Positions 1 to 64,000 of a DNA stretch of 64,000 nucleotides are shown here, in pieces. Source of the DNA: a virus; the IMG/VR virus record IMGVR_UViG_3300032116_000089, positions 1 through 64,000 of that record. The stretch is one strand, 5' to 3'. Every line of letters begins with the position of its first letter. Position 1 is the first letter of the stretch. The notes beneath the pieces were generated by a model, which was not told the origin of the DNA, did not search any database, and saw only the letters and a list, made by a program, of their open reading frames with translations. The translations under genes were made by a program, and so were the position numbers.

Positions 1-2
1 GA

Positions 3-263
3 TGTGGGCTTGTTATAACTGATAGCGGAGGATTACAAGAGGAATCTTCATTCTTGAAGAAGAAATGTATAGTATGCAGAACAACAACGGAAAGAATTGA
101 GGGGGAGTATATATTTTCATGGTTATGTAAATTACCAGATATGTTATCTGAAACTTTCAATTCTATAAAAATGGAATTAGTAAATGCTATATGTCCATAT
201 GGAGATGGTAAGTCTAGCGATAGAATATTAAAGATACTGGAGAGTCTACAATGGAAATATTAG
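3..263 (+). CDS. wecB: UDP-N-acetylglucosamine 2-epimerase, C-terminal part (5' truncated by window edge)
   Basis: Frame is open from nt 3 and reads CGLVITDSGGLQEESSFLKKKCIVCRTTTERIEG...CPYGDGKSSDRI. TDSGGxQEE, RxxTER and PYGDGxSSxRI are hallmark motifs of this family. Confidence 0.88.
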   Translation, partial: CGLVITDSGGLQEESSFLKKKCIVCRTTTERIEGEYIFSWLCKLPDMLSETFNSIKMELVNAICPYGDGKSSDRILKILESLQWKY

Positions 264-814
264 AATTTAGAAAAATATATACTAATGATGTTTATGATCA
301 TCATTTTAATGATGGATACGCTTGGTCTAGAATATATGAGTACGCTTTAATCTTAGAAAAGTTGCAAAAATATAGCAAAGATGGAGACTTAATACATAAT
401 TCTTCTTGGGGGTACGAAGGAGTTCATGTGAGGTTTAAAGAAATATTAGATTCTTTATACAGTGTAGAACATTCAGACATACGACCCTCTAATTTGCAAA
501 ATACGTTTATATATAACATCTTACATAATTCAGAAGCAATGAAAGAAAAATATGATATAGTGATTAACATCTCTACATTAGAAGAAGTAGGTGGTGATCA
601 TATAGAAATTTTTTATAACTTATTAGATCAAGTAAAAAATAATGGATATTTAATGTGTACATTTGACTTACCGGGATTACAACTTGATAAATTTGAAAGA
701 TTGTTTGATAAATCTATTGAATCATTACATGAAAATATAAATGGTGTTAATTCGCAAGTACCTAATAATCATTGTGCTGATCTCAATGTTGGAATGATAA
801 TACTTAAAAAATAG
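251..814 (+). CDS. putative class I SAM-dependent methyltransferase (glycan-associated type)
   Basis: 187 aa with WSRIYEY, YDIVINISTLEEV and GYLMCTFD, resembling methyltransferase motifs. Lies in a sugar-enzyme cluster. Confidence 0.55.
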   Translation: MEILEFRKIYTNDVYDHHFNDGYAWSRIYEYALILEKLQKYSKDGDLIHNSSWGYEGVHVRFKEILDSLYSVEHSDIRPSNLQNTFIYNILHNSEAMKEKYDIVINISTLEEVGGDHIEIFYNLLDQVKNNGYLMCTFDLPGLQLDKFERLFDKSIESLHENINGVNSQVPNNHCADLNVGMIILKK

Positions 815-825
815 GAACTATGTAA

Positions 826-1548
826 ATGAAAAATTTTACTAATGATATAATATTCTTTGCAAATAGGCTTAAAAATAAGGAAAATTTTAGTTTTTCCAAA
901 TATGCCGATGGCGAATGGGCAGTAATTAAGAATCAAGCCATTAATAACAAAGAATTTTGGTTTGATCCAAATAGCGATAAAGATCAACAAAAAAGACAAG
1001 CTTTGATAGAGTCATTTCAATATAAACATCCTAATTATTATGTAGGTATATCCTGCCCGTGTTGTCAAGGTGTGGATACATTTAATGAAATGCATGAATT
1101 CTCTGGTCAAGATGAAGGCCATTTAACTTGGGCAAATTTATGGGTAAATTCTAACTATAAGTATTATTTGTCAAATATATTACCCATCTACAAAGAAAGA
1201 CACGTAGTATTGTTTTGCAATGAAAATGGTCGTATAGCCAATCTCCCATTTACTCCATACATGGTAGTTCCACTTAAAAATAATGCTTGGGAATATAATT
1301 GGAACTTAGTAGATGATGCAAAGAGAATGATATCAGCAATACCTTCTAAAGATATGCTAGTCCTGTTTTGTTGTGGGCCATTTGGTAATATATTATGTCA
1401 TGAATTAACCAAGTTTGACGATCAGCATACATACTTAGATATAGGATCTACTTTAAATCCATTTCTTAAGTCTGCGGGATTTGAACGACATTATTACATG
1501 GGAAACAATGTATTTTCTAACTTAACATGCCAATGGGGTAAACAATGA
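826..1548 (+). CDS. putative GT-D fold (DUF1792-like) glycosyltransferase
   Basis: 240 aa with FSFSKYADGE near the N-terminus and LVLFCCGPFGNILC...YLDIGSTL near the C-terminus, matching the SxxRxGDGE / GP / DIG pattern of GT-D proteins. Confidence 0.6.
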   Translation: MKNFTNDIIFFANRLKNKENFSFSKYADGEWAVIKNQAINNKEFWFDPNSDKDQQKRQALIESFQYKHPNYYVGISCPCCQGVDTFNEMHEFSGQDEGHLTWANLWVNSNYKYYLSNILPIYKERHVVLFCNENGRIANLPFTPYMVVPLKNNAWEYNWNLVDDAKRMISAIPSKDMLVLFCCGPFGNILCHELTKFDDQHTYLDIGSTLNPFLKSAGFERHYYMGNNVFSNLTCQWGKQ

Positions 1549-2033
1549 ATATAGGAATATATCTAAAAATAATGGCCGATACTGAGCAATTAAATAGTAT
1601 TAATCAATTTGTAGACGATAATATTAACAATGAAAAGATATATGATATTAGCATTTTCTACGATGAAATAGCATTTAATCCAAATAATACTAAATGCGGG
1701 ATGTTTAATTCGGCTGATCTATGGAGTTTCAATGGTAACTTGATAGTTACATCTTTTGATGCATTAGTAACAGCGCTTAAAATTGTGAATAATATCAACA
1801 TATTTTATTATCATGGATGGGAAAAGCAAATAAATGCATTAGGTCTAGCCCAATTAACTAGAAGTAATGTAAAGATTATATGTAGATCAGAAGAGCAGAG
1901 CAAAGAGCTATATAGAATTACAGGACAAAGTGCAATAGGAATATCAGAAAACTATGAAAATATGACCGATTTACTTTTAAGGTGTGAAGATGAATACAAA
2001 TCAAATAATAACAATGTATACCAAACAGCATAA
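1545..2033 (+). CDS. hypothetical protein, possibly a glycosyltransferase-like fragment
   Basis: 162-aa ORF with ATGA coupling to the upstream gene. MNIGIYL start and alpha/beta pattern, but no decisive motif. Confidence 0.5.
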   Translation: MNIGIYLKIMADTEQLNSINQFVDDNINNEKIYDISIFYDEIAFNPNNTKCGMFNSADLWSFNGNLIVTSFDALVTALKIVNNINIFYYHGWEKQINALGLAQLTRSNVKIICRSEEQSKELYRITGQSAIGISENYENMTDLLLRCEDEYKSNNNNVYQTA

Positions 2034-2757
2034 GAGTACCTATGAGATTGCAGAAGAATTAAATACATATCCAAACAGGATTAGGCGTATTTTAATCAAG
2101 AGTGGCATATCTTTAAAAACCAAGAGTGAGGCTCAAAAAAATGCAATTGAAAATGGAACAGCAATACATCCCACTGTAGGAAAAGAGAGAACACAGCAAG
2201 AAAAACTAAAAATAAGCTCTGGACTAAAGAAATATTGGGAAGATATGTCAGACGAGATGTATAGCTCAAGAGTAGATCAATCTAAAAAAAGATGGGAAGC
2301 ACTGTCAGATGTAGATAAGGACAAAATGATGAGTGCTGCCATAAAGAGTATACAAGTCGCTGGCAAAGAGGGGTCTAAGCTAGAGAAGTTTTTGTATGAA
2401 GAAATAATCAAGGCTGGATATTCAGTACAGTACCATAAGAAACAACTCATACAAAATCAAGACCTTGAACTCGACATGTACATACCGTCGCTCAAGACTA
2501 TAATAGAGGTAGACGGCCCATCTCATTTCTTGCCCATATGGGGCGAAGAAAAATTGCAAAAACAGATCAAATCAGACACCCAAAAAAGTGGACTTATTTT
2601 AAGTAAAGGCATGGTCATCATAAGAATAAAAAACTTATCTGACTCAGTTTGTTTAGCCGATAAAGAAAAGTTGAGACTTGACATTTTGAATTGCTTGAGT
2701 ACAATAGAAAAGTCGTTTCCCAAAAAAGCAGAAAGGTATATAGAGATTGAAATATGA
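1990..2757 (+). CDS. HTH plus Vsr/DUF559-like PD-(D/E)xK endonuclease (free-standing homing-endonuclease-like)
   Basis: N-terminal HTH (STYEIAEELNTYPNRIRRIL), NUMOD-like basic repeats (RTQQEKLKISSGLKKYW) and a C-terminal SKLE...ELDMYIPSLKTIIEVDGPSH nuclease motif. ATG 1990 preferred over GTG 1984. Confidence 0.75.
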   Translation: MNTNQIITMYTKQHKSTYEIAEELNTYPNRIRRILIKSGISLKTKSEAQKNAIENGTAIHPTVGKERTQQEKLKISSGLKKYWEDMSDEMYSSRVDQSKKRWEALSDVDKDKMMSAAIKSIQVAGKEGSKLEKFLYEEIIKAGYSVQYHKKQLIQNQDLELDMYIPSLKTIIEVDGPSHFLPIWGEEKLQKQIKSDTQKSGLILSKGMVIIRIKNLSDSVCLADKEKLRLDILNCLSTIEKSFPKKAERYIEIEI

Positions 2758-3509
2758 GTGATATTGAAACTATTTTTGAAACCGTAGAACTAGCATCGCC
2801 AAGTAATACTGATACATCAATTAAGGACGTTGTAGCATCGGACAGACCATCTATGCTAAGTCCAGAGTGGCATGACTATGCTATGACACTATTCCATGAA
2901 ACAGAGATGGTCGATGGTCATCCTCTAGTTGCTGGTTTGAGGCGTGTAGCAGAGCTTGTACTAGGCCCAATCATTTTCAGTGGCCCAACACAGGTATTTC
3001 CAGTACAACGCGATGATCATCACGGTCGTGCTACAGTAATCTTCACAGTAGAATTTGATAATGGCATGAGATATGCGGAAGTAGCAGATTCGTGGGAGGG
3101 TAATACAGATGATACTTTCTGTGCGTATGCAGTAGCTATTGCTAGCACTAGAGCAGAAGCAAGAGCATTACGTAAGGCACTCAAGATTAAGGGTGTTGCT
3201 GCTGAAGAATTAACAAAGAAAGATACAGCTAAGATAGTTAGACAGATTTCTTCTGTTAAGGATTCTAGCGGTGGAGAGTATAATGATCAAGACAGAATGA
3301 GTGATGCACAATACAATTTTATAGATGTAAAGTGCAAGCAACTCAACATCGATGGAGAGAAACTATTCGCATCATTTAAGGTGGATAGTGGAAAAAAGGT
3401 TTCTAAGAAGATCGCTAGTGATATCATAGATTCACTAAACGATTACCAGCGTGATAAAAGTTCAATTCCACAAGATATTATAGGCTATCAACAGGAGTGG
3501 CGTAAATGA
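2754..3509 (+). CDS. Rad52/Sak-like single-strand annealing protein
   Basis: AIASTRAEARALRKALKI helix follows a beta-sheet region, and the C-terminal SDAQYNFI...SKKIASDIIDSL module is typical of phage annealases. Confidence 0.6.
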   Translation: MSDIETIFETVELASPSNTDTSIKDVVASDRPSMLSPEWHDYAMTLFHETEMVDGHPLVAGLRRVAELVLGPIIFSGPTQVFPVQRDDHHGRATVIFTVEFDNGMRYAEVADSWEGNTDDTFCAYAVAIASTRAEARALRKALKIKGVAAEELTKKDTAKIVRQISSVKDSSGGEYNDQDRMSDAQYNFIDVKCKQLNIDGEKLFASFKVDSGKKVSKKIASDIIDSLNDYQRDKSSIPQDIIGYQQEWRK

Positions 3510-3841
3510 AGATTACATATACTACAAAGAACGGGCGACTACAGGCAGAACTAGAAGGTGAATCACAGAAGGATTTATTTAATGAATTAAGTAAGTTCCA
3601 AGAAGTATTTGAAGAAACTACTTGCGGAAAGTGTGGTTCTGACGATATTCGATTCGTAGTTCGCACAGTTGATGATAATCAGTACTATGAACTACGATGT
3701 ATGAAATGTGGTGCCAGACTAGCATTCGGCGTTAATAAGAAGGGTGGCGGGTTATTCCCCAAGCGTAAGGATGCAGAAGGAAATTGGCTACCAGACGGCG
3801 GATGGGTTAAGTGGAATCCCAAAACGGAGAAGGCAGAATGA
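3506..3841 (+). CDS. zinc-ribbon protein
   Basis: 111 aa with CGKC...CMKC and an aromatic, basic C-terminus. ATGA-coupled to the annealase. Confidence 0.65.
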   Translation: MKITYTTKNGRLQAELEGESQKDLFNELSKFQEVFEETTCGKCGSDDIRFVVRTVDDNQYYELRCMKCGARLAFGVNKKGGGLFPKRKDAEGNWLPDGGWVKWNPKTEKAE

Positions 3842-4119
3842 GATGTTTAGCAATACTATTTATGTTGATAGGGATATCAAATGAGGGATTTGCTAATTAT
3901 CCATTTTATGCTCTACCACAACCGACTGCCGTTCTTCAGCAACAAGTGGTTGTCCAAACTATGGTGTATCAAGCACCGCAGTTAATAGTTACGGTTCCTG
4001 TGCAAATAGTGGTTTATCCTCAACCAATTATTGATCAAAGAATTTATTGGGGGTATCCTTATTATACAACAACACCCATGCCCGTCGTTAGACATAGGCA
4101 TAGGTGCTGGAATTACTGA
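3838..4119 (+). CDS. small putatively secreted Pro/Val/Tyr-rich protein
   Basis: ATG 3838 overlaps the upstream stop (ATGA). MRCLAILFMLIGISNEGFA looks like a signal peptide and is followed by low-complexity Q/V/P/Y sequence. Confidence 0.55.
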   Translation: MRCLAILFMLIGISNEGFANYPFYALPQPTAVLQQQVVVQTMVYQAPQLIVTVPVQIVVYPQPIIDQRIYWGYPYYTTTPMPVVRHRHRCWNY

Positions 4120-4127
4120 TGATTTTG

Positions 4128-4151
4128 GGGGCGGGAAACCGCCCCTTTTTT
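4128..4151 (+). terminator. rho-independent terminator of the + strand operon
   Basis: GGGGCGG-GAAA-CCGCCCC followed by TTTTTT, 8 nt after the last + strand stop codon. Confidence 0.92.
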
Positions 4152-4242
4152 CATTTCATGTGTAAAAGAAACCAACTAATAAAAGTTCCCATTACAATAC
4201 CAATTGAACTGATAATGAATAGAAATTTATTGATTGGATCTT

Positions 4243-4974
4243 TCATAAATATTCTACAGTGAAGTATAATCCATACTGAGTTTTGCTACCAATACTTTCT
4301 GGCTCAGAACTTAAGGCAACGTACCAATCGTGTCGAGTAGATACTAAAGAAATTCCACTTCTTGAAGTATATCCCAGTGCAGCATCAGTATCAGTAGTAT
4401 TAGTATTAAAACCACTTACGCCGGGAGAACTCGTTAATGTAAGTTCGTCATATTGACCCGGAGTTGGATCAAATTCTTTCCATCTATATCCATTACTTGC
4501 TGTTTCGTCGGAATTACCACGAAAATTTAAACTTCCCACTGTCTCTAATTCGGAAGGGTGTCGTGCCTCATAGACCCAAGTTGTCACACCGCTTGCTGGT
4601 TTATCTATGTTGTTTCTATCAAATATTCTTAGTTTACAATTCTGCACCCTAACAGGAGTTGAATGACTGAATCTTATATTTAATGGGCATAGATAATTAG
4701 GAAGATTTTCTAATGATATTGGGCTTTGACCATTAATAGTCACAGTACCCTTTGTTGATAGGGTTCCGCTAGTTGCCATAGCTGTATTATTTAATCTAGC
4801 GCCTTGTACGGTGCCATCAGCATTAGTTACGAACGTAGTAACTTGCTGCGATCCAATTGGCACAGATACGCCAAATGAAGATCCATAAAATCCTAGCCCT
4901 GACCCTAGAGTATGAGGTATTCCAGAGCCTTTTTCACCATCTTTAATATTAGCATAAAAATTGATTTCTGCCAT
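4243..4974 (-). CDS. putative virion structural protein
   Basis: 243-aa beta-rich ORF, last gene of the structural arm, with a GGGAGA RBS and its own GTGTATA motif. Confidence 0.55.
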   Translation of the reverse strand: MAEINFYANIKDGEKGSGIPHTLGSGLGFYGSSFGVSVPIGSQQVTTFVTNADGTVQGARLNNTAMATSGTLSTKGTVTINGQSPISLENLPNYLCPLNIRFSHSTPVRVQNCKLRIFDRNNIDKPASGVTTWVYEARHPSELETVGSLNFRGNSDETASNGYRWKEFDPTPGQYDELTLTSSPGVSGFNTNTTDTDAALGYTSRSGISLVSTRHDWYVALSSEPESIGSKTQYGLYFTVEYL

Positions 4975-5010
4975 AAAAATCTCCCTATATTTCGTTGGGG
5001 TACACTGTAA

Positions 5011-5017
5011 TATACAC
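5011..5017 (-). promoter_or_regulatory. GTGTATA putative late promoter
   Basis: Minus strand reads AAAAAAAGTGTATATTACAG, 37 nt upstream of ATG 4974. Confidence 0.65.
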
Positions 5018-5022
5018 TTTTT

Positions 5023-8000
5023 TTAGTTTGCGGTTATTTCCAAGTTGACATATTGACCATAAGGACCATTCATTTGTGGATTTGCACCATTACTATTTTC
5101 TGGATAATTCATAATATCATTGACAAAAAATAAGAAAATGTCATATTTTCCAGTTTTATTGGTTGATAAACTATATGTTGTGCTTCTAGAAGATTTCACA
5201 TATCCATTACTATCGCCACCACCATCATTGTCTGGCGGTGTTAGTCTTTTTGTTCCGTAATCTTGTATTACATCATGACCAAGTTTTTCATAAATCATGC
5301 ATGTTTTTGCATGAATTTTTACTCCTCTCCCTTTTGTTGTTGTCACTTTACCTTCTAATGGTTTCCCATTTCCGTAAAATGGATTACCACTGAATTCTCC
5401 ATAAGCATCTTGTCCATATTTTTCAAAGTCTGGTTCTATTGTTAATATTTTACCATTTTCATCTGTTCTGGTAACCTTGAATCTAGCTGGCATTTTTGCT
5501 GAAAAAGTAACTTCTTCACCATCTGAATAACCAGACTGTGGATCATCTGGATCTTCATCTAAAATTTCTATTGCGAAAGGGGCAACTCCTATAGCCCTTT
5601 TGATATAATAAAAACCACCTCCACTTAGGAGTTGATCACGACGAACAATATTTTCCTTTTTAGTGAATACCTTATAATCCTTAAGTCGTTGCTGTATATA
5701 AAATCCAGCACGAAGTTTCTGTTCTGTACCTCCGTTATCTTCTTTGCCATAAAACTCATCAAGATCAACAGATGCTCCAGATGGATTAAATTGTAGTGGA
5801 GTAAAATATCTTCCATCATATATTGTATCTGGACAGTGATCAGTTATTTTACACCATAAAGCAGTTGTGCCAAATGCCCTAATGTCATCAGTAGAGCTTG
5901 CGCCCCACTGAACATAATCAAAGACTTTAGTTTGACCTCCATTACTAGTAGGAATTAATCCAAAAAATCCAGCGCCTGTGAAACTAGTACCCCCATCTCT
6001 TCCCGTTACAACACCATAGGCATTTAATCCAAAATTATTTGATGTTCTTAACTCTAGTTGACCACCGGCTGGCAAATTCACTGTTGCCCTTGCTGCTATA
6101 ATTCCATTTACATTAGATATTTCATCACCACCAACAAAAGGTATCAAACCGGGACCACCATCTGGTTTTTCAAATCTGTTAGGCGCAGAAAATGATGTAT
6201 TAGCACCAAATTTGCGTAAAATTCTACCAAAAGGAATAGCACCCCTTACATTGCCATTAGGTATAAGAAGATTATTTTGATCTATTGGTTGACCAATTAT
6301 ACTACTTAATCTTTGCCAAGCTTTTCCAAAAGCTTTATAATCCCACAGTTGCGATGTCAGAGACAGGTTCAAGTCTCTATATCCCCCTTGATTAGCAAAT
6401 AGTGTTGCTTCTTGAGTATTTGGTATTACACTTGTGCTACAAAGCGCTAACTGTAAAGACAGAGGAGTAAATTGTACAATTGTTGGATTTACTGGTTTTA
6501 GATTGAATACATCTTTATTGAATTGATTTACTACAAAGTCTCCTTTATATGCATCATGTAAATAAGTAATTAAATTTGTTGCATAATTTCCAGCTTTTTT
6601 CTGTGCAAACCACAGAGCATTTGATATGATAGTTTGATTACCAGAAGCATTTAGCGCCATCTGAGCGGGAAAATGATATAAGTTGCTGTCTGAAACATCA
6701 AAAGATGTACCAAAAAAATCACCTAAAAATAGAGTATTGTTGGCTTCTGCCGAAAAGTTTATTAAAGATTGAGCATTATATACAGCTAAATCTGGAGCTA
6801 TTGTATTAATAAAACTTCGCCCAGTTGTTGCATTTTTTAATTTAGCTACACTTGAGGATGTATATCCGTCTGGAAAATACATTCCCCAACTAGAAGTGAC
6901 CCTCAATGGATCAACATCGTTGGTATCTGGATAATCTTTAAATTCTGTTTGCTTGATATTTGTTTTTTTTAATCTAGAGTATTGATTATTGCCACATAGA
7001 TTAGGTTTTATAACGTCTGCGTCAAAAAACTGCCAATAACCGTCGCTATTGGGAATCAGATTTGTATTTACAAAAAATCCTGGTATTTCTGCAATAGGAG
7101 TTTCTGGTATTTGTAATTGCCAATTTAAAAGTTCATAGGAATCTACTGGCTTATTTAATAAATTCAATGTTTTCAATCTTTGAGAAAGATCAAAAACAGG
7201 CTCAATAATCATATCTTGATAAAACTTAAATCTCACATGATTTAAATACTTTTCTGGAGTAACGTCATTGTTGTCTGGTTGATCTCTAAAATAAGCAGAT
7301 GCATTTACAATATATTTTTGTATGTTTGACCATTCAACATTAAATTTCTTTGATACTGTTCTGGCCGGTCCAAATCCCATAGGAATCCATTCGCCGTTGA
7401 TTAAACTCCCTATAACTATTTCTCCAGCCGCGTAACTGCGTGGCGTTCTATTTACCATTATTACTTTTTCTTTTGGCGATGGTCCGCAGCCATATGAATT
7501 GGGACCAAAAAGATGAGGATTCCCGTTTTCTATACTAACTGGCATACCAGTGCCAACTGTAAATGAAGATGACAATGGACCGCTATAAAATTCCTCTAAA
7601 TCAGTGTTATCTACACTTTGTGGTAAATCTGGAATAGACACACCATCTATATCTGTCAATAATCTAAACAACATCTGTTGAGTACCAGACTCCCATCTAT
7701 TTGTAGCGGGGTCGTATGTCATTCTCATTGGGGCAGCTACGGTGTTGTCTGCATTATTGTCACCGCCCTGCGCTGGCGCGGCATAAACTCCCGGAGCAGA
7801 ATTTTGCGTTGGAGTATAAGCATATTGTCCACCAGTTGCTCTGCTTGGTACGCCAGCAAACATACCTCCAGCACTATCAGCTATAGTTCTTTCGGCACTT
7901 GCTTTGCCGCCAGATTGAAAATATAATCTAACTAGACTCTTTGCATCGCAAGTCAACACAGTGTAATCAACATCAAATGTAATACATCCAGATAGGCTGG

Positions 8001-8427
8001 TTTGAATGTTAGACCATACATAATTTAACTTGTATTTTTCTGCATCATCAGTAATAAAACCCTTTTGCCATAAATCAAAACGCTCTTGAAAATTTGTTAA
8101 ACTAGATGCTGCATCGCCGCTTGGAGTAGACCATATTTCTTGATCAGTAGTCAAAAAATACCGTTTAGTTTCTTGATCAAATCTAAACATAGACAACGTT
8201 ACAGAATCACCAAGCAATTTTGGTTTTAAAGATGAAAATTGGCCATCAAAATATTCATCAATTTCTCTAGATAATGTTTTTTTGCCATCTTTGCGTTCCA
8301 TTCCAAAATTATCTAGTGTATTTCTAGTATAAGAAGCTAAACCTATATTATGCAGAGTAACATGCTCTGTAATATAAGAATGATAATTTCTTACAGCACC
8401 GCCGCCCGACCTGTTAAACATGCTCAT
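5023..8427 (-). CDS. large tail-tip/baseplate-associated protein, unknown family
   Basis: 1134-aa ORF downstream of the tape measure, AAGGA RBS. Call is by synteny only. Confidence 0.5.
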   Translation of the reverse strand: MSMFNRSGGGAVRNYHSYITEHVTLHNIGLASYTRNTLDNFGMERKDGKKTLSREIDEYFDGQFSSLKPKLLGDSVTLSMFRFDQETKRYFLTTDQEIWSTPSGDAASSLTNFQERFDLWQKGFITDDAEKYKLNYVWSNIQTSLSGCITFDVDYTVLTCDAKSLVRLYFQSGGKASAERTIADSAGGMFAGVPSRATGGQYAYTPTQNSAPGVYAAPAQGGDNNADNTVAAPMRMTYDPATNRWESGTQQMLFRLLTDIDGVSIPDLPQSVDNTDLEEFYSGPLSSSFTVGTGMPVSIENGNPHLFGPNSYGCGPSPKEKVIMVNRTPRSYAAGEIVIGSLINGEWIPMGFGPARTVSKKFNVEWSNIQKYIVNASAYFRDQPDNNDVTPEKYLNHVRFKFYQDMIIEPVFDLSQRLKTLNLLNKPVDSYELLNWQLQIPETPIAEIPGFFVNTNLIPNSDGYWQFFDADVIKPNLCGNNQYSRLKKTNIKQTEFKDYPDTNDVDPLRVTSSWGMYFPDGYTSSSVAKLKNATTGRSFINTIAPDLAVYNAQSLINFSAEANNTLFLGDFFGTSFDVSDSNLYHFPAQMALNASGNQTIISNALWFAQKKAGNYATNLITYLHDAYKGDFVVNQFNKDVFNLKPVNPTIVQFTPLSLQLALCSTSVIPNTQEATLFANQGGYRDLNLSLTSQLWDYKAFGKAWQRLSSIIGQPIDQNNLLIPNGNVRGAIPFGRILRKFGANTSFSAPNRFEKPDGGPGLIPFVGGDEISNVNGIIAARATVNLPAGGQLELRTSNNFGLNAYGVVTGRDGGTSFTGAGFFGLIPTSNGGQTKVFDYVQWGASSTDDIRAFGTTALWCKITDHCPDTIYDGRYFTPLQFNPSGASVDLDEFYGKEDNGGTEQKLRAGFYIQQRLKDYKVFTKKENIVRRDQLLSGGGFYYIKRAIGVAPFAIEILDEDPDDPQSGYSDGEEVTFSAKMPARFKVTRTDENGKILTIEPDFEKYGQDAYGEFSGNPFYGNGKPLEGKVTTTKGRGVKIHAKTCMIYEKLGHDVIQDYGTKRLTPPDNDGGGDSNGYVKSSRSTTYSLSTNKTGKYDIFLFFVNDIMNYPENSNGANPQMNGPYGQYVNLEITAN

Positions 8428-8437
8428 GTTATATTCC

Positions 8438-11400
8438 TTATCCCGGAAGTGTTACATCGTTTGGATTGATTTTAAAGTCACTATCTGGCTTTTCGTATAG
8501 ACTATACGACGCTTTGAAATCCACATAGGGAGTATGGGCCATATAATGGTGATATGGTTCCTTTGAACATGGTTTATATCTACTCTTCATATCTGCCGCC
8601 GCTGCCTTGTAAGTCGCGGCTTGTCGTTGTATATTACTATCAAAAGAATTTTCTATATTCGTTATGTCGGCTTGGGTCATCATCGTAGAACTATAAACAT
8701 AATCAGTTTGATCAACTTGTCCCGGTGGAGTGCTTCCTTCTGTGCCAAACATAGCAGACGAATTACCAGCTAAAGATGCGCTGTAAGCCTTAGTCTCATA
8801 ATCAGAAACAGATGCTACCATGTACGTTGGGTAGTTTTTTGGTTGAGATGCAGCAGCGCCCATTCCAACGTTGCTCATCATAGTATTAATATTACCAATA
8901 ATATTTGTGCTAGACTGTGATTTGCCGATACCTTTTCGTATTAAAGCATTTCTTTCATCTCTTAATCTTTGTCTTTCTCTACTAATCTTAGAAATCATAT
9001 CTTGTTTTTGTTTTTGAAGTTTGCCAAAACTGGCTGTGTATAAATCCATTTTATATGTAGTTTTTATTCCACCTTCATTAACGTCTACAGATATATTAGT
9101 TACTAATGGACCGCCAGACAACAATACTTGACACAAAGATGTGGTTGGCATACCGGGATAACTAAATCCGCCTCTTTCGGAAAACAATAGCAAACTGTTT
9201 GCAAATTGAGCTTGTAAAACTCCAGCCTCATTCATTAATTCATAACCAGCATAATTCCAAGGAGATAAATTTTCGTCCTTTATGAACTCTACTCTTCCAC
9301 CTATATTTACATAGGCAGAGGATTGAACATCTACTTGAGATGAAACCCAAGGGCCATAACATCTCTCATTAGATATTAATGGAATTACTACTAAGTCTGG
9401 ATAAACAGGGGATGGAGAAGCCTGTTGAACCTGTTGAGGAAAACCAAATTGTAAAGAAGCTTTGGCTTTTTTAGATGCAAGCCATGCCGCACTTCTGGTT
9501 TCGGCAGTAAAAGTAGCACACGTTGGGTCGTTATGAGTTATGTTAGTTGTAGATGCCTTACTAGCATATGCTGGAGTAGCAAATTCTGGTAGTCCTTTTA
9601 CAACATCCATAGTAAGGTAATGTTTAATATCGTGAGTATTGTCTTTTTGATTTACTGAATCTGTATATCTGGCATCTTTAGTTGGTATAATTTTGTTTGG
9701 CAAAGTAATCAGTACATATACGTGATTAGTATCTAAATCTGATAAGTCTGTTCTGACCAAATCGCTGTTTAGTTCTGGAACCGGCTGTCTAAGAAAATCT
9801 AATCTTTGAGCATTTCCTTGTTCAGATGAAGTCGGAACAAAATTTAATTCTAGATATCTAAAACTATCAACATAGACGCCGGTTCCCGGAACAAGAGTTC
9901 CACCAACTATGCCATCTCTCCATCCAGAACATGGGATATGTATTTTGCGCGGCCTTGTTACTTTGGTTCTTGGATCTGCGCCACCATAGACTTGAATTGT
10001 TCTTAATGCTGTCTTTGGTGCCATATAAAATTTTTCGTCTACAGAACACTTGACAAATGCACATTGCTTTGGTTTATTTGTATTATCTGGCCTATCAGAG
10101 TCTGCTTCATCAAAAGATGTCCACACATCATCTCCAGTGTTATCTAAAAACTCACATATGTCTGGAATCATTCCTTGAGGAGTAATAACTTGTTGAGTAA
10201 AATCCTCAGAATTCATAGATCCCATATCTATATGTTGACTATTATCAAATCTAACATATGGAGATATTCTGCCATTTTCATCTAAGAAATTTGTTAAATC
10301 TTGCGGAACTAGAGAACTAACAATACCCATAGGTCTTGCTGCTTCTGGCAATCTGCTTAGATCAGCATATGATAATGTATTAGAATATAGATCAAATGGA
10401 AAGTATCCACCCAAGTTTGCTGGAGTGTAATTGAATTCATATTTATCTGTTATAGGATTAAAATTTGCTTTCAAAGCGCCGTTATAGCTTTGCTGCGATG
10501 GGTCAACGGCATCATTAAGAAAAGACTTAATCATGTTGCCACCACCTCCAGCACCACGGTACTGGGACACAAACCAAGGAGCAAATTCATCACCTATTCC
10601 AGAGGTAGATGGTCTTGGTTTAAATCCAAATGGGCCTGTAGCATATTCTGCACCGGCTGGTCCATTTTTCCAAGATACATTATTTTCATAGAATAGATTA
10701 ACTTTATTTGGTATTTTTACTAAGAATTTTTTACCTAAATTTTCATCTGCTACCCTTTTCAAAAATTCATATACCTTTAATGCATTTTCTGTTCCTTTTT
10801 TGGCTAGTCTTGGCAATACAGCATTGATTTTATGCAATGACTCTTCAATATCATTGAGTAAATCTATGTTAGGTGGAGTGCTTTGCAGCGCAGTTTTCAT
10901 AGCATTATAGTATTCTCTTTCAGCCGGTGTAAGAGATCCATAATCTTCGGCAATAACTTCTAATTCTTCCAATTGGTTATTTCTAATTTCTTCGTAATTT
11001 TCTCCATCAGCGCCGCGAATAGTTGCACCGCCAGTGATCATTCCTGTTATTCTCGACTGTAGCGTTGTTAATCCTCCCTCTGGTATTCCAAGTTTTGACA
11101 TACGTTTGTAATATAATGGATATCCATAGGGTGGATTGCAGGGACTTGATGGGAAGCCGTCTGATCCAAATGGTATAACGGCATAAGTGTCGAATACTGA
11201 TCTAGGAACAGTAACTCCATAATTATTAGATATATTTGGTGCTACCGGTATATTTGCTCCACCTAAACTTGGAGTTTGATTTAATACAGCGCCCTCAAAA
11301 CTATCATCATCTTCCAGCGATTCTAAATATGTGTTATTGTATCTACCTAAAAAGTTTTTCCAACATTCGTAAGAAATCGATGCGCATCTAAGTTCCATCT

Positions 11401-13231
11401 CTGTTGCAACATAATATGAACCTACACCATTGACGTTTAATCCAGTTGTATCTAATAAAATTTGTTGGTAAGCTCCCCAACCCTTGGGGATTGTTACGGC
11501 GTTTTTGCCAAGTGTCCCATAATATGGCAGTACTTGTTGTTCTAGTTGTTTTTCTAGTGTCCACTGTTTCCAATCTGCATCGTCTGATTCGCCACCGCTA
11601 CGACGATTTCGCACATTGATGAAATCTCTATCGGCATTAGTTGAAAAACAATACATATCAACTTCTTGTGCGCCAACCACGAATTTGTCTGTAGTTACAT
11701 TGGAAAGTTCATAGCCAACATCTTGATTTTCTACTAATATGCCAGATGTAGCTAGACTATCTATATATGTTTTTATAGCCCCGTAAACAGGCGCTCCAGA
11801 TCTGTCTATACTATCTAATCTTATTATTCCAGCAATTAGTTTAGTAGGATCAGAGTTTTGATTGTTGTAAAGAAATTGACACGCTGGATGATTTATAACT
11901 GGTAATAATGAAACATATAAATCTCTACTAGCAACATCGCAAATTTCCATTGCTAAATCTAAGAGATTTATTTGATCAAAATCCAAAAAATACATTAATG
12001 GTATTTGTGGTAGTCCGCTGAAATCTACCACATAATTATATCCACGAAAATTTATGATTTTACCAAATCCACGGGACTCATATTCATTCGGTAACGAAAA
12101 TTCTGTTGACATCATGGCTGACAAAGCCTGCGCAACTCTATAATAAGGAATGCCTTGCGGTCCTCTTCTGGAAAATCCAGTGCCTGTTACCGGAAAAGAC
12201 CTCTGTGAAGCTCCGAAGGATGGAAAACCGCCAGACCTATACCAACAATCCATTGGTAGATTATTTCCTTGAGAACCATTGTATGAAATATATCCATTAG
12301 AAGGATTGACTATCTTGGTCAATATATTGTAATTTTGAAATTCTGAACTTAATGTGCCAGACAAAGCTGCTGTCATGTTGTGTTCTAGAAATCCATATAC
12401 ATTGAAAATATTTTTTGTACTGAAAGTGGTGCCAGCGTAATTATTTAATATGATTATAACATTAGATAATATTTCTCTTGGATCAGTGACTTGAACAGAA
12501 TATAGTGGATTTCCACCGGGACCACGATTTTGTATATAAGATTGTAAAATTCCACCAAAAACTAAATGATTCATTCCACGCCTAAGTTCGTTATCTATTT
12601 GTCGTTGAAAACTATATATTTTGTTTGCTTCCAACATTACAAAACTATCATCTGGCAAAGACGTAAAATTATTTTTATCAAATACGCCAACCGGTTGAAT
12701 CGGTGTAGCTCTGCCAAGAGTATCCATGTTATATAGTTGATCGAATGTTTTCCGATAAGCTTGCTCAACGGTTGCCGAATCTTGTCCGAATTTAAAATAT
12801 ACTGGTGTTCCAGCTATTGGTGGCACAAATCTATCACCATTTCCACTGTGATAAACATCGTCACCTTGACCTTGCAAAGTATTATCAGAATTATTAAACT
12901 CATCATTTACTAAATCTACAGATAGAGTTGCGCTACTATCTCCAAATCCTCCGTTCATGCTAAAGCTACGTATCGACGCTCCAAGAAATGTCTGTTGTTT
13001 ATATCCTCTGTCATAAGTATTAGGAGTTGTTGGATCGATAGTCCATCCGCCGCCACCTATACCTTGAGGAATAACGCTACCACTATTTGAAGGCCAAGAG
13101 GTTCCATAAAAACCAGATGCTGGCAAAACACTTATATTAGATCTACCACCAATATTTCCAGCTGGAACTATCAATGAAGATTCATCAAATCGCGAATCTG
13201 TTAATTGTGTTGATGGGATTTCGTCGGTCAT
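8438..13231 (-). CDS. putative tail-tip hub / central tail protein (~1597 aa)
   Basis: Long ORF. N-terminal FLGASIRSFSMNGGFGDSSATLSVDLVND and late VTNISVDVNEGGIKTTYKM followed by a coiled coil resemble hub proteins. ATG 13231 has a GAGGA RBS and is preferred over TTG 13267. Confidence 0.5.
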   Translation of the reverse strand: MTDEIPSTQLTDSRFDESSLIVPAGNIGGRSNISVLPASGFYGTSWPSNSGSVIPQGIGGGGWTIDPTTPNTYDRGYKQQTFLGASIRSFSMNGGFGDSSATLSVDLVNDEFNNSDNTLQGQGDDVYHSGNGDRFVPPIAGTPVYFKFGQDSATVEQAYRKTFDQLYNMDTLGRATPIQPVGVFDKNNFTSLPDDSFVMLEANKIYSFQRQIDNELRRGMNHLVFGGILQSYIQNRGPGGNPLYSVQVTDPREILSNVIIILNNYAGTTFSTKNIFNVYGFLEHNMTAALSGTLSSEFQNYNILTKIVNPSNGYISYNGSQGNNLPMDCWYRSGGFPSFGASQRSFPVTGTGFSRRGPQGIPYYRVAQALSAMMSTEFSLPNEYESRGFGKIINFRGYNYVVDFSGLPQIPLMYFLDFDQINLLDLAMEICDVASRDLYVSLLPVINHPACQFLYNNQNSDPTKLIAGIIRLDSIDRSGAPVYGAIKTYIDSLATSGILVENQDVGYELSNVTTDKFVVGAQEVDMYCFSTNADRDFINVRNRRSGGESDDADWKQWTLEKQLEQQVLPYYGTLGKNAVTIPKGWGAYQQILLDTTGLNVNGVGSYYVATEMELRCASISYECWKNFLGRYNNTYLESLEDDDSFEGAVLNQTPSLGGANIPVAPNISNNYGVTVPRSVFDTYAVIPFGSDGFPSSPCNPPYGYPLYYKRMSKLGIPEGGLTTLQSRITGMITGGATIRGADGENYEEIRNNQLEELEVIAEDYGSLTPAEREYYNAMKTALQSTPPNIDLLNDIEESLHKINAVLPRLAKKGTENALKVYEFLKRVADENLGKKFLVKIPNKVNLFYENNVSWKNGPAGAEYATGPFGFKPRPSTSGIGDEFAPWFVSQYRGAGGGGNMIKSFLNDAVDPSQQSYNGALKANFNPITDKYEFNYTPANLGGYFPFDLYSNTLSYADLSRLPEAARPMGIVSSLVPQDLTNFLDENGRISPYVRFDNSQHIDMGSMNSEDFTQQVITPQGMIPDICEFLDNTGDDVWTSFDEADSDRPDNTNKPKQCAFVKCSVDEKFYMAPKTALRTIQVYGGADPRTKVTRPRKIHIPCSGWRDGIVGGTLVPGTGVYVDSFRYLELNFVPTSSEQGNAQRLDFLRQPVPELNSDLVRTDLSDLDTNHVYVLITLPNKIIPTKDARYTDSVNQKDNTHDIKHYLTMDVVKGLPEFATPAYASKASTTNITHNDPTCATFTAETRSAAWLASKKAKASLQFGFPQQVQQASPSPVYPDLVVIPLISNERCYGPWVSSQVDVQSSAYVNIGGRVEFIKDENLSPWNYAGYELMNEAGVLQAQFANSLLLFSERGGFSYPGMPTTSLCQVLLSGGPLVTNISVDVNEGGIKTTYKMDLYTASFGKLQKQKQDMISKISRERQRLRDERNALIRKGIGKSQSSTNIIGNINTMMSNVGMGAAASQPKNYPTYMVASVSDYETKAYSASLAGNSSAMFGTEGSTPPGQVDQTDYVYSSTMMTQADITNIENSFDSNIQRQAATYKAAAADMKSRYKPCSKEPYHHYMAHTPYVDFKASYSLYEKPDSDFKINPNDVTLPG

Positions 13232-13232
13232 A

Positions 13233-13616
13233 TCAAGATCCTCTATATTGTCTACTGTAAAGTTCAAATCTTATAGAAGCCAAAACCAAATTATTCATAA
13301 CATTAATTGTCGTAATTCCACCGTCTACATTCGTAATGCCAGCACTTGCTAAAGCTCCAAGTGGAGCGTGATGAATATAAGGATTATAAGCAACAAAATC
13401 TTCAATACCTTTTATTTTAGAATCAAGGCCGTTAGATACTCCAGTAGTTGGAAATGAAAGATAGTCTGGTGCTGCTAAACTACGATTAGATTCAGATGGA
13501 TTATAGGGAATATCATTTGCCAATCCTATTATACCGCTAGATAATACTCTCCTCAATTGGATACTATTATCAGTATAATTTTCTTCTACATTGCGAAACT
13601 CAGAATTAGTAGCCAT
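13233..13616 (-). CDS. small hypothetical tail-region protein
   Basis: 127-aa ORF tightly coupled to both neighbours. Confidence 0.5.
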   Translation of the reverse strand: MATNSEFRNVEENYTDNSIQLRRVLSSGIIGLANDIPYNPSESNRSLAAPDYLSFPTTGVSNGLDSKIKGIEDFVAYNPYIHHAPLGALASAGITNVDGGITTINVMNNLVLASIRFELYSRQYRGS

Positions 13617-15481
13617 TATCTATTTAACTCGTATGTCCAATTGATTTGTAAAGAATACCTTCCAGACTTAGCATCCCAACTTTCTACTGGGGGACTTATA
13701 AAATATTTTCTAATGCCATTTTCATTTATTGGACTATAAGCATGAATTATTGCATTAATCTGACTTTTATATGGTTCATTCAGACTTGGTTTTGATAATA
13801 CAGAAAATCGACGTATTTTGTCTTTCAATGTTCCTTGAGTGCCAAAAGAATAGTATCTGTCCATTATCAGTTCTATTGTAAGATCACGCTTGTACTCTGT
13901 TCTGCCGCCAATGTATTGTAAAACTGGGCCTGTTTGGCGACCCAAAACCGGTATAATTGCAAAAACATCGCCGGGATATGTATCATTAAATGAAATGTTT
14001 TCAGAAAGTGTACCATCAACTAGATTAAGCGGGCGACTGTCATACTCAACATTATAAGTAATTTCGCCTGTAAATTCATTTGTGCCTAAAGAAACAGATA
14101 ATGGAATATGATTTAAATTTTGATGTACAATAGATTGAGCGCGTCGGTATAGATAGCAATTTGGACCATACTGACCGGTGTTGCTGATTTGATGAAATTT
14201 GTATAAAGCATTTTGATATTGAGTATTTACATTTCCGCCGCCTAAGTTGATTGGAGTGGTTGTATTAGAACCTCCGTAGGATCCACCACCAGCATGTTGA
14301 CTAGATAAGCCTTTAATGTTACCCTCTATACTGACTTTATGTAAAGCATTATCTGAACTTTTAGATAAAGACATTCTATAATCTTCGTATGCAGTCCCAC
14401 TAGATAACAGCCAAGTATCATTTAGGGTAAATGTACCGGCGGTTACGTCAATAGATTCTGTTCGTAAGTGGTTGTAACCTCCCCATATATCTTTAGCTAT
14501 GTTTAAAAAACCACTACCAAAATATGGGCCAAGGCTATATTCTGGAAATTGTTCGTATCCAGTAGAGTTATTGGTTGATTCATCATCTGTATCTTTCAAA
14601 ACGCTAAGATATACATACTGCTTGGCTTGTTCCCACGCTTCTCTTCTCTTAGATTCGCCAACTCCATTTTCTTGGTAGTACATAGTTCTACCGGTAGCAG
14701 TAACGTTTCTAGTTAATCTGTATGTTCTTATAGAACCAATATGAGTATCTGGCAAAGTAGTTGGATTTGCTGCTGACGTATTTGTTACACCTTTGCCTTC
14801 ATCTACTTCTATGGACCAACTTTCACTATAGTCTTCAACGAAGCCGCTCGCCGCTAAAGCTGAAGCAAGTGATAGTCTGTTTCCGTCGTTGTTTCTATAT
14901 GGAATTCTATTGGCGCCCTCTGGAGTAAAAGTAGAATTCACTAATCCATCAGAAATAATATTATTGCCATTGTCTAATAGTACCTCTGCTCTTAAATTGA
15001 CAGTATATTTACAACTATTGATGTAAATGCCTTCTTCAAAACTAATAGACTCAACAATTGGATAAAATTTTAATATTGGTTCATCTGAAATGCCGGATGA
15101 TTCATCCTGCGGACTACCCGGATCGTTGTCCGCTGGCAATAGTTCAAATAATTGCCCGTCCTTTTTAAACAACTCTCTAATTAGATTTTGTTTTGCTATG
15201 ATAGATGACATAGCCTTTCCAACCGGAACTGACTCATGAGCCGGTCTATCATATTCATTTTTGAATGATGATCCAATAGATGCAGGACTAGAGTGAGAAG
15301 AAGCATTGCCAATTATGTAATATGGCGATCCTTCATCTGGTAAAATAGTACCATTTAAGGTGATACTATAGTAACTACCAAGCATACCAGTTTTATTTCT
15401 AATAGCATTTTGCGTAATAGAAATAAGTGGAACGGGCCTAATAATACATTTGGCACTGGTGTCATAAGAAATTGCTAGCAT
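13616..15481 (-). CDS. putative distal tail / baseplate protein
   Basis: 621-aa beta-rich ORF ending ESWDAKSGRYSLQINWTYE, located after the tape measure and the giant protein. Confidence 0.45.
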   Translation of the reverse strand: MLAISYDTSAKCIIRPVPLISITQNAIRNKTGMLGSYYSITLNGTILPDEGSPYYIIGNASSHSSPASIGSSFKNEYDRPAHESVPVGKAMSSIIAKQNLIRELFKKDGQLFELLPADNDPGSPQDESSGISDEPILKFYPIVESISFEEGIYINSCKYTVNLRAEVLLDNGNNIISDGLVNSTFTPEGANRIPYRNNDGNRLSLASALAASGFVEDYSESWSIEVDEGKGVTNTSAANPTTLPDTHIGSIRTYRLTRNVTATGRTMYYQENGVGESKRREAWEQAKQYVYLSVLKDTDDESTNNSTGYEQFPEYSLGPYFGSGFLNIAKDIWGGYNHLRTESIDVTAGTFTLNDTWLLSSGTAYEDYRMSLSKSSDNALHKVSIEGNIKGLSSQHAGGGSYGGSNTTTPINLGGGNVNTQYQNALYKFHQISNTGQYGPNCYLYRRAQSIVHQNLNHIPLSVSLGTNEFTGEITYNVEYDSRPLNLVDGTLSENISFNDTYPGDVFAIIPVLGRQTGPVLQYIGGRTEYKRDLTIELIMDRYYSFGTQGTLKDKIRRFSVLSKPSLNEPYKSQINAIIHAYSPINENGIRKYFISPPVESWDAKSGRYSLQINWTYELNR

Positions 15482-18400
15482 TATTTCCCTCTTACTCTAA
15501 GGTTAAGAGCATCTGATGAATTCCATGTCCCGCTAGTGGTAAGTGTGAGGCTTGAAGACAATGAAACGCCGCTTTCACTCTGGTTGAATAAATATAAACC
15601 AGATGGCAACGAGTCAGATATGCCACTGACACCACCATTATACAATCCTATTGTATTATACACATAGGCAGAATTTTCAGCATTCATAATTAATGGTAAT
15701 TGTGAACTAGGCTCTAAATTCTTGCCGTCTATATATAGGGACATTACAGAATCTAAAAGTACTCCATATTGATAATATCCAAGCACAGACTCAATATATG
15801 GTCGATGGGCTATAAATCCACGAATAGATGGGTCTTGACCAGATACCTCTAGGAATATCTCACCTCTGCTATTTGGTATGATTATGCCGCTAGAATAATA
15901 TGGCTTATTATTTCCACTATTTGTGAAATTCAACACAATTGTTGGTTCGCCATAAATATCGCGAGTTCCAAACAGTCGCGCATTGATCCAAGATCCAGAA
16001 TTCGGCAGCGATGGATTTTGCCTCTTGAGCATAATATCTTTTGCATATACTGCTCCAAGATTTAAAATATTATTTCCAGAGGCATTATCAACTCCAGCAA
16101 AAACAGTATAATCAGCATCCGATCTGTATGGTCTAGATAAATATATTGTTTTACCAAATCTTTCACCGCTTGAATTTGGAGATTCAGACACAAACTTTTC
16201 TACTAATGACCAAGATCTTGTTTTATTTTCCCAATCAATAACTTTATTTTCATATAGATAAATTGCCCCAGCTTTATCTGCATTAATTCCACTTGTTTCA
16301 AGTAATAATCTATTTCCAGAAATACCTAAATCAAAAATATTTCTTTGTGGAATATCAAACTGACCATTGAAATTCTTTCTTGCGAAAGCTCCGCTATCAA
16401 ATACATTTTCATAGAAAGTATCAAATTTGTGATTTGGCGCACCGATGATAATTGTATCATTCTTAATGTCAATATCATGTCCAAATTGATCTGAATAGGA
16501 ATTTACTCCACTTAGTTGACCCATTAAAGATTCTGGTCTAAACTTTTTGCTGTACTGCCATAAAAGATTGCCAGATCTTTCAAACATATAGACAGCCCCA
16601 GCGCCGCCGTCGTTTCCTAAATGTAAACTTACTCCACTATCCCAAGGTGTAATTGTTTCTGAAGAGAAGGCTGAGAATGGAGAACCAGCCATAATTTTGT
16701 CTTTGTGGACACACACCGCATAACCAAATAGATCTCCGGGATATCCAGAAACAAAATGATCCAAGTCAAGATAATCATATCCTTTATCTTTCAGTAACTG
16801 TGGCAAACCGCCACCTATTGGAGCGTCGGTGTATCTTACGCCATCAATAATGCCGCTGAACCTAGCGGTAGATGCATGATTAAACTGTTCGTAATAAAAT
16901 CCGCTAATATATTCGTTTCTAATTCGTGCTATGACCTTTTCGTCTTTTTCGCCTTCCCACGGTAAATCTGGACGTTTTGAAATATACTGCGGCAAGTATT
17001 GAGATTCGTACTTGTTAATTATGCTTGCCGTAACTGTACCAGATCCTCCAAAGTTTCTATTTATTCCACTAAGAGAAGAATTAAGATAATATTTACTTGG
17101 ACTACCTCGTTCTGGAGAAATAAGTTTGTTATATACATCAAATTGTCTGCCGCTATTATCAGATGTAAATGTAGTCTCTGGATATAGACTGCGAATGAAA
17201 GAATATGTCTCTTGTGGAATAACTCCATTATTATCAACTACATATCTACCTTGAATCATACTAGAGTCTGTTATAACTGTGATGCGTGAACGTGCATATC
17301 CAGCGTCAAATGGTGATAAAATTTCTATTTCTTGAGCGGCCACGACAGGACCATCATCTATCAACTGATTGCCCAAGAACATACATCTATCTGAACAATA
17401 CTTTGTATTATCTGTACTGATTGGTCTAATTACATCAACATATTCTTTTCGTTCTTCTTGCTTGTCTGAAACTTGAACTATATCGAATTCGTCTGTTGGA
17501 ATGGCAATTGGTGTAGACGAAACCTTAGTAAGTATTGGAATTAATACTCCAGATATTCCAACAAGTTTTATACTGCGTGGGATAATATCTGTTCCACTAT
17601 GTACTCTAGGAATGGCACATGAAATATAGATTTCGTTAAATGATTCGTTAGAGGCATTTTGAAATTTGATGGTTTTAGTTGCAGAAGATTGTGAGTCTTC
17701 CCCAAAGAATGCGGTTACAATTGGTAAGGAATCATATATTTGACCATTGGTGTCTAGTTCTGGTATAGAATATGATCCATTGGCACCATTAACTGGGAAT
17801 GATGGAGCTACAGATGCTTGAGCGATATTAAATTTTAGTGAGCCTATCTCAGATGGAGTATCAGCAGATGTAGTAATGAATAACTTATATCCAGATCCAG
17901 CCTGAGTTGGGACTGTTAGTCGCACAATACCAGCATTCATACTCCATAAAGTATCTATATTTTCTTTTGGAATTTCATCATATATAACTTCATCCGAAAG
18001 CGCAAAACCTATTCCACCTTCTGACAATGCTAATGGATAGCATTCTGCTGGAGTCTGGAATGGTAGATAGAATTCATCTATGTAGTAACGTGGATCATTA
18101 AAAAATCTACCGCCAACTTGGTGATCTCTATCAATTCTGAAGTAATATATTTTCGATTTTTGATACTTATTTAAATGAGAAAGATAAACTGGTTGTATGT
18201 CAATACCTAATTTATTGCATAGTATCTGTGCCTGCTGTACACTTTCTAATGAACCATCACAAGTAATAACTAGTTTTTTATTGCCAATATTTAGCCAATT
18301 CTTTAGTAGCAATAGTTCGTAATTACTTGGCTGACTATTTATAGCGGCAACCCAAGCAACATTGTAGCGACCATCTAATGACTCTGTTAATACATTTTCA

Positions 18401-21400
18401 TCCACACCATTACGATTATTCAAAAATATACTTCTTAAAATTGATTTGTCATATCCTGCTGCAAAGCTAGGTCTATTAGTCCATCCGCCCAACTGAGCAA
18501 TTACTGATTGACCCCTTTGAGTTTTAGAACTTGAAACTAGATTAACATAAAAACTAATATTTTCATCCTCTAATAATAAACAAGCCTCTGATTCTGTAAA
18601 CGTAGAGGCTAGTACAGATACAGAAGATGTTTTATTTGATGGATATTGATGCTCAACACCAAAGTATGTTTTATCTGAAACTGTTTTCTTAGATATGTAT
18701 GGTGTGATGTCTATTTTTGATATGCCGCGAGCTTGTAATACTCCACCTTCATCGGGAGTAAAGAAAGGCTCCGATGTGAGATTGCTAGTAATATTATATT
18801 CTATGCTGTCATACATATCGTGGTCGGCAGACCATGCAAAAACTAAGTTTTCGTCTTGTTGATCTCCAAGCTCATAATATGTTGTATTTTCATATATAAT
18901 ATTGAATTTTCTATCTCGTCTGAATTGAGCAGGAACTTCTGGATATATTATCTCTTGTATAACTTTTTCTGCTGCCGCTAATAATGGAATAGGCTCTTGA
19001 TTCTTAGTTGGTTTAGGAGGCGGAGGATTTGGTCCACAATCTGGAACAAAAGAACCAAAAATAAAGGGCCAATTCTTCTTGTATATAACCGTAGCAAAAC
19101 CTCTGGCAGTAGGCTTACAACAATAATCGTTCCATCCAGCTCTTAGATCTCCATAATTTTTAAGTGGCATTTCACAGCGTGTCTGTATCTGTTCTTTTTC
19201 GCCCTCTGGATCGCACAATACTTTTTCTTCGCATGGCATATGCTCTTCTTCATATTGAAAATAAATCTTTATATCGGCAACTCCGCTAGCTTTTAGTGGC
19301 ATTCTATTTGTAAATGTAGAAGTTGCGCCCTGTGGAATCATGGACGGAATGACATTATTAAAATCCGTATATCCATTTGGTAGAGATTCATATTGATTTC
19401 TTGCTGGCACAATCCTCATACGAGATTGCAATCTTTCTAAAAGCTTGTTAAGAATATCGTTAGACTTGGCGTATAATCCATTTCTTTCCCAAATTGGATC
19501 ATTAGCAACGAGAACTAGATTTCTATCACCCAGTGCGAGCCATCTCGCAATATTGTCAAACACTTCGTTACTAATACTTATAGCATCAGCAGAAGGTGTG
19601 ATGATAAATGCCAAACCGGCATCTGTGGGGATTTTAGAGTCTGTGAATTCTGTCTTAGTAAAGTTTTTGTCACTGAATATCTGCGATAGATATCCAAAGT
19701 GACCAGAATCTAGAGTATTGTCACTAGATAGCTCATGCAAGTTACCAAATCTACCAATTTCTACAGCCCTATTATGTGGAAAATATTTTCTAGATTGAAA
19801 TACGTGTACTGACCCAGCGTTAACGGCAGCAGACCAAGCTGGATCGATAACACTAGGTATTAATTCATTTGGATCACTATACAAAGTTTGGAATTTTGTT
19901 CCACCCTTAACGTGATAAACATCGGCGTCGTTGTAGAAATTTAAACTATCTGTAGGTGCGCCAGCAACAACTATACTACCGTCTTCATTGGTGTCAACAC
20001 TATAGCCTAGTCTAGATGTTGGAGCAAATTCTTGCGGTATGAATGTCCAAGATCCAATGGGTTGCATTCTTTCGTACCCAAATGTATGAATCTTTTGATA
20101 TTCTTGTATATTTAAATCTACTCTAGATTTGAACTTGTGTTCTGGATCTAATTGTATATACAATGCATAAGCAGCTTCTAAGCTAGGACGTTCTCTATAC
20201 TTCGTAACAGCTGTCTTGTATTTATCATAGTAATTAGATTCTACCCAACCTGCTAATAAAGAGTAATATAAGTCTCTTTGATCGTCTTTTCGTTCATAAA
20301 TATTAACTGCTTGCGTTGTATATGGAGATCCTATAACTACGACCTCGCCGTCATCGCTTATACTAACGGCATGACCAAATCTGTCTGGAGTGGTATATGT
20401 TACATTTTCAGATCGAATTTCTTGTATTAAATTCCAAGATCCACTTTCTTTTTCAAATATATATACTTTACCGCCACTCTCTGGAGGAACATTGAATTCT
20501 GATAAAGTAGTATTAAATATTCCAACTTTGTTAGTAAAGAATCTAAATCTGTCTTCTTGAATCATCTTTCCTGTATCTAATACTTCGGATAGTAAAGATT
20601 TAGACATTTCAATCCAATTTGCATCACCGTCTGATAGATATTCAACAACAAGACCAGATGATCTAACTCCAAAGGAATCAACAAGACCACTAGCAAAACT
20701 ATAGCTCTTATAAAAGTTGATAAATTCGTCTATTGCTGGTTCTAATGATTCTCGACCTAGAGAAACGCTGTTATCTATACAGATTCCTAAAACTGGAGGA
20801 ATGTTATTATTTAATTTACTTTCATCATATGGAAATGATTCAAAGAAAGTAGCTTTCATACCACTAACAGAATTGTCTATTATTTCTCTGCTAACTGGAT
20901 ATCCAACATTTCTACTAATATCACGTAAGGCTATAAAGTCTGGTTTTTCTGGAAAATATGTTTGCGACAATTCTTGATTGTTAGCCTTTGGCGGGCAAAT
21001 CATTAATCTTAGATCGAACTTTATTCTAGGATCAGAAAAATATCTAAACAACAGATCTTTATCAGCGACTGCTTCTAATACGTCGCGATATGTTAATATA
21101 ACTACTGACTTATTTATTACTACTGGTATTTCGTGCTTAAATTCATCAGAGAAAATCATTAGCCCAATGTTTACACCGGATGGATCGCCGTTGTCAAATA
21201 ATCTAGGTGTCCACTTTGCGCTGGGGCCACCGACAACAAGAGTCTGCTGGGAATCTTCACCAACAGATTTTTTATTGTGGTTTACAGCAAGGTCTAATGA
21301 GTGACCGAATTGTCTACCTTCTTGACCTACATACCAAGTAGTCATAATTGGATTGAATGGTAGGTCTTTGTATTTAACTTCTTTTGCTGTCGAGTAGTCC

Positions 21401-24400
21401 TTCAATAAGCCAGACGGAAGAGTAAGTGCCTGCTCTAAAATCCAAGAAGATTTGTAATTTTCAAGCGGCCATTCATATCCACTAGGTCTAGCCTGTCTAC
21501 GATATAAAAATACAGTTCCAGCTTCTGTTAATGTAAGAGGTGGAGCAACTCCACTATCATAAAGAACGGGTCTAAATGGAGCGCCGATAGCTAGTAAGTC
21601 ATCTTTGGAAGCTACAGACTTGCCAAACTTGTTTCCGCTACTTTGATAAAAACTGTCTGCTATTATTCTGAATCCATCATGATCTGTTTTTACTTGATCA
21701 GTTTCGTTTTTATTATATTCTACTTCTATAATTTCAGTTGGTATGTCTATTGCTTCGGAAGATCCAGATTTACCAGTTATGTTAATCACATATGGAGTAT
21801 TGGGTGCAAGTCCGGTGTATTTTCTTATTCCATAAAAGTGGCCGCTGTATGGCATTGGATCATATACGATTTGAGAACCGGATGCGTGTCCAAATGATCC
21901 ACTTGGGAAAGATAGATTAGTATAAGTATTCTTTGCCCTAAATATGCCACCATCTACGCAAGAGTCTGGATAATACCACTTAATTCCATGTATATCGATT
22001 ACGGCTTCTGAACATCTATTACTATTATTGGTTGAGCAAGAACCGTAGCATATGATATCAACTCCACGTATATTATCATCAGAGTCTACATAAGCATATT
22101 GATTGTCTTGCGCAGTAATATTTATTCCAACATTGTTATTTGTCCAATTTATAGAAGCACTTCTATTTGCTAGAGATGCTGAAATTGGATAATTTATAGT
22201 TACCAAATTAAGTGTACCGCTATCATATGCTATGTTTGGCTCATAACCATTTATGTACAATAATGTGCTATTATTTATACTATCTCCATAGCCACTGCCA
22301 TATATAAACATTGGCATGGTCGAGGAAGGATAGGCATTATATGATGCCGTTATACCTCTGGTCCTCAATGTTAAACTATTGTCAACAAAACCGGCATTTG
22401 GATCAGTTGCGTGTGAATATAGTATTACGCTGCCACTAGAAGGATAAACAGCTGGAGATATATACAATGGCATATATGTCTCTCTCATAAACTGTCCACT
22501 TACATATAGATTTAATCCTTCTGTACTAACAGAACCAATATTTAAAGTATGTAGATTCAATAAACCGGGGTTAGTATAAAATCCACTGCTATCAATGAAC
22601 AAATTGATATCATCTGGACTTGTAAATCTTTGCCCATCAACATATAATATAAGAGGTTTAGATCCAGAGCAAGACAGTGGTGCAAAAAGATTTAAATATG
22701 CAAATTGTTCATATTTTTCAACATTTGCGAAAAGATTTAATTGATTATTAAATGTATCGTTAACGAATATAGCTTCTTCTAGCCTTACATTTGCGCTATG
22801 TATCTTTATAAGAGAATTAATTGGTCTACCAGATGGATAAATAAGATCATACTGTAAAAACATATCATCAAAATCTTTAGAGAAATATTTTTCTCTAAAT
22901 TCTTTTGTATATGATTCTCTATCAAATACAGCCCATGGTTCAGATACGTCAAATAAGCTATCAAAAGTAAATTTGCTTGTTAACTTTCTAATACATCCAG
23001 AAGGCTCTAAATAATGTGTAGAACGATTAATCAGCCCAAACATTTTGCTCGGTCTATTATCAGACTCTTGATTTTTGGTATATAGACTGACAATTAGTTT
23101 TGGACCAACTTTGCCATCGTCCCAAACAATATCGCTGAACGTGTCGTGTTCAACTATAGTATCAACGCATATTGCATCATCATTAAATTGATATCCCTTT
23201 GGCAATGTTTTGCAAATTCTTGGAGCAATAGCATAAAATCTATCTTGATCTACAGATGGAATATTAGATAAATTGAATCTTAAAAAGTCATTTTCAATTT
23301 GAGTATGATATGCAACGCCCGACAAGTTCACGCTAGATGGTAATGTCAAATTTGTATAAGCGCTATATCCAGATCCATTATGCTTGAGATTAAATGATAA
23401 GAAATCATCTCCATTCTTCTTCTTAAAGAAGTCAAAATCTGGTGAAAATTGACATATTTTGTATGCCCCCAAATGCCATAAGTCAATGTCATCATCAATG
23501 TAAGAGTATTGATCAGATCTTATATTAGTAATAGAAGTATTGTTAAAATGCATTCTATGCGAATCAAAAAATGATCGCGCGCTGGTTTGCTTAAGAAACT
23601 TATTTAAGTTAGTGCTTTCAATAATATTACACTTACCATTAGAAGCACCAACCTCATGCAAAAATAATGGTAAAGGATTTTGAGCATTATAAACTTGAGA
23701 ATATCCTATAGCTAGTGCTGGAGATCCAGACAAAATGTATGTTGTTATTGTTGATGAGGTTGAACGTAAGTTGTTGAATCCAGATACTAATTCATTATCT
23801 GTATAAAGTTTATATGTGTAATTACCATCATCATTATAAGTAATCAAAATCGACAATGGAAATTGATATTGTGATATTAATATACTATCAGACAAGGTTA
23901 CTATGGTATCATCATCTTTTCGAACTTTTAGTTTTAAAGTGCCATCTTCGCAGATTAGTGCAAGTGAATACTTAGTGCTGTTTTCATATGAAAATATTAA
24001 ACAGTTGTTAAGATCATTAGTAGATACTTTGTCTGGAGTAAATCTTAAAAATAAAGCAAAGCCTAGTGGATTATCTGGATTATCATAATCATCAAAAGAA
24101 TCGTTGTCAAGAACATACATCGTAAGTTCGTTGGTCGATGAAATTCTAGCCGCTCTATCAAAAGCATCAAATATATTATTTTTCCATACTATTGATTTAT
24201 AATCTGTTGTAATATCATTAAATAATTGATTTGAAGAATATCTCCAACCAAAATTTTCAAGAATGTCAAAACTAGATGACGCTTGACCAGCATAATCTCC
24301 ATTAGTATCAAAAATATCTACCCCATCAGTGTTGTGAAAATCGACATACGAAGATAAAAATGGATTCAGAGCAGTTTTATGATTAAAAGAATAATCAAAT

Positions 24401-26574
24401 GTTAATGGATTAAAATCTCCACCAGATAGCACATTACCATCTACACCCCTCCATCTTCGACTGTAATTAGATTTAATGTAGTTAGGAGTTGTAAGTCCAG
24501 TAACTATACCGCTTAATGGAATATTAGTGTTTATTTGATTTCCACCAACATTAGTAGATGGAAGTAATTTAATTTTTTTGTTAACCGCTGACTTATTGGC
24601 TGGACTTCCTAGAGTATGCATCATCATTGCATTCGATGGTTTATAATATATAACCATCTTGATATTTGCTATAGATGCTCCACTTGGTATTGGAGAAATA
24701 TCTATATAAAGATGCTCAAAAAAAGAACTGACAGAATATTTAGTAAATCCTAAAACATTTAGATTTTGATATATATCTAGTGGTATCGTATATTCTTTGA
24801 ATGATGTACTATCTACTAATATAGAGTCTTCTATAATGTAGTGATCACCAAGCCTTGATGTATCTCTATTATAATATTCTGATTGATCTGAAAGACTTGT
24901 GCTAGATAAGCCAAATGTATTAAAACTGAATCCGGATACGTTTGGAACATTATTACTATCAAATATCAATGATCCACTATTTTGTAGGAATCCGCCAACA
25001 GGACTTGTGATATTTAACAGTTTGTCATCACTATAACCTACTACGTCTATAGCATAGTCTGGATTGCTGGAGTGTTTTTTAGCTATAATTTTTAGTTCTA
25101 TTGAGTCTATGTCAAAAAAGTGATCGTTATATGGATAATTTGTTAGTTCTGCATTGTCGAAGTCGCTATTCCCGCCAAACGCGAAAGCGCCATTTATATA
25201 TTGATCGCTTGAGTCTCTTTCTGGTTTAGTATCAAATTTAAGTATTAATCTGCCGCTATCTTGTACTGGAGAAGTATTTAACAGTGTAATGTAATCACTA
25301 GTTTTGTCGTTTCTAATTTTCTGCAATAAATAAACAGCGCCAGAATTAGATATGTTTGTATATTCAGTATCATCAACGGTTGTTTTCCAGATACTGTTGG
25401 ACTCTGGATATATGCCATTATTATATGTGTTGTTAAATATTGTATTTGGTAACAGAGTTCTAACAACTCTTTCAGATTTATCTCTTACTTTAGAATAAAA
25501 ATTAAGATAATTATTCTTCAATACGCCGACACCGCCGCTATTGCCTATTTCTATTGCAGAAATGCGAAGACCATTAAATAAGTTTGGATTGTCTACGTTG
25601 GTGTATATTCCGCTTACACAAGTGTATTCATAGCCAAAGTTGAACTTAGTATCAAATGGTCGATTGTTACAAGTATAGGATAAGCTAAGAGATAAAGTAT
25701 ATGGTTGATTTTCTAAGAATAAGGGGCCACCAGAATCCATATATGGAAATCCAGATTCCCAAGATGGCTTGTTTACATTGTTTACAACAGGTTGAGAGAT
25801 ATAAGTTGTAAAATTATTATCACCTTTTATTTGAATATCTTCATATTGTATAATCAAATTACCACTTGGATCCTCAAGCTTAATATCATAAATGCCATAC
25901 TGTTGTGGGATGCGTAATACATAATCATCAAATGGTGCAGATGCCCTCAAAGCTAAGTAACTTAATTTTGGATTAGCTAGTGGATAAGATACGCGAAATT
26001 TATACTCTAGATCGCCAGAACTAAAGACTTGATTTGGAAATATGACAGATTGATTATCGTCAGAAAGCAATTTGCCATCTGTATTGTTATCGGTATAGTT
26101 ATTCGAAAAAACACCCTCATCTAATTTTTGATATGCTGGAGAAGATGTGATTTGAATATTGTTGCTAGTAATCTTATTTGTAAATGATACATCACCTATT
26201 GGATATAGTTTTGACGAAGCTCTAAAGCTTGGCTTGTGTCCAGCAAACTTATCAGTAAACGTATTCTTAAAATTAGAAGACGATGATAATCTAGAATTGA
26301 CTCTAAATTCTATATTCGAATAGCCACGAATATCGCCAACAGCCATATCCTTCAATTCTTCAGACGGTGCAAAGTCCATATTTTCATTGGCAAGCAATCT
26401 AGATGATCCAGACACAAAAGAAAAAACATTTCTGTATATTGACTCTTTTGTGAGCAATTTAGATACAGAAGATATTCTATTAGGCAGTCCGTGATTGATT
26501 GCGGCAGTTGCCAACAGTCTGGAATTTCCAGATAGATATTCTCTATTATTAGTGCTACAGGATATAGAACTCAT
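15481..26574 (-). CDS. giant 3697-aa tail-tip adhesin-like protein with a LamG-like domain and seven FG-GAP repeats
   Basis: Directly follows the tape measure. FG-GAP blades start KFGKSVA, QFGHSLD, RFGHAVS, RLGYSVD, LFGYAVC, QFGHDID and RFGKTIY, mostly with GAP and GxVYxF partners. ConA/LamG-like segment near 23620-24070. Confidence 0.7.
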   Translation of the reverse strand: MSSISCSTNNREYLSGNSRLLATAAINHGLPNRISSVSKLLTKESIYRNVFSFVSGSSRLLANENMDFAPSEELKDMAVGDIRGYSNIEFRVNSRLSSSSNFKNTFTDKFAGHKPSFRASSKLYPIGDVSFTNKITSNNIQITSSPAYQKLDEGVFSNNYTDNNTDGKLLSDDNQSVIFPNQVFSSGDLEYKFRVSYPLANPKLSYLALRASAPFDDYVLRIPQQYGIYDIKLEDPSGNLIIQYEDIQIKGDNNFTTYISQPVVNNVNKPSWESGFPYMDSGGPLFLENQPYTLSLSLSYTCNNRPFDTKFNFGYEYTCVSGIYTNVDNPNLFNGLRISAIEIGNSGGVGVLKNNYLNFYSKVRDKSERVVRTLLPNTIFNNTYNNGIYPESNSIWKTTVDDTEYTNISNSGAVYLLQKIRNDKTSDYITLLNTSPVQDSGRLILKFDTKPERDSSDQYINGAFAFGGNSDFDNAELTNYPYNDHFFDIDSIELKIIAKKHSSNPDYAIDVVGYSDDKLLNITSPVGGFLQNSGSLIFDSNNVPNVSGFSFNTFGLSSTSLSDQSEYYNRDTSRLGDHYIIEDSILVDSTSFKEYTIPLDIYQNLNVLGFTKYSVSSFFEHLYIDISPIPSGASIANIKMVIYYKPSNAMMMHTLGSPANKSAVNKKIKLLPSTNVGGNQINTNIPLSGIVTGLTTPNYIKSNYSRRWRGVDGNVLSGGDFNPLTFDYSFNHKTALNPFLSSYVDFHNTDGVDIFDTNGDYAGQASSSFDILENFGWRYSSNQLFNDITTDYKSIVWKNNIFDAFDRAARISSTNELTMYVLDNDSFDDYDNPDNPLGFALFLRFTPDKVSTNDLNNCLIFSYENSTKYSLALICEDGTLKLKVRKDDDTIVTLSDSILISQYQFPLSILITYNDDGNYTYKLYTDNELVSGFNNLRSTSSTITTYILSGSPALAIGYSQVYNAQNPLPLFLHEVGASNGKCNIIESTNLNKFLKQTSARSFFDSHRMHFNNTSITNIRSDQYSYIDDDIDLWHLGAYKICQFSPDFDFFKKKNGDDFLSFNLKHNGSGYSAYTNLTLPSSVNLSGVAYHTQIENDFLRFNLSNIPSVDQDRFYAIAPRICKTLPKGYQFNDDAICVDTIVEHDTFSDIVWDDGKVGPKLIVSLYTKNQESDNRPSKMFGLINRSTHYLEPSGCIRKLTSKFTFDSLFDVSEPWAVFDRESYTKEFREKYFSKDFDDMFLQYDLIYPSGRPINSLIKIHSANVRLEEAIFVNDTFNNQLNLFANVEKYEQFAYLNLFAPLSCSGSKPLILYVDGQRFTSPDDINLFIDSSGFYTNPGLLNLHTLNIGSVSTEGLNLYVSGQFMRETYMPLYISPAVYPSSGSVILYSHATDPNAGFVDNSLTLRTRGITASYNAYPSSTMPMFIYGSGYGDSINNSTLLYINGYEPNIAYDSGTLNLVTINYPISASLANRSASINWTNNNVGINITAQDNQYAYVDSDDNIRGVDIICYGSCSTNNSNRCSEAVIDIHGIKWYYPDSCVDGGIFRAKNTYTNLSFPSGSFGHASGSQIVYDPMPYSGHFYGIRKYTGLAPNTPYVINITGKSGSSEAIDIPTEIIEVEYNKNETDQVKTDHDGFRIIADSFYQSSGNKFGKSVASKDDLLAIGAPFRPVLYDSGVAPPLTLTEAGTVFLYRRQARPSGYEWPLENYKSSWILEQALTLPSGLLKDYSTAKEVKYKDLPFNPIMTTWYVGQEGRQFGHSLDLAVNHNKKSVGEDSQQTLVVGGPSAKWTPRLFDNGDPSGVNIGLMIFSDEFKHEIPVVINKSVVILTYRDVLEAVADKDLLFRYFSDPRIKFDLRLMICPPKANNQELSQTYFPEKPDFIALRDISRNVGYPVSREIIDNSVSGMKATFFESFPYDESKLNNNIPPVLGICIDNSVSLGRESLEPAIDEFINFYKSYSFASGLVDSFGVRSSGLVVEYLSDGDANWIEMSKSLLSEVLDTGKMIQEDRFRFFTNKVGIFNTTLSEFNVPPESGGKVYIFEKESGSWNLIQEIRSENVTYTTPDRFGHAVSISDDGEVVVIGSPYTTQAVNIYERKDDQRDLYYSLLAGWVESNYYDKYKTAVTKYRERPSLEAAYALYIQLDPEHKFKSRVDLNIQEYQKIHTFGYERMQPIGSWTFIPQEFAPTSRLGYSVDTNEDGSIVVAGAPTDSLNFYNDADVYHVKGGTKFQTLYSDPNELIPSVIDPAWSAAVNAGSVHVFQSRKYFPHNRAVEIGRFGNLHELSSDNTLDSGHFGYLSQIFSDKNFTKTEFTDSKIPTDAGLAFIITPSADAISISNEVFDNIARWLALGDRNLVLVANDPIWERNGLYAKSNDILNKLLERLQSRMRIVPARNQYESLPNGYTDFNNVIPSMIPQGATSTFTNRMPLKASGVADIKIYFQYEEEHMPCEEKVLCDPEGEKEQIQTRCEMPLKNYGDLRAGWNDYCCKPTARGFATVIYKKNWPFIFGSFVPDCGPNPPPPKPTKNQEPIPLLAAAEKVIQEIIYPEVPAQFRRDRKFNIIYENTTYYELGDQQDENLVFAWSADHDMYDSIEYNITSNLTSEPFFTPDEGGVLQARGISKIDITPYISKKTVSDKTYFGVEHQYPSNKTSSVSVLASTFTESEACLLLEDENISFYVNLVSSSKTQRGQSVIAQLGGWTNRPSFAAGYDKSILRSIFLNNRNGVDENVLTESLDGRYNVAWVAAINSQPSNYELLLLKNWLNIGNKKLVITCDGSLESVQQAQILCNKLGIDIQPVYLSHLNKYQKSKIYYFRIDRDHQVGGRFFNDPRYYIDEFYLPFQTPAECYPLALSEGGIGFALSDEVIYDEIPKENIDTLWSMNAGIVRLTVPTQAGSGYKLFITTSADTPSEIGSLKFNIAQASVAPSFPVNGANGSYSIPELDTNGQIYDSLPIVTAFFGEDSQSSATKTIKFQNASNESFNEIYISCAIPRVHSGTDIIPRSIKLVGISGVLIPILTKVSSTPIAIPTDEFDIVQVSDKQEERKEYVDVIRPISTDNTKYCSDRCMFLGNQLIDDGPVVAAQEIEILSPFDAGYARSRITVITDSSMIQGRYVVDNNGVIPQETYSFIRSLYPETTFTSDNSGRQFDVYNKLISPERGSPSKYYLNSSLSGINRNFGGSGTVTASIINKYESQYLPQYISKRPDLPWEGEKDEKVIARIRNEYISGFYYEQFNHASTARFSGIIDGVRYTDAPIGGGLPQLLKDKGYDYLDLDHFVSGYPGDLFGYAVCVHKDKIMAGSPFSAFSSETITPWDSGVSLHLGNDGGAGAVYMFERSGNLLWQYSKKFRPESLMGQLSGVNSYSDQFGHDIDIKNDTIIIGAPNHKFDTFYENVFDSGAFARKNFNGQFDIPQRNIFDLGISGNRLLLETSGINADKAGAIYLYENKVIDWENKTRSWSLVEKFVSESPNSSGERFGKTIYLSRPYRSDADYTVFAGVDNASGNNILNLGAVYAKDIMLKRQNPSLPNSGSWINARLFGTRDIYGEPTIVLNFTNSGNNKPYYSSGIIIPNSRGEIFLEVSGQDPSIRGFIAHRPYIESVLGYYQYGVLLDSVMSLYIDGKNLEPSSQLPLIMNAENSAYVYNTIGLYNGGVSGISDSLPSGLYLFNQSESGVSLSSSLTLTTSGTWNSSDALNLRVRGK

Positions 26575-26575
26575 A

Positions 26576-29500
26576 TTATACTATTCCGCCATCTGTTCGT
26601 TTTAGTCTTCCGCCGTCTACAACCTTAAACTGATTTTCAATAAGTCCAAATAGTTCCTGTTTTACTTGACCGGTAAGAGCCTTTAACAATCCGCCGTCAT
26701 TTAAATTAATACTTACGCTAGTAGAATCTAACTTAATACTTATCTTTGTATCTCTGAGTGATTGAACATTTTCTGATAATACTCTATTGAAGTTTTCTAA
26801 AGCTGCAACAAAATTTGTCATTCCTTGACTTGGTGCTTCTGGGCTTGAACTTCCTTCTTGGCGATATCTTACCATTCCTCCTCTAGCCATCATGGCGGCA
26901 CCACCATCACTATTAGATACACCAGCGCCGCCGTTCATAGCTTGTAAAATTTGTAAATTATTACCACGCTGAACTGCACCCCTATTCACCACAAATTCAC
27001 CGGGAGTCAACATGGCTGGTACGGTATCTGTGCCGCGAGGCACAAAAATACCTCTATTTGCGTATATTAAACCACCACGGGCTTTAGCGACAGCTGGCAT
27101 ATTTTCAGCCCTATTAGCTTTTTCGGCTGCTTTGTTGCCTCTTTCTAAGACTTCGTTAAATTTTAATTGAGCGCTATTCACATTTATGGTGGCTGTTTGA
27201 ACTTGCATTTCTGCCATTTCTGCTCCAAGTTCTCCAGTTTCTCCGAGCATACCGCCCAATTCACGTAGTCTAGCTTTACTAGCTTCTTCTTCAGCCGTAG
27301 TACCGGCCATAACCTGTGCTGCTCTCATATCTGTTACGCCTCTGGCTGATAATGCAGCACTAGAAGCGGCCTCAGTTAATCCGCCAGCCCCAGCCAATCG
27401 TTGACCATATAAAGTTTGAACTCCAGCATCTTGTTGACGTTTAATGTCTAGGGCGGCAGTTCCCAATGCTTCTGCTCCGTATTGATTCATTAATCTTTGA
27501 TCACCACTAGCGATAGCGGCTGTAGCGCCAACTGCGGATTGCTGTTTAAAGAATGCTTCCACATCGCCCTTGACTAACGACTCCATAGAATCTTTTTCAA
27601 GTTTATTCTTTTCTTCTGTTATCTTTAGTTGTTCTTCCTCTAATTTAATTAGCCCCCTAATAGTATCAATTTGTGTTTTATATGCTTTTTGTAAATCTTT
27701 TTGTGTTTCATCAGCAGTAACTCCAGCGGTTCCAGCCATACCACCTTGAGATGTTCTTTGAGATTCAATTTGCGAAAACCTTCCGCGAATTTCTGCATTT
27801 CTGCGTCTTAATTCACCAGCATCACCAGTTCGCATAGATGTCAAGCCAAGCCTAGAAGCTTCTACGTTAGATTTAGCTAATAAATTTCCTCTCTTTTCTT
27901 GCATACTAACAGCTTGGCCGCCATACTTAGCTTGTATTTCTCTACCTTCCGACAGTAAATCTATCGCCTCTTGTTGTGCTGCTACAAGATTTCTTTCAGC
28001 ATCAATTCGTTTCTTAGTAAACTCAGTAAGAACCTGTTCAGCTTTTGCTCTTTCTTGAGCAATTTTCTGAATAGGTTCAAACATTTTCTTTTGTTCTTCT
28101 GTCAACTTATCTCCAAAAGCGCTCAAGTCTCCAGCAATTATTTTATCTATATCAGAATCCTCTAAGTTCATATTCTTAACAACTTTTGTGAGGTTTTCTC
28201 TAGCTTCGTCAGATACTCCCGGCCCCAAACCGCTAGCAAGTTCTTCCGCCATTCTTTTCTTTATCTCATCAGAACTTAGATCTTTGAAATCAGCTTCTTT
28301 CATAGAATTTTTGACATTTTCAAATGCTTGATTGTAATTGGCTTGAGCTTGAGTAAATGCGGCTACATTTCCTTCAAACTTAGCAACCATTTGTGGAGAT
28401 ACTCCCATGCCTCGTAAATTATTAGCAACATTTTGTGCGGCATCTCTTATCTCGTCTGGATTCATAGCTTGTGCAGCGCTACTAATAGATTCCTGTAAAA
28501 ATTCAACATCGCTGACAAAAGTAGATCCACCAACTTCTAATCCAGCGGTAAATCTAGACATACTAGCAGAGAGTGCAGAAGCCGTTGCGTCAGCTGATCT
28601 AAGCCCTAAATTCATAGCTTGAAAAGATTCTTTCGCACGTTTTACTTCTTTTTCAATATTCTTGATTTCTTCATTGACTTGATCCAACTGTTCTGCCATT
28701 TGTGCTGCTGCCGACCTAGCGGCTTCAGCACCCTTCTTATCGCCAGCAAGATCCAAATCTGATCCCAAGACCCTCAATTCAGATATTCTACTTTGAAGAT
28801 CTCCGGTAGCTTCTTTTCTAATATCTTCTGTTTTGCCGCCTCTAACAATTCGCGATCTAATAGCAGCTTGTCTAGCTGGACTTTCTATATTAAATGCTTC
28901 TGCTTGCTGTTTTGCTGAAGAATTTATTTGTTCAACATTTTCTTTACTAAGTCTTTCATTTCTTACAGATGAGCTTTCTCCTAATAAGCCTCCCAGTGTA
29001 TAAACATCTCTTAGTGCGCCTTCTCCACCAAGTAATCCTGCTATTTGACCTATTGGTCCAGCAAAAGATCCTTTAGCGGCAGAACCTAAACTGCCAGCTA
29101 CAGAACCCCCAGACAACAACCCATTATATTGAGATCTATTTTTTAAATTTTCACGAACAAAGTCAGTTGTTCTTTTTTCTTGCTTTGACACTTCAGCGGT
29201 TTTGGATCTTATTCTGGACAATGCTTCTGATGCAGTTATACTTCCATTGCTAAAGTCATTCATAGCGGAAGTTGCTGTTTTTTGCGCTTGTTCTAGAGCC
29301 TTTTGAGTTTTTACTGCTCCAGCCTGTGCTGCGGCTAAAGCAACAGCACTGTCATATGTAGCACCACCAAACAGAGTTCCAATACCGGCTAAAAATCTGT
29401 CTCCAGCTTCACCAAATATACCAGATATTGCACCTGTCACTAGAGTAGCTACACCAGCACCTAGTGCGGCACCTATGGCTGCACCAATTGGTCCACCAAG

Positions 29501-32500
29501 TATAAAACCTATGGCGGCACCGGCAGTTGCGCCACCGGCTCTTACAACATTTGCGCCTTCTAGTCCAGCTTTTTTACCGGCAATTTCTTCTGCTTTTGCG
29601 ACATTTCCGCTGTCAATTGCCCCCTTTAGTTGATTATCGTAATCATATAAACTAGTTATCACAGAATTAAAAGCTTGAGTGGCAATATAAGCAGATCCTG
29701 CGATGGCAATAAGTGGACCAGCAAGTGCAGTTGCATTTTGAGTAAGAGCGCCAATTGAAGAACTAGCAGATCCTAATGAACTACCTAAAGAAGTTAAACC
29801 TTTGCCAAGCGTGGGAGATAAACTAGATACAGAAGATCCCGCTCTCATTAAACCTCTACCGCCTTGAAGTGCAGCACTTCTTCCGAATTTACTTGCTCCT
29901 TTTATACCTTTCCCACCAAGAAAATCCATCATACTTTGTGAATTTAATTTTACACCAAATGCCTCTAAGGCAAATCCTACCGCTGTAATAGTTGTGATTA
30001 ACCCCAAGATGCTATGAGCCATTTTTAATGCGCCAGATGAAGATTCATCAAGTGCTGGTAAAAATCCTTGAACTATACTAACGCCCATAGAAGCTACCAT
30101 CATTTTATTACCAGCCGCAACACCCATTGCGCTTTTTGCGGCAGAGTTTTGCGCTTTGGTATTAGCGTTAACAGATGCGGTATTGGTATTTACACCACCA
30201 ACTTTGCTACCCATAGTTGCACCCATAGTAGCAAAACCACCACTTGGAGTAGCAGACGGTGATGTAGTTTGGATCGGCCTCCTTGGAGAAGGTGCGGCTG
30301 ATGGTATGGATATAGGATTGCTAGCTTTAATGTCTCTTGAATTTTTAGCAAGAGCATTAACATATTGTTCTGCGGCACTTCGTATTTTATCTTGTGACGC
30401 TCCACTTTTCTGTAGTTGTTGTAAGTTATAGAACATACTGTCTACTACATCTATATTGACCGCAACAGAGCGTCGATTTAGTTTGGCATTCTCATCTATG
30501 ATTGCAGAAAAGCCGGGTAACACACTGTTTAAATAAACTAACTGTCTTTGATATTTTTGTGTAACGCTTTCACCACCAACGGCGCTTTTTGCTAATGAAT
30601 TCAAACCTAGAGCAAGTTTTGTAAAACCTCCAGCAGTAACTCTATCCAAAACTGATGCCATCTTCAGTGCAGCTACATCTAATTTTCTAGCACCTTCAAA
30701 AGACAATTTTTGTGCTGGAAGATCAAAAGCGGGTCTAGCGGGCTTGGCTCCGCTGCCAGATGTACCGGTAGCAAATCGCTGTACAATTCCGCCCTTGGCA
30801 TATTTACCAACTTTATTCATACGGTTTAGATTACCGTAACCAATCCTCTGAGCGGATGAACGATTTACAACAAACTCACCGGGAGTTAATAGGGCTGGAA
30901 CAGTATCTGTACCAACACCTCCACCAGTAGCATATCTGCGGCGTCTTATAGTTGCATCAACAATTTTCTTTTCTCTGCTTCTACCTTCATAATCTCCAAT
31001 AGATTTTCCGGTTTTCTTTTTCACCGCTTCATCAATTCTATCTTGTCTTTCAAACTTTGCCGCCTCAACAGCATCAAGTAAGGGAGAACTTATTCTCTTT
31101 GGTAATAAATTCATTTTTTTGATTTCAGAATCCGACATGATAAAATCTCGCCATCCTGTTGATTGGCGTTGATCAAGCATATCTTTTAGTTTTTCTACTG
31201 TTATATTTCGTTGTTTTGCTGCCGCAATAAGAGAATCTTCATCAAATGCCATACTTCGCTTGGGCAATTCATTGCCGACCCCACCACCATCGGCAAATTT
31301 TTGAATTATACCGCCAAAGTGTTTTCGTTGACCAGTTGTTCTTAAACTAACACCGCCCTTATAGCCATTAATAATATCATTAGCTAATTTTCTTTGTATA
31401 TTACCACCAACTTCACCGTAACTACGCTTGGCTTCAGCTTTAATCAACTTATTTACTTGTGCTTGACTACCAAACAAAGTCCCAAGCTTGTCTTTATTTT
31501 GAGATATTGCAGATCTTGGGAAGTCAAAATTTGCTCTACCACCAGCGGCTGTTGCTCCCGTAAAAGCTGAGATCATCGCTTCAAATAAATAACCTTCTAT
31601 AGTACTTCTGACTTGATTATCCGACTGAATTTTGCCAACTATGCCGGTCATCAATTTTTCATTTGTGTTTAATCCCGGCGGTAAATCAAGTAATCCTTGA
31701 GATACAACAGAATTGATAGTAGAATTTACTCCAGTAGAAATACCATCTAAAAATCCCTTATGAGCAGCTGCTGCATATTTAGCATTATTTTCTAAATTTC
31801 TTTTTCCTTCTTCCATTCCGGGATAGAATACTGGATAAGTAGCGGGATTTATAACAGCGTTAACACCGCCTTTGATTTCGTCTGGCGACAAACCGGCTTG
31901 AGAGGCAGAAATCTTAGCATATTTATTGCCAGCAGGAAGTGTGAATGGGAATGGTTGAGTTGCAGAATAACCTCCTTCAGATCCCTTTGGTGGAGTTAAT
32001 ACAAATGCGCCTATCTGCCCATCATTTACATCAAACTGTATGTTACCAGCACCAGCGACATCTTTATTTACGCCATATTTTCCATCTCTTTTTTTTGTAC
32101 TTTTTAGTTTTTGTGTGGCACCAACGATAGCTCTACCGCCGTTAGCATAACGATTTTGGTTCATAGCCGCCAAAGTACCAGCACCCATTTTATTAACACT
32201 GCTCTTGCGTATTACGAATTCTCCGGGTTGTAACATCGCTGGAACAGTATCTCTATTACCACTGCCGGGAACTAATCCGCCTCTAGCAAAACCAAGAACT
32301 TTACCGCCCTTGTTGTAAGTTCTTCCAGATGTTGCGCCGCTCATTATACCACCAAAAAAACCTCCTAAACCTTTAGCAATTTTGAAAGCCGCAAGAGCGG
32401 CCAATAAAGGCAGTAGAGGTTTAATAGAATCAGCAATCTTGATTAAAGCCGATGCCAATGACAACGCAGTATTTGCCATTACTTGGAAAGTAGATGTTTC

Positions 32501-33661
32501 TGTTATACTACGAATTAGAGCAAGGAATTCTTCTTTTACCTTCATAATTCTAATAGCAAGTGCCGCTTGTGCAGATGCGGCGTCATTAGTAAGAGAATCA
32601 TTTGCTTTTGTTGCAACATTCAAAGCCTGTTGAGCAGTCGTAAATTGCTGTAAAAGTGGCAACACTTTGCCAATTTGACGAAAGCCACCAAGTTCTTCAG
32701 CGATGCTAATAAATGTGAGGTCGCCTTCTCCTAATCCAGCTAAAGCCTGACTTAATCGTTTTATGGCTTCATAGGGACCAACGAACTTACCATTCAAATC
32801 TACAAGTTCTACACCAAACTGTTTTAAGAATTCAATAGTTTTTGGTCGCTGAATACGTGTGAAGATAGTACGTAAACCAGTACCAATACTTTCTGCACTT
32901 TCTCGCGTTGTTGCTCTAACGCTAGTAAATAGTGCCAGTAGTTCATTTAAACTGCCGCCAGAAGCTTTAAACACGCCGCCAGTTCTACGAATAACGTCAA
33001 TTAAGTCACTTGCTTCTACAGCGAAAGCGCCAGCAACAGCATTAATGGACCCTAACTGTGCTTCTAAAGCGCCTACACCTTGTTGAAATTGTGCTAAAAT
33101 AGCAATAGCACCTTCTGCTGTTTCAGTAATACTATCAAAGTTAGGAGCAAGCGCAGCTTTTGCTAGAGTTCTTAAAGCTACGGCAGTATCTTCAGCAGTT
33201 AAACCGGCCTGTGCTAATACTGTAGAAACTTCTAATAAATCTGAGGATGCAACGCCAAAACCGGTAGACAAACTAGTAATTTGTTTAGTAAGGCCACGAA
33301 GCTGACTAATGCTTTTACCAGTTACCTGAGATACTTTAATCAATTGACGTTCAAAGTCAATAGCATCTTGTACAGCATTTCCAAGAGTGTTAGTAAATAA
33401 ACTAACTGCTCTGGTTGCTACAGAAAAAGCAGCAAACCGCCGAACAGAAAGGGAAAAAGCTTTTCCCATTCTTTCAGCGGCTGTTGTTGCTTGATTGGTA
33501 GATTGAGTTACTTGCTGTAATTGACGCTGTGCTTGTGCAGACCCCTGCACTTGTACATTAACATTAACCCCACTTAACTGGGATTGTATTTGTTGTACAA
33601 CTTGCCTAACGTTATTTGGAGCTTGTAATTGTAATTGTGCGGTCAGTACGAATCTTGACAT
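26576..33661 (-). CDS. tail tape measure protein (TP901-type core) with extra domains
   Basis: 2361 aa, Ala/Gln-rich and helical. Core motifs DFERQLIKVSQVTG and TRESAESIGTGLRTIFTRI, hydrophobic Gly/Ala segments, three DTVPAxLxPGEFV motifs, AAGGAG RBS. Confidence 0.92.
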   Translation of the reverse strand: MSRFVLTAQLQLQAPNNVRQVVQQIQSQLSGVNVNVQVQGSAQAQRQLQQVTQSTNQATTAAERMGKAFSLSVRRFAAFSVATRAVSLFTNTLGNAVQDAIDFERQLIKVSQVTGKSISQLRGLTKQITSLSTGFGVASSDLLEVSTVLAQAGLTAEDTAVALRTLAKAALAPNFDSITETAEGAIAILAQFQQGVGALEAQLGSINAVAGAFAVEASDLIDVIRRTGGVFKASGGSLNELLALFTSVRATTRESAESIGTGLRTIFTRIQRPKTIEFLKQFGVELVDLNGKFVGPYEAIKRLSQALAGLGEGDLTFISIAEELGGFRQIGKVLPLLQQFTTAQQALNVATKANDSLTNDAASAQAALAIRIMKVKEEFLALIRSITETSTFQVMANTALSLASALIKIADSIKPLLPLLAALAAFKIAKGLGGFFGGIMSGATSGRTYNKGGKVLGFARGGLVPGSGNRDTVPAMLQPGEFVIRKSSVNKMGAGTLAAMNQNRYANGGRAIVGATQKLKSTKKRDGKYGVNKDVAGAGNIQFDVNDGQIGAFVLTPPKGSEGGYSATQPFPFTLPAGNKYAKISASQAGLSPDEIKGGVNAVINPATYPVFYPGMEEGKRNLENNAKYAAAAHKGFLDGISTGVNSTINSVVSQGLLDLPPGLNTNEKLMTGIVGKIQSDNQVRSTIEGYLFEAMISAFTGATAAGGRANFDFPRSAISQNKDKLGTLFGSQAQVNKLIKAEAKRSYGEVGGNIQRKLANDIINGYKGGVSLRTTGQRKHFGGIIQKFADGGGVGNELPKRSMAFDEDSLIAAAKQRNITVEKLKDMLDQRQSTGWRDFIMSDSEIKKMNLLPKRISSPLLDAVEAAKFERQDRIDEAVKKKTGKSIGDYEGRSREKKIVDATIRRRRYATGGGVGTDTVPALLTPGEFVVNRSSAQRIGYGNLNRMNKVGKYAKGGIVQRFATGTSGSGAKPARPAFDLPAQKLSFEGARKLDVAALKMASVLDRVTAGGFTKLALGLNSLAKSAVGGESVTQKYQRQLVYLNSVLPGFSAIIDENAKLNRRSVAVNIDVVDSMFYNLQQLQKSGASQDKIRSAAEQYVNALAKNSRDIKASNPISIPSAAPSPRRPIQTTSPSATPSGGFATMGATMGSKVGGVNTNTASVNANTKAQNSAAKSAMGVAAGNKMMVASMGVSIVQGFLPALDESSSGALKMAHSILGLITTITAVGFALEAFGVKLNSQSMMDFLGGKGIKGASKFGRSAALQGGRGLMRAGSSVSSLSPTLGKGLTSLGSSLGSASSSIGALTQNATALAGPLIAIAGSAYIATQAFNSVITSLYDYDNQLKGAIDSGNVAKAEEIAGKKAGLEGANVVRAGGATAGAAIGFILGGPIGAAIGAALGAGVATLVTGAISGIFGEAGDRFLAGIGTLFGGATYDSAVALAAAQAGAVKTQKALEQAQKTATSAMNDFSNGSITASEALSRIRSKTAEVSKQEKRTTDFVRENLKNRSQYNGLLSGGSVAGSLGSAAKGSFAGPIGQIAGLLGGEGALRDVYTLGGLLGESSSVRNERLSKENVEQINSSAKQQAEAFNIESPARQAAIRSRIVRGGKTEDIRKEATGDLQSRISELRVLGSDLDLAGDKKGAEAARSAAAQMAEQLDQVNEEIKNIEKEVKRAKESFQAMNLGLRSADATASALSASMSRFTAGLEVGGSTFVSDVEFLQESISSAAQAMNPDEIRDAAQNVANNLRGMGVSPQMVAKFEGNVAAFTQAQANYNQAFENVKNSMKEADFKDLSSDEIKKRMAEELASGLGPGVSDEARENLTKVVKNMNLEDSDIDKIIAGDLSAFGDKLTEEQKKMFEPIQKIAQERAKAEQVLTEFTKKRIDAERNLVAAQQEAIDLLSEGREIQAKYGGQAVSMQEKRGNLLAKSNVEASRLGLTSMRTGDAGELRRRNAEIRGRFSQIESQRTSQGGMAGTAGVTADETQKDLQKAYKTQIDTIRGLIKLEEEQLKITEEKNKLEKDSMESLVKGDVEAFFKQQSAVGATAAIASGDQRLMNQYGAEALGTAALDIKRQQDAGVQTLYGQRLAGAGGLTEAASSAALSARGVTDMRAAQVMAGTTAEEEASKARLRELGGMLGETGELGAEMAEMQVQTATINVNSAQLKFNEVLERGNKAAEKANRAENMPAVAKARGGLIYANRGIFVPRGTDTVPAMLTPGEFVVNRGAVQRGNNLQILQAMNGGAGVSNSDGGAAMMARGGMVRYRQEGSSSPEAPSQGMTNFVAALENFNRVLSENVQSLRDTKISIKLDSTSVSINLNDGGLLKALTGQVKQELFGLIENQFKVVDGGRLKRTDGGIV

Positions 33662-33693
33662 AATTCTCCTTTACTGATGCCACACAACCCTGT

Positions 33694-34581
33694 CTATTCA
33701 CTTTCCGTTGCTATTGACTTCTTTTTTTTAGTTGGTTTTTCTGACTGCTCTGTATCGTCTGGCTTTATTTCTTTGTTGTCATCATCTAGATAAGTGACTT
33801 CTGGTATATAATTACCATTTTCGTCCAACGGATTACCATCCTTATCTACCCTATTTCCTTGATCGTTTAGCCAGTATCCTTGCTTGTCTATTCTGCGACC
33901 ATCTGTGTCTACAGTCTCACCCTTGTCGTTAACTAAGCTAAGATCCTCATTAACGAAATGGAACATTTTAAGGAATTTATTTTCTGGTAATTTGGCTTCG
34001 AAATCCTTATCAACAGAATACATCATTCCGGCTAATGTTGATGCCGCCATAAAAGCGATTTCATCATCTCCGCGCTCTTTATAGTCTTCTATATCATTAT
34101 ACACTTTCTGACCATTTTCGTAAAACGCAGAATTAGCAACTAGATAATCAAAACGAACATTATCTGATATGGACTCTGCGGTATTTTGCTCTAGACTCAT
34201 TTTTTCAGCAATCAAGTCACGAAGTTCATTTCGCTTAATTCTCATCTGTATAGCAATTCGTTTGCCCTCAGAAGCTTTTAGCTTTTTACCGCCGTTACCA
34301 CTAACGTAAAGTTGTTTTTCTAAATCGGCAATTTCTTGAACAGTTTTCTTTTGTTCTTCGTCCTTACCTTCGTCCCAAATACCTTGCTGCTTCATGAACT
34401 TTTCAAGTTCTTTCTTAGTCATAATTCCATCCCTTACGCAATCTGTCCAAGCTTTTGCTCCAACTCTTTGGGCTTGAGAGATTAAATTACTACTGGGGCG
34501 TTTAACAGTTAGTTTAATTGTTTCTTCTTTTCCATTTCGTGTTCTTTTAACTTCTACTGATTTTTCCTTTTCCTGTGACAT
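33694..34581 (-). CDS. putative tail assembly chaperone
   Basis: Charged helical protein immediately upstream of the tape measure. ATG 34581 has a GGAGG RBS. Confidence 0.55.
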   Translation of the reverse strand: MSQEKEKSVEVKRTRNGKEETIKLTVKRPSSNLISQAQRVGAKAWTDCVRDGIMTKKELEKFMKQQGIWDEGKDEEQKKTVQEIADLEKQLYVSGNGGKKLKASEGKRIAIQMRIKRNELRDLIAEKMSLEQNTAESISDNVRFDYLVANSAFYENGQKVYNDIEDYKERGDDEIAFMAASTLAGMMYSVDKDFEAKLPENKFLKMFHFVNEDLSLVNDKGETVDTDGRRIDKQGYWLNDQGNRVDKDGNPLDENGNYIPEVTYLDDDNKEIKPDDTEQSEKPTKKKKSIATESE

Positions 34582-34593
34582 ATTTTCCTCCAA

Positions 34594-34929
34594 TTATTTA
34601 TTGTTAGGGGTAACTACGGGTATTTTGATTTGATATCTTAACCATTCTATATCATATTGAGCTAATTCAGCATCAATATTACGAGCTTGATTATTTCCAC
34701 GATCTAGTATTTCTGATCTCACTTTATTGTATAAAGTCTTCATTAACTCTTGGTCTTTTGTAAGCTGTCCACCAGACTCGCTGTTCCATAAAAAACTAAA
34801 ATTTTCTTCTATTGTACTTAATGCGCCTATCATAGTTGTCTGAATTTTCTTTTTAAGTATCTTGGACAATCTATCTTTTGATTCAGCTTTATATTTTGAA
34901 TCTCTTATTTTCTTATAATCTGGTTCCAT
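34594..34929 (-). CDS. hypothetical protein in the tail chaperone region
   Basis: 111-aa helical ORF with AGGAGG RBS. Confidence 0.6.
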   Translation of the reverse strand: MEPDYKKIRDSKYKAESKDRLSKILKKKIQTTMIGALSTIEENFSFLWNSESGGQLTKDQELMKTLYNKVRSEILDRGNNQARNIDAELAQYDIEWLRYQIKIPVVTPNNK

Positions 34930-34930
34930 A

Positions 34931-35971
34931 TTATCCTCCTATTTTTCCTCTCATTTGATTAGTAGCCATCATCTGTATATTGCGTTTTTGATCTGGTAAA
35001 TTTTGATCTTGTATTGTTCCATGTTTTTCAATAGCGGACTGTCTTTGTTTTTTAATCATTTTGCCCATTGGGTCATTCATATCATTAATTTTTGAAGCAC
35101 GATCCTTATTAGAGACTATGAAAACTTCTGATGAATTTTTAATCTTTTCATTATTGGTTTCAGTGTCAAATTCTTTTTCTAATCTTTCTTTTTCACGTTT
35201 TTGATTTTGGATTATAAACCAACCGTCAAGCATATCATCGTCTTCTATAACTTCCTTTTCTGGACATTCTAATGACTCTTGTATATTATCATACATTTGT
35301 GACCAGACTAACAAATTTTTTTGATTATATGTCAATTCAGTATTGGGGGGATTGCAAAATAGTGGGGAGTTTGAATTTTCTCTTACTACCCATAAAGATT
35401 TCCAAGGGTCATTGCGGGCTATGTCTCTAGACTTTTTTTCTGATAAAAAGTGTGACTGCCACTCATCTATGACATATTGCAATGATATATCTTCAAAATC
35501 ATAGATCTTGTTTTCACGATATGTCGTATTTTTGATTATCCACATGAGTCTTTCAGTGGATGCAATGCCCTCGCATGTATTTTGATGATACATGTATTTT
35601 TTGTTTAGATGAGAAGATAACTGTGACTCACCTGCGCGAAGATATTTTCTTATACTATTGACCATATTTTTATCCCTACGAGCGTTGTAAATTTCTACTT
35701 TTAAACGCTCAATATCCTTTTTTAACCCTTCTTCTCTTTTATCGTCGTGAGGTGTCCATAGTTCATTTTCTAACATCCACTCATTAACATCTTCTTCGGT
35801 CATCATTTCTTCTGACAGGGCGTTATCATAGGCTCGTTGATATATTTGACAAGATTTAAAAGATTGATCAATTGTGAGTGGGCGTACTTCTAGATCTATA
35901 TCCTTATAATTTATGAATACTTTACCAGATCTTACCATAGAAACGAAAAACTCCCGCTCATGATGCTTCAT
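34931..35971 (-). CDS. putative tail assembly chaperone, paralogue of 33694-34581 with a distinct C-terminal domain
   Basis: 346 aa between tail tube and tape measure. Shares the MT...W...I..L...Y and QNTxExI...Y.ED pattern with the downstream chaperone. Confidence 0.5.
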   Translation of the reverse strand: MKHHEREFFVSMVRSGKVFINYKDIDLEVRPLTIDQSFKSCQIYQRAYDNALSEEMMTEEDVNEWMLENELWTPHDDKREEGLKKDIERLKVEIYNARRDKNMVNSIRKYLRAGESQLSSHLNKKYMYHQNTCEGIASTERLMWIIKNTTYRENKIYDFEDISLQYVIDEWQSHFLSEKKSRDIARNDPWKSLWVVRENSNSPLFCNPPNTELTYNQKNLLVWSQMYDNIQESLECPEKEVIEDDDMLDGWFIIQNQKREKERLEKEFDTETNNEKIKNSSEVFIVSNKDRASKINDMNDPMGKMIKKQRQSAIEKHGTIQDQNLPDQKRNIQMMATNQMRGKIGG

Positions 35972-35994
35972 ACAGCTTTCTCATAAGCGGGAGT
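35945..35994 (-). terminator. 14-bp hairpin plus U-tract downstream of the tail tube gene, with the next start codon in its loop
   Basis: mRNA reads ACUCCCGCUUAUGA-[GAAAGCUGUAUGAAGCA]-UCAUGAGCGGGAGU-UUUUCGUUU. Stem is fully paired with one G-U. Confidence 0.7.
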
Positions 35995-35999
35995 CTCAT
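35958..35999 (-). CDS. candidate 13-aa leader peptide MRLPLMRKLYEAS
   Basis: AAGGA 7 nt upstream of ATG 35999, TGA at 35960-35958. Covers the 5' arm and loop of the hairpin. Confidence 0.35.
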   Translation of the reverse strand: MRLPLMRKLYEAS

Positions 36000-36042
36000 T
36001 TTTGTATCCTTAAAAATTCCTAATTATTTAGCTATGAGGTAA

Positions 36043-37239
36043 TCAAGGAGTACCGTTATAAATTGGCTCATAGTCTGGATTGTCTTTACTAGCAATTAAA
36101 TCTTGGGGATGTGTTACAGTTAAACTATTATAGGTAGAATAACTATATGTGATAGTAGCATTGCCACCACCAGCATCACCACCAGTATAATTTACTGATG
36201 ATAATCTACTCTTAGTACCTAAATCAAAAACAGTACCATCGTGTAGTCTTATAACGATTGTTTCTTCTGCTGTATTGTTGCCGTAGTTCTTTTCGCCAAC
36301 GTCGAAGCCGTCTTTACTGGTATCGCCTTCTTCGTAAGCGTTGATAAAATCGCCACTGACAGCAATAACTTCAAACTCAGAAGTTACTTCTACGGGGAAA
36401 TTTGCAAATCTATAGTATGGTGATTTTCTGCCAAGTTCTTGAATACTTTCTCTGTTTAAATCGCAGTTAATAGAGCAATTCTGTACGTGTACTCTATTTG
36501 TATTGTTAGAGCTATTGTAAGCATTACCCGCCGTGGCTGACTGAGTTACACCAAAAATTGATAATGGTAATATAGAATTTTTAATATCTACATTTTCTCT
36601 ACGCTGAACGCCACCGTAGAATGATCCAGTTTGTAAATTCTTTGGAGCATCCAAACCGTCGCCAGCAGTAGTAGAATCATCAAGTTGATTTGCTACTGAG
36701 GCTGAAAACTTTGTTGGAGTAATTGACCAAGCTTTATGATTACCAACTAGTGTTAACGACTCTGTGCAATTGCCATCTACTGGGAGAGTAAAGCCAATAC
36801 TACTAACATACATGCCGCTCATTTGTACTTCGACTAGGGCGTTGGCGTCGGTGTCGCCAATATTTTCTACAGTCTCTGGGAAAATACCTAGATAAACATT
36901 TGTTCTCTGTTTTGAACGTGCCACAAGAGATAATTTAGCAGCGCTAGTCAAAGTTTCTTCATCAACTCCGCATGTAGCAACGTGATACATCAGAGGATAA
37001 CCATCAAGAACCTTTTCTAAGGTTACTTCAATATCTGGTACGCCTTCGATATTTTCATAAATATGGATCTGACCTAATTCGAAAACTTGTTCTAGATTGA
37101 ATGTTGTGTTTAGGCCAACGCTCTGAACGCCATGAAGCACCTGCACGTTGTTACTGGTAACAGTTAGTGTGCCAGCATTATCATATAGTGGCTCAAGAGC
37201 AACGGCTTGGCAAGCGTAGAAAATTCTATTGTTGGGCAT
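36043..37239 (-). CDS. major tail tube protein
   Basis: 398 aa with GVQSVGLNTTFNLEQVFELGQ and a second similar unit VQNCSINCDLNRESIQELGR. Lies between neck genes and chaperones, with AGGAGA RBS, its own promoter motif and a downstream hairpin. Confidence 0.75.
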   Translation of the reverse strand: MPNNRIFYACQAVALEPLYDNAGTLTVTSNNVQVLHGVQSVGLNTTFNLEQVFELGQIHIYENIEGVPDIEVTLEKVLDGYPLMYHVATCGVDEETLTSAAKLSLVARSKQRTNVYLGIFPETVENIGDTDANALVEVQMSGMYVSSIGFTLPVDGNCTESLTLVGNHKAWSITPTKFSASVANQLDDSTTAGDGLDAPKNLQTGSFYGGVQRRENVDIKNSILPLSIFGVTQSATAGNAYNSSNNTNRVHVQNCSINCDLNRESIQELGRKSPYYRFANFPVEVTSEFEVIAVSGDFINAYEEGDTSKDGFDVGEKNYGNNTAEETIVIRLHDGTVFDLGTKSRLSSVNYTGGDAGGGNATITYSYSTYNSLTVTHPQDLIASKDNPDYEPIYNGTP

Positions 37240-37277
37240 AATTCTCTCCTATTTTAAGATGGTAAGCTCTAGTTACT

Positions 37278-37284
37278 TATACAC
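37278..37284 (-). promoter_or_regulatory. GTGTATA putative late promoter
   Basis: Minus strand reads GTTTTGGTGTATAAGTAAC, 39 nt upstream of the tail tube ATG. Confidence 0.65.
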
Positions 37285-37294
37285 CAAAACTATA

Positions 37295-38254
37295 TTAAAC
37301 TTCTATTGTTTCTAGTGTCAGCCGCACAATTCCAGCAAAAAAGTTGCTATTTATTAACTTCATGTCTTGAACAGAGGAATTTTTTAATCGTACCCTTCCA
37401 CGGGCATAATTATGGATCAAATCTGGATATCTCAATGCTCCAGAAACTGGAAATCCCATATAATCTAATGGAAAAGCTCCGCTGCTGGCTATGGAGTTAC
37501 TATTAAACATATATATAGTCTTATCATTTTGTAATGACATAATATCTACTAATTTATTTCTAGTATATTCATCTTCGGCTAAACAGTGAAATAAAACATC
37601 AGTTTCAACAAATTGACCACCGCCTAACTGATATCCACGTATATTTCTACGAGGAACAATTTCTATAGCTATGGTTGGAAGTTGCATCCTAGCTTCTGCT
37701 GGTAATTCATATTTAGCTTTATTAAGACTGCCGCCAACTGGCTCTAAAGAAGAATATTGAACTTCGGCTAACCAAGGTAGACTATTGGCATATACCACGT
37801 TGATGTATTTATAACTATATTCGGCCTGTACGACACTACCTGTCGGTATAGGATTGTTGAAAATTACTCTACCATTGTAATAATCAACTTTATGCGCATA
37901 TGTTCCACTCGTATTACTTGGATGGAAGGTGCCGTTCACGTAAACTCCAGATATACCGGGTATTGCTCTACTAGGGCCAATAATTGGTGGAGGTGAGTAA
38001 GATACTCCACTTTGCCAAACCCAATTCTTTCTAAAGCCTTCCCAAACTTTTCCACTTGGATATGTAGGGCTAGGAGAAATATTTAACCTACTATAATCTA
38101 CTGAGTCTGGAGAATTCTCGCCTATGGTAACATTCATATAGTTACCTTTTTCTAGCAATGACCAATCTAAAAACTCAATAATATTATCTTGTAATTCATT
38201 GTTTAATGTATTTTGAAATACATTATCAAATCCCTTTAGTTCAAGATATGACAT
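37295..38254 (-). CDS. putative tail terminator / tail completion protein
   Basis: 319 aa. C-terminal QLPTIAIE...GYQLGGG...DVLFHCLAEDEYTRNKLVDIM fits the terminator fold, and the gene precedes the tail tube. Confidence 0.6.
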   Translation of the reverse strand: MSYLELKGFDNVFQNTLNNELQDNIIEFLDWSLLEKGNYMNVTIGENSPDSVDYSRLNISPSPTYPSGKVWEGFRKNWVWQSGVSYSPPPIIGPSRAIPGISGVYVNGTFHPSNTSGTYAHKVDYYNGRVIFNNPIPTGSVVQAEYSYKYINVVYANSLPWLAEVQYSSLEPVGGSLNKAKYELPAEARMQLPTIAIEIVPRRNIRGYQLGGGQFVETDVLFHCLAEDEYTRNKLVDIMSLQNDKTIYMFNSNSIASSGAFPLDYMGFPVSGALRYPDLIHNYARGRVRLKNSSVQDMKLINSNFFAGIVRLTLETIEV

Positions 38255-38883
38255 TATGCACCTAAGACTTTCTTAAATATTTTGGTGATATCTTGTTCTT
38301 GTTCGGTTCCAATAAATGCTCTTGTAATAAAATTATTGTCTTTTGTTCCAGAGTATTGTGGCGGAACTCTAAATCCTTTGCCGGGAACCATGTTGCCTAA
38401 TCCCGTTCTGCCTAGACCTGTTTTTGGATTATATTCATAACCAACTACTATTATTTCATCTCCACGTAATAACATCCATTCTAACCAGTGTAAATCTCCA
38501 CCAGAATATATAGTGTGTCCTTGTGGCAATGCTAATAAATTAGCAAAATCATTCTGTTGAATTTGAAGCTCAAAACCTCCACCGGTTAAGTTTTGGTTAT
38601 ATTTTTTAAAGGTGATTAATATTGAGCCAGATATGGCATTTATTATTGCATTGACTATATTGGATGGCGATGTGTTAAATCCAAATTCTCCGGTTAAGCT
38701 TCTAGATAATAAAGCTTGTATTTCTGGTTGATTGTTTATCCACTTTGGAATTAAAGATACAACACTGTTGATAATTTTAGATTGATTACTTGATAGAAGA
38801 TTATTTATTTGAGTAGATATAGCTTGATTTATCTTTTTTTCTATTTCTTGTTCGGATTCAAGAAGTTTTAACGAGATACTCAT
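38254..38883 (-). CDS. putative neck / tail completion protein
   Basis: ATGA-coupled start at 38883, LHWLEWML...NNFITRA motif, neck-gene position. Confidence 0.5.
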   Translation of the reverse strand: MSISLKLLESEQEIEKKINQAISTQINNLLSSNQSKIINSVVSLIPKWINNQPEIQALLSRSLTGEFGFNTSPSNIVNAIINAISGSILITFKKYNQNLTGGGFELQIQQNDFANLLALPQGHTIYSGGDLHWLEWMLLRGDEIIVVGYEYNPKTGLGRTGLGNMVPGKGFRVPPQYSGTKDNNFITRAFIGTEQEQDITKIFKKVLGA

Positions 38884-39359
38884 ATTCTTCTCCATAGACA
38901 AGAAAAATATCTTATCTGTCGTAATCCCATTGGATTATGCTCACCAATTCGCTCAAACCTCATTTCTTTGATATCTTTGATATTATTATGTACTATTAGC
39001 GCCTTAGATTTTAGTATAATAGGTAAATCAGTCATCATACCAATTGTTTGAATAACGTTGTCTGGAACTTGTACAGATGCGACATTGATAAATTCTTTAG
39101 GATTCCAATACACTTTTAATCTAATATCTTGAAGCACTTCTACTTCTTTAATAATTTTGTTGCTTCTCTCGTAATCACCCTTACGATTAATGTGGGCATT
39201 TATAGAGTTTCTTTCTGGAATATTATTATTTGGCACGTATACTATTTCTTCAACAGTGTCTGTCAATACTAATTGGCAATCAACTCCAAAAATGTCGAAG
39301 GTGGAATCTATAACATCAAAATATTTGTCGAAGACACTTTCTGGTACATTGACGGGCAT
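38880..39359 (-). CDS. putative head closure (stopper) protein
   Basis: 159 aa, beta-rich, ending PMGLRQIRYFSCLWRRI. Call is by synteny. Confidence 0.5.
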   Translation of the reverse strand: MPVNVPESVFDKYFDVIDSTFDIFGVDCQLVLTDTVEEIVYVPNNNIPERNSINAHINRKGDYERSNKIIKEVEVLQDIRLKVYWNPKEFINVASVQVPDNVIQTIGMMTDLPIILKSKALIVHNNIKDIKEMRFERIGEHNPMGLRQIRYFSCLWRRI

Positions 39360-39366
39360 TTTACAC

Positions 39367-39882
39367 CTATATAGTAATATCTATAGATGCTAGCTCTTCT
39401 GATGAAGTGGCTGCATTTATTGACTGTTTTATGGAAGCATAAGAATTGCTTAATATTGAGCGAGCTTGACCATATTGCAACATAAGTAAAGTAAGATCTT
39501 GTAGATTCATAGAATGTGATTGACCCTCTTTGTCTACAATTGTTGCTAGATCATTTATTCCAATATTATTAGCTTCTTTAGCTAAAGTGAATGCCCCATT
39601 AAGTAAGGTAATATCAGAAACATCTATGCCTAAACTATAACCAGAAGGTGTCTCCCAGCCATCTTTGACTTTTTCTTTCCATACGTTATCAAGAATTTGC
39701 ATTTTTTGAATTTTAAGTTTTTGCAGAGGCCATGCGTTCAAAATAGTATTTATTTCTTCAATTTGAGATAATGAAGGTTGATTGTCTTCATAATATTGAA
39801 TATTCACAGATCCATCCGAAGATTCGGAAAGAGTTTTAACCATAATAATAGGTAACAAATCTCTATACAAATGATTTAACAT
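39367..39882 (-). CDS. putative fibre assembly chaperone (DUF4376-like)
   Basis: 171 aa after a fibre gene. C-terminal KQSINAATSSEELASIDI is typical of this class. Confidence 0.55.
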   Translation of the reverse strand: MLNHLYRDLLPIIMVKTLSESSDGSVNIQYYEDNQPSLSQIEEINTILNAWPLQKLKIQKMQILDNVWKEKVKDGWETPSGYSLGIDVSDITLLNGAFTLAKEANNIGINDLATIVDKEGQSHSMNLQDLTLLMLQYGQARSILSNSYASIKQSINAATSSEELASIDITI

Positions 39883-41702
39883 AAATAGGTTCCCATTATT
39901 CCATATTGTCCACTTACTGCTATATTCTCTGGTCCATATTTTTCATTGTTGACGATGGGCAGATTAGTAGTGTTATTACGAACTTTTTGTATTCCAGTAT
40001 ATTGTTGTATATTAGCTGGAATAGAAATAAAAGATGATATTAAACAAGTGCTAACATAATCATTGGCATCTCCACCGATATGATTATAGTTACTAATCAA
40101 AAAGTTACTACCGTTAAACCCATTTTCTAAAATAGAATTTATACCAAGAGCATAACTATTGTTAGAACCATTTAGAGTAACAGATAACTTAATATCCACA
40201 TTACATATTGAGTCAGTACCATTGATGACTAAAATTGGATCAATAAAGGTAGACGTAATTGGCGACCAACCTGTAGATGAAGTAACCCAATATGAACCCT
40301 TAACCAAAGACTTTAGAGGTTTGGAAATGCGATTATACTGATTAAATATAAGGCGTTGTTTGTATGTGTCCATAAATATATTAGATGAACCGGTATAAAT
40401 AGTTCCTAAATATTTTTTGGTATTGTCGGATAACATGATATAAATGCCATCAAATTTTGATATTTCTTCTATTCTGAATGAAGATGTTTTAGTGTTGTAA
40501 AACGGATCTTCAGAATCTTGCCAAGATGGTTCCCACATTTCCCACGGAACAACATCAAAGCTCAAAATATCATTATTCAAGTATCCAAATACATCATATA
40601 AAGTATTTGATGACAATGAAGAAAAAGTAGCGACGATCCTATTGTTGAAACTAGTTTTTACCCAAATATTTCCATCATATAAAGAAATTGAATTGCCGTT
40701 ATATGGAGAATAGTACAGAGTTACTCCAGAGCAATTTAAACAAGATGGATCACCTGAGCTTAATGTTAATCTACCATTAGATATATTGCTATTTATATCT
40801 GTAGAAGTAACTATATTATCTATTTTATCATCTAAGTATCCAGAAATTGCTACAATTTTATTGTTTAAAATGCCAGATATTGCAGTCATAGTGCCAGATA
40901 TTGCAGTACCACCAGCCATATTAAAGTACAATGATGACAAATCTGGAATATCTTCTTTAACAAGATATCTAAACATTGGATAATCTGGAGAACACGGCGG
41001 TACACAACCTCCAGACGGACCAGCAAAAACAGTATTGGCATTTTGCTTCTTGAGTAAAATATTTTGGTTAACAATACCGCTAAGATCAAAAACCACAGAC
41101 GAGTTAATGTTGAGTTGATTTGGTTCAAAATGAACTAACTGCCTGCCACCAGAATATGAAGATATTCCATTATTACCAGATGGAAAATAAATACCAGAAT
41201 TTCCTATATGAATTCCAGATACTACAATATTAGAGTTAGGACTTAAACCTCCTATGTCTAAAGTGCCAGATGGAACGGCTCTATTAATGCCTAATCTGCC
41301 ATTTGTAGAATCAAATACAATTTTATCGCTATATGACAGAGAGTTAGATGAGTTCCATATAGCCAATCCGCTGCTATTTGGAATAGGTTGAGTTCCAGAT
41401 GTATTGAATACAGAATTTGTAGCTGGATAAGTTACATATACTTCTTTAAGACCTTCTATAAAGTTTACTAATTGATTGGAATTAGTAGTTTTAAATGGGA
41501 ATCTTTTTATTTGATTAGAAGAGAGATATAGGCCAGAACCAATTTCATAATTAGTTCCATCTGTTACCGCATAGAATAAAGCATCATCACTAGAATATGA
41601 TGATGAAAAAGATGAAAATCCATTAACTGCACCGGACAAAACAAGATTGCCCGTGCCAATAGTATATGATATTTCTTTTACTCGATCATATAGCTTAATC
41701 AT
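39876..41702 (-). CDS. fibre/appendage protein
   Basis: N-terminal LYDRVKEISYTIGTGNLVLSGAVNGF anchor, a GRLGIN repeat and a GRLTLSSGDP...LYYSPYNGN distal domain. Confidence 0.65.
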   Translation of the reverse strand: MIKLYDRVKEISYTIGTGNLVLSGAVNGFSSFSSSYSSDDALFYAVTDGTNYEIGSGLYLSSNQIKRFPFKTTNSNQLVNFIEGLKEVYVTYPATNSVFNTSGTQPIPNSSGLAIWNSSNSLSYSDKIVFDSTNGRLGINRAVPSGTLDIGGLSPNSNIVVSGIHIGNSGIYFPSGNNGISSYSGGRQLVHFEPNQLNINSSVVFDLSGIVNQNILLKKQNANTVFAGPSGGCVPPCSPDYPMFRYLVKEDIPDLSSLYFNMAGGTAISGTMTAISGILNNKIVAISGYLDDKIDNIVTSTDINSNISNGRLTLSSGDPSCLNCSGVTLYYSPYNGNSISLYDGNIWVKTSFNNRIVATFSSLSSNTLYDVFGYLNNDILSFDVVPWEMWEPSWQDSEDPFYNTKTSSFRIEEISKFDGIYIMLSDNTKKYLGTIYTGSSNIFMDTYKQRLIFNQYNRISKPLKSLVKGSYWVTSSTGWSPITSTFIDPILVINGTDSICNVDIKLSVTLNGSNNSYALGINSILENGFNGSNFLISNYNHIGGDANDYVSTCLISSFISIPANIQQYTGIQKVRNNTTNLPIVNNEKYGPENIAVSGQYGIMGTYLC

Positions 41703-41708
41703 ATTCTA

Positions 41709-42674
41709 TCAAGCCGTATATGTTGGATTAATAGTTACAGTAGTAAGTCCACTGCCTCCCGGTTCGGTTCCAAATACAACTAAATCATTTACTATAGCGT
41801 CTAAGTAATATCCACCAGCACCAGCTTCTTCTGGCTTGCCCATGACCACAAAGCTTACAGAACGTAATTTTTGAGCATCATCACCAACTCTGTATGATAA
41901 AGCCACTGTATTCTCGCTGAAATCTTCTCTACTAGAAGCTGTTACTCTACCGTTACTATGACCAACTGCTACATAGTTGTTATCTTTAAATATGCCAGAA
42001 TTAAAAATAATTGTAAACTTGCCAGTAGCTTCTTTTTTAATGCCAGAGACATTATATGAATCAAGTACTGATGGGCTACCATTACCGCCAATGCCGCTAC
42101 CTTGGAATCTTATCCAAGCCTTAGCAACTCCTCTGGCAGAATCTAGCTTTGATGTATCTTTTAGGAATGTAAAGTTTGTACCACTTCCAACATTAATAGT
42201 CTCTGAAGTATTTGTTAGCTTGCTAAATTGTAGACCTCTATAGCCATTGTTGCTAGTTGGATCACCTTGACCACTAGCATTGATCCAAAAAGTTGACATA
42301 CCAAGGCTTCCGGCCATTGATCTTGTTCCGCTAACTGGTAAATACTGAGTATGAGGATCTCCGGTATTCAAACCATCTAATTGATTATGTAATATACTGC
42401 CGGGACCGGGATATGGAACTCTTTGCATATCAGTTCCATTTGGAGCATTAGGGAACACTATGCCAGATTCTACATATAATATGCCACCTAATCTCACATG
42501 GTTAACAAATGGTGTTTCGGAATTAAAATTACCACTGGCTACAATTTGATTTATAGATTCAACAGTATCTATAATACTGCTTCTGACATCGGCGGCTGAA
42601 ATTTGTCCAGCGTTGTTGTCTGGTATGACACCGCTAATATATGAAATTAAACCACTCTTTGATCTAACAGTCAT
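41709..42674 (-). CDS. short fibre/appendage protein
   Basis: 321 aa with N-terminal IPDNNAGQISAADVR, a GLNTGDPHTQYL motif and a C-terminal AKAWIRFQG...SYNVSGI...TGKFTIIF fibre-tip module. Confidence 0.6.
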   Translation of the reverse strand: MTVRSKSGLISYISGVIPDNNAGQISAADVRSSIIDTVESINQIVASGNFNSETPFVNHVRLGGILYVESGIVFPNAPNGTDMQRVPYPGPGSILHNQLDGLNTGDPHTQYLPVSGTRSMAGSLGMSTFWINASGQGDPTSNNGYRGLQFSKLTNTSETINVGSGTNFTFLKDTSKLDSARGVAKAWIRFQGSGIGGNGSPSVLDSYNVSGIKKEATGKFTIIFNSGIFKDNNYVAVGHSNGRVTASSREDFSENTVALSYRVGDDAQKLRSVSFVVMGKPEEAGAGGYYLDAIVNDLVVFGTEPGGSGLTTVTINPTYTA

Positions 42675-42686
42675 CTGAATCCTCCA

Positions 42687-43208
42687 TTAATATCTAAAAT
42701 AGCCGCCTCTGGAATCGTAATCACCGTGGGTTCTAACAACATAGTCACTGGCTGGACTATATGGGCCAAGAATAGCGTGTCCAACCATACTACCACCAGC
42801 ACGATAATCTAGTAGTAGTTTAGAGTATTTATCAGAGAGATCTTTGTACAGAACTGATAGGGTAGAGGCTACTCCCCTTAAGTCTATAGCAGATGGGCCA
42901 TCTTTGATTGATATTGCATTAGAAGCTTCAGTTTTTAATTCACTGCCGACTATGATGCAGGCAGTTTTTAATGCAGTTAAGTTGATAAAAGCATTATCTC
43001 TGGTATTACTATCAGTAGGATCTGGAGAAAGTTCACCATTGGCAATATCTATATCATATGAGTTTGTGAAATCAGTTTCTATTGATAGCATTTGTGCGCT
43101 AACTAGAATAGATGTTTCTATTCTATCATCAGAATACTTGTACTTTGCTTGGTCAAGATCATTTATTAAATGTCTAACCATTAATGGTATTTGACTGCGC
43201 CAAGACAT
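42687..43208 (-). CDS. putative head-tail adaptor (connector) protein
   Basis: 173 aa helical protein with VRHLINDLDQAKYKYSDDRI, a typical adaptor N-terminus. Has its own promoter motif. Confidence 0.6.
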   Translation of the reverse strand: MSWRSQIPLMVRHLINDLDQAKYKYSDDRIETSILVSAQMLSIETDFTNSYDIDIANGELSPDPTDSNTRDNAFINLTALKTACIIVGSELKTEASNAISIKDGPSAIDLRGVASTLSVLYKDLSDKYSKLLLDYRAGGSMVGHAILGPYSPASDYVVRTHGDYDSRGGYFRY

Positions 43209-43247
43209 AAAAAGTCCCCATTTTTGTTTTTAGGCTTCTCTATGTAA

Positions 43248-43254
43248 TATACAC
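43248..43254 (-). promoter_or_regulatory. GTGTATA putative late promoter
   Basis: Minus strand reads GTTTTAGTGTATATTACAT, 40 nt upstream of ATG 43208. Confidence 0.65.
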
Positions 43255-43259
43255 TAAAA

Positions 43260-43859
43260 CTACATAGTATCTAATTCTTCGTCATTTTCTGGAACTGGTT
43301 CATTTGCTAGTAATTTGCGGGATTTTTTAATAGCTCTATAAACTAACATTTTGCCAATTGCGTCCATAAATGGCAGACCTCTGCGCTTTGCTTCATCTCT
43401 AAGCCATCCAATAATTGTATCTATATTTTCTTCGCACCAATCATTTCCTTTTTCATTCATTTCTAAAGCGTGTCGCTTACAAGAGCAACTATCTGTCATT
43501 TGAATTCCGACAGACTTAATCATTTTTGATAGTATAGTACCGCAATGGTTGGGATTTTCCTCTAATGTTTTAGGATATAATGATCGTAAGTATTTGGCTG
43601 GATCATCACCAAATAACTGAGTAATTTTATTTTCTGCCTGAGATTTTGTCCAATCTCCAATTAAGTCATAGTCAGAACCATTCCAAATTGGTATATTTAT
43701 TTGTAGTCCAATTATTTGTGCTGACACAGATTTGGATTTTGGATTATCTATAAAAATAAACTCTAAGTTTTCTAAGATAACTGGATTTGGATTAACTACT
43801 TTTCCTGCGTTATCAGAATAAGGCGGTGGTTGAATTGTAATAGAATTTTTAAGTTTCAT
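43260..43859 (-). CDS. hypothetical two-domain protein with a Cys-containing helical C-terminal domain
   Basis: 199 aa containing HCGTIL...DSCSCKRHALEMNEKGNDWCEENIDTIIGWL. AAGGA RBS. Confidence 0.65.
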   Translation of the reverse strand: MKLKNSITIQPPPYSDNAGKVVNPNPVILENLEFIFIDNPKSKSVSAQIIGLQINIPIWNGSDYDLIGDWTKSQAENKITQLFGDDPAKYLRSLYPKTLEENPNHCGTILSKMIKSVGIQMTDSCSCKRHALEMNEKGNDWCEENIDTIIGWLRDEAKRRGLPFMDAIGKMLVYRAIKKSRKLLANEPVPENDEELDTM

Positions 43860-43918
43860 ATTTATTTCCTTTCAATAATGAGATCGTTACATACTATAAT
43901 AGCTAGTGCAAGCACTTT

Positions 43919-45610
43919 TTAGCCAAATCGCACACAAAATGTCATAGTCTCTACAGCGCCTTCGTCACCGGGATTAGGCGGTGGAGGTGTAAAGTTAGGA
44001 TATGCACAATTACATCCAAAATCGCAGGAATCAACAAGCAAAAGCCATTCGTCTTGGCCATTCCATCCCCAAAGGCAATTTCCTCCTCCGCAAACACATA
44101 TGCCGCCCGTACACATATCATTTTCTTTGCAGCATGTCCCATTACAGCATGTTTCATCGGGATCGCAAAGATCTACACATCCAGCCGGTGTGCATACTTT
44201 ACACAGAGTTGGGTTACAGCAGATACCCTGACAGCATGGAGCAATTGGATCACATCTATCAACGCAATTATTGCCCATACAGTCTTCGCAAGCCATTTTA
44301 TTACATGGTGGATCACAGCCGGGTGGATTTGGTGATGGAGTAGGTGGCTCGCAAGCTGGACCAACGATTGCAGTTGGGCAACAAAGACCACCAACAGGAG
44401 TCCATCCCTGTGGACAGCACCCTATAGATGTAATTTCAAAACCAATCGGACAGTTTCCCGGAGGTAACGTTGTAGATGGATTTTCAGTAGTACTTGGAGT
44501 GGAAGTTGTAGATGATGGAGTTTGTGTAGTACTACTAGTTGGCTCAGTAGTCGGAACTGTAGTTGTCCCTGTTGTTGTGCTGCTAGTGCCTGTGGTTGAA
44601 GTTGAAGTTGAAGTTGAAGTTGAAGTGGATGTTGTAGTTGTAGTACTAGTTGTCGTTGTTGGTGGATCTATACAAGCAAACTCATCAAAAATATTTTCTG
44701 GACAACATTTAATCGCGCCGGTAGATGGATCTATTAATATATAAGATCCACAAGGGCAACAACTTTCACCCTGTATATGATCAATGAGACAATAATTTGC
44801 GCCATATACTATACATGGGTTGGGGGTTGTTGTAGTTGTAGTTGTGCTTGTAGATGTAGAGGTGCTTGTAGTTGTGGGTTCTACAGTTGTAGTTGTAGTT
44901 GTGGGTTCTACAGTTGTAGTTGTAGTTGTGCTTGTGGATGTAGAGGTGCTTGTTGACGTAGAAGTACTTGTTGACGTAGAAGTGCTGGTTGATGTTGAAG
45001 TGCTGGTTGATGTTGATGTGGAAGTAGTTGTTGGGATGAGCGTCGTAGTGCTGCTAGTTGTAGTGCTACTAGTTGTTGTACTACTAGTTGTTGTTGGGCA
45101 TGGAATATCAATAGTTATAGAATAAGGATTTAAACTAATTGATGGTGGGACTTCGCAACAAGTGCTATCAAAATCACATATACTAGTTATAGATACAAGT
45201 AATTTTTTGTTGAATAGATTTTTAGTGGAACTATTACAATCAAAAATTGGAATATTTATGTTATTGTCACCTATATTATTGACACTAATAAATCCAAGTA
45301 TGCTATCTGTCATATACTCGCTTACATACACTTGAATAGTATTGCTCAAAGTAACTGGATATAGATTTGCATTATCAATATTTTCTGCATACCAAAATAA
45401 TTCAAAGCCAGTAATAGTTATACTAGAGTCTACGACGCATTTTTGCGTGGTGGTTATTAATGATTCGCCATGCTGTATAAGTACTGATTTATCATGGACA
45501 AGCTTGAGATCAATACTACCACTTGTATGCAATACTCTTAGCCCAAGTCCACCATTTGTGTACTTGGTTCCTAATGGAAAATAGATCGATCCACAGTTAC
45601 ACGATGACAT
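43919..45610 (-). CDS. Cys-rich protein with mucin-like Thr/Ser stalks
   Basis: 563 aa with two long T/S tracts separating CC/CP-rich modules. In-strand, with 10-nt spacing from the upstream gene. Confidence 0.75.
   Translation of the reverse strand: MSSCNCGSIYFPLGTKYTNGGLGLRVLHTSGSIDLKLVHDKSVLIQHGESLITTTQKCVVDSSITITGFELFWYAENIDNANLYPVTLSNTIQVYVSEYMTDSILGFISVNNIGDNNINIPIFDCNSSTKNLFNKKLLVSITSICDFDSTCCEVPPSISLNPYSITIDIPCPTTTSSTTTSSTTTSSTTTLIPTTTSTSTSTSTSTSTSTSTSTSTSTSTSTSTSTSTTTTTTVEPTTTTTTVEPTTTSTSTSTSTTTTTTTPNPCIVYGANYCLIDHIQGESCCPCGSYILIDPSTGAIKCCPENIFDEFACIDPPTTTTSTTTTTSTSTSTSTSTSTTGTSSTTTGTTTVPTTEPTSSTTQTPSSTTSTPSTTENPSTTLPPGNCPIGFEITSIGCCPQGWTPVGGLCCPTAIVGPACEPPTPSPNPPGCDPPCNKMACEDCMGNNCVDRCDPIAPCCQGICCNPTLCKVCTPAGCVDLCDPDETCCNGTCCKENDMCTGGICVCGGGNCLWGWNGQDEWLLLVDSCDFGCNCAYPNFTPPPPNPGDEGAVETMTFCVRFG
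44470..45095. repeat. degenerate trinucleotide-based low-complexity repeats encoding Thr/Ser tracts
   Basis: GTTGTA, GAAGTT and GTGCTT arrays, including a 27-nt duplication (TTTTTTVEP twice) near 44870-44930. Confidence 0.85.
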
Positions 45611-45620
45611 TTATTGACTC

Positions 45621-46802
45621 TTAAGGATTTGGGGGTGGACAATCTAGAATATGCGCCGCTAAACAATCTGAATGACACTTATACTTATAAAGTCCGTCTT
45701 CCCAACAAGAATGACCATAATCTTCTATACATTGAGCATCTATTATTGGTTCTATAGAAGATGGTCTACAGGCATCACACTGGTATGCTGGAGAAGGACA
45801 TTGACAACATCCACATTCAGACGCATCTCCAGTAAACGTCCAGTATGGTGGCTGATCGCATCCACAGCTTTCATCTGGAGCATTCAGAATAAAATTTTCT
45901 ATGCATGATATGTTAAGACTTGCGTTCCACTTATTACCGCACGGAGAATTTGGAGCAGAAGGGTTACATGAAATAGAGCCAATAATTATATCTCCACATC
46001 CTAATGTTCCATTTATAGACCAAGTATTGTCTCCGCTCTTAGTAAAGCTAGCTGTGGCGTTCCTATCAGCACACTCTGAACCAAATCTAACTATACCATT
46101 ACCGTCCCAGTTGCAACAATTAGGATCTTGAGTAGTGCTTGTAGAAGTACTTGTCGAAGTCGAAGTACTTGTCGAAGTCGAAGTACTTGTCGAAGTCGAA
46201 GTACTTGTCGAAGTCGAAGTACTTGTCGAAGTCGAAGTACTTGTCGAAGTCGAAGTACTTGTCGAAGTCGAAGTACTTGTGCTAGTAGTAGTTATGCAAC
46301 TTGATTCTACAATTACTGTAAATTCATCAGTATCAATAGTATTTCCAGATAAGTTTTTAGTGAGTACATCTATAGTATACCAAATTATATTACTACTATT
46401 AAGCCAAGTCCAAGGATAAGCTGGTACATTAGTGTATGATGGGGCTTGTCCGTCGAACGGATTAGGTATTCCATACATGTTAAAATATAATCCACTACCG
46501 CTAATTTCAAACAATGGTCTAGACTTCAGTGCGAATTTTGAATCATCCAGTTCAATATAAAACGGTTCACATCCAGCTGATGACATTAGTATGTCAGCAA
46601 CTTTTATGAATAATGGATCTAGTGTTTTTACTGGTAGATTTAGTACATAAACAGACTTATTGTAAGGTGGGCATGGTGCATTTTCATCTGGCAATACAAA
46701 GTAATCGATATCATATGGATCAGCAGGAACCGCTGGTCCACGTTGATCATATTTGGAATATGGAGATGGTAGTTGTATGCACGGATAATTAGGCCGTCCC
46801 AT
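45621..46802 (-). CDS. Cys-rich protein with a (Thr-Ser)n stalk
   Basis: 393 aa: N-terminal domain, about 55 residues of TS repeat, then a Cys-rich C-terminal domain. Confidence 0.75.
   Translation of the reverse strand: MGRPNYPCIQLPSPYSKYDQRGPAVPADPYDIDYFVLPDENAPCPPYNKSVYVLNLPVKTLDPLFIKVADILMSSAGCEPFYIELDDSKFALKSRPLFEISGSGLYFNMYGIPNPFDGQAPSYTNVPAYPWTWLNSSNIIWYTIDVLTKNLSGNTIDTDEFTVIVESSCITTTSTSTSTSTSTSTSTSTSTSTSTSTSTSTSTSTSTSTSTSTSTSTSTSTSTTQDPNCCNWDGNGIVRFGSECADRNATASFTKSGDNTWSINGTLGCGDIIIGSISCNPSAPNSPCGNKWNASLNISCIENFILNAPDESCGCDQPPYWTFTGDASECGCCQCPSPAYQCDACRPSSIEPIIDAQCIEDYGHSCWEDGLYKYKCHSDCLAAHILDCPPPNP
46144..46280. repeat. perfect 18-bp tandem repeat, 7 full copies plus 11 nt
   Basis: Unit GAAGTACTTGTCGAAGTC, encoding TSTSTS on the minus strand. 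Confidence 0.95.
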
Positions 46803-46812
46803 AATCTATCCT

Positions 46813-49800
46813 CTATGGATCACAACAGCATGATGTGTCTACTGCGCTTATCCAAATTGGTCTATATTCTCTGTTTACTAAACCAGCAATGACATATGCG
46901 CCAGAATGTATGACAGATGTTATATCTCTATTGAATATAAATATTGTGCCAGAGTTTGCCCAATCATTGTCTTTAATAAGCATTACACCGCTGGTTTTGT
47001 TTCCATTTGTTGGAGCTTGCAATCCGCTTGGCATATATCCTTCTATAAACATAGTGCGGATTAAATTAATTCCGCTATTTCCTATAGATATACCACTATT
47101 TCCTAGATTGACTCCACTCTGAGCTAGATTTGTGGCGTGAGTTATTCCACTAGAAGTATCAAGGGATGTGCCATCGCTAAACCTAATAGCTCCTCTTAGA
47201 CGTAAATCGCCGTTAAGTTCAGCAAACGGTCTTCCAGATGGATCTGGTGGAGTATAGTATGTTGTAGCATTCAACATCGGATTCTTAACGTGATCTAAAA
47301 CTAATAAATCAGCAGATCCGCTAGCACTAAATCTAAAACGTAAATTATTAGATGGATATAGTAAATTTGTTCCACTATTAATAACTTCAATTATATTAGT
47401 TTTTAGATGTAAGCTTTCTGTATCATTAGCATTATTGATATATAATCTTCCGCCACTTGGCATTATAAGTTTTTTATCAATGTTATTGGGACCAATAGTG
47501 CCACTAAATAATAACTTATCATTTAAACCTAATAGGAATTGATAAGATCCACTCTCTGAACTTCCAATGTTATGACCAATAATGATGTTGCCACTAGTAT
47601 TAGATAACGAAGGAGTCTTATTAAAAGAATAGTTTCCAAAGACTAAGTTATCATATGTAATATTAAGGCCACTAGCTGAGTTTTGACCAATAACTATATT
47701 ATTGTTTCCAGAAGTTAGATTATATAGTGACTCATAACCAATTGAAGTGTTGCCAGACCCAGAGTGAATATTAAATAATGACTTATATCCATAGCTAGTA
47801 TTGTACATTGTTTTTCTAGATATGTCTCTTCTTCCAGACGGAGACATGTATCCAGCATATGTATTCCCGCTTGGGTCAGTATAAACTGCTCTAGCATCTA
47901 AATTGTCTAGCTTATTAACAACTAAGTCAAAGTTATTGCCAGATGAATCTAAGTAAAACAATGAGTTATGTTGTCTAGCAAATTCTTTGTATGTATGAAG
48001 ATTATATATCTTACCGTATCCGCTCGTTGGGGTTACGGAAGAAGTGCTAACAAATCTGTTATCTTTAAGACTAATGGCTGGAAGTGCTGGGCCACCACTG
48101 TATCCAACTGTAATCATTGCGTTGGTATTGCCGCTAGATAGTATCCCTATTTGTTGAGAATTTTTTAATCTGGCAAAAATAATTTGTCCAGAATCTTTAA
48201 ACATATTTATGTCAAGAACACCGCTTCGGCTTAAATAGGCAATCTCTGCGCCACTCAATTCGCAATTTAATGGGGCTAATAGTTGTATGGCAGATTTCTT
48301 GAATCCGTTGTTTTGAGATGTAAATCTTCCAATGCAATCAATTTGAGATCTAACATTTAAAATTGTATTCGGTAAGATACTTTCGGTAATTGATGGAATA
48401 TTAGTTATTGAAAGAACAGAACCATTGTTATCATCCTTCATAAGAACTAGGCCATTGACGAACCTAGAAGTATCATTATATGATCCAATTACAAATCTAT
48501 CTGTCAAATCACCTTGAACATCTAAATCGGTATCATCTATATACTTTAATTCAAAACCACGAAGTTTATCTTTATTTTGATTAGCTATATCTTTGGTTCT
48601 TATCTTTGATCTACTCAAAAATCTCTGACTGACATTTACTCCAGACTCTAAAGCAGAGACTGAGAAAACATAATCAGAAGTGTCGCCAGAATTAGATATA
48701 AAGTTGATGTTTCCAACACCAGCTAAATGTCCGCTTGATGATCCGGGATTAACATTTAATACATTCTTACGAGAGATATATGTTATTCCACTATTAAAAA
48801 ATAATCCAAAACAATCATTTTCACCAAATGCTGATGGATTATAAGATACGATACTATTGGTTTTAATGTATCTATCGCTTGGTACTTGAAAATTTATGTT
48901 ACTATACCATGTAGCATTATACTGATCGCTAAAGCAAGACATGCCTTCGGATGGTTGTCTGAATATTAGACTATATTGTTTGTTACTTGTAAGTGACTTA
49001 AGAAATAATCCACCACCATCTAGGCCAGAATCTGTAAATAGCGGTTCATTAGATGAGTTAACGCCAAGGTAAAGGTTTTTATTATTATATGTTTCAGTAT
49101 CTACATTTATTAACCTACCTATGCTTGCTACATTATTTACAATTATGTTATCAAAATATCCAACTACCCATCTTCTAGATTGACTACCTAAAGAAAAATT
49201 ACTACCTATTGATGGTAGAAAAGATCCGCTTAGAGATATGGCCAAAGAAGATTCTCTTAATAAGGTAACATTATTGTTAAATCTAATGCCACTGGATACA
49301 TGAACATTTTGCCAAGGATAAAGTGCGTGTCCTAAATCAAAAGATCCGCTTCTAGATGGAGAAATATTGCCACTAACTTGCAGTGTTCCAAAATTATGAA
49401 GAGTTCTAGTTCCGACACCAAGTTGAATTCCAGATAAGTCTCCATGCAATAAAGGAATCCAACCAGAGCCTAATGGATTGCTGCATATATGAGTATCATT
49501 TACTGGATGATAAGCTAAGAAAAACTTATAGTTATCATCCTTAGCTACATAATAACCAGCACCATGACCGATAGCAATATTTCCAGTTCCTGACTTATTT
49601 TTGTTTAAAGCAAAGTTGCCCAAACCAATGTTCAAATTACCAACGGTATTGCCAGCAAGGGCATGATAACCAAGACCAATATTGCCTTGACCGTATACGT
49701 TACAAGATAAAGAATTGGACCCTAAAGCTGTATTTTGAACCCCTTGATAATTAGCCTTTAACGCAAAATATCCTACAGCAGTATTATCTTGACTGTTAGC

Positions 49801-50028
49801 TCCCGGTACATATAAATACTCTATAGTAGATTGACCAACTCTAGTATTGCCAGAAGGAGATGTGGCTAGATTGAGCGCTCTTAATTCTGCATCAGCTGTT
49901 AAATTATGTACAGAATCGATAATATCAAGGAGATTGTGTCTAATATCATATGGAGATATTTCGCCACGCGCTTGATCGGATATCTCATTTGTAATATTAC
50001 TAACAAGCTGGGACTTGCTTAATATCAT
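46813..50028 (-). CDS. 1071-aa fibre/appendage protein with YadA-head-like NTAxGxxAL repeats
   Basis: Two clusters of N(T/I)xxGxx(A/S)L repeats, SFDLGxxxxxW fibre motifs and an N-terminal anchor shared with 41709-42674. Ends SCCCDP. Confidence 0.7.
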   Translation of the reverse strand: MILSKSQLVSNITNEISDQARGEISPYDIRHNLLDIIDSVHNLTADAELRALNLATSPSGNTRVGQSTIEYLYVPGANSQDNTAVGYFALKANYQGVQNTALGSNSLSCNVYGQGNIGLGYHALAGNTVGNLNIGLGNFALNKNKSGTGNIAIGHGAGYYVAKDDNYKFFLAYHPVNDTHICSNPLGSGWIPLLHGDLSGIQLGVGTRTLHNFGTLQVSGNISPSRSGSFDLGHALYPWQNVHVSSGIRFNNNVTLLRESSLAISLSGSFLPSIGSNFSLGSQSRRWVVGYFDNIIVNNVASIGRLINVDTETYNNKNLYLGVNSSNEPLFTDSGLDGGGLFLKSLTSNKQYSLIFRQPSEGMSCFSDQYNATWYSNINFQVPSDRYIKTNSIVSYNPSAFGENDCFGLFFNSGITYISRKNVLNVNPGSSSGHLAGVGNINFISNSGDTSDYVFSVSALESGVNVSQRFLSRSKIRTKDIANQNKDKLRGFELKYIDDTDLDVQGDLTDRFVIGSYNDTSRFVNGLVLMKDDNNGSVLSITNIPSITESILPNTILNVRSQIDCIGRFTSQNNGFKKSAIQLLAPLNCELSGAEIAYLSRSGVLDINMFKDSGQIIFARLKNSQQIGILSSGNTNAMITVGYSGGPALPAISLKDNRFVSTSSVTPTSGYGKIYNLHTYKEFARQHNSLFYLDSSGNNFDLVVNKLDNLDARAVYTDPSGNTYAGYMSPSGRRDISRKTMYNTSYGYKSLFNIHSGSGNTSIGYESLYNLTSGNNNIVIGQNSASGLNITYDNLVFGNYSFNKTPSLSNTSGNIIIGHNIGSSESGSYQFLLGLNDKLLFSGTIGPNNIDKKLIMPSGGRLYINNANDTESLHLKTNIIEVINSGTNLLYPSNNLRFRFSASGSADLLVLDHVKNPMLNATTYYTPPDPSGRPFAELNGDLRLRGAIRFSDGTSLDTSSGITHATNLAQSGVNLGNSGISIGNSGINLIRTMFIEGYMPSGLQAPTNGNKTSGVMLIKDNDWANSGTIFIFNRDITSVIHSGAYVIAGLVNREYRPIWISAVDTSCCCDP

Positions 50029-50043
50029 GTTAAGTTCCAGTAA

Positions 50044-50748
50044 CTATTTTAGGCTGATTTCTAGCGAATTAGCATCAAATCTTATATTGTCTCCAAGATA
50101 AACATAGCGTGGATTAGTTAGTTTAGCATACATCAATAAATTACCAGAGCCAACGGTTGGATGATCTACCACAGCTATTCCAGAAACCCAACCCCATTCA
50201 GTTAAGGCTGTATTGAAGACAATTTGATTTTTGTTTCTAATAAAACCATTACCCTCATAATCTGGATAATTAGATTTGACATATACTCCAGAATTAAACA
50301 TCCCAACATTTCCACTTGGCGCAAAAAATGAAACAGATGGAAATTCTTTAAAAGTATATGTAATATTTTCTCCGGGTCCACCATTGGCTGTAGAGTAACT
50401 ATTTGCAGCCGTGGTAGATAGAAATATAGGATAAAAATATGCTAGTGTTCCGCTGGTAGTTGAGCCATATACACTATAAGCAGTTGTGGAATCTACCCCA
50501 ACAGAATTCCAAGAATTGTCACCATTTGTGGCTGGAGAACCCAAGCTTATTCTTTGATAATTAGTTGTAACAAAGTTAAGGCCATTTTGTACACCAGATG
50601 GTAATTCTGGAATAGAGCTTCCAGTATCAGAATCTAACGGTACTCCACTTGTTAAAGCAATACAAATTGTAGATGGTCTTGAGAAAGCGGAGTTTCGGAA
50701 GAGATGACTCAATAGACCAGACTCAAGATAATCCGATAATGCGGCCAT
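50044..50748 (-). CDS. conserved phage virion structural protein
   Basis: LSDYLESGLLSHLFR...IALT...YQR...IVFNTALTEWGWVSGIAVVD...GNLL...GDNIRF matches a widespread phage structural family, here with a central insertion. Confidence 0.65.
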   Translation of the reverse strand: MAALSDYLESGLLSHLFRNSAFSRPSTICIALTSGVPLDSDTGSSIPELPSGVQNGLNFVTTNYQRISLGSPATNGDNSWNSVGVDSTTAYSVYGSTTSGTLAYFYPIFLSTTAANSYSTANGGPGENITYTFKEFPSVSFFAPSGNVGMFNSGVYVKSNYPDYEGNGFIRNKNQIVFNTALTEWGWVSGIAVVDHPTVGSGNLLMYAKLTNPRYVYLGDNIRFDANSLEISLK

Positions 50749-50792
50749 ATTATTCTCCTATTATGTCCTTTGAATAACGTTATCTAATGTAT

Positions 50793-50799
50793 TATACAC
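50793..50799 (-). promoter_or_regulatory. GTGTATA putative late promoter abutting the capsid terminator U-tract
   Basis: Minus strand reads TTTTTTGTGTATAATACAT, 45 nt upstream of ATG 50748. Confidence 0.7.
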
Positions 50800-50834
50800 A
50801 AAAAAGCCACCCCCAATCGCTTGAGGATGGCTTT
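50800..50834 (-). terminator. rho-independent terminator after the major capsid gene
   Basis: mRNA reads AAAGCCAUCCUCAA-GCGA-UUGGGGGUGGCUUUUUU: a GNRA loop, G-U pairs and a U-tract. Confidence 0.9.
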
Positions 50835-50860
50835 AATGTGATGGATATTTCTAAATTATA

Positions 50861-51868
50861 TCAGAAAGAACCGAGAACGATTCTGCGATTATCTAGAACA
50901 CCAAAGCCAAGTTCAGCCCATCCGTAGTAGCCAGCGCGTTGCTGACGATGTAGGGTGGGATCTTCGAATACCTGTAGCTGTTGCTTGACGGGCATTACGA
51001 AACTATCATTCATGGACTGATCAAGACCAACAACAAGTTCAACGTCGCTTGCCTGTACAGCACCGCCAAGATCGCTAGTGAAGAAGTTCTGGTACTGTTG
51101 ACCTTCGCCTAGTTCGTCTAGGTCATGGAGGTTAACACCAAAGATTCTTGTCACAACGGATGCGTCTGGAGCGGCATTGTAGATTTCACGACGGGTAACG
51201 TCATCAATCTGGTCTAGACCCCAGTTACGAATATCTTCTAAAGCTTCTGGCGATAGATAGATATCTGTTAAGCGGCCACGACCAACTGACGCGGAGTTAC
51301 CGCCAGAATTTCTACGCATGACTGTCTGCATGAGTGATACTAATCTCTTTGAGAATAGACCAGCTGTTGCATCAGCATCATAGACGAGGATGTTACGATC
51401 AACGCCAGCGGCTAGAATGGTGTGCCAGCCGTCATCGTTCATCTTCTTAGTGAAACCAGCTTCCATAACCTGCATGGCACGACCAACGATATCCCATCTG
51501 GCTTCGCGGGCAAAGCGAAGTAGATAGTCAACCGATGATGCGATTGTGTAGGTTGGAATCATTACGTAGTCGCCTTCGACTGAACGCTCTGGGATTCTAC
51601 CGTGACCGGGATTGGTGTAAGCGACATGCTCACCTTCAAGGCCGGGGGAGATAAGATCTAGAGGAAATTCAGTTGTTGAACCGGCTTCCACGTTAACGGT
51701 TTCGAAAATATTACCGAGGATATTACCAACTAAAACGCCCTTACGTAAGGGAAGTTCTAGAGCTTTGGCAAACTCACGTTGAGCAGCCATTGCTACATTG
51801 ATATCGGCATCCCCTGACTTGCGTAGGAGGGCGATAAAGTCATCGCTAGGTCTTTCAGTTATTGGCAT
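50861..51868 (-). CDS. major capsid protein (HK97-like fold, inferred)
   Basis: 335 aa after the protease-scaffold and decoration genes. Higher GC than its neighbours, AAGGAG RBS, followed by a terminator. C-terminal GYYGWAELGFGVLD is a capsid-like strand. Confidence 0.85.
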   Translation of the reverse strand: MPITERPSDDFIALLRKSGDADINVAMAAQREFAKALELPLRKGVLVGNILGNIFETVNVEAGSTTEFPLDLISPGLEGEHVAYTNPGHGRIPERSVEGDYVMIPTYTIASSVDYLLRFAREARWDIVGRAMQVMEAGFTKKMNDDGWHTILAAGVDRNILVYDADATAGLFSKRLVSLMQTVMRRNSGGNSASVGRGRLTDIYLSPEALEDIRNWGLDQIDDVTRREIYNAAPDASVVTRIFGVNLHDLDELGEGQQYQNFFTSDLGGAVQASDVELVVGLDQSMNDSFVMPVKQQLQVFEDPTLHRQQRAGYYGWAELGFGVLDNRRIVLGSF

Positions 51869-51896
51869 GTTTAATTCTCCTTTTATTTTATTATAC

Positions 51897-52364
51897 TCAG
51901 GGGAGGTTGACTTCTACTTTGGCATAGCCATCGGCATCCTTACTGGTAAGGAAACGACCGACAACTAAACCACCAGAACTGCCGGGACTGTCGCCACGAA
52001 CATTGCCAGCATTTACGTGGCAAGCATAGGCTAATGAGCCAGCACTTGGTGAACCGGTGACGTTGTTTGTTACGACATAACCCTTGCGGAGTACTGTCAC
52101 TTTGCCACCCTTCTGCACTTCATCCTTATACTGGTTGAGGTGAGTACGGGTTAGATCCTTATTTACTACGTCGTTTAATAGAATACCAACTGGAACATTG
52201 GTGCCACTTACGGCGGCATACTTCACAAGGTTAACACCTTGATCCATAGCTGCACCAGAACCAGCGGTATCATGAACAACTACACCACCGCGAGTTGCAG
52301 TACCGGCGTTGTAGAAGAAACTGATATCAGTCTGAAGCTCGTATCTATCTGCTTTTAGGGCCAT
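51897..52364 (-). CDS. head decoration / cement protein
   Basis: 155-aa Gly/Val-rich protein (PVGILLNDVV, GGKVTVLRKG) between scaffold and capsid genes. Confidence 0.7.
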   Translation of the reverse strand: MALKADRYELQTDISFFYNAGTATRGGVVVHDTAGSGAAMDQGVNLVKYAAVSGTNVPVGILLNDVVNKDLTRTHLNQYKDEVQKGGKVTVLRKGYVVTNNVTGSPSAGSLAYACHVNAGNVRGDSPGSSGGLVVGRFLTSKDADGYAKVEVNLP

Positions 52365-52381
52365 AGTTTTTCTCCTTTATA

Positions 52382-53785
52382 TCACTTACGTAAAACGTTA
52401 TTTGTTAGCCACTCTGCCACACTAGCTCTTGTGGCTTCTATTTCATCGCTAGCATCAGAAGCATCTACGAGAGTGGCTTCTGTTGTTTTTACTTCTTCAA
52501 AAATAGCAGCAGTTGATTCTTCAGCTACTTCTGTTTTCTCTTCTGCGACAACTTCAGTTTCTGAAGCCATTTCCTTCTTTTCTTCTTTCATCATCTTATC
52601 CTTCATGGCTCCCCACTTTTTCTTCATGGCAGCAACAACTGCTTCGAAGGCTTCGTCGCTAAGAGCATCATATAAAGAAAGTGATTCATCGGCTTCCGAA
52701 TCTTCAAAGCCAGCCATGACTAGCTTTTCTTTTCGGCTACGATCTTTTTCTTTCTTCTTCATGTCTTTCATTTCTTTATCCATTGCTGCTAAATCCTTTT
52801 GTAGATTAGCAATTGTTTCTTCTAAAGTTGTTACCTTAGAAGCATAAGCTTGAATTTCTGTTTCTTTAGCGACTAATGAAGCCTCTAATTCTGAAACATT
52901 GTTTTCTACTTGTACTTCTGTAGCTTCAACCTTTGCAGCTTCTTCTACAACTGGTGCAGTTTCTAGCTGCTTCTCTTCATTATTATCTGACATATTCACT
53001 TCTCCTTCTGAAACGTTGGAAATAGTTTGTTGTTCATCAACAGAGAAAGCCTTGCTAGAATCAAGAATGATACTTCTGGGATTTGCTGGTCTAGATACTA
53101 AACCTTTACCAGAAAAAGAAATATCTCTTAATAATCTACCAATTTGATAGCCTTCATATTCTCCGGTTCCGCCATAAGCCCTTAAATGCTTGGTTAAAAA
53201 TGCCGAGTCTTCATTTCTGGCAACTACTTTACTTTTACCAGCATTATCTTTTACGGCATAGTCAAAACCAGCAAATAAACATTCCATTGAAACGAACCAC
53301 TTACCTTGTTCTATCTCTGATATGATTTTTTGCATCCTCTCTCTGTTCTCTGGATTTGTCCAACTGTTATAAATAACGGCTTCGGTTACAATGTCGAATT
53401 CATATGGTGTTTCAGAGTCTTCTGCGCTGACTTTGTTACCATCTCTATCAACAACATAACATCCAGTGATGTGTCCTATTATATCGTTTTCATTATGCAT
53501 TAAATTAAATTGTTTGTCTTCTGGAGTACTACGAGCCGCCCAAGTTTGGTTCGGATCGAAAACGTCATCGTTTTTATTCCATCCAGTAGAAACTAATATC
53601 GATTTAAGATAGTATAAATCTATTTGATTTGGATTGCTAGATGCTTTTACTTTATCTAACAAAAGTTGAACAGCATCTGATTCTGTTTTGTTGCTAAGAA
53701 CGGCAGCTGAACAATAAGCTATAGTCGTGTCATTTTTAACACGTTCTGATACTCCGTCAGCGATTTCTTGTGCATATATTTTCAT
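52382..53785 (-). CDS. prohead protease fused to scaffold
   Basis: N-terminal NKNDDVF...MHNENDIIGH...FVSMEC...GLVSRPAN protease-like motifs and an acidic coiled-coil C-terminal half. Start set at ATG 53785 with a GAGGA RBS. Confidence 0.8.
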   Translation of the reverse strand: MKIYAQEIADGVSERVKNDTTIAYCSAAVLSNKTESDAVQLLLDKVKASSNPNQIDLYYLKSILVSTGWNKNDDVFDPNQTWAARSTPEDKQFNLMHNENDIIGHITGCYVVDRDGNKVSAEDSETPYEFDIVTEAVIYNSWTNPENRERMQKIISEIEQGKWFVSMECLFAGFDYAVKDNAGKSKVVARNEDSAFLTKHLRAYGGTGEYEGYQIGRLLRDISFSGKGLVSRPANPRSIILDSSKAFSVDEQQTISNVSEGEVNMSDNNEEKQLETAPVVEEAAKVEATEVQVENNVSELEASLVAKETEIQAYASKVTTLEETIANLQKDLAAMDKEMKDMKKKEKDRSRKEKLVMAGFEDSEADESLSLYDALSDEAFEAVVAAMKKKWGAMKDKMMKEEKKEMASETEVVAEEKTEVAEESTAAIFEEVKTTEATLVDASDASDEIEATRASVAEWLTNNVLRK

Positions 53786-53814
53786 ATTTTCCTCATGGTG
53801 TCTCTCACAGATAA

Positions 53815-53821
53815 TATACAC
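53815..53821 (-). promoter_or_regulatory. GTGTATA putative late promoter
   Basis: Minus strand reads GTTTTTGTGTATATTATCT, 30 nt upstream of ATG 53785. Confidence 0.65.
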
Positions 53822-53881
53822 AAAAACATAGTAAGTTTAGCGAATTGGTATATGTATGATAGACAAAATAAAAGTAATTTA

Positions 53882-54250
53882 TTATTCAATTGGCGATGAG
53901 GTTGTGGTTATAGGTTCTTGAGTCGTAGTTGTGGGGGTAGATATGGTAACGGTTCCATCGTCGTTCATAGTAAATTGACCAATTAAGCTTAATCCATTAG
54001 ATATTGCTTCTGGTTTAACTGAAGCTATAAGTTGACCCAAAGCGTAATGTAACTCAAAAACCTCTTTAGCATCTGATCCTAATGCTGATGCGATTTGAGT
54101 CGGAGTTGCTCTGGGATTATTCCAAAAATTGCTAGATCCAGCATTGAAAGCGTTCTTCATCATAAAAAACGTTTGCTTTGTGGACAGTTTGAGATTATTT
54201 GCGACAGATTGTGCGGGATCTGGCGCTGGTGTGGAATCTAGTATGCTCAT
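53882..54250 (-). CDS. hypothetical protein with a Thr-rich tail
   Basis: 122 aa with GGAGA RBS and ATGA coupling. Confidence 0.6.
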   Translation of the reverse strand: MSILDSTPAPDPAQSVANNLKLSTKQTFFMMKNAFNAGSSNFWNNPRATPTQIASALGSDAKEVFELHYALGQLIASVKPEAISNGLSLIGQFTMNDDGTVTISTPTTTTQEPITTTSSPIE

Positions 54251-54429
54251 ATAGTTTCTCCATTATTTAAATTAAGCGATTGTAAATAGTTATCAGCAAC
54301 AACATTTACTTCTTCTTGTGTTGGATAGTGGTCAAATTTGAAAAACTGAGTCGAGTTTTCATCGATAACTACTCGCACCCTGTATTTATTTGCAGGATCA
54401 AGAAAAACTTCAGTAATAGTATAATTCAT
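54247..54429 (-). CDS. small hypothetical protein (possible spike accessory)
   Basis: 60 aa with AAGGTG RBS, directly after the spike gene. Confidence 0.55.
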   Translation of the reverse strand: MNYTITEVFLDPANKYRVRVVIDENSTQFFKFDHYPTQEEVNVVADNYLQSLNLNNGETI

Positions 54430-54437
54430 TTTTCACC

Positions 54438-57400
54438 TTATGCTTGTATTATTGTAAGATCATCAACATACCCGGTAAATGTAGTTCCGCCCCAGCACTC
54501 TACTAGTATTTCAACAACGCCCGATTCTGTTGGAGTAAAGTTCAGAGTCACTTGTTCCCATGTGTCAGCAGCAGCAGTCATATAGCTAATTACATCGTTA
54601 GTTACACCAGCTATTTGTCCACCCTTAACTCTTAATCTAAAAGTTAATCCTGTACTTGTGCGTCTCATCCATGCCTTAATTGTAACTATACTATTAGCAC
54701 TAACGGCAACTTTAGCAATAGAGAAATCCAATGGATAGGTTTCTCTTCTATAGTCACTGGTTGAAGATATGCTCCAAGCAAACCCAGTATTGCTGTATCT
54801 AACACTAGTTTGTGGTCTTACAACACCACCATCTGTATAGATATAGTGATTATTAGCAACTCCATCTAAATTCATACTATATATTCTAGCATTAGAGGCT
54901 GTATATATTCCAAACTCCGCAGACTCTAATACTGTGCAATTATTAAGAAACATGTCGCCAGCAAAACTATAGAATGCATTGCCTATATTTCCAGAAGTTA
55001 AACAATTAGTAAATGTTTCATTAAATCCACCGTGACCGGCCCTATATCCATCATTTTGATTATTCATAAAATTACAATTATTCCAAACATTATTTGCTCC
55101 ACCACCAGCATTTGTAGTAATTCCAAAAGAGCCATTGTTATTCCAGTAGCAATTGTTAAAAGTTACATGATTTCCATTTCCAAAATCCATTCCTCTTAAA
55201 GTATTGCTCAAAAAATAACAATTAGTGAATTTATGAAAATTAAATCCAAAGTCTGTTGCCATTCCAATCTGATTACAATTCATAAAAACATTTTCAAATT
55301 TACAATTTTGAGATGCGGTTGGAACTTGAAAATGATTGGTACATGATATAACATAAAAGTTACGAACATTACAGAAGAATGAATTTTGCATCCATACTCT
55401 ATCATACCTAATAAATCCCATCCTATTAAAACCATTACCAGATTTACTGCTTATATTTAATCCATAACCAAGGCTGTTTTGACCATCAAAAAAAGTAACT
55501 CCACTTTGAGTAGTCATATTAGTTCTATCAAAGCCACCCTCAAAAACAATATTGGGAGTAAAATGACTTGCTCCGTCATTGATCAAATGAACATTATTAC
55601 TAGCCGCTGATTGAACTGGTGTTTTTATAGTTTCTCTTTTAAATGTATTTATGGTTTCTGTTGTTCCATAGTATCCTTTTGAAAAGTTTCCCTGAGTACT
55701 AACAGCTGGACTTGTGGATAGTCTTCCGTCTATAATTACTCTGGTTCCAACAATACTTTGTATTGGATACCACGTTTCATTAGTAGTATTTTTTCCAATT
55801 AGTGATGTTAAGTTTAATGAATCTGCACTTGAATTAGCTTTACAGGCTATAATATTGCTTAATAAAACAGTTTGCGCCCCAAAATTATTACTACGATATA
55901 AAGCTACACTTTGAATGCTGTTTCCTAAATTAGTACCAAGATCAACAGTAAAAACATGCCATGTATTTAACGCTCCCAAGGCAGGAATATTGAAAGTATT
56001 AACCGCTGTAACACCAGCGTTATCGCTACATAATCTAAGTTGTAATCCGAAATTAGCAGTCGATCCAGCCGTTTGGTATATAAAAAAGCTTAGTTGTTGA
56101 TAGCCACTCAAGTCTTTGGTCGAGAATGATTTATATGCCATTAAGCCAGTTGTAAAAGAAGCATTCGCTGCTATCTGATCGCTAACATTTCCTTGTTTTG
56201 TAGTAGTCGATGTTGTTGCTGTTATGTTTGTGCTTGCTGTCCAAGCTGTGCGACCTTCTCCAACATTGCCATGACTAGCAATATTCTCTGTTAAAGCAGA
56301 TGCTAGTCTAACAACACAATTGGTTGCTTTTCTCGATGTGCCAGATGCCCCACCAACACCATTGCCAGTCGATCCAGTAAGAGTAAATGTAGTAGATCCA
56401 GTAACTGTTATTTCCCATGTTCCATTAGCATTAGTATTTGTAGCATGGTCACAAATAAATACAGTATCTCCTGTTGAGTACGCATGAGCAGATGAGGTTG
56501 TTATGGCTATCGGAGTTGCATTAGTAGATGATGCTATAGCAATTGTTGGGAAAGATCCTGTACCACTCCAAGTAGCATTTCCTATGCTTGTTGGATCTGG
56601 ACTAGCTTCAACTCTTATAATATCACAAGAATGAGTTCTAAGTGCTGTTAGTCCGTTTGTGAATGTTTGTATTCTTCCGCCTATAAAATATTGACGCGCA
56701 CTAGTATTTGCCAACGCTGTACCAGAAACAATAGCATATAGTGTTAAATTTGTACTATTTACTCTTGCTATTATATGGTAGTAAGCATATATGCTTCCAT
56801 TAAAAATACTTAAGATTTGTCCGGGGGGGTTTTCGTATGTCGTAACAGAAGCTGAAGCCTCTATTTGAATCCCAGTAAAATATATTCCCTTTGTTGCGTT
56901 TCCAAAATAGCTCATATTGACTAAATCTAATCCGGTATAGCTATCTTCGGCCATACAAAAAGAAAATATATCGCTAGAAGCATTAGCGGAAGACGTTACT
57001 GTTATGCTTAGTCTATACCAGCCTCCCCCGATATTGCTTATTGCAGAAGTGGCACCGGCCCCTGTTTGTTCCACAGTGCCGTTAGAAAGATTAAATCTTG
57101 CTGTTTTTGTAGTATCATTTGTCCATTGTAAAATAACTTTATTTCTTCCTGCGCTTCTAACATATACTGAGGCCGTATATTGAGTACTGTTAGCAATAGT
57201 AATAACACCGGCCTGTGTTCTAGCAAAATGGCTGGTGAGATTTGGATATTCTTGCAAATAATAAATATAAGAATTAATACCAGTTGGTCCGGTTATAGTT
57301 TCATCAACATAATAGTCCAAACTTAATAATCTGCATCCATTATAAGTTCCGTAACCTTGCCAGAAATTAGTGTGCCAACAAATATTTTTAAGAGGAGCTA

Positions 57401-57545
57401 TGGTGTTATCGTTGGGAAAATTTGCTGTGGCTGAACTAAAAGTTGAAGATGTTATTGCTCCATCGCTGCCAGAAGCCAAAAGAGCGAAACTAGTTCCACT
57501 ATGGTTGTCGTTTCCATTTTCATAATCTAAATAAAATGTTGTCAT
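54438..57545 (-). CDS. tailspike-like protein with a carbohydrate-binding-like module and a right-handed beta-helix
   Basis: 1035 aa. YTASVYVRS...GGGWYRLSIT is a CBM-like module, and C-terminal repeats (FTNCYFLSN, FNNCYWNNN, WNNCNFMNN, FTNCLTSGN) are typical of pectin-lyase-like helices. Confidence 0.65.
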   Translation of the reverse strand: MTTFYLDYENGNDNHSGTSFALLASGSDGAITSSTFSSATANFPNDNTIAPLKNICWHTNFWQGYGTYNGCRLLSLDYYVDETITGPTGINSYIYYLQEYPNLTSHFARTQAGVITIANSTQYTASVYVRSAGRNKVILQWTNDTTKTARFNLSNGTVEQTGAGATSAISNIGGGWYRLSITVTSSANASSDIFSFCMAEDSYTGLDLVNMSYFGNATKGIYFTGIQIEASASVTTYENPPGQILSIFNGSIYAYYHIIARVNSTNLTLYAIVSGTALANTSARQYFIGGRIQTFTNGLTALRTHSCDIIRVEASPDPTSIGNATWSGTGSFPTIAIASSTNATPIAITTSSAHAYSTGDTVFICDHATNTNANGTWEITVTGSTTFTLTGSTGNGVGGASGTSRKATNCVVRLASALTENIASHGNVGEGRTAWTASTNITATTSTTTKQGNVSDQIAANASFTTGLMAYKSFSTKDLSGYQQLSFFIYQTAGSTANFGLQLRLCSDNAGVTAVNTFNIPALGALNTWHVFTVDLGTNLGNSIQSVALYRSNNFGAQTVLLSNIIACKANSSADSLNLTSLIGKNTTNETWYPIQSIVGTRVIIDGRLSTSPAVSTQGNFSKGYYGTTETINTFKRETIKTPVQSAASNNVHLINDGASHFTPNIVFEGGFDRTNMTTQSGVTFFDGQNSLGYGLNISSKSGNGFNRMGFIRYDRVWMQNSFFCNVRNFYVISCTNHFQVPTASQNCKFENVFMNCNQIGMATDFGFNFHKFTNCYFLSNTLRGMDFGNGNHVTFNNCYWNNNGSFGITTNAGGGANNVWNNCNFMNNQNDGYRAGHGGFNETFTNCLTSGNIGNAFYSFAGDMFLNNCTVLESAEFGIYTASNARIYSMNLDGVANNHYIYTDGGVVRPQTSVRYSNTGFAWSISSTSDYRRETYPLDFSIAKVAVSANSIVTIKAWMRRTSTGLTFRLRVKGGQIAGVTNDVISYMTAAADTWEQVTLNFTPTESGVVEILVECWGGTTFTGYVDDLTIIQA

Positions 57546-57724
57546 CCTTTAGCTCCTAAGAATGGTTGTGCTTTATATACAACATCCATATTTCTAGTTT
57601 CTTGATTTTTAGTTACAACTTGTACAAATGGTTGAGCCTTATACACAGTATCCATAGACTCAAGTTGAGTTTTAGTTAATAGCCTATTTGGACCTTTTAA
57701 CAAATTTACTCGTTTATTAAACAT
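57542..57724 (-). CDS. 60-aa protein with a duplicated MDxVYKAQPF motif
   Basis: ATG 57724 lies just after the fibre stop codon, the gene is ATGA-coupled to the spike gene, and it has an internal repeat. Confidence 0.55.
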   Translation of the reverse strand: MFNKRVNLLKGPNRLLTKTQLESMDTVYKAQPFVQVVTKNQETRNMDVVYKAQPFLGAKG

Positions 57725-57729
57725 AATTA

Positions 57730-60700
57730 TTAACCATAATTCTGAGAGAAAGAACCATACCAATAAGTTCCATCACTAATAAAACTTAATAAATCAACTT
57801 TGCTTGCTGTGCTTGTTATTGTTGGGGGTGTGCTGTCACTCCATCTGACCCCTGTGAATGTTGCTGTAAACGATCCGGCCCCAGTATTTAAAAATAATGA
57901 GAAACTCTTACCAGCAGTTGCTGTGGGCATAGTAAATGTGCAGTTACCCGTTAGTGTGCAAGTGTGTACTGTGCCACTGGCTAGACTTAAAGTTTTGCTA
58001 GTTCCACTGCTACCATTAGCTACAACACTTTCTGTGAAACTATCAAATGTGAGATTGCCATCAATATTAACATCTCCAAGAACATCTAGTGTTGTTGATG
58101 GTGTAGATGTTCCTATGCCAATACGACTATTACTTCTATCTGTACTAAATATAGTTCCACCACCAGCACCAATATCAGCATATAAACTTAGACCATTTGC
58201 GTTCAAATAAGCAACTGCCGAGGGGCCATTATCAATAATCACCAAGGTGCCGTCACTATTAATATAAACGCCCTGCTCACCATTTTTAGCAGAAAAGCCT
58301 CCTCCTGCTGGAGAACAAACAAAATCTCCATAAACTTGTAATTTTGTATCCGGATCAATACCACCTATACCAACATTACCGCTGCTGGTTACTACCAAAT
58401 TAGCAGCACCCGGCGAACCTCCTCCGTATTGAAACGATCCATCAGCATATCTCAGCGCCAAGGTGTTACCATTATTATCATAAAAACCTAATTCTCCTCC
58501 AAATGTATCTTCACCAAATTCAATACGACCCAGTAAATTAGATCCAAAAAAAGCAGTTCCATTAACGTCTAATTTAGCCGCTGGGGATGCTGTTCCTATG
58601 CCAACCCTGCCATCTGTATTTAAATAAACCTGCGCACCATTTTGAGTTGTAAAGCATATTGGATTATAGGACGTAATAGCATCATTAAAGCCTTGAAAAC
58701 AAGCAAATTCAGTATTACTACCAAAAGTTCCAGATGGATTAGTATTTGCCGCTATTCCCACAGTACCAGCACTATTACCAAACCAACTAATACTACCATA
58801 AGATTTAAATCCAAGACTTTTAAAAACACCATTGACATCCAATTTGGCAGCGGGCGAGTTAGTCCCTATTCCTATTCTAGCATTGGCTCTATCAGTATAA
58901 AAGAATGGAGATGCTGCCGAATCGAACAATGTAAGTCCATTATCATCTATAGTAAGAGCGATATTTGGTCCAATATTATCATTAAATGCTAAACTTGGAA
59001 CTGAAGGATCAACAAATAGTCCTGCTGCACCGGCGCTTGGATCGCCAACAACAGTGCCGCAAGAAAAAGAACCTCTTACATCTAATTTGGCAGTAGGAGC
59101 GGTGATACCAATTCCTATGTTACCAAGATTATTTATTCTTAGTCTTTCCACCCCACTAGTACTAACGCCAAAAGTATTCGCTGCTGGACTAAACAAGCCA
59201 GTATCAGTATCATTAATAAATTCAAAAGATGGCAATGAAGCAGTGCCTGATCCTCCAATAAACGATCCTGTTGCTAACACATCTCCAGCAACATGAAGTT
59301 TAGAGGTTGGGGTTTGCGTACCAATTCCTACTCCGGTATTATTTACAACCATCCAAGAGGTATGATTACCAGTAACATCATATCCCAAAGAGTGTTTATA
59401 TCCAGAACTACTAACACTATAGTTTAATGTAGAACCATCTGCTTTATATATTCTAGTATTATTATCACCATATATACTAAAAGTACCACCTCTTATAATA
59501 TTATTTTGTGTAATAATATTTCCATTAACGGTAAGTGCTGCACTACCGGCGATAGCAGAATTGTTAATGTCAATGCTAGTAAATAAACCAGTTCCAACAA
59601 CGTGAAGTGTGGCTGTTGGACTTGCAGTTCCTATACCAACATTTCCACCCATAAAAACCGCAGCATAGTTTCCTAAGATTGTTCCAGTAACTAATGTGCT
59701 TGCATTAACATAAAGACCATAGCTATTAGTAGTAGTATATTGACCACTACTAGATGGAGATATTAACAAACCGTATGTACTATTAAGATTACTACTACTA
59801 GTAAGAAAAGTTGGATTCACATATAATGATGTGTGATTTTGACCATTTGCGCTTTGAGAAGCATGAGAATTTGATACTATTATTCCGGTAGTACCAACGC
59901 TGTTTCCTTGTAAAAGGCCAGCAACTTGGAGTGGGGCGGTTGGAGAAGTGGTTCCAATACCAACATATCCACTATTAGTAATCCTCATTCTTTCAGTACC
60001 ATAGTCGGTATCAGAAGAACCAGCACCTATTCTGGTGCTAAAAGCGATATGTCCATTGCTATCGTTAGAAGTAGAAAATATTTGCATTATTCGTGAAGAG
60101 GCATTGTAGTTGATACCCATTCTATAATTATTGTCAAAAAACATACCAAGCCTAGAGCTACTCCATGTTTGCTGTATAGCCCCATTTACTTCAAGTCTAG
60201 CTGAAGAACTAGGAGTATTTGTATTTATTCCAACGCTAGTTCCATTATCAAAAACTAAACTATTACTTAACCCACTACCGCCAGTTCCAAACTTGCTTAA
60301 GTAATTAGATGTCCCTACCGGTAACAGTCCACTTACACTACTATTAAAATTAGTTATATCAGATGACGAATGGGTGTGTCCATTCAAACTAACAATCGTA
60401 TCATTAACACTTAGGGTTGAGAAATTTCCAGATCCATTTTGATCTATGGTCCAATAAGGATGGTTAAGAGATGTAAGTTCTCCTATATATATTGTTCCCG
60501 GTGATCCTCCATCAAAATCATTTACAGATAAGAGGGCATTAGAAATCAGATATCCGGTTGACAATATATTATTACCATATATATCTCCAATAACTTCTAG
60601 CTGAACAGTGGGAGTGGATGTTCCTATCCCAACGTTACCACTAGATAACAATCCGTTTGTAAAAGTATGAATTGCATCTATAGTTCTAGCATTATTTATA

Positions 60701-62001
60701 TGCACATACTGAGAATGATCATCATCAGCCAAGCCAAATAAAATCCCGTGATCATTTTGAACAACGCCGATAGATGTTGATTGTATAGCTACTCTAATAT
60801 CTAATATACTTTGTAAGCTACTTTTAGGAGTATTGGTAAAAGTATTGTCGGTTATAAAAATTAAACGATATAGTGGTCTTATTTCTGATGTTGGTATATT
60901 AGTTAAATCAATATCGCTCCAATTATTATTGCTTGTGGCACTATTTAAATTATCATCTTCTCTTTGACCAAGTATAGCAAGAATCGGCTCATTAATATCG
61001 TTTGTTGCCACAATCCACATAGCAAAATATTTTTTATCACCAACATTAGGAGTTGTCCATGTTCCACCAGAGTATAAATTATATTGCGCTCTAGTAGCAT
61101 TGTATTTTAGTGGAAAACTTGTGGCAGTATCTCGTACCCACTGTCCCGTAGTTCCGCTGTGATAGTAAACAGGAATATATGCAATGGGACTTAATTGTTG
61201 AATGAAACTTCCAGCGCCAACTCCATTTGTTATATTTATTATAATATCTTCTTGATATAAAGTACCATCAGATATATCAAATTGAGCATGACTATTGGAC
61301 GATCCATTTCCTAGAAGCGTATATCCTCCGATACTCAAGCCATTAATATACTGCATACCAAAAGTATTATGAATCCACTTGTGGGTCATGCTATCCATTT
61401 TGATTCCATGACGCTCTTCACCAAAAAATGTGCTTTGATTAATACCACCATTCCAATGGATAAATGCTACTGGCACATCAGTATCAAAATCAAATGCAGA
61501 AGTTTTAGTTTGTAAAATATAAGGAGGCGTGGTATCAAAATGAATATAATTCAATGCTGTTCCTGAGCCAAGAACAACAGTCTCAACCGTGTTCTTAACA
61601 ACTTTAATTCCTTCAATATATAAAGTATAAGAACTTCCAGAAGTGGCTGGTTGTATTGTGAATGTGCGAGTACTATCATTGAAACTAATAGTGCTATCAT
61701 CTCTGTTCACAAAACCTTGAGGTTCTTGACTTAATGTATTGACCTCTATCGAAGAATGGTTATGCCCACTAACACTAACAGGAACACCACTAACAGCAAG
61801 ATAATTAAAGTTACCACTTGCTGGAGTTATGTAGGTTCCACTTATACTAGTAACACCAAGATTAATTACAGAGTTGGCATTATTCTTAGTATAGAATTTA
61901 CCATCAGCAATATTTATAGCAAGTTCGCCCTGAGATAAACCGCTAGCAGCGGGAGCAGCGCCGGATGTGCTACTCCTTTTGTGTTGTATAGTATTAGCCA
62001 T
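57730..62001 (-). CDS. long fibre protein with ten (V/I)GI(G/N)xxxP repeats
   Basis: 1423 aa. N-terminal IQHKRS...LSQGELAINIADGKFY anchor, ten GxVGIGTxxPxxxLxVxG-type units and a C-terminal LSLASG...VDLLSFISDGTYWYG domain. Confidence 0.8.
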   Translation of the reverse strand: MANTIQHKRSSTSGAAPAASGLSQGELAINIADGKFYTKNNANSVINLGVTSISGTYITPASGNFNYLAVSGVPVSVSGHNHSSIEVNTLSQEPQGFVNRDDSTISFNDSTRTFTIQPATSGSSYTLYIEGIKVVKNTVETVVLGSGTALNYIHFDTTPPYILQTKTSAFDFDTDVPVAFIHWNGGINQSTFFGEERHGIKMDSMTHKWIHNTFGMQYINGLSIGGYTLLGNGSSNSHAQFDISDGTLYQEDIIINITNGVGAGSFIQQLSPIAYIPVYYHSGTTGQWVRDTATSFPLKYNATRAQYNLYSGGTWTTPNVGDKKYFAMWIVATNDINEPILAILGQREDDNLNSATSNNNWSDIDLTNIPTSEIRPLYRLIFITDNTFTNTPKSSLQSILDIRVAIQSTSIGVVQNDHGILFGLADDDHSQYVHINNARTIDAIHTFTNGLLSSGNVGIGTSTPTVQLEVIGDIYGNNILSTGYLISNALLSVNDFDGGSPGTIYIGELTSLNHPYWTIDQNGSGNFSTLSVNDTIVSLNGHTHSSSDITNFNSSVSGLLPVGTSNYLSKFGTGGSGLSNSLVFDNGTSVGINTNTPSSSARLEVNGAIQQTWSSSRLGMFFDNNYRMGINYNASSRIMQIFSTSNDSNGHIAFSTRIGAGSSDTDYGTERMRITNSGYVGIGTTSPTAPLQVAGLLQGNSVGTTGIIVSNSHASQSANGQNHTSLYVNPTFLTSSSNLNSTYGLLISPSSSGQYTTTNSYGLYVNASTLVTGTILGNYAAVFMGGNVGIGTASPTATLHVVGTGLFTSIDINNSAIAGSAALTVNGNIITQNNIIRGGTFSIYGDNNTRIYKADGSTLNYSVSSSGYKHSLGYDVTGNHTSWMVVNNTGVGIGTQTPTSKLHVAGDVLATGSFIGGSGTASLPSFEFINDTDTGLFSPAANTFGVSTSGVERLRINNLGNIGIGITAPTAKLDVRGSFSCGTVVGDPSAGAAGLFVDPSVPSLAFNDNIGPNIALTIDDNGLTLFDSAASPFFYTDRANARIGIGTNSPAAKLDVNGVFKSLGFKSYGSISWFGNSAGTVGIAANTNPSGTFGSNTEFACFQGFNDAITSYNPICFTTQNGAQVYLNTDGRVGIGTASPAAKLDVNGTAFFGSNLLGRIEFGEDTFGGELGFYDNNGNTLALRYADGSFQYGGGSPGAANLVVTSSGNVGIGGIDPDTKLQVYGDFVCSPAGGGFSAKNGEQGVYINSDGTLVIIDNGPSAVAYLNANGLSLYADIGAGGGTIFSTDRSNSRIGIGTSTPSTTLDVLGDVNIDGNLTFDSFTESVVANGSSGTSKTLSLASGTVHTCTLTGNCTFTMPTATAGKSFSLFLNTGAGSFTATFTGVRWSDSTPPTITSTASKVDLLSFISDGTYWYGSFSQNYG

Positions 62002-62023
62002 TTCAGTCCTTTATAACGTTAAG

Positions 62024-63832
62024 TTAAAATGATCCACCATCAAGTGAACAATCAACAATTGCAGCACAAACGGTTCCTGCTGTCAAGTATGTTGCTGTAG
62101 TAACAGCGGTAACGTGTCCTAACCCATCTACAGTGATGCTAGCGATACCATTACTACCCTGTGCGCCAGTTAAAGTAGATGTATCAGCATGACCTATAGT
62201 AATACTGCCGTTGCCATTAGTAATATCAACGCTTGTTCCAGCAGTCAACGTTGCTTTAGTCAATGTATTACCAGTACTATTACCAATCAATAATTGGCCA
62301 TCTGTATAACTAGTTTGATTAGTTCCTCCATTAGCCACCGGTAGTGTTCCACTAACATGTGCTGTAAGACCAACTTTACCCCAAGATGGTGCAGTATTAA
62401 CACCGCCAGCCAATAATACATTGCCGGTAGCCACATCAGCAAGTTTTGCTAAAGATGTTGTTGTATTAGCATAAAGCAAATCACCAATAGCATATGAGCT
62501 TTGACCAGTTCCGCCCTTATCGGCAGCAATTGTTGTAGCATTCCAAGTTCCGGATGTTACAGATCCGCCAGACATGACTCTAAAAGTGATATCATTATTG
62601 TCATCATAAATAATAAATGCTGCATCCGTAGTAGGTTGATAACCAGCATTAATTACTGCAAAAGAATTAGTGCCAGTAAATGTTTGACTTGCACTCAGTC
62701 TGGCAATATCGCTAGCTAAAAATCCACCATCTTTAATGATTTTACCGGTAGAACCATCAAACATGGCAATATTACCACTAGTAGCACTAGTTGGACCAGT
62801 TACAAGAATACTAGCATCAGCTATATTTGTTTGTAAAATAACCCAATTGCTACCAACAACAGCATGAGTACCAGCGGATGTACCATCGGTTGTGCAAATA
62901 AGAGTATCATTTACTTCTACTGCTGGACCAGAAGCTCCGCCAATTTTACCAGCAACGCTTACTTTATAGGTCCAACCCCTATCACCAGATGGATAATTAG
63001 GATTTGTTGAACAATCAATTGCACCTTTAAATATCATTGCATCATTAGTAGCAATACCAGAAACAATCATATTATCAACATAGGTCTTAACAGCATCTGC
63101 TCTTGGAATAAAAGTGGAACTATTATTTGTATCTAAATTTGTTGATACTTGATATCCAGTATTTAAGGTTTTACTACTATTAGCTGCCCATGTTGGGATA
63201 TATCCACTAACATTTATAGATGTTGATCTTACTACTGTACTATCAACAGCAATACTATCTGCTGATACAGAAATACCATCTCCTTGACCAATATCGAAAG
63301 TCCTATTAGCTGATAATGTACCACCACCAACAAGACCGCTACCAGCAATAATATCCAAACCACTAGTAGCCGCACCAATATCATCAAGAATTTGATCTTT
63401 ACTAACTGATTTTAGCGTTTGGGTGGATGAATTAGGATTATTATCAAAAACTGCAAAATATCCAACACTGTTAGATGAGGTATTAATAGCTACTGCACTA
63501 ATGCCACTATTAAAAGTTGTAGTATTACCAAATGTTTTTAAACCATTGACGGTTTGATCGCCAGTTGTATAGACACCATTAGTGACAGTCTCGGCGTTAC
63601 CAGTTACACTAATAGGCCAAGTGCCGCTAGCATTAGTGCCGCCGCGATGTGCAAAATATCCAGTTCCACCAATTTGTTCAATACTAGAAGCTGCGCCACC
63701 TACTCCGCTGCCATAACCATAATAAAGAATATTGTCATTCTCATTGAATGCTAATTCACCGTTAGATAGTGATGATGGTTTTCCAGCAGCACCGCTAGCT
63801 GGTCTTCTCTTGATTTTGATTGTATTAGCCAT
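62024..63832 (-). CDS. fibre protein
   Basis: 602 aa. Same N-terminal anchor (IKIKRR...LSNGELAFNENDNILYYG), GGTGQSSYAIGDLLYA and GGTNQTSYTDGQLLIG repeats, ends LDGGSF. Confidence 0.75.
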   Translation of the reverse strand: MANTIKIKRRPASGAAGKPSSLSNGELAFNENDNILYYGYGSGVGGAASSIEQIGGTGYFAHRGGTNASGTWPISVTGNAETVTNGVYTTGDQTVNGLKTFGNTTTFNSGISAVAINTSSNSVGYFAVFDNNPNSSTQTLKSVSKDQILDDIGAATSGLDIIAGSGLVGGGTLSANRTFDIGQGDGISVSADSIAVDSTVVRSTSINVSGYIPTWAANSSKTLNTGYQVSTNLDTNNSSTFIPRADAVKTYVDNMIVSGIATNDAMIFKGAIDCSTNPNYPSGDRGWTYKVSVAGKIGGASGPAVEVNDTLICTTDGTSAGTHAVVGSNWVILQTNIADASILVTGPTSATSGNIAMFDGSTGKIIKDGGFLASDIARLSASQTFTGTNSFAVINAGYQPTTDAAFIIYDDNNDITFRVMSGGSVTSGTWNATTIAADKGGTGQSSYAIGDLLYANTTTSLAKLADVATGNVLLAGGVNTAPSWGKVGLTAHVSGTLPVANGGTNQTSYTDGQLLIGNSTGNTLTKATLTAGTSVDITNGNGSITIGHADTSTLTGAQGSNGIASITVDGLGHVTAVTTATYLTAGTVCAAIVDCSLDGGSF

Positions 63833-63868
63833 GATGTCCCCTTTGGTGTGTGTGAATATTCAGTATTT

Positions 63869-63875
63869 TATACAC
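63869..63875 (-). promoter_or_regulatory. GTGTATA putative late promoter
   Basis: Minus strand reads TAAGTGTATAAAATAC, 37 nt upstream of ATG 63832. Confidence 0.6.
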
Positions 63876-63998
63876 TTATACAATTCCGCCATCTAATTCA
63901 TTTTGATTGATCCAACGGGAATTGTTAGAGTCATATTTTATTAGGTCAGAATTAGAAATATCATTAAAGTATATTTCATTCAACTGGCTAAGTTTTGG
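63876..63998 (-). CDS. C-terminus of a fibre-like protein (truncated by window edge)
   Basis: Reads PKLSQLNEIYFNDISNSDLIKYDSNNSRWINQNELDGGIV-stop, a typical fibre repeat with a DGG tail. Confidence 0.6.
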   Translation of the reverse strand, partial: PKLSQLNEIYFNDISNSDLIKYDSNNSRWINQNELDGGIV

Positions 63999-64000
63999 AT

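Follow-up and report, generated by a model that had tools for sequence, protein, structure and literature searches.

A repeated joint module borders variable cassettes in a predicted phage tail tape measure protein

Tape measure proteins (TMPs) of phage tails are normally seen as rulers and channel formers that carry at most one embedded lysin. Polyvalent proteins, giant polypeptides associated with virions or with transfer, are chains of variable effector domains. Recognisable enzymatic domains define them, and they are usually packaged in the head or linked to MuF. Those of phages and conjugative elements were reportedly described by Iyer, Burroughs, Anand, de Souza and Aravind in 2017. The TMP of phage lambda, gpH, is cut into gpH* and gpHC within a glycine-rich zone, a position given at the level of the zone (PMC12617516, PMC10721106). 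T5 pb2 is cut during tail assembly at FVPR/AEGG (the slash marks the cut), after R1127, yielding pb2* and pb2C as determined by mass spectrometry (PMC10038345). The pb2C fragment contains a muralytic motif and remains in the tail tip (PMC10038345). Other TMPs have embedded enzymes, such as motif 3 of mycobacteriophage TM4 and the SLT domain of P1 Sit (PMC9024508).

Here we describe a TMP gene in a window of 64,000 nucleotides, the whole stretch of DNA analysed, from an uncultured long-tailed phage whose relatives with complete genomes measure about 160 kb. Phages of this group occur in lakes and oceans. We consider it likely that the encoded protein is built as a conserved chassis with two variable slots fenced by three joints, and that the cassettes swapped in these slots are probable passengers.

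The tape measure protein and its joint modules

We assign the gene product to the phage tail TMPs of the TP901 / PhageMin_Tail type, because residues 126–312 match PF10145 PhageMin_Tail (E 1.2e-25; 91 bits, with the Pfam cut-off at 33.2), five PHROG tape-measure families match the 2361-aa protein (E 1e-11 to 1e-19), and many of its 1970 homologs carry the name TP901-family TMP. In Pfam searches covering modules, cassettes and two of the giant relatives, PhageMin_Tail was the sole match. The gene belongs to a structural module that has head and fibre matches upstream of it and a 3697-aa FG-GAP protein downstream; neither Pfam nor PHROG gave a match for the genes directly next to it. The organisation of the protein is summarised in Table 1. 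The length of the N-terminal part is constant, and nearly every homolog has M1 at residue 471. In the translation, a glycine-zipper stretch occupies residues ~1170–1450 of the ruler body, which is broadly conserved (40–80% identity), yet its nearest neighbour changes from block to block. A trimer prediction of residues 2186–2361 scored 0.07 against a mark of 0.42.

Table 1. Features of the tape measure protein, with residue numbers and positions in the window
Feature	Residues	Window position	Strand	Description
Tape measure protein gene	1-2361	26576..33661	(-)	2361 aa + stop codon; from ORF list and translation
Conserved N-terminal domain	1-440	32342..33661	(-)	in 236/250 compared proteins; top identity 95%
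Joint module M1	441-510	32132..32341	(-)	YNKGG, FARGG, DTVPAMLQPGEFVI, YANGG; alignment A1
Core of M1	471-484	32210-32251		DTVPAMLQPGEFVI, exact match
Variable cassette B1	511-660	31682..32131	(-)	beta-rich; common to only 16-26 of ~250 relatives
Cassette B2	661-796	31274..31681	(-)	ends in orphan joint FADGG (789); in 66-84 relatives, 30-86% identity
Inserted cassette B3	797-905	30947..31273	(-)	ends RRRRYATGG; missing from P0042 and P0016, the closest B1/B2 relatives
Joint module M2	906-966	30764..30946	(-)	YATGG, DTVPALLTPGEFVV, YAKGG
Core of M2	919-932	30866-30907		DTVPALLTPGEFVV, exact match
Second variable slot C1	967-1170	30152..30763	(-)	in only ~11-25 relatives; best match 57% identical
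Ruler body	1171-2185	27107..30151	(-)	glycine-zipper hydrophobic segments, then coiled-coil-like; read from translation
Joint module M3	2186-2262	26876..27106	(-)	KARGG, FVPRGTDTVPAMLTPGEFVV, MARGG; alignment A1
Core of M3	2212-2225	26987-27028		DTVPAMLTPGEFVV, exact match
C-terminal tail	2263-2361	26579..26875	(-)	helix, hairpin, helix; AF2 secondary structure, low confidence

A sequence-only reading of this DNA had pointed to three copies of DTVPA[ML]L[TQ]PGEFV[IV], and exact cores were found for all three, a few bases off the coordinates it gave. The glycine-rich motifs it listed were likewise recovered at the residues claimed: YNKGG at 449, FARGG at 458, YANGG at 505, FADGG at 789, YATGG at 910, YAKGG at 954, KARGG at 2193 and MARGG at 2258. 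The pattern [FY]AxGG occurs five times, whereas 5000 shuffles averaged 0.19 and never exceeded 4; the looser [FYKMH]AxGG occurs eight times against 0.51, and no shuffle reached eight. The idea that these motifs are punctuation bracketing cargo had to be revised. Seven of the eight form the N- and C-flanks of M1, M2 and M3 in alignment A1; the motifs bracket the module itself, and the cassettes sit between modules. The only stand-alone motif, FADGG at 789, is a duplicated joint remaining from cassette insertion. The module as a whole spans ~60–75 aa and consists of [FY]AxGG, ~10 residues, DTVPAxLxPGEFV, ~20 residues and a second [FY]AxGG.

M1 is kept in all homologs, the distance from M3 to the C-terminus is always 147–179 aa, and each of the three modules retains its own position-specific sequence across the family. 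AF2 gave a pLDDT of ~40 for M1 and below 50 for M3, and ~40–50 for the module across two runs; the underlying alignments were shallow and nearly invariant within the module, so these low values may understate its structure. Since the joint is predicted not to fold alone, it most likely serves within the tail as a linear element for docking or processing and not as a globular domain. Pfam has no entry for the joint module, and literature searches turned up no paper on the core motif in tape measures.

The module is widely distributed, being found in 12,990 protein clusters. Two module HMMs, built from 354 and 1017 copies, match residues 725–787 of lambda gpH (27.4 and 29.8 bits, E ~1e-10), and a weak independent match was obtained to PDB chain 8iyk_H, residues 735–784; Pfam covers only residues 54–256 and 627–701 of gpH. 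By sequence comparison, we conclude that the joint module is homologous to gpH 725–787. The statement that TMPs with this module usually carry one copy near the C-terminus was roughly right for lambda gpH, whose single copy lies at 86–92% of its length, and for 345 cultured-phage records, each with one module place by tblastn. It failed for multi-copy carriers: an HMM placed two copies in the TMP of mycobacteriophage Thonko, at residues ~940–1010 and 1696–1781, and two or three in the 3312-aa TMP of Nodularia phage vB_NspS-kac65v162, at residues 891–1144, and some metagenomic giant relatives of 3000–7900 aa have up to 10–11. A search for small proteins made of the module only gave five matches.

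Variable slots and exchange at the joints

Among 119 homologs, residues 1–510 and M2 are 75–95% identical, and both M1 and M2 are present in every one (83–86% identity; M2, 86%). Only 5–46 of the 119 have the segments that lie between M1 and M2 or directly behind M2. Identity collapses directly after the YAxGG of M1 and on either side of M2, which is flanked by unrelated sequence, and the conservation profile drops sharply at residues ~510, ~900 and ~966. These transitions from conserved to variable sequence are residue-exact at YAxGG. Rare segments thus lie between a universal M1 and a universal M2, in agreement with the expectation of variable cargo between constant motifs. The spacing from M1 to M2 ranges from 275 to 679 aa among homologs, with the N-terminus-to-M1 distance constant at 471. 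Of 114 homologs, 65 have an additional orphan FAxGG joint that divides the slot into two parts.

The nearest relatives also differ block by block along the protein. Cassette B3 is 99% identical over 109 aa to its counterpart in P0008, a protein that is 63% identical overall. Cargo that varies between fixed joints, combined with these differing neighbours, supports the earlier proposal of exchangeable domains at fixed recombination joints, as do the residue-exact breaks and the B3 match. Taken together, the alignments indicate that cassettes are exchanged between related phages at the joints: relatives gain and lose cassettes, or replace them with unrelated ones, precisely at the [FY]AxGG edges. 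Recombination inside the conserved joint is the most likely means of swapping; the exact nucleotide runs common to relatives' joints are short (13–38 nt), a point against this reading. Mosaic breaks are found inside the ruler body, away from the modules, so the joints are not the sole recombination sites. Compared with relatives, M2 is 86–95% identical as protein and only 68–79% identical as DNA, which argues that its protein sequence is under purifying selection. Purifying selection on the joint is strong and position-specific.

The cassettes themselves have no recognisable enzymatic or binding fold in Pfam, the ESM Atlas, Foldseek or VIA, so a host function for these passengers is something we infer. 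Residues 511–614 of B1 are predicted by AF2 as a beta domain (pLDDT 84–95), for which Pfam, Foldseek and VIA gave no match. B2, which in many relatives abuts the M2 core directly, has conserved residues G690, E694, D713, [DE]743 and K745. Across 70 homologs, E694, D713, [DE]743 and K745 follow the residue order of PD-(D/E)xK nucleases. The B2 part of the AF2 model, compared with the restriction-endonuclease-like alpha-beta-beta-beta-alpha-beta core, is mostly helical with two short strands; B2 has no Pfam match, and no nuclease was among the Foldseek and VIA matches, both searches being dominated by long helices. The top ESM Atlas matches of residues 510–795 were unnamed viral clusters (score 0.79), which provided no lead.

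Probable passenger role and alternative readings of the joints and cassettes

If the cassettes are passengers, they would probably exit the tail together with the TMP during infection and then act on or within the host envelope, or in the cytoplasm. Passenger enzymes have precedents in T5 pb2C (PMC10038345) and in the glucosaminidase of Synechococcus phage S-SCSM1. That they might be injected with the DNA, as had been suggested, is argued by analogy with the known ejection of TMPs.

A tentative alternative is that the protein is a processed polyprotein, in which each joint would be a maturation cleavage site analogous to those giving gpH* and gpHC, or pb2* and pb2C. The tail lumen would then hold at least four separate polypeptides, and the cassettes would be freed as effectors at infection. 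The homologous stretch of gpH starts at FATGG 734, and gpH 1–733 computes to 79.8 kDa, compared with ~78–79 kDa reported for gpH* (PMC12617516). T5 pb2 is cut within a similar sequence (PMC10038345), and M3 has both KARGG and FVPRG; however, T5 pb2 and SPP1 gp18 fail the module HMMs. We therefore rejected homology between T5 pb2 and the module, to which neither HMM gave a significant match, and the R/AEGG motif remains a five-residue analogy. A basic-aromatic-A-x-G-G sequence ends every cassette and module, as would be fitting for cleavage. Several short homologs on long contigs stop 8–25 residues past M1, and at one locus (L024) an in-frame TGA replaces the second Gly of the joint, although the short homologs are possibly assembly errors, several of them having frameshift-like tails. 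A further point against processing concerns the protease. A lambda gpK-like enzyme cutting after Gly-Gly was considered and gained no support, as no Prok-JAB, JAB or NLPC_P60 domain was found in this contig, and none of five relatives, including two that are 100% complete, has Prok-JAB or NLPC_P60. In an extension of the cleavage reading, joints could be maturation sites of a widespread, undescribed kind that share the chemistry yielding gpH* and gpHC, and multi-joint TMPs could be true polyproteins that fill the tail lumen with a variable set of separate effectors, to be delivered before the DNA; this, too, we regard as possible but improbable.

It is rather unlikely that the slots are fast-evolving parts of the TMP that contact host envelope or inner-membrane proteins as the channel forms, or that evade host TMP sensors, with the joints as mere conserved structural anchors on their flanks. 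Mutations in lambda gpH overcome ManYZ blocks (PMC12617516), hypervariability and cassette replacement are typical of host-range and arms-race loci, and no cassette has a recognised enzymatic fold. B2 nonetheless keeps E694, D713 and [DE]743-x-K745 strictly among 70 homologs of 30–86% identity, and this acid/lysine constellation resembles an active or ligand site more than a variable interface.

Expansion of the ruler by tandem duplication, with the modules as relics and ordinary ruler between them, might account for the recurrent ~1000–1200 aa spacing between modules in the giants, but it is very improbable, given that the inter-module segments of the giant P0121 have no detectable similarity to one another, that B1 is a confidently predicted beta domain and not a helical ruler, that the M1-to-M2 distance varies among close relatives with an otherwise fixed chassis, and that M1, M2 and M3 hold their position-specific sequences across the family.

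Significance and comparison with known systems

Under the favoured reading of exchange at the joints, a sequence found in ~13,000 protein clusters, with a single copy in lambda gpH, marks slots for the exchange of whole cassettes. Delivery of the cassettes, above all as freed pieces, would make the tail lumen a second route for cargo, alongside the ejection proteins packaged in the head. The joint is also a concrete candidate for the gpH cleavage site, a question dating from 1983, and offers a natural site at which to build passenger proteins into phage tails.

In contrast to polyvalent proteins, no enzymatic domain is recognised here, the carrier is a TMP, and a specific conserved joint separates the units. 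TMPs with embedded enzymes resemble it in having a globular passenger inside or at the end of the TMP that is delivered with it (PMC9024508); in Synechococcus phage S-SCSM1, the module at residues 594–658 is followed by a glucosaminidase domain at 697–816. Those enzymes are recognisable cell-wall hydrolases at one fixed position, whereas the cassettes here have no recognised fold, fall into several types and are swapped among relatives at defined joints. The "cleavage" of the JBD30 tape measure was set aside as a parallel, being a PeptideCutter prediction in the paper concerned (PMC11445458). T5 pb2 shares an xAxGG-type site followed by a GE..VV stretch, and differs in having a single site, no swappable cassettes and no module HMM match. 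SPP1 gp18 has no module by HMM.

Lambda gpH is similar in containing one copy of the same module, FATGG ... PAGIVHRGEFV ... GYATGG, at residues 733–785. That copy is located near the C-terminus, directly after the glycine-rich cut zone, and M3 is found at the equivalent relative position. The C-terminal tail (residues 2263–2361) is equivalent by position to the C-terminal plugs gpHC and pb2C (PMC12617516, PMC10038345), and homology to gpHC was not detected beyond the module. The N-terminal families differ, with TMP_2 and Tape_meas_lam_C in gpH and PhageMin_Tail here. Above all, gpH has one module without cassettes, whereas in the present protein three modules fence variable slots.

The tape measure protein and its joint modules

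By its sequence, the 2361-residue product is a tape measure protein: it has a Pfam PhageMin_Tail match at aa 126–312 (E 1.2e-25), and its first 400–800 residues are covered by matches to five PHROG tape-measure families. The protein database contains 1970 homologs of 2000–2700 aa, many of them named TP901-family tape measure protein. The gene lies in a structural module, with weak major-head and fibre matches upstream, on a 90,427-bp IMG/VR viral contig with an estimated completeness of 57%; relatives with complete genomes measure 159–167 kb, one of them with terminal repeats. On either side, the immediate neighbours have no PHROG or Pfam match (at E <= 0.001 for the four genes upstream) except for FG-GAP repeats near aa 3361 of the downstream 3697-residue protein. 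These repeats are the single database match of that giant protein, which presumably belongs to the tail tip or a fibre.

All three DTVPA[ML]L[TQ]PGEFV[IV] cores, and every motif listed in the sequence-only reading, were found at the positions it had assigned. Strict [FY]AxGG occurs five times against 0.19 expected, a count never attained in 5000 shuffles. Alignment of the three regions (A1) reveals that motifs and cores form one unit, ordered as [FY]AxGG, 3–17 residues, G-x-DTVPAxLxPGEFV, about 20 residues including G-x-G-x-L-x-x-M-N, and a second [FY]AxGG. Of the eight motifs, seven flank a module and one, FADGG at aa 789, stands alone. Each of the three copies (M1, M2, and M3) keeps its own position-specific sequence across the family. 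No Pfam model matches the module, while one PHROG of unknown function matches the protein three times, at the module copies; the literature searched contained no account of it.

Features of the tape measure region and module-bearing genes of other phages
Feature	Location	Strand	Residues	Remarks
Tape measure gene	26576..33661	-		ORF, 2361 aa
M1		-	441-510	joint module copy (A1)
M2		-	906-966	joint module copy (A1)
M3		-	2186-2262	joint module copy (A1)
B2 E ... D ... [DE]-x-K constellation	31574-31582, 31523-31525, 31427-31435		694, 713, 743-745	strictly conserved, 70 homologs
FG-GAP-repeat protein	15481-26574	-		3697 aa; next gene downstream of the tape measure, stop/start codons adjacent
Four upstream genes	33694-37239	-		299, 111, 346, 398 aa; expected site of tail tube and chaperone genes
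Cyanomyovirus module genes	L002:5002-7302 (S-SM2), L003:3231-6083 (S-SCSM1)			annotated 'transmembrane protein' or 'lysozyme'
Thonko (mycobacteriophage) tape measure	L046:865-7152		~940-1010, 1696-1781	2095 aa; two HMM copies
Nodularia phage vB_NspS-kac65v162 tape measure	L047:6337-16275		891-948, 986-1051	3312 aa; tandem copies, weak third

Cassette exchange at the joints

The proposal that cargo varies while the motifs stay fixed was borne out when the protein was tiled against 119 homologs, junctions and geometry being in agreement. Residues 1–510 are common to nearly all homologs (116–119; identity 72–96%), and the M2 tile to all 119 (86%), whereas tiles over aa 511–900 recur in 5–46 homologs (45–59% where shared) and those over aa 961–1170 in 9–14 (36–43% where shared). 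The rest of the protein is broadly shared, at 40–80%. All homologs are alike through ...MNxNRYAxGG, directly after which at least six cassette types follow; M2 is nearly invariant, while the sequence flanking it on either side is unrelated between homologs. In almost every homolog M1 is found at residue 471; M3 lies 147–179 aa from the C-terminal end, while anything from 275 to 679 aa separates M1 from M2.

Many relatives have the block ending here in ...QKFADGG joined directly to GVGTDTVPA of M2. The 2361-residue protein contains an extra 109-aa cassette, ending in RRRRYATGG, which separates two copies of the joint and thus explains the orphan FADGG. An extra FAxGG joint divides the slot in two in 65 of 114 homologs.

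The nearest relative among the homologous proteins also changes along the sequence: P0018 for the N-terminus (95%), P0042 for B1/B2 (81–86%), P0008 for B3 (99%, versus 63% overall), P0003 for C1, the slot after M2 (57%), P0004 for block C2 (66%), P0005 and P0002 for block C4 (81%), P0018 and P0003 for M3 (96–97%), and P0003 for the C-terminal tail (98%). Such block-wise change is, at the sequence level, a signature of recombination. Together with the tiling and the exact junctions, it supports exchangeable cassettes at fixed joints, as the sequence-only reading had suggested. Breaks are found within the ruler body as well, so that the joints, although the sharpest boundaries, are not the sole ones. 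In block-by-block comparison, M2 is 87–95% identical to its relatives as protein and 68–79% identical to related viral loci as DNA, with exact runs of 14–38 nt; the joint is therefore kept by protein-level selection and not by recent copying.

Possible processing at the joints

Cleavage at the joints is a plausible proposal by analogy with processed tape measures, and injection of the cassettes is plausible too. In its favor, the module is homologous to residues 725–787 of lambda gpH, which were matched at 27.4 bits by an HMM of 354 module copies from homologs; a broader HMM (1017 copies) matched gpH at 29.8 bits, and a three-sequence profile run against all PDB sequences weakly matched the lambda tape measure chain (8iyk_H, 735–784). 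The match reads FATGG ... PAGIVHRGEFV ... GVGNLYRLMRGYATGG, a stretch left unannotated because Pfam covers gpH only at 54–256 and 627–701. Lambda gpH is cut in a glycine-rich region near residue 690–730, yielding gpH* and the ~14-kDa gpHC, of which residues 818–849 form a trimeric helix seated on gpI; gpH residues ~690–817, module included, are not resolved structurally (PMC12617516, PMC10721106). The computed mass of gpH 1–733, 79.8 kDa, is near the 78–79 kDa reported for gpH* and would fit a cut at FATGG or immediately before it, though such a cut is unproven.

T5 pb2 is cut after R1127, as determined by mass spectrometry, within FVPR|AEGGMMYPG...GEHGTEVV (PMC10038345). The site is of the xAxGG type, and both KARGG and FVPRG are present in M3; however, pb2 gives no match to the module HMM. 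Processing has also been reported for SPP1 gp18, but this protein lacks the module, and the 'cleavage site' of JBD30 is a software prediction only. The idea of a lambda-gpK-like JAB or NlpC/P60 peptidase cutting after Gly-Gly gained no support, as no such domain was found in the window's contig or in five relatives, of which two are 100% complete.

Five or six of the shorter homologs that lie on long contigs stop 8–25 residues past a YAxGG joint. These include P0341, P0333, P0347, and P0365 (contigs of 41–140 kb) and P0268, for which truncation by a contig end is unlikely. Some other short homologs have Cys/Trp-rich, frameshift-like C-terminal tails. In the related viral locus L024 (3290–3310), the M1 joint has an in-frame TGA where its second Gly codon should be (GGA in locus L025; KYKTG* versus KYKAGG), and beyond it the same frame runs on for at least 700 more residues, another module included. 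Possible explanations of the TGA are a nonsense mutation, a sequencing error, read-through, and a gene naturally split at this joint; it and the short homologs could reflect pieces able to work as separate proteins, or error.

Predicted structure, distribution, and known systems

AF2 prediction of aa 440–800, from 42 aligned homologs, gave M1 a pLDDT of about 40, followed by a confident beta-rich domain (aa 511–614, pLDDT 84–95), a long helix, and a mostly helical B2 (pLDDT 67–86). Over aa 2186–2361, M3 remained below 50 and the C-terminal tail was modeled at low confidence as helix, hairpin, and helix. From these models, built on shallow alignments, we interpret the joint as a linear element, which would be structured only within the assembled tail. 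Within B2, G690, E694, D713, [DE]743, and K745 are kept across 70 homologs, the last four in the E...D...(D/E)xK order required of a PD-(D/E)xK nuclease, but the AF2 model of the region shows two short strands only. Foldseek (PDB, BFVD) and VIA-align searches with the cassettes returned no nuclease and no other fold above background; all that can be said is that B2 contains a conserved acid/lysine site without a recognised fold.

When 1.84 billion cluster representatives were searched with a profile, 12,990 module-bearing proteins were identified at E <= 0.001, 783 of them at E <= 1e-30. The best matches are giants of 3000–7872 aa with up to 10–11 matched stretches. One of these, P0121 (7794 aa), shares 55% identity with the 2361-residue protein in its N-terminal domain and contains 10 modules by HMM scan, separated by ~900–1200 aa; no similarity was detected among its inter-module segments, and a Pfam scan of two giants found nothing besides PhageMin_Tail. 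Among 50,697 cultured-phage records, 345 have the module under a tape-measure-annotated gene, chiefly those of cluster-B mycobacteriophages, but also of Gordonia, Streptomyces, Nodularia, and Ralstonia phages and T4-like cyanophages. In the cyanomyoviruses the module gene lies after gp26 and gp51, where T4 has gp29, and in S-SCSM1 the module (aa 594–658) directly precedes a glucosaminidase domain (697–816). As Thonko and vB_NspS-kac65v162 have more than one module copy, cultured systems exist in which multi-module tape measures can be studied experimentally. The architecture of this tape measure is a variation on known themes: the embedding of domains in tape measures, and tape measure processing as in lambda and T5.

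Follow-up and report, generated by a model that had tools for sequence, protein, structure and literature searches.

How does a long-tailed phage, which needs hundreds of tube subunits and few copies of its chaperone and tape measure proteins, set these ratios at a gene junction where the next start codon lies in the loop of a hairpin? Gene order, terminators and G/GT frameshifting are the known solutions for tail protein ratios. For the present locus, the initial annotation had proposed an attenuator-like switch between tail tube and chaperone genes. The source is an uncultured large freshwater phage with a 90-kb record, of which the window (the whole stretch of DNA that was analysed) comprises 64,000 nucleotides; all features of the hairpin locus are on the minus strand. 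Searches of 50,697 deposited phage genomes by megablast and tblastn gave no match. Our comparison set consisted of 63 distinct related loci, from relatives at 36–77% protein identity, which were assigned to lineages by means of a quick tree. The following genes and motif surround the junction:

36043–37239, minus strand: 398-aa gene, predicted to be the major tail tube gene, with a T5 pb6-like fused double tube domain; its stop codon UGA is at 36045–36043.
37273–37284, minus strand: late-promoter-like motif GTGTATAAGTAA, about 35 nt upstream of the tube gene; a putative promoter.
34931–35971, minus strand: 346-aa gene, a candidate chaperone gene by position and paralogy; its product is all-alpha and an N-terminal paralogue of the 295-aa protein.
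34594–34929, minus strand: 111-aa gene with a strong AGGAGG Shine-Dalgarno sequence (SD).
33694–34581, minus strand: 295-aa gene, whose true start is the ATG at 34581, with a GGAGG SD; paralogue of the 346-aa protein.
26576–33661, minus strand: gene of the 2361-aa tape measure protein, matching PHROG tape measure families (E 1e-18 to 6e-11).

The AlphaFold model of the 398-aa protein was of moderate quality (pLDDT 62, pTM 0.70). Its Foldseek matches in the PDB were T5 tail-tip and tube proteins, the SH-Ab15497 major tail protein and the DT57C and P74-26 tail tubes (E 1e-7 to 7.5e-4, probability 0.99–1.0, TM about 0.4). Judged by this model, the gene product has a tail-tube fold, and the matches to T5-type tube proteins support the initial annotation, which had named the upstream gene as tail tube. 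The tape measure gene that it had placed downstream of the hairpin was likewise identified by the PHROG matches of the 2361-aa protein. For the proposal that the 346-aa protein is a chaperone, only the gene position and the paralogy with the 295-aa protein (residues 2–161, E 1e-7, with the alignment beginning at residue 2–3) speak; we found no homology to known chaperones. The 295-aa gene lies two genes on from the 346-aa gene. The 346-aa protein is new and all-alpha; its model has a pLDDT of 85 (91 for residues 1–10, which form an N-terminal helix). It had no Pfam, PHROG, PDB-sequence or Foldseek match below E 0.07, and nothing significant was found in Foldseek searches of the PDB and BFVD or in the protein atlas. 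PHROG and Pfam gave no match for the 398-, 346-, 111-, 295-, 319- and 215-aa proteins, and PDB sequence-profile searches gave nothing. At the junction of the 111-aa and 295-aa genes, no frameshift site was seen in a non-systematic reading.

The element that separates the tube gene from this group, and the start codons that it touches, are as follows:

35994–35981, minus strand: hairpin 5' arm ACUCCCGCUUAUGA, which can be extended to 35996 with G-U and A-U pairs.
35980–35964, minus strand: apical loop of 17 nt, containing the AUG (35971–35969) of the 346-aa gene.
35963–35950, minus strand: hairpin 3' arm UCAUGAGCGGGAGU, from the last base of codon 3 to the first base of codon 8 (H-E-R-E).
35949–35941, minus strand: U-rich tail UUUUCGUUU, codons 8–11 of the 346-aa gene (F-F-V-S).
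35936–35938, minus strand: ATG of codon 12, the second in frame; in the window's clade alone, it may serve as a minor alternative start.

These coordinates agree with the initial description of a fully paired 14-bp stem followed by a U-run, with the AUG in a 17-nt loop and codons 3–8 forming the 3' arm. The stem consists of 13 Watson-Crick pairs and one G-U pair, and two to three more A-U or G-U pairs are possible. RNAfold, which had been suggested as a check, gave a stable fold for a 121-nt segment (−37.3 kcal/mol, against −22.4 ± 3.0 in shuffled sequences; z = −4.9), and none of 200 shuffles was as stable; the hairpin alone folds at −28.0 kcal/mol. Its core is single-copy in the 90-kb record.

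The hairpin was found in all 63 related loci, with a stem of 14–17 bp and a loop of 16–19 nt in the relatives. Covariation of the stem, the other check that had been suggested, was evident: 11 of the 16 pairs show double-sided changes. Overall, 89.4% of the pair cells in the 63 loci were paired, against 36–51% with slid partners, and none of 500 shuffles reached any of the measures. Three loci (L079, L093 and L096) have both arms replaced wholesale with pairing kept. In the alignment of the 63 loci the arms, CUCCCGC/GCGGGAG, hardly vary, and the codons that they provide are frozen at synonymous sites: codon 6 of the 346-aa gene is CGG in 61 of the 63 loci, against 2% of Arg codons elsewhere, and GAG is codon 5 in 51 loci and codon 7 in 60, against 27% elsewhere. 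The hairpin is thus genuine and has a function as RNA. In view of its long and perfect inverted repeat between two genes, a site of RNase III-type processing or a palindrome acting as DNA, as a protein operator or cruciform, was also considered. However, G-U pairs are frequent on the sense strand only (in 21, 16 and 13 sequences at three positions). Read from the opposite strand, or in a DNA site with symmetry, they would be A-C mismatches, and on this ground the palindrome was rejected; 14–17 bp is below the length of typical RNase III substrates, and we consider this pair of explanations very improbable. The best matches in Rfam 15 were snoRNA and miRNA models at chance level (E at least 0.17), and no gathering-level match was obtained in 20 related loci; the hairpin element is absent from Rfam. 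We read it as a conserved cis-regulatory RNA at the junction of the tail tube gene and the genes toward the tape measure.

The start codon of the 346-aa gene lies within the loop in every one of the 63 loci, always in frame (62 ATG, 1 GTG), and many loci are without any other ATG for this gene. The loop AUG is the true start, given that the frame is always open, that the N-terminal helix is confidently modelled and that the alignment with the paralogue covers the protein almost from its first residue. We also considered the ATG of codon 12 (M12, ATG 35938) as the main start, which would place the hairpin wholly in the 5' UTR, and rejected it because most relatives have no ATG there: this codon is ATG in 15 of the 63 loci and Arg or Lys in most others. 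In the window's clade there is no 4-nt SD match 4–11 nt upstream of the main AUG, in line with the earlier remark that the gene has no good ribosome-binding site of its own, and AGGAG-type SDs precede most of the phage's other genes. Codons 4–7, in the 3' arm, have a probability of being unpaired of 0.00 in the window and a mean of 0.09 in the relatives. The intergenic region offers 50–160 nt of free space, yet the AUG stays in the loop throughout.

A short leader ORF crosses the same hairpin:

35958–35999, minus strand: leader ORF of 13 codons, MRLPLMRKLYEAS, in the +2 frame, crossing the 5' arm and the loop.
36007–36011, minus strand: AAGGA SD of the leader, 7 nt upstream of the leader AUG (35999–35997).

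Its UGA (35960–35958) falls within the 3' arm, at +11 counted from the A of the main AUG, and the coordinates again agree with the initial annotation, which had described a 13-codon ORF with an AAGGA ribosome-binding site running through the 5' arm and stopping in the 3' arm. Conservation of the leader, which had also been put forward as a check, was partial: an SD-led leader across the 5' arm, with a spacing of 4–11 nt, recurs in 49 of the 63 loci and is missing in 14. The leader SD is AAGGA in 48 of the 49 and AGGA in one, and AAGGA is nearly invariant across all 63 aligned loci. All three frames relative to the main ORF (+1, +2 and 0) are used, with lengths of 1–17 codons, and the peptides vary, sharing residues only where the arm dictates them. 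A functional leader micro-protein was rejected on this ground. The suggested +1 shift from the leader into the main frame did not survive the comparison either, since leader frames differ by clade and some leaders stop before the main AUG. Relative to this AUG, the leader stops are at +11 (23 loci), +1 (9), −2 (6), −5 (3), −10 (2) and −16 (1), and five main-frame leaders end between −24 and −3; 41 of the 49 thus stop within −5 to +11, and the other eight between −24 and −3, a clustering that is partly forced because the conserved AUGA and CAUGAG supply stops in both other frames.

The 14 leaderless loci belong to several lineages adjoining the window's clade in the quick tree. As they retain the AAGGA box, this box must have a further role, and as 13 of them have a GAGG SD in the loop, the leader is not indispensable. 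Both the leader and the main SD are missing in only one of the 63 loci, and the window's clade has a leader and no main SD, an association that is not independent of phylogeny. The leader SD had a predicted probability of being unpaired of 0.53 on average over 65 folded loci and of 0.37 in the window; the means for the main SD region and the 3' arm were 0.28 and 0.09. A three-step relay, in which the leader SD would be masked by the tube stop region (CUCCUUGA with UAAGGAU), was rejected, as the partner is not conserved in the closest relatives.

The composition and surroundings of the hairpin bear on whether it may also terminate transcription. In the 63 loci the hairpin has a ΔG of −17.9 to −29.6 kcal/mol, with CUCCCGC/GCGGGAG at its base, and the 9-nt tail contains a mean of 6.2 U and a minimum of 4 (6 in the window). 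The U-rich tail is kept in all clades, including where the stem is 2 bp longer. The 17-nt loop exceeds the 3–8 nt of typical intrinsic terminators, and a scan with a terminator consensus did not call the hairpin site; a canonical intrinsic terminator is found directly after the capsid gene of this phage. The motif GTGTATAWWAC, of which GTGTATAAGTAA is a copy, precedes several genes on the minus strand (at 5006, 43243, 50788 and 63864), but a loose form of the promoter-like pattern was not enriched (25 matches, against 18.7 ± 4.2 in shuffled sequences). The exact motif has no minus-strand copy from the hairpin to the end of the tape measure gene, and no promoter-like motif was found inside the hairpin. 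Assembled contigs of two freshwater metatranscriptome runs covered pieces at 36341–37206 (in the tube gene), 34241–34394 and 37911–38065; no contig spanned 34674–36340, a gap that is uninformative, as assembled contigs are blind to 3' ends and to levels.

The initial interpretation of this locus is partly supported. We infer, with about an even chance of being right, that the hairpin acts as a partial intrinsic terminator and keeps the 346-aa gene's start locked until translation of the leader unlocks it. Hairpin and U-run would act as a partial terminator where most tube-gene transcripts would end, with a protective 3' hairpin, and read-through transcripts alone would reach the 346-aa, 111-aa, 295-aa and tape measure genes. 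On read-through RNA, the hairpin would lock the 346-aa start, with the AUG exposed in the loop, codons 3–8 paired and, in the window's clade, no SD. The leader, with its accessible AAGGA, would be translated through the 5' arm as far as its stop 11 nt past the main AUG, and the stem would melt. A terminating or a fresh ribosome could then start at the main AUG, by re-initiation or by RNA-unfolding coupling, both of which are established mechanisms (PMC12548453). As an outcome, the level of the 346-aa protein would be low and fixed compared with that of the tube protein and of the paralogue, which is strongly translated.

The same hairpin may be a terminator and mRNA stabiliser only, the loop start codon and the leader being by-products of compaction and of the palindromic CAUG, and the 346-aa gene initiating ordinarily when the stem breathes. 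Such a reading accommodates the stem and U-run in every locus, the similar terminator after the capsid gene, the leaderless loci, and an ATG content of the 5' arm that stems partly from pairing with CAUG. We nevertheless consider it unlikely, since the AUG is in the loop in all loci despite the free intergenic space, the SD-led leader start upstream of the arm (49 of 63 loci) survives frame changes, and the main AUG has no SD in the window's clade. Alternatively, as in an attenuator of the pyrBI type, a leader ribosome close behind the polymerase would block the terminator, and read-through would report translation capacity. Stem and U-run are conserved, and the leader runs across the 5' arm into the 3' arm, where it ends, much as the pyrBI leader spans its attenuator. 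However, the end of the U-run follows the leader AUG by only about 60 nt, some leaders end 10–24 nt upstream of the main AUG and 14 loci have none, the variable leader peptide shows no regulatory codon pattern, and neither a pause element nor a conserved anti-terminator fold was found. In the window, the 126 nt of nascent RNA upstream of the 3' arm fold weakly (−14.6 kcal/mol), and no shared fold was seen in a non-exhaustive look. In our judgement, anti-termination by the leader ribosome during transcription is kinetically doubtful, and an attenuator of this type is quite improbable.

More distant relatives have a second covarying RNA domain (E) directly upstream of the hairpin, with the invariant loops UUGCGAUAGC and AGGAYAGCRAGUG. 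It was studied by per-sequence folds and a test of cognate versus non-cognate duplexes; RNAalifold on a MAFFT alignment of domain E did not recover P1, owing to register shifts. One segment of the window is related to it:

36018–36035, minus strand: AUAGC...UAGGA segment, including the first of two conserved GGA boxes (alignments A1 and A3).

This segment looks like a remnant of the domain E of the distant relatives. Hairpin and domain E are each single-copy per genome. The presence of an extra structured domain with invariant loops in distant clades, the single copy of each element and the nearly invariant arms would all suit a translational operator, in which the hairpin, together with domain E where present, would bind a phage or host protein and set translation of the 346-aa gene, for example by autogenous control through the tube or the 346-aa protein, with termination being irrelevant. 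Wholesale arm swaps that keep pairing argue against such binding, the need to code and to pair at once also accounts for the near-invariance, and the conserved U-run is left unexplained; an operator thus seems improbable to us. A rather unlikely extension is that, in distant clades, the whole leader forms a multi-domain RNA switch made up of domain E, the leader ORF and the start-codon hairpin. In this switch, a phage protein or small molecule, e.g. free tube subunits or the 346-aa protein, would be sensed by domain E, which would set both termination and translation via the leader ORF. If this were true, the switch would be a frameshift-free analogue of the G/GT chaperone ratio, run by an RNA device.

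On the favoured reading of a partial terminator with a lockable start, about 75 nt appear to serve as a terminator, as a lock on the start codon and, through the leader ORF, as the key to this lock. The element is conserved in a large, wholly uncultured group of phages of 120–175 kb, here largely from freshwater metagenomes. It would offer a clean, testable model of how RNA structure and an upstream ORF set protein ratios in virion assembly, and a compact part for synthetic operon tuning; domain E of the distant relatives is a candidate for a new class of cis-regulatory RNA in phage late genes.

In the fr/MS2 coat-lysis, rpmI-rplT and nifLA systems, coupling occurs by RNA unfolding or termination-reinitiation (PMC12548453). 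As in these systems, ribosomes on an upstream ORF would pass through a structure that obstructs the following start, and this ORF ends before or after the AUG, at a distance of a few to about 40 nt. Here, however, the upstream ORF is a dedicated leader of 4–17 codons and no real gene, and the blocking structure is also a terminator-like hairpin with the AUG in its loop. In ermC and cat, a short SD-led leader overlaps an arm of the hairpin that sequesters the start of the main gene. Our element shares this arrangement, but has neither a conserved stalling peptide nor inducer logic; the variable sequence and frame of the leader suggest a constitutive element, not an inducible one. The leader ORF of the pyrBI attenuator runs through an intrinsic terminator hairpin; in contrast to pyrBI, the present locus has no pause site and no upstream nucleotide-sensing U-tracts, and the start of the structural gene is inside the terminator loop. 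In T4, hairpins at gene e, gene 49 and I-TevI conceal the start on transcripts that read through from upstream, and a late promoter inside the hairpin unlocks it. The start of a phage late gene is similarly hidden here on transcripts from upstream, but there is a leader ORF and no promoter-like motif inside the hairpin.

Intrinsic terminators bound the late structural gene clusters of SPP1 (PMC6316719). Like these, and like the terminator after the phage's own capsid gene, the element has a GC-rich stem and a U-run directly after a highly expressed structural gene; it differs in its loop of 16–19 nt, against 3–8 nt, and in that the 3' arm and U-run code for the next gene. Finally, in the Lambda G/GT pair of tail chaperones the ratio is set by −1 frameshifting. 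As in Lambda, two proteins with a common N-terminal domain are encoded between tube and tape measure, one of them presumably at a low level. Unlike in Lambda, they are products of two separate paralogous genes, with no sequence or fold homology to G/GT detected, and their ratio would come from the hairpin and the leader instead of a frameshift.

The junction between the tail-tube and tape-measure genes lies on the minus strand, which carries all genes around the hairpin, and is organized as follows:

36045-36043, minus strand: stop codon of the 398-aa gene, read from the sequence
36011-36007, minus strand: AAGGA
35999-35997, minus strand: AUG of the leader, a short ORF of 13 codons
35994-35981, minus strand: 5' arm of the hairpin
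35980-35964, minus strand: 17-nt loop
35971-35969, minus strand: AUG of the 346-aa ORF, within the loop
35963-35950, minus strand: 3' arm of the hairpin
35960-35958, minus strand: leader UGA, within the 3' arm
35949-35941, minus strand: UUUUCGUUU, directly after the 3' arm

The 121-nt region has a folding energy of -37.3 kcal/mol (z = -4.9 versus dinucleotide shuffles), and the initial annotation's description of the stem, loop AUG, leader and arms was correct throughout when read on this strand. Upstream, the 398-aa protein is modelled, with moderate quality, as a duplicated tube domain, and the model matches the tail tube proteins of T5, DT57C, P74-26 and SH-Ab15497 (E values 1e-7 to 7.5e-4), in agreement with its tail-tube label. 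Downstream, the 2361-aa protein matches tape-measure PHROGs. The 346-aa protein (34931-35971, minus strand) has a confident all-alpha model; fold and family searches returned no significant match, and its chaperone label is putative. Over its first ~160 residues it is paralogous (22% identity, E value 1e-7) to a 295-aa protein encoded two genes further downstream (33694-34581, minus strand). Strong AGGAG-type Shine-Dalgarno (SD) sites precede most genes of this phage, and the 295-aa gene has a strong GGAGG SD. A mechanical ORF call (33694-34593, minus strand) opens at a TTG directly after the preceding stop; the likely start is the ATG at 34581 with the GGAGG SD, so that no frameshift or overlap need be invoked at this gene.

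The window comprises the first 64 kb of an IMG/VR virus record of 90.4 kb with an estimated completeness of about 57%, and no match to this phage was found among deposited phage genomes at the DNA or protein level. Sequencing runs containing the stretch are mostly lake and freshwater metagenomes, although those that cover it in full carry the label fungus metagenome. Members of the 346-aa protein family were collected from 25 viral contigs first and then from 76, yielding 63 distinct upstream regions (36-77% protein identity); the relatives carrying the family are contigs of 120-175 kb.

The same hairpin was predicted in 63/63 upstream regions (-17.9 to -29.6 kcal/mol). For a pairing test, we imposed the window's 16 pairs on the 63-row alignment, using as controls 3' partners slid by 1-3 columns and 500 shuffles. 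Paired cells reached 89.4%, versus 36-51% in the slid controls, both sides had changed at 11 of the 16 pairs (57 cells), and none of the 500 shuffles matched the alignment on any of five pairing measures. At the eighth pair, C-G is replaced by U-A in 9 sequences, with U-G intermediates in 13, and three loci (L079, L093, L096) are whole-arm variants. G-U pairs are frequent (21, 16 and 13 sequences at three positions); since they would be A-C mismatches on the opposite strand, the structure is that of the sense RNA, and a DNA site was ruled out. CGG serves as codon 6 in 61/63 loci although it makes up 2% of the Arg codons elsewhere in these genes, and GAG occupies codon 7 in 60/63 and codon 5 in 51/63 loci, compared with 27% elsewhere. 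As a sequence-level argument, this codon usage in the 3' arm supports a conserved RNA structure independently of the pairing test. The proposed stem, for which covariation had been suggested as a check, was thus borne out by the pairing statistics and the frozen codons. The hairpin core is single-copy in the genome, and no Rfam family matched it.

The loop AUG is the true start of the 346-aa gene. The frame from it is open in every locus (62 ATG, 1 GTG), and many relatives lack an ATG where the window has its second one (codon 12). Residues 3-15 are helical in the AlphaFold model with pLDDT above 90, and the alignment with the 295-aa paralogue begins at residue 2, opposite residue 3 of the paralogue.

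An SD-led start codon lies upstream of the 5'-arm core in 49 of the 63 distinct loci, 25-40 nt before the main AUG, whereas the expected conserved leader is missing in 14/63 and is therefore not indispensable. In 13 of these 14, a GAGG SD precedes the main AUG by 5-7 nt, and 14 of the 15 loci lacking that SD, including the whole window clade, have a leader, counts that are not phylogenetically independent over the 63 loci. In a quick tree, leaderless lineages adjoin the window clade. Leader peptides are alike only at residues imposed by the arm. Relative to the main AUG, leaders stop at +11 (23 loci), +1 (9), -2 (6), -5 (3), -10 (2) and -16 (1), a clustering partly forced because AUGA and CAUGAG supply stops in both alternative frames; 5 leaders in the main frame end between -24 and -3. 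Leaders thus occupy all three frames, and this variation among loci rules out the +1 shift into the main frame that had been offered as an option. Predicted probabilities of being unpaired (leader SD 0.53, main SD region 0.28, AUG 0.70, codons 4-7 0.09) fit a model in which the leader unlocks the hairpin, and coupling of downstream initiation to leader translation is a candidate mechanism. As the U-run ends only about 60 nt after the leader AUG, and the leader-hairpin region showed neither a pause nor an anti-terminator fold, the leader would act post-transcriptionally on read-through RNA rather than by preventing termination.

The 9 nt following the last paired base contain on average 6.2 U (minimum 4) across all clades. 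Where codon 8 is UAU instead of UUU, a changed 5' flank lengthens the stem by two pairs (43-99 and 44-98 in the alignment), and the U-run still adjoins the stem directly. The element is terminator-like, and a transcription stop is a candidate role, although the 17-nt loop counts against a classical terminator and a consensus terminator scan did not call the site. Two further features bear on transcription:

50749-50860, minus strand: canonical intrinsic terminator immediately downstream of the 335-aa capsid gene, with a GC-rich 14-bp stem, a 4-nt loop and UUUUUU
5006-5017, 15652-15663, 37273-37284, 43243-43254, 50788-50799 and 63864-63875, minus strand: motif GTGTATAWWAC, upstream of several structural genes

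The textbook terminator suggests that the late-gene polymerase may be sensitive to signals of this kind. Immediately 3' of this terminator lies GTGTATAATACA, one of the copies of the promoter-like motif. By its position, GTGTATAWWAC, which precedes the tube gene among others, is a candidate late promoter (-10-like), a role that we only infer because a loose version showed no enrichment over shuffles. No exact copy occurs on the minus strand from the hairpin to the end of the tape-measure gene.

In distant clades (28 distinct loci), the intergenic region measures 96-161 nt and contains a second structured RNA, domain E:

about 40-110 nt upstream of locus position 2501: domain E, between the tube gene and the leader SD

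It was found in loci L062, L069, L070, L073-L078, L080-L083, L086, L087, L089 and L091, and further in L093, L094, L096, L099-L104, L108, L110 and L113. A covarying outer helix of variable sequence encloses the invariant UUGCGAUAGC and AGGAYAGCRAGUG loops, with CUUGC/GCRAG as inner helix. Cognate outer strands pair at a mean of -12.4 kcal/mol; non-cognate combinations give -4.7 +/- 2.75, and just 1% of them are as strong as the cognate mean. Each of five large genomes, four of which are near-complete, has a single copy of domain E, which is without a match in Rfam. In the window, AUAGC...UAGGA (36035-36018) looks like a remnant of it. Several distant-clade loci (L062, L070, L087, L077, L074 and others) carry an extra small hairpin directly after the tube-gene stop, ending in ...AAGGA upstream of domain E. 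Hairpin, domain E and a member of the 346-aa family also occur together on L118 (VFHP01000009.1, SAR202 MAG) and L119 (CAXDOW010000046.1, Flavobacteriales MAG), which are probably phage contigs caught in bacterial bins, making these labels unreliable as hosts.

Of the attenuator-like switch first proposed to tune tube versus chaperone output, the structure and leader stand and the frameshift does not. The element is a candidate for a new family of cis-regulatory RNAs in uncultured phages, which come mostly from freshwater samples. The tube and tape-measure genes flank the genes of two proteins with a common N-terminal domain, an arrangement reminiscent of the G/GT chaperone pair; judging from position and paralogy, the 346-aa and 295-aa proteins are possibly its frameshift-free counterpart, in which case hairpin and leader, not a frameshift, would set their ratio. 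Coupling by RNA unfolding and by re-initiation are established mechanisms whose geometry the leader matches (PMC12548453), and the hairpin element is a new form of known regulatory principles.

What the first reader, a model, noticed from the sequence alone, without database searches (positions are those of the whole stretch)
39876..50748. Ser-Gly dipeptide excess in putative surface virion proteins: candidate glycosylation sequon of an undescribed virion glycan system
Seen (hand counts, approximate): SG occurs about 41 times in the 1071-aa protein versus about 13 for the reverse GS. It occurs about 17 times in the 608-aa, 11 in the 321-aa and 8 in the 234-aa protein, and is frequent in the terminal regions of the 3697-aa protein. 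It is rare in the capsid protein (2), protease-scaffold (1) and chaperones (1 each). The sites are dispersed, not tandem, and span unrelated folds. Established: Ser-Gly is the attachment sequon for eukaryotic proteoglycan chains, and some phages glycosylate their virions with their own glycosyltransferases. Inference: selection for many SG acceptor sites, modified by phage sugar enzymes such as those at 3-2033, giving a glycan-coated virion.
Basis: partly seen in the sequence, partly recalled or inferred. Interest (0 to 1): 0.85.

Follow-up and report, generated by a model that had tools for sequence, protein, structure and literature searches.

The report
Ser-Gly turn excess in phage fibres
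Five fibre-like particle proteins of this uncultured lake phage carry 2.5 to 3 times more Ser-Gly pairs than chance, at tight turns between beta-strands. The signal is real and lineage-specific, but nothing yet shows that these serines carry sugars from the phage's own transferase genes.

Summary
SG/GS counts are 41/13, 17/5, 11/6, 8/4 and 68/27 in the 1071-, 608-, 321-, 234- and 3697-aa proteins. Pooled, SG is 145 against 55.5 expected (z about 12), the top of all 400 dipeptides. GS, NG and DG are flat, and the rest of the 90-kb genome is flat.

It is not composition, low complexity or a DNA word. SG sits at strand-turn-strand junctions, often after Pro. The excess is kept across hundreds of relatives but is graded by lineage: glycines preceded by Ser rise from 14% to 37% at constant Ser/Gly content. 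Full-length homologues at about 30% identity have no excess, so the fold does not require it.

The "sugar enzymes" are real. The window starts inside a UDP-GlcNAc 2-epimerase, and relatives show a membrane-free operon with several transferases. No transferase gene tracks the excess, and relatives whose p1071 and giant proteins lack it keep the operon core.

Best reading is a Ser-capped tight turn favoured in this lineage (0.45). Ser-specific O-glycosylation stays a serious rival (0.33). Earlier notes of this scan report the same signal in at least eight other aquatic phage genomes.

The parts
46813..50028 (-). p1071, a conserved fibre-like virion protein; the strongest SG excess in the window (41 vs 13.4)
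   Evidence: 120 full-length homologues have a median of 2.07x. PHROG matches are virion structural and tail spike proteins. In the AF2 model, 31 of 41 SG serines are in coil, and 44% of SG glycines lie 0-3 residues before a strand.
50044..50748 (-). p234, a homologue of the small fibre monomer gp80 of podophage GP4 with an insertion of about 130 aa; SG 8 vs 3.0
   Evidence: Pfam PF23140, E 9e-23. PDB 8JOU, E 1e-4; the aligned GP4 positions are N-N, T-G and G-G where p234 has SG. The orthogroup is 2.76x, z 23.
41709..42674 (-). p321, a fibre-like protein that shares its first 45 residues with p1071; SG 11 vs 4.7
   Evidence: The orthogroup is 2.05x.
39876..41702 (-). p608, a fibre-like protein; SG 17 vs 7.5
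   Evidence: The orthogroup is 1.93x. Its orthologues stay SG-rich even in G014 (19 vs 5.6) and G022 (14 vs 4.4).
15481..26574 (-). p3697, the giant protein after the tape measure, with FG-GAP repeats. It lies outside the finding's coordinates but belongs to the same phenomenon. The flanks are SG-rich (2.8x) and the central 840 aa are neutral.
   Evidence: Orthologues: G007 68 vs 30.7; G016 90 vs 33.1; G025 96 vs 34.5; G014 only 50 vs 35.5.
51897..52364 (-). 155-aa virion protein next to the capsid gene; a weaker member (orthogroup SG 1.99x, GS 1.5x)
42687..45610 (-). Contrast set inside the finding's span: the 173-aa and 563-aa proteins are SG-depleted although Ser-rich (0 vs 1.3; 1 vs 4.8)
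   Evidence: Across relatives the 173-aa family has 7 vs 22.5 expected, with GS 31.
3..260 (+). C-terminal fragment of a UDP-GlcNAc 2-epimerase. The contig starts inside the distal end of a glycan operon.
   Evidence: PF02350, E 4e-15. The 333-aa orthologue in G007 is 78% identical.
826..1548 (+). 240-aa ORF with a sub-threshold GT-D (DUF1792) match; an accessory cassette gene that does not track the SG excess
   Evidence: PF08759, E 9e-4, 19.5 bits against a cut-off of 27. Present in 8 of 20 related records and absent from the SG-rich G005, G009 and G016.

Best explanation
The Ser-Gly pairs are strand connectors. In these beta-rich appendage proteins a Ser, often preceded by Pro, caps a tight turn, and the following Gly takes the left-handed position. 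This is a type I turn with a Gly bulge, or an ST-turn. A new beta-strand begins one to three residues later.

In this phage lineage Ser has step by step displaced Thr, Asp, Gly and Ala in front of Gly. New SG turns have also arisen in variable loops.

Shown here: the position, the sequence context, the substitution pattern, and the specificity to lineage and domain. Inferred: the turn geometry. Not explained: why Ser is preferred. On this reading the serines need not be modified, and the excess is a lineage-specific way of building exposed turns on top of a mild bias that many phage tail proteins share.
For: - **Context.** Pro at -1 is 3x enriched (PSG 20 vs 2.5 in shuffles). V/I/T/N follow the Gly, and hydrophobic residues alternate on both sides.
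- **Structure model.** 44% of SG glycines lie 0-3 residues before a strand start, against 22% of other glycines.
- **Substitutions.** In 120 homologues the Ser column alternates with N, D, T and G in front of a conserved Gly. In the solved homologue GP4 gp80 the aligned pairs are N-N, T-G and G-G.
- **Milder bias elsewhere.** Unrelated phages not known to glycosylate virions show SG>GS: lambda J 1.86x, lambda H 1.95x, T4 gp34 1.7x.
- **No gene link.** No glycosyltransferase gene co-varies with the excess.
Against: - General turn statistics (established knowledge) favour Asp and Asn over Ser in front of Gly. Here NG and DG are flat or depleted and TG falls to about 0.2x.
- The excess climbs steadily toward the query's lineage: 15, then 24-28, then 32, then 40 SG per protein, at constant composition.
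- Same-fold homologues at about 30% identity have none (0.84x).
- Glycines in SG are less conserved than other glycines (0.62 vs 0.73).
- 6 of 7 lineage-private sites arose with both residues changed.
- Neighbouring Ser-rich proteins are depleted.

These points look like selection on the pair itself, which a pure folding habit does not predict.
Confidence: 0.45

Rival explanations
1. SG serines are acceptor sites of a Ser-specific O-glycosylation carried out in the cytoplasm by the phage's soluble glycosyltransferase operon. The result would be a sugar coat on head- and tail-borne appendages. Selection would act on the number of sites, not on each position.
For: - A conserved, membrane-free operon lies beside the virion genes. 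The core is three GT1 genes and two unknown genes; the cassette holds GT2, epimerase, methyltransferase and GT-D-like genes.
- GDP-mannose dehydratase is a core gene immediately upstream of the head genes.
- Ser is preferred while Thr is depleted. Site density rises along the lineage, positions turn over, and sites are created anew.
- The pattern is domain-specific in the giant protein, and neighbouring proteins are SG-depleted.
- There is a precedent: TibC heptosylates serines, not threonines, in the TibA beta-helix, including Ser-313 in the sequence N-S-G-G (PMC4358343).
- The complete SG-rich genomes G003 and G007 have no ThyA-type hydroxymethylase, which weakens DNA as the acceptor.
Against: - There is no chemistry.
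- No transferase resembles a known protein O-transferase. PDB and Atlas hits are generic GT4, and the GT-D match is sub-threshold.
- No gene tracks the excess.
- G014 keeps the operon core, yet its p1071 and giant protein have no excess.
- The operon follows the replication genes and a dNMP kinase, so DNA or a host glycan remain possible acceptors.
Confidence: 0.33
2. Ser is chosen in front of Gly for chemical robustness of long-lived particles. It would replace Asn-Gly (prone to deamidation) and Asp-Gly (prone to isomerisation, and charged) at exposed turns.
For: In the p1071 family NG is 0.5x, and Ser alternates with N and D at the same columns. DG falls from 7.5 to 3 per protein along the lineage.
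Against: - NG is equally low in the SG-poor clade (0.69x).
- NG is not depleted in the five proteins pooled (40 vs 42.5).
- The largest loser is Thr-Gly, which has no such liability.
Confidence: 0.1
3. It is an artefact of composition, low-complexity linkers, a repeated module or a DNA-level word.
For: These proteins are Ser- and Gly-rich. TCA is almost never used before Gly (2 of 127).
Against: - Within-protein shuffles give z 8-9.
- GS and S-x-G are flat.
- Only 15 of 145 sites lie in Ser/Gly-rich stretches, and only two fit an SGN..IG repeat.
- Three Ser codon types are used. TCA avoidance before Gly is genome-wide (4 of 251 in other ORFs).
- Equally Ser/Gly-rich neighbours are flat.
Confidence: 0.02

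Closest known systems
Type I beta-turn followed by a left-handed Gly (G1 bulge, 3:5 hairpin) with an ST-turn or Asx-turn cap
   Same: The sites lie between beta-strands. Pro is favoured two residues before the Gly. Ser interchanges with Asn, Asp, Thr and Gly at the same columns in homologues.
   Different: General statistics favour Asp and Asn at that place. Here Ser takes up to 37% of all glycines while Thr-Gly nearly vanishes, and the preference is graded by lineage.
Bacterial autotransporter heptosyltransferases (TibC/AAH) acting on TibA and AIDA-I (PMC4358343)
   Same: Many serines, not threonines, on turns of a beta-rich adhesin are glycosylated in the cytoplasm. One mapped site is Ser in N-S-G-G.
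   Different: No heptosyltransferase-like gene turned up in the ORFs scanned here. The phage transferases are GT4/GT2 types, and no modification has been shown.
Virion glycosylation of mycobacteriophages by phage-encoded glycosyltransferases (recalled from memory; PMC11256854 mentions the inference)
   Same: Phage-encoded transferases would decorate the phage's own particle proteins.
   Different: As I recall, the sugars there sit on C-terminal Ser/Thr-rich tails of capsid and tail-tube subunits. Here the capsid and tube proteins are not SG-enriched, and the sites are dispersed turns in fibres.
Eukaryotic proteoglycan Ser-Gly xylosylation sequon
   Same: The dipeptide itself.
   Different: That sequon needs flanking acidic residues and a GT14-type xylosyltransferase in the secretory pathway. 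Acidic residues are not among the preferred neighbours here, and no such enzyme was seen. It is an analogy only.
Serine-rich-repeat adhesin glycosylation (GtfA/B with the GT-D enzyme dGT1)
   Same: Soluble GT4-type and GT-D-type enzymes build O-glycans on serines of a surface fibre.
   Different: Those acceptors are long low-complexity Ser-X repeats, whereas these sites are dispersed. The GT-D match is below threshold, and the gene is absent from several SG-rich relatives.
Autonomous glycosylation by giant viruses (chloroviruses, Mimivirus fibrils; PMC4691112)
   Same: The virus encodes nucleotide-sugar enzymes, including GDP-mannose dehydratase, and several soluble transferases.
   Different: The hosts are eukaryotic, the linkages and sequons differ, and there is no sequence relationship beyond generic GT folds.

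Membership tests
Capped tight turn (type I turn + G1 bulge / ST-turn) | Lies between two beta-strands | tested here: met
   Hydrophobic residues alternate on both sides. 44% of SG glycines are 0-3 residues before a strand start against 22% of other glycines, and 31 of 41 SG serines are in coil. The model is of modest quality (pLDDT 62).
Capped tight turn (type I turn + G1 bulge / ST-turn) | Pro favoured at the position before the capping residue | tested here: met
   PSG is 20 observed against 2.5 +/- 1.6 in shuffles. P at -1 is 3.0x enriched.
Capped tight turn (type I turn + G1 bulge / ST-turn) | The capping residue interchanges with Asn, Asp, Thr in homologues while Gly is kept | tested here: met
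   Column counts in 120 homologues; the GP4 gp80 alignment.
Capped tight turn (type I turn + G1 bulge / ST-turn) | Gly in left-handed backbone conformation, with the Ser hydroxyl bonded to the backbone | not testable with these tools
   The tools do not return model coordinates, and no homologue of the SG-rich parts has a solved structure.
Phage-encoded protein O-glycosylation system | Glycosyltransferases and nucleotide-sugar enzymes are encoded by the phage | tested here: met
   Epimerase fragment in the window; GMD; operon in relatives.
Phage-encoded protein O-glycosylation system | A transferase related to a known protein-acceptor enzyme | tested here: not met
   Only generic GT4/GT2 matches. 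The GT-D match is below the cut-off and has no PDB match.
Phage-encoded protein O-glycosylation system | Acceptor motif co-varies with a transferase gene across genomes | tested here: not met
   The GT-D-like gene is absent from the SG-rich G005, G009 and G016. Giant-protein ratios are 1.41, 1.63 and 2.40 in genomes with the short GT1-330, and 2.0-2.78 in genomes with the intact gene (n=10, not significant).
Phage-encoded protein O-glycosylation system | No lipid-carrier or export machinery, so the glycan is assembled on a soluble acceptor | tested here: met
   No ORF has four or more hydrophobic segments except tape measures in G003, G007, G016 and G014. This is a crude hydropathy scan, and it fits DNA as acceptor equally well.
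Phage-encoded protein O-glycosylation system | Sugar found on the serines | not testable with these tools
   This needs virions and mass spectrometry.
BAHT (TibC/AAH) system | Heptosyltransferase of the BAHT family is present | tested here: not met
   No such family appeared in Pfam scans of 36 non-structural ORFs of this genome or of the operons of G007 and G014. Whole genomes of relatives were not scanned.
Proteoglycan Ser-Gly sequon | Acidic residues flanking Ser-Gly | tested here: not met
   The preferred neighbours are P and V before the pair and V, I, T, N after it. No acidic residue stands out beyond Glu at -1 (1.5x, 8 of 145 sites).
Serine-rich-repeat adhesin glycosylation | Long low-complexity Ser-X repeat acceptor | tested here: not met
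   Only 15 of 145 sites lie in Ser/Gly-rich windows. Median spacing is 16 residues.

The most novel reading that the evidence does not exclude
A large group of uncultured freshwater phages coats its head- and tail-borne appendages with O-linked glycans. A Ser-specific transferase of a conserved, membrane-free phage operon would attach them to Ser-Gly turns. Site density is still rising in some lineages, as in a glycan shield, and by this scan's earlier notes the same tag recurs in other aquatic phage groups.
Probability: 0.3. Interest if true: 0.85.

Novelty: new variant of a known kind. Interest (0 to 1): 0.5.

Why it matters
If the serines are glycosylated, this would be a widespread and undescribed way for environmental phages to dress their fibres. 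It would have a readable sequence tag that predicts which virion proteins are exposed, and it would affect adsorption, stability and host range.

If they are not, the result is still useful. It shows a strong, lineage-graded dipeptide bias in phage fibres that composition and fold do not explain, and this should be treated as a background signal before anyone reads Ser-Gly excess as a sequon. Either way, the five proteins, the conserved operon core and the same-fold relatives without the excess give a well-defined experimental system.

Tried and rejected
- **DNA-level cause.** TCA avoidance before Gly looked odd but is a genome-wide codon-pair effect.
- **Composition, linkers, repeats.** Rejected by shuffles, by the flat GS and S-x-G counts, and by the low-complexity count.
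- **Generic beta-turn preference.** NG and DG are not enriched, and same-fold homologues lack the excess. A milder bias in lambda, T4 and cyanophage proteins is real.
- **GT-D-like ORF as the linked enzyme.** It does not track the trait.
- **Short 330-aa GT1 as a natural knock-out.** It is present in G014, G021 and G022, but G021's giant protein is 2.4x.
- **GDP-mannose dehydratase as a discriminator.** It is core to both clades.
- **DNA glycosylation.** G003 and G007 have no ThyA-type hydroxymethylase. A dNMP kinase lies near the operon, so DNA as acceptor is not excluded.
- **Fold search of the p1071 model.** No significant match.
- **PDB sequence searches.** Nothing for the p1071 family or p608.
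- **Atlas search of the 555-aa GT1.** Only generic viral GT4 clusters.
- **More long contigs of the SG-poor clade.** None in IMG/VR.
- **Ancestral reconstruction.** The machine does not offer it. I used group-frequency counts instead.
Full report
**Setting.** The window is the first 64 kb of a 90,427-bp IMG/VR record, estimated 57% complete. It comes from an uncultured freshwater tailed phage whose complete relatives are 160-175 kb. On the minus strand the genes run, in order: capsid (50861-51868), p234, p1071, six smaller genes including p321 and p608, connector and tube genes, a 2361-aa tape measure (26576-33661), the 3697-aa giant protein, and distal tail proteins.

Within-protein shuffles give z 8.4 (p1071), 8.8 (p3697) and 3.2-3.8 (p608, p321, p234).
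- Pooled, SG is 145 against 55.5 expected. It is the single outlier among 400 dipeptides. GS, NG and DG are at expectation, and TG, KG and PG are depleted.
- The other 32 ORFs of the window (130 vs 119) and the rest of the genome (26 vs 27.8) are flat.
- Equally Ser/Gly-rich neighbours are flat or depleted. The 563-aa protein has 1 vs 4.8, and the 173-aa family has 7 vs 22.5 across relatives.
- Only 15 of 145 sites lie in Ser/Gly-rich stretches.
- Three Ser codon types are used. The near-absence of TCA before Gly is a genome-wide codon-pair effect.

**Where are the sites?**
- Pro is 3x enriched just before the Ser (PSG 20 vs 2.5). V, I, T or N follow the Gly, and hydrophobic residues alternate on both sides.
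- In an AF2 model of p1071 (pLDDT 62, so only secondary structure is used), 31 of 41 SG serines are in coil. 44% of SG glycines lie 0-3 residues before a strand start, against 22% of other glycines.
- In the giant protein the flanks are 2.8x and a conserved central block of about 840 aa is 0.5x. The orthologues in G007 and G016 show the same low central block.

**Relatives.**
- p1071 has hundreds of full-length homologues. In the best 120, SG is a median 2.07x expected (range 1.31-3.01) and GS equals expectation.
- About ten SG sites are nearly invariant. The rest turn over, with Ser alternating with N, D, T or G in front of a conserved Gly.
- Over 80 IMG/VR loci the excess is a property of orthogroups: p1071 1.81x (z 24), p234 2.76x (z 23), p321 2.05x, p608 1.93x, the 155-aa head protein 1.99x. 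Capsid is 1.17x, scaffold 1.05x and unmatched ORFs 1.05x.
- In every whole genome examined except G014 and G022, the giant protein and, where the record holds them, the p1071, p234 and p608 orthologues lead the ranking. The extreme is a p1071-like protein of G023 with 72 SG against 18.6.

**The fold does not require it.**
- Full-length p1071 homologues at about 29-31% identity have no excess, although they match in length, GC (0.38) and Ser/Gly content. Pooled they give 0.84x, against 2.14x in the SG-rich set.
- Sorting homologues by identity to the query gives SG per protein of 15.2, 27.7, 23.8, 31.9 and 40.2. GS (12-15) and S-x-G (11-14.5) stay flat.
- Over the same bands TG falls from 6.9 to 1.0, DG from 7.5 to 3, GG from 6.9 to 4 and AG from 8.5 to 5.
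- The share of glycines preceded by Ser rises from 13.9% to 37.4%, with Ser at 11.3-12.8% and Gly at 9.4-10.3% throughout.
- Six of the seven SG sites private to the query's lineage arose with both residues changed.
- Glycines in SG are less conserved than other glycines (0.62 vs 0.73).
- p234 is a homologue of the solved GP4 fibre monomer gp80. Where p234 has SG, GP4 has N-N, T-G and G-G.

**Controls outside the group.** In T4, lambda, cyanophage S-RSM4 and phage Venkman, tail and fibre proteins range from 0.3x to 2.5x. Lambda J is 1.86x, lambda H 1.95x, T4 gp34 1.7x and S-RSM4 proteins 1.6-2.5x, with z never above 3.3. A mild SG>GS bias is therefore common in tail proteins. Ratios of 2.5-3.9x with z of 8-12 are not.

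**The sugar genes.**
Window 3-260 is the C-terminal end of a UDP-GlcNAc 2-epimerase, so the contig begins inside the distal end of an operon.
- In G007 the replication genes are followed by a 555-aa GT1, an FkbM methyltransferase, GT1 genes of 371 and 330 aa, three unknown genes, a GT2, the epimerase, a homologue of the window's GT-D-like ORF and a conserved 162-aa ORF.
- Across 80 further loci the three GT1 genes and two of the unknown genes are near-universal. The rest is a swappable cassette.
- GDP-mannose 4,6-dehydratase is a core gene immediately upstream of the head genes.
- No complete genome has a multi-pass membrane protein other than the tape measure. There is therefore no phage flippase, polymerase or priming transferase.
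- G003 and G007 lack a ThyA-type hydroxymethylase, but a dNMP kinase lies near the operon. DNA remains a possible acceptor.

**Does any transferase travel with the excess?** No.
- The GT-D-like ORF is absent from the SG-rich G005 (94% complete), G009 and G016.
- G014, G021 and G022 carry only the N-terminal half of the 330-aa GT1. Their giant proteins score 1.41x, 2.40x and 1.63x, against 2.0-2.78x in seven genomes with the intact gene. This is not significant, and G021 is a clear counterexample.
- G014 keeps the core of the operon (apart from the shortened 330-aa GT1), yet its p1071 (7 vs 10.9) and giant protein (50 vs 35.5) have little or no excess. Its p608 orthologue is SG-rich (19 vs 5.6). 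The trait is set per protein and per lineage, not switched on or off per genome.

**Weighing.**
- The context fits a Ser-capped tight turn, and part of the bias is generic to tail proteins.
- Several features are better explained by selection on the pair itself: the Ser-specific and directional rise, the turnover of sites, their creation anew, the domain specificity, and the depletion in neighbours. A Ser-specific modification would account for these.
- A published precedent exists. TibC heptosylates serines but not threonines in the TibA beta-helix, one of them in N-S-G-G (PMC4358343).
- There is no chemistry, no informative transferase homology and no gene association.
- I therefore rank the structural turn reading first (0.45) and the glycosylation sequon second (0.33).

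**Earlier notes of this scan** report the same signal, with the same open question, in at least eight other aquatic phage genomes. They also describe the operon as a core plus a cassette. I confirmed the core-plus-cassette layout here. I could not reproduce here a link to one transferase gene, which one note claimed for another genome.

Noticed in passing
whole window, coding strands: Codons ending in A are avoided before Gly codons genome-wide. TCA-GGN occurs at 2 of 127 TCA codons in the SG-rich proteins and 4 of 251 in the other window ORFs. Non-Ser NNA codons are also under-used before Gly. This may be avoidance of AGG-containing Shine-Dalgarno-like words.
   Followed up: partly
window 63876-64000, continuing to 64577 of the genome (minus strand): The 233-aa ORF next to the 602-aa protein starts with a strong Mtd_N domain (PF18454, E 1e-18), the N-terminal domain of the BPP-1 tropism determinant. 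I did not look for a reverse transcriptase or template repeat.
   Followed up: partly
window 46813-50028 and 41709-42674 (minus strand): p1071 and p321 share their first 45 residues or so (36% identity) and nothing else. This suggests a common docking module for two different appendages.
   Followed up: no
window 42687-43208 (minus strand) and its orthologues in L001-L080: The 173-aa protein family is SG-depleted (7 vs 22.5 expected over 18 orthologues) while GS is 31. It is the opposite of its neighbours.
   Followed up: partly
window 1984-2757 (plus strand): An ORF with HNH/homing-endonuclease PHROG matches is 87-89% identical in G007 and G003 and 53-58% in distant relatives. It is syntenic throughout and overlaps the upstream ORF by 50 bases. 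That is unusually conserved for a mobile endonuclease.
   Followed up: no
G014:28289-28813, G021:52867-53307, G022:43596-44081 (L113, L209, L213): Three mutually distant relatives encode only the N-terminal half (about 146-174 aa) of the otherwise universal 330-aa GT1. They lack the nucleotide-sugar-binding half.
   Followed up: yes
G007 46265-57470 (L096): A family-2 glycosyltransferase (290 aa) sits inside the replication module, between a PD-(D/E)XK nuclease and a DNA polymerase III alpha that is split into two ORFs with an exonuclease gene between them.
   Followed up: no
G023:22547-26509 (L217): A 1320-aa p1071-like protein has 72 SG against 18.6 expected (3.9x; GS 13). It is the most extreme case seen in this group.
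   Followed up: no
window 15481-26574, protein residues 2051-2890: The central conserved block of the giant protein (33-55% identical in distant orthologues) is SG-neutral and poorer in Ser, unlike both flanks. It may be a buried or enzymatic domain.
   Followed up: partly
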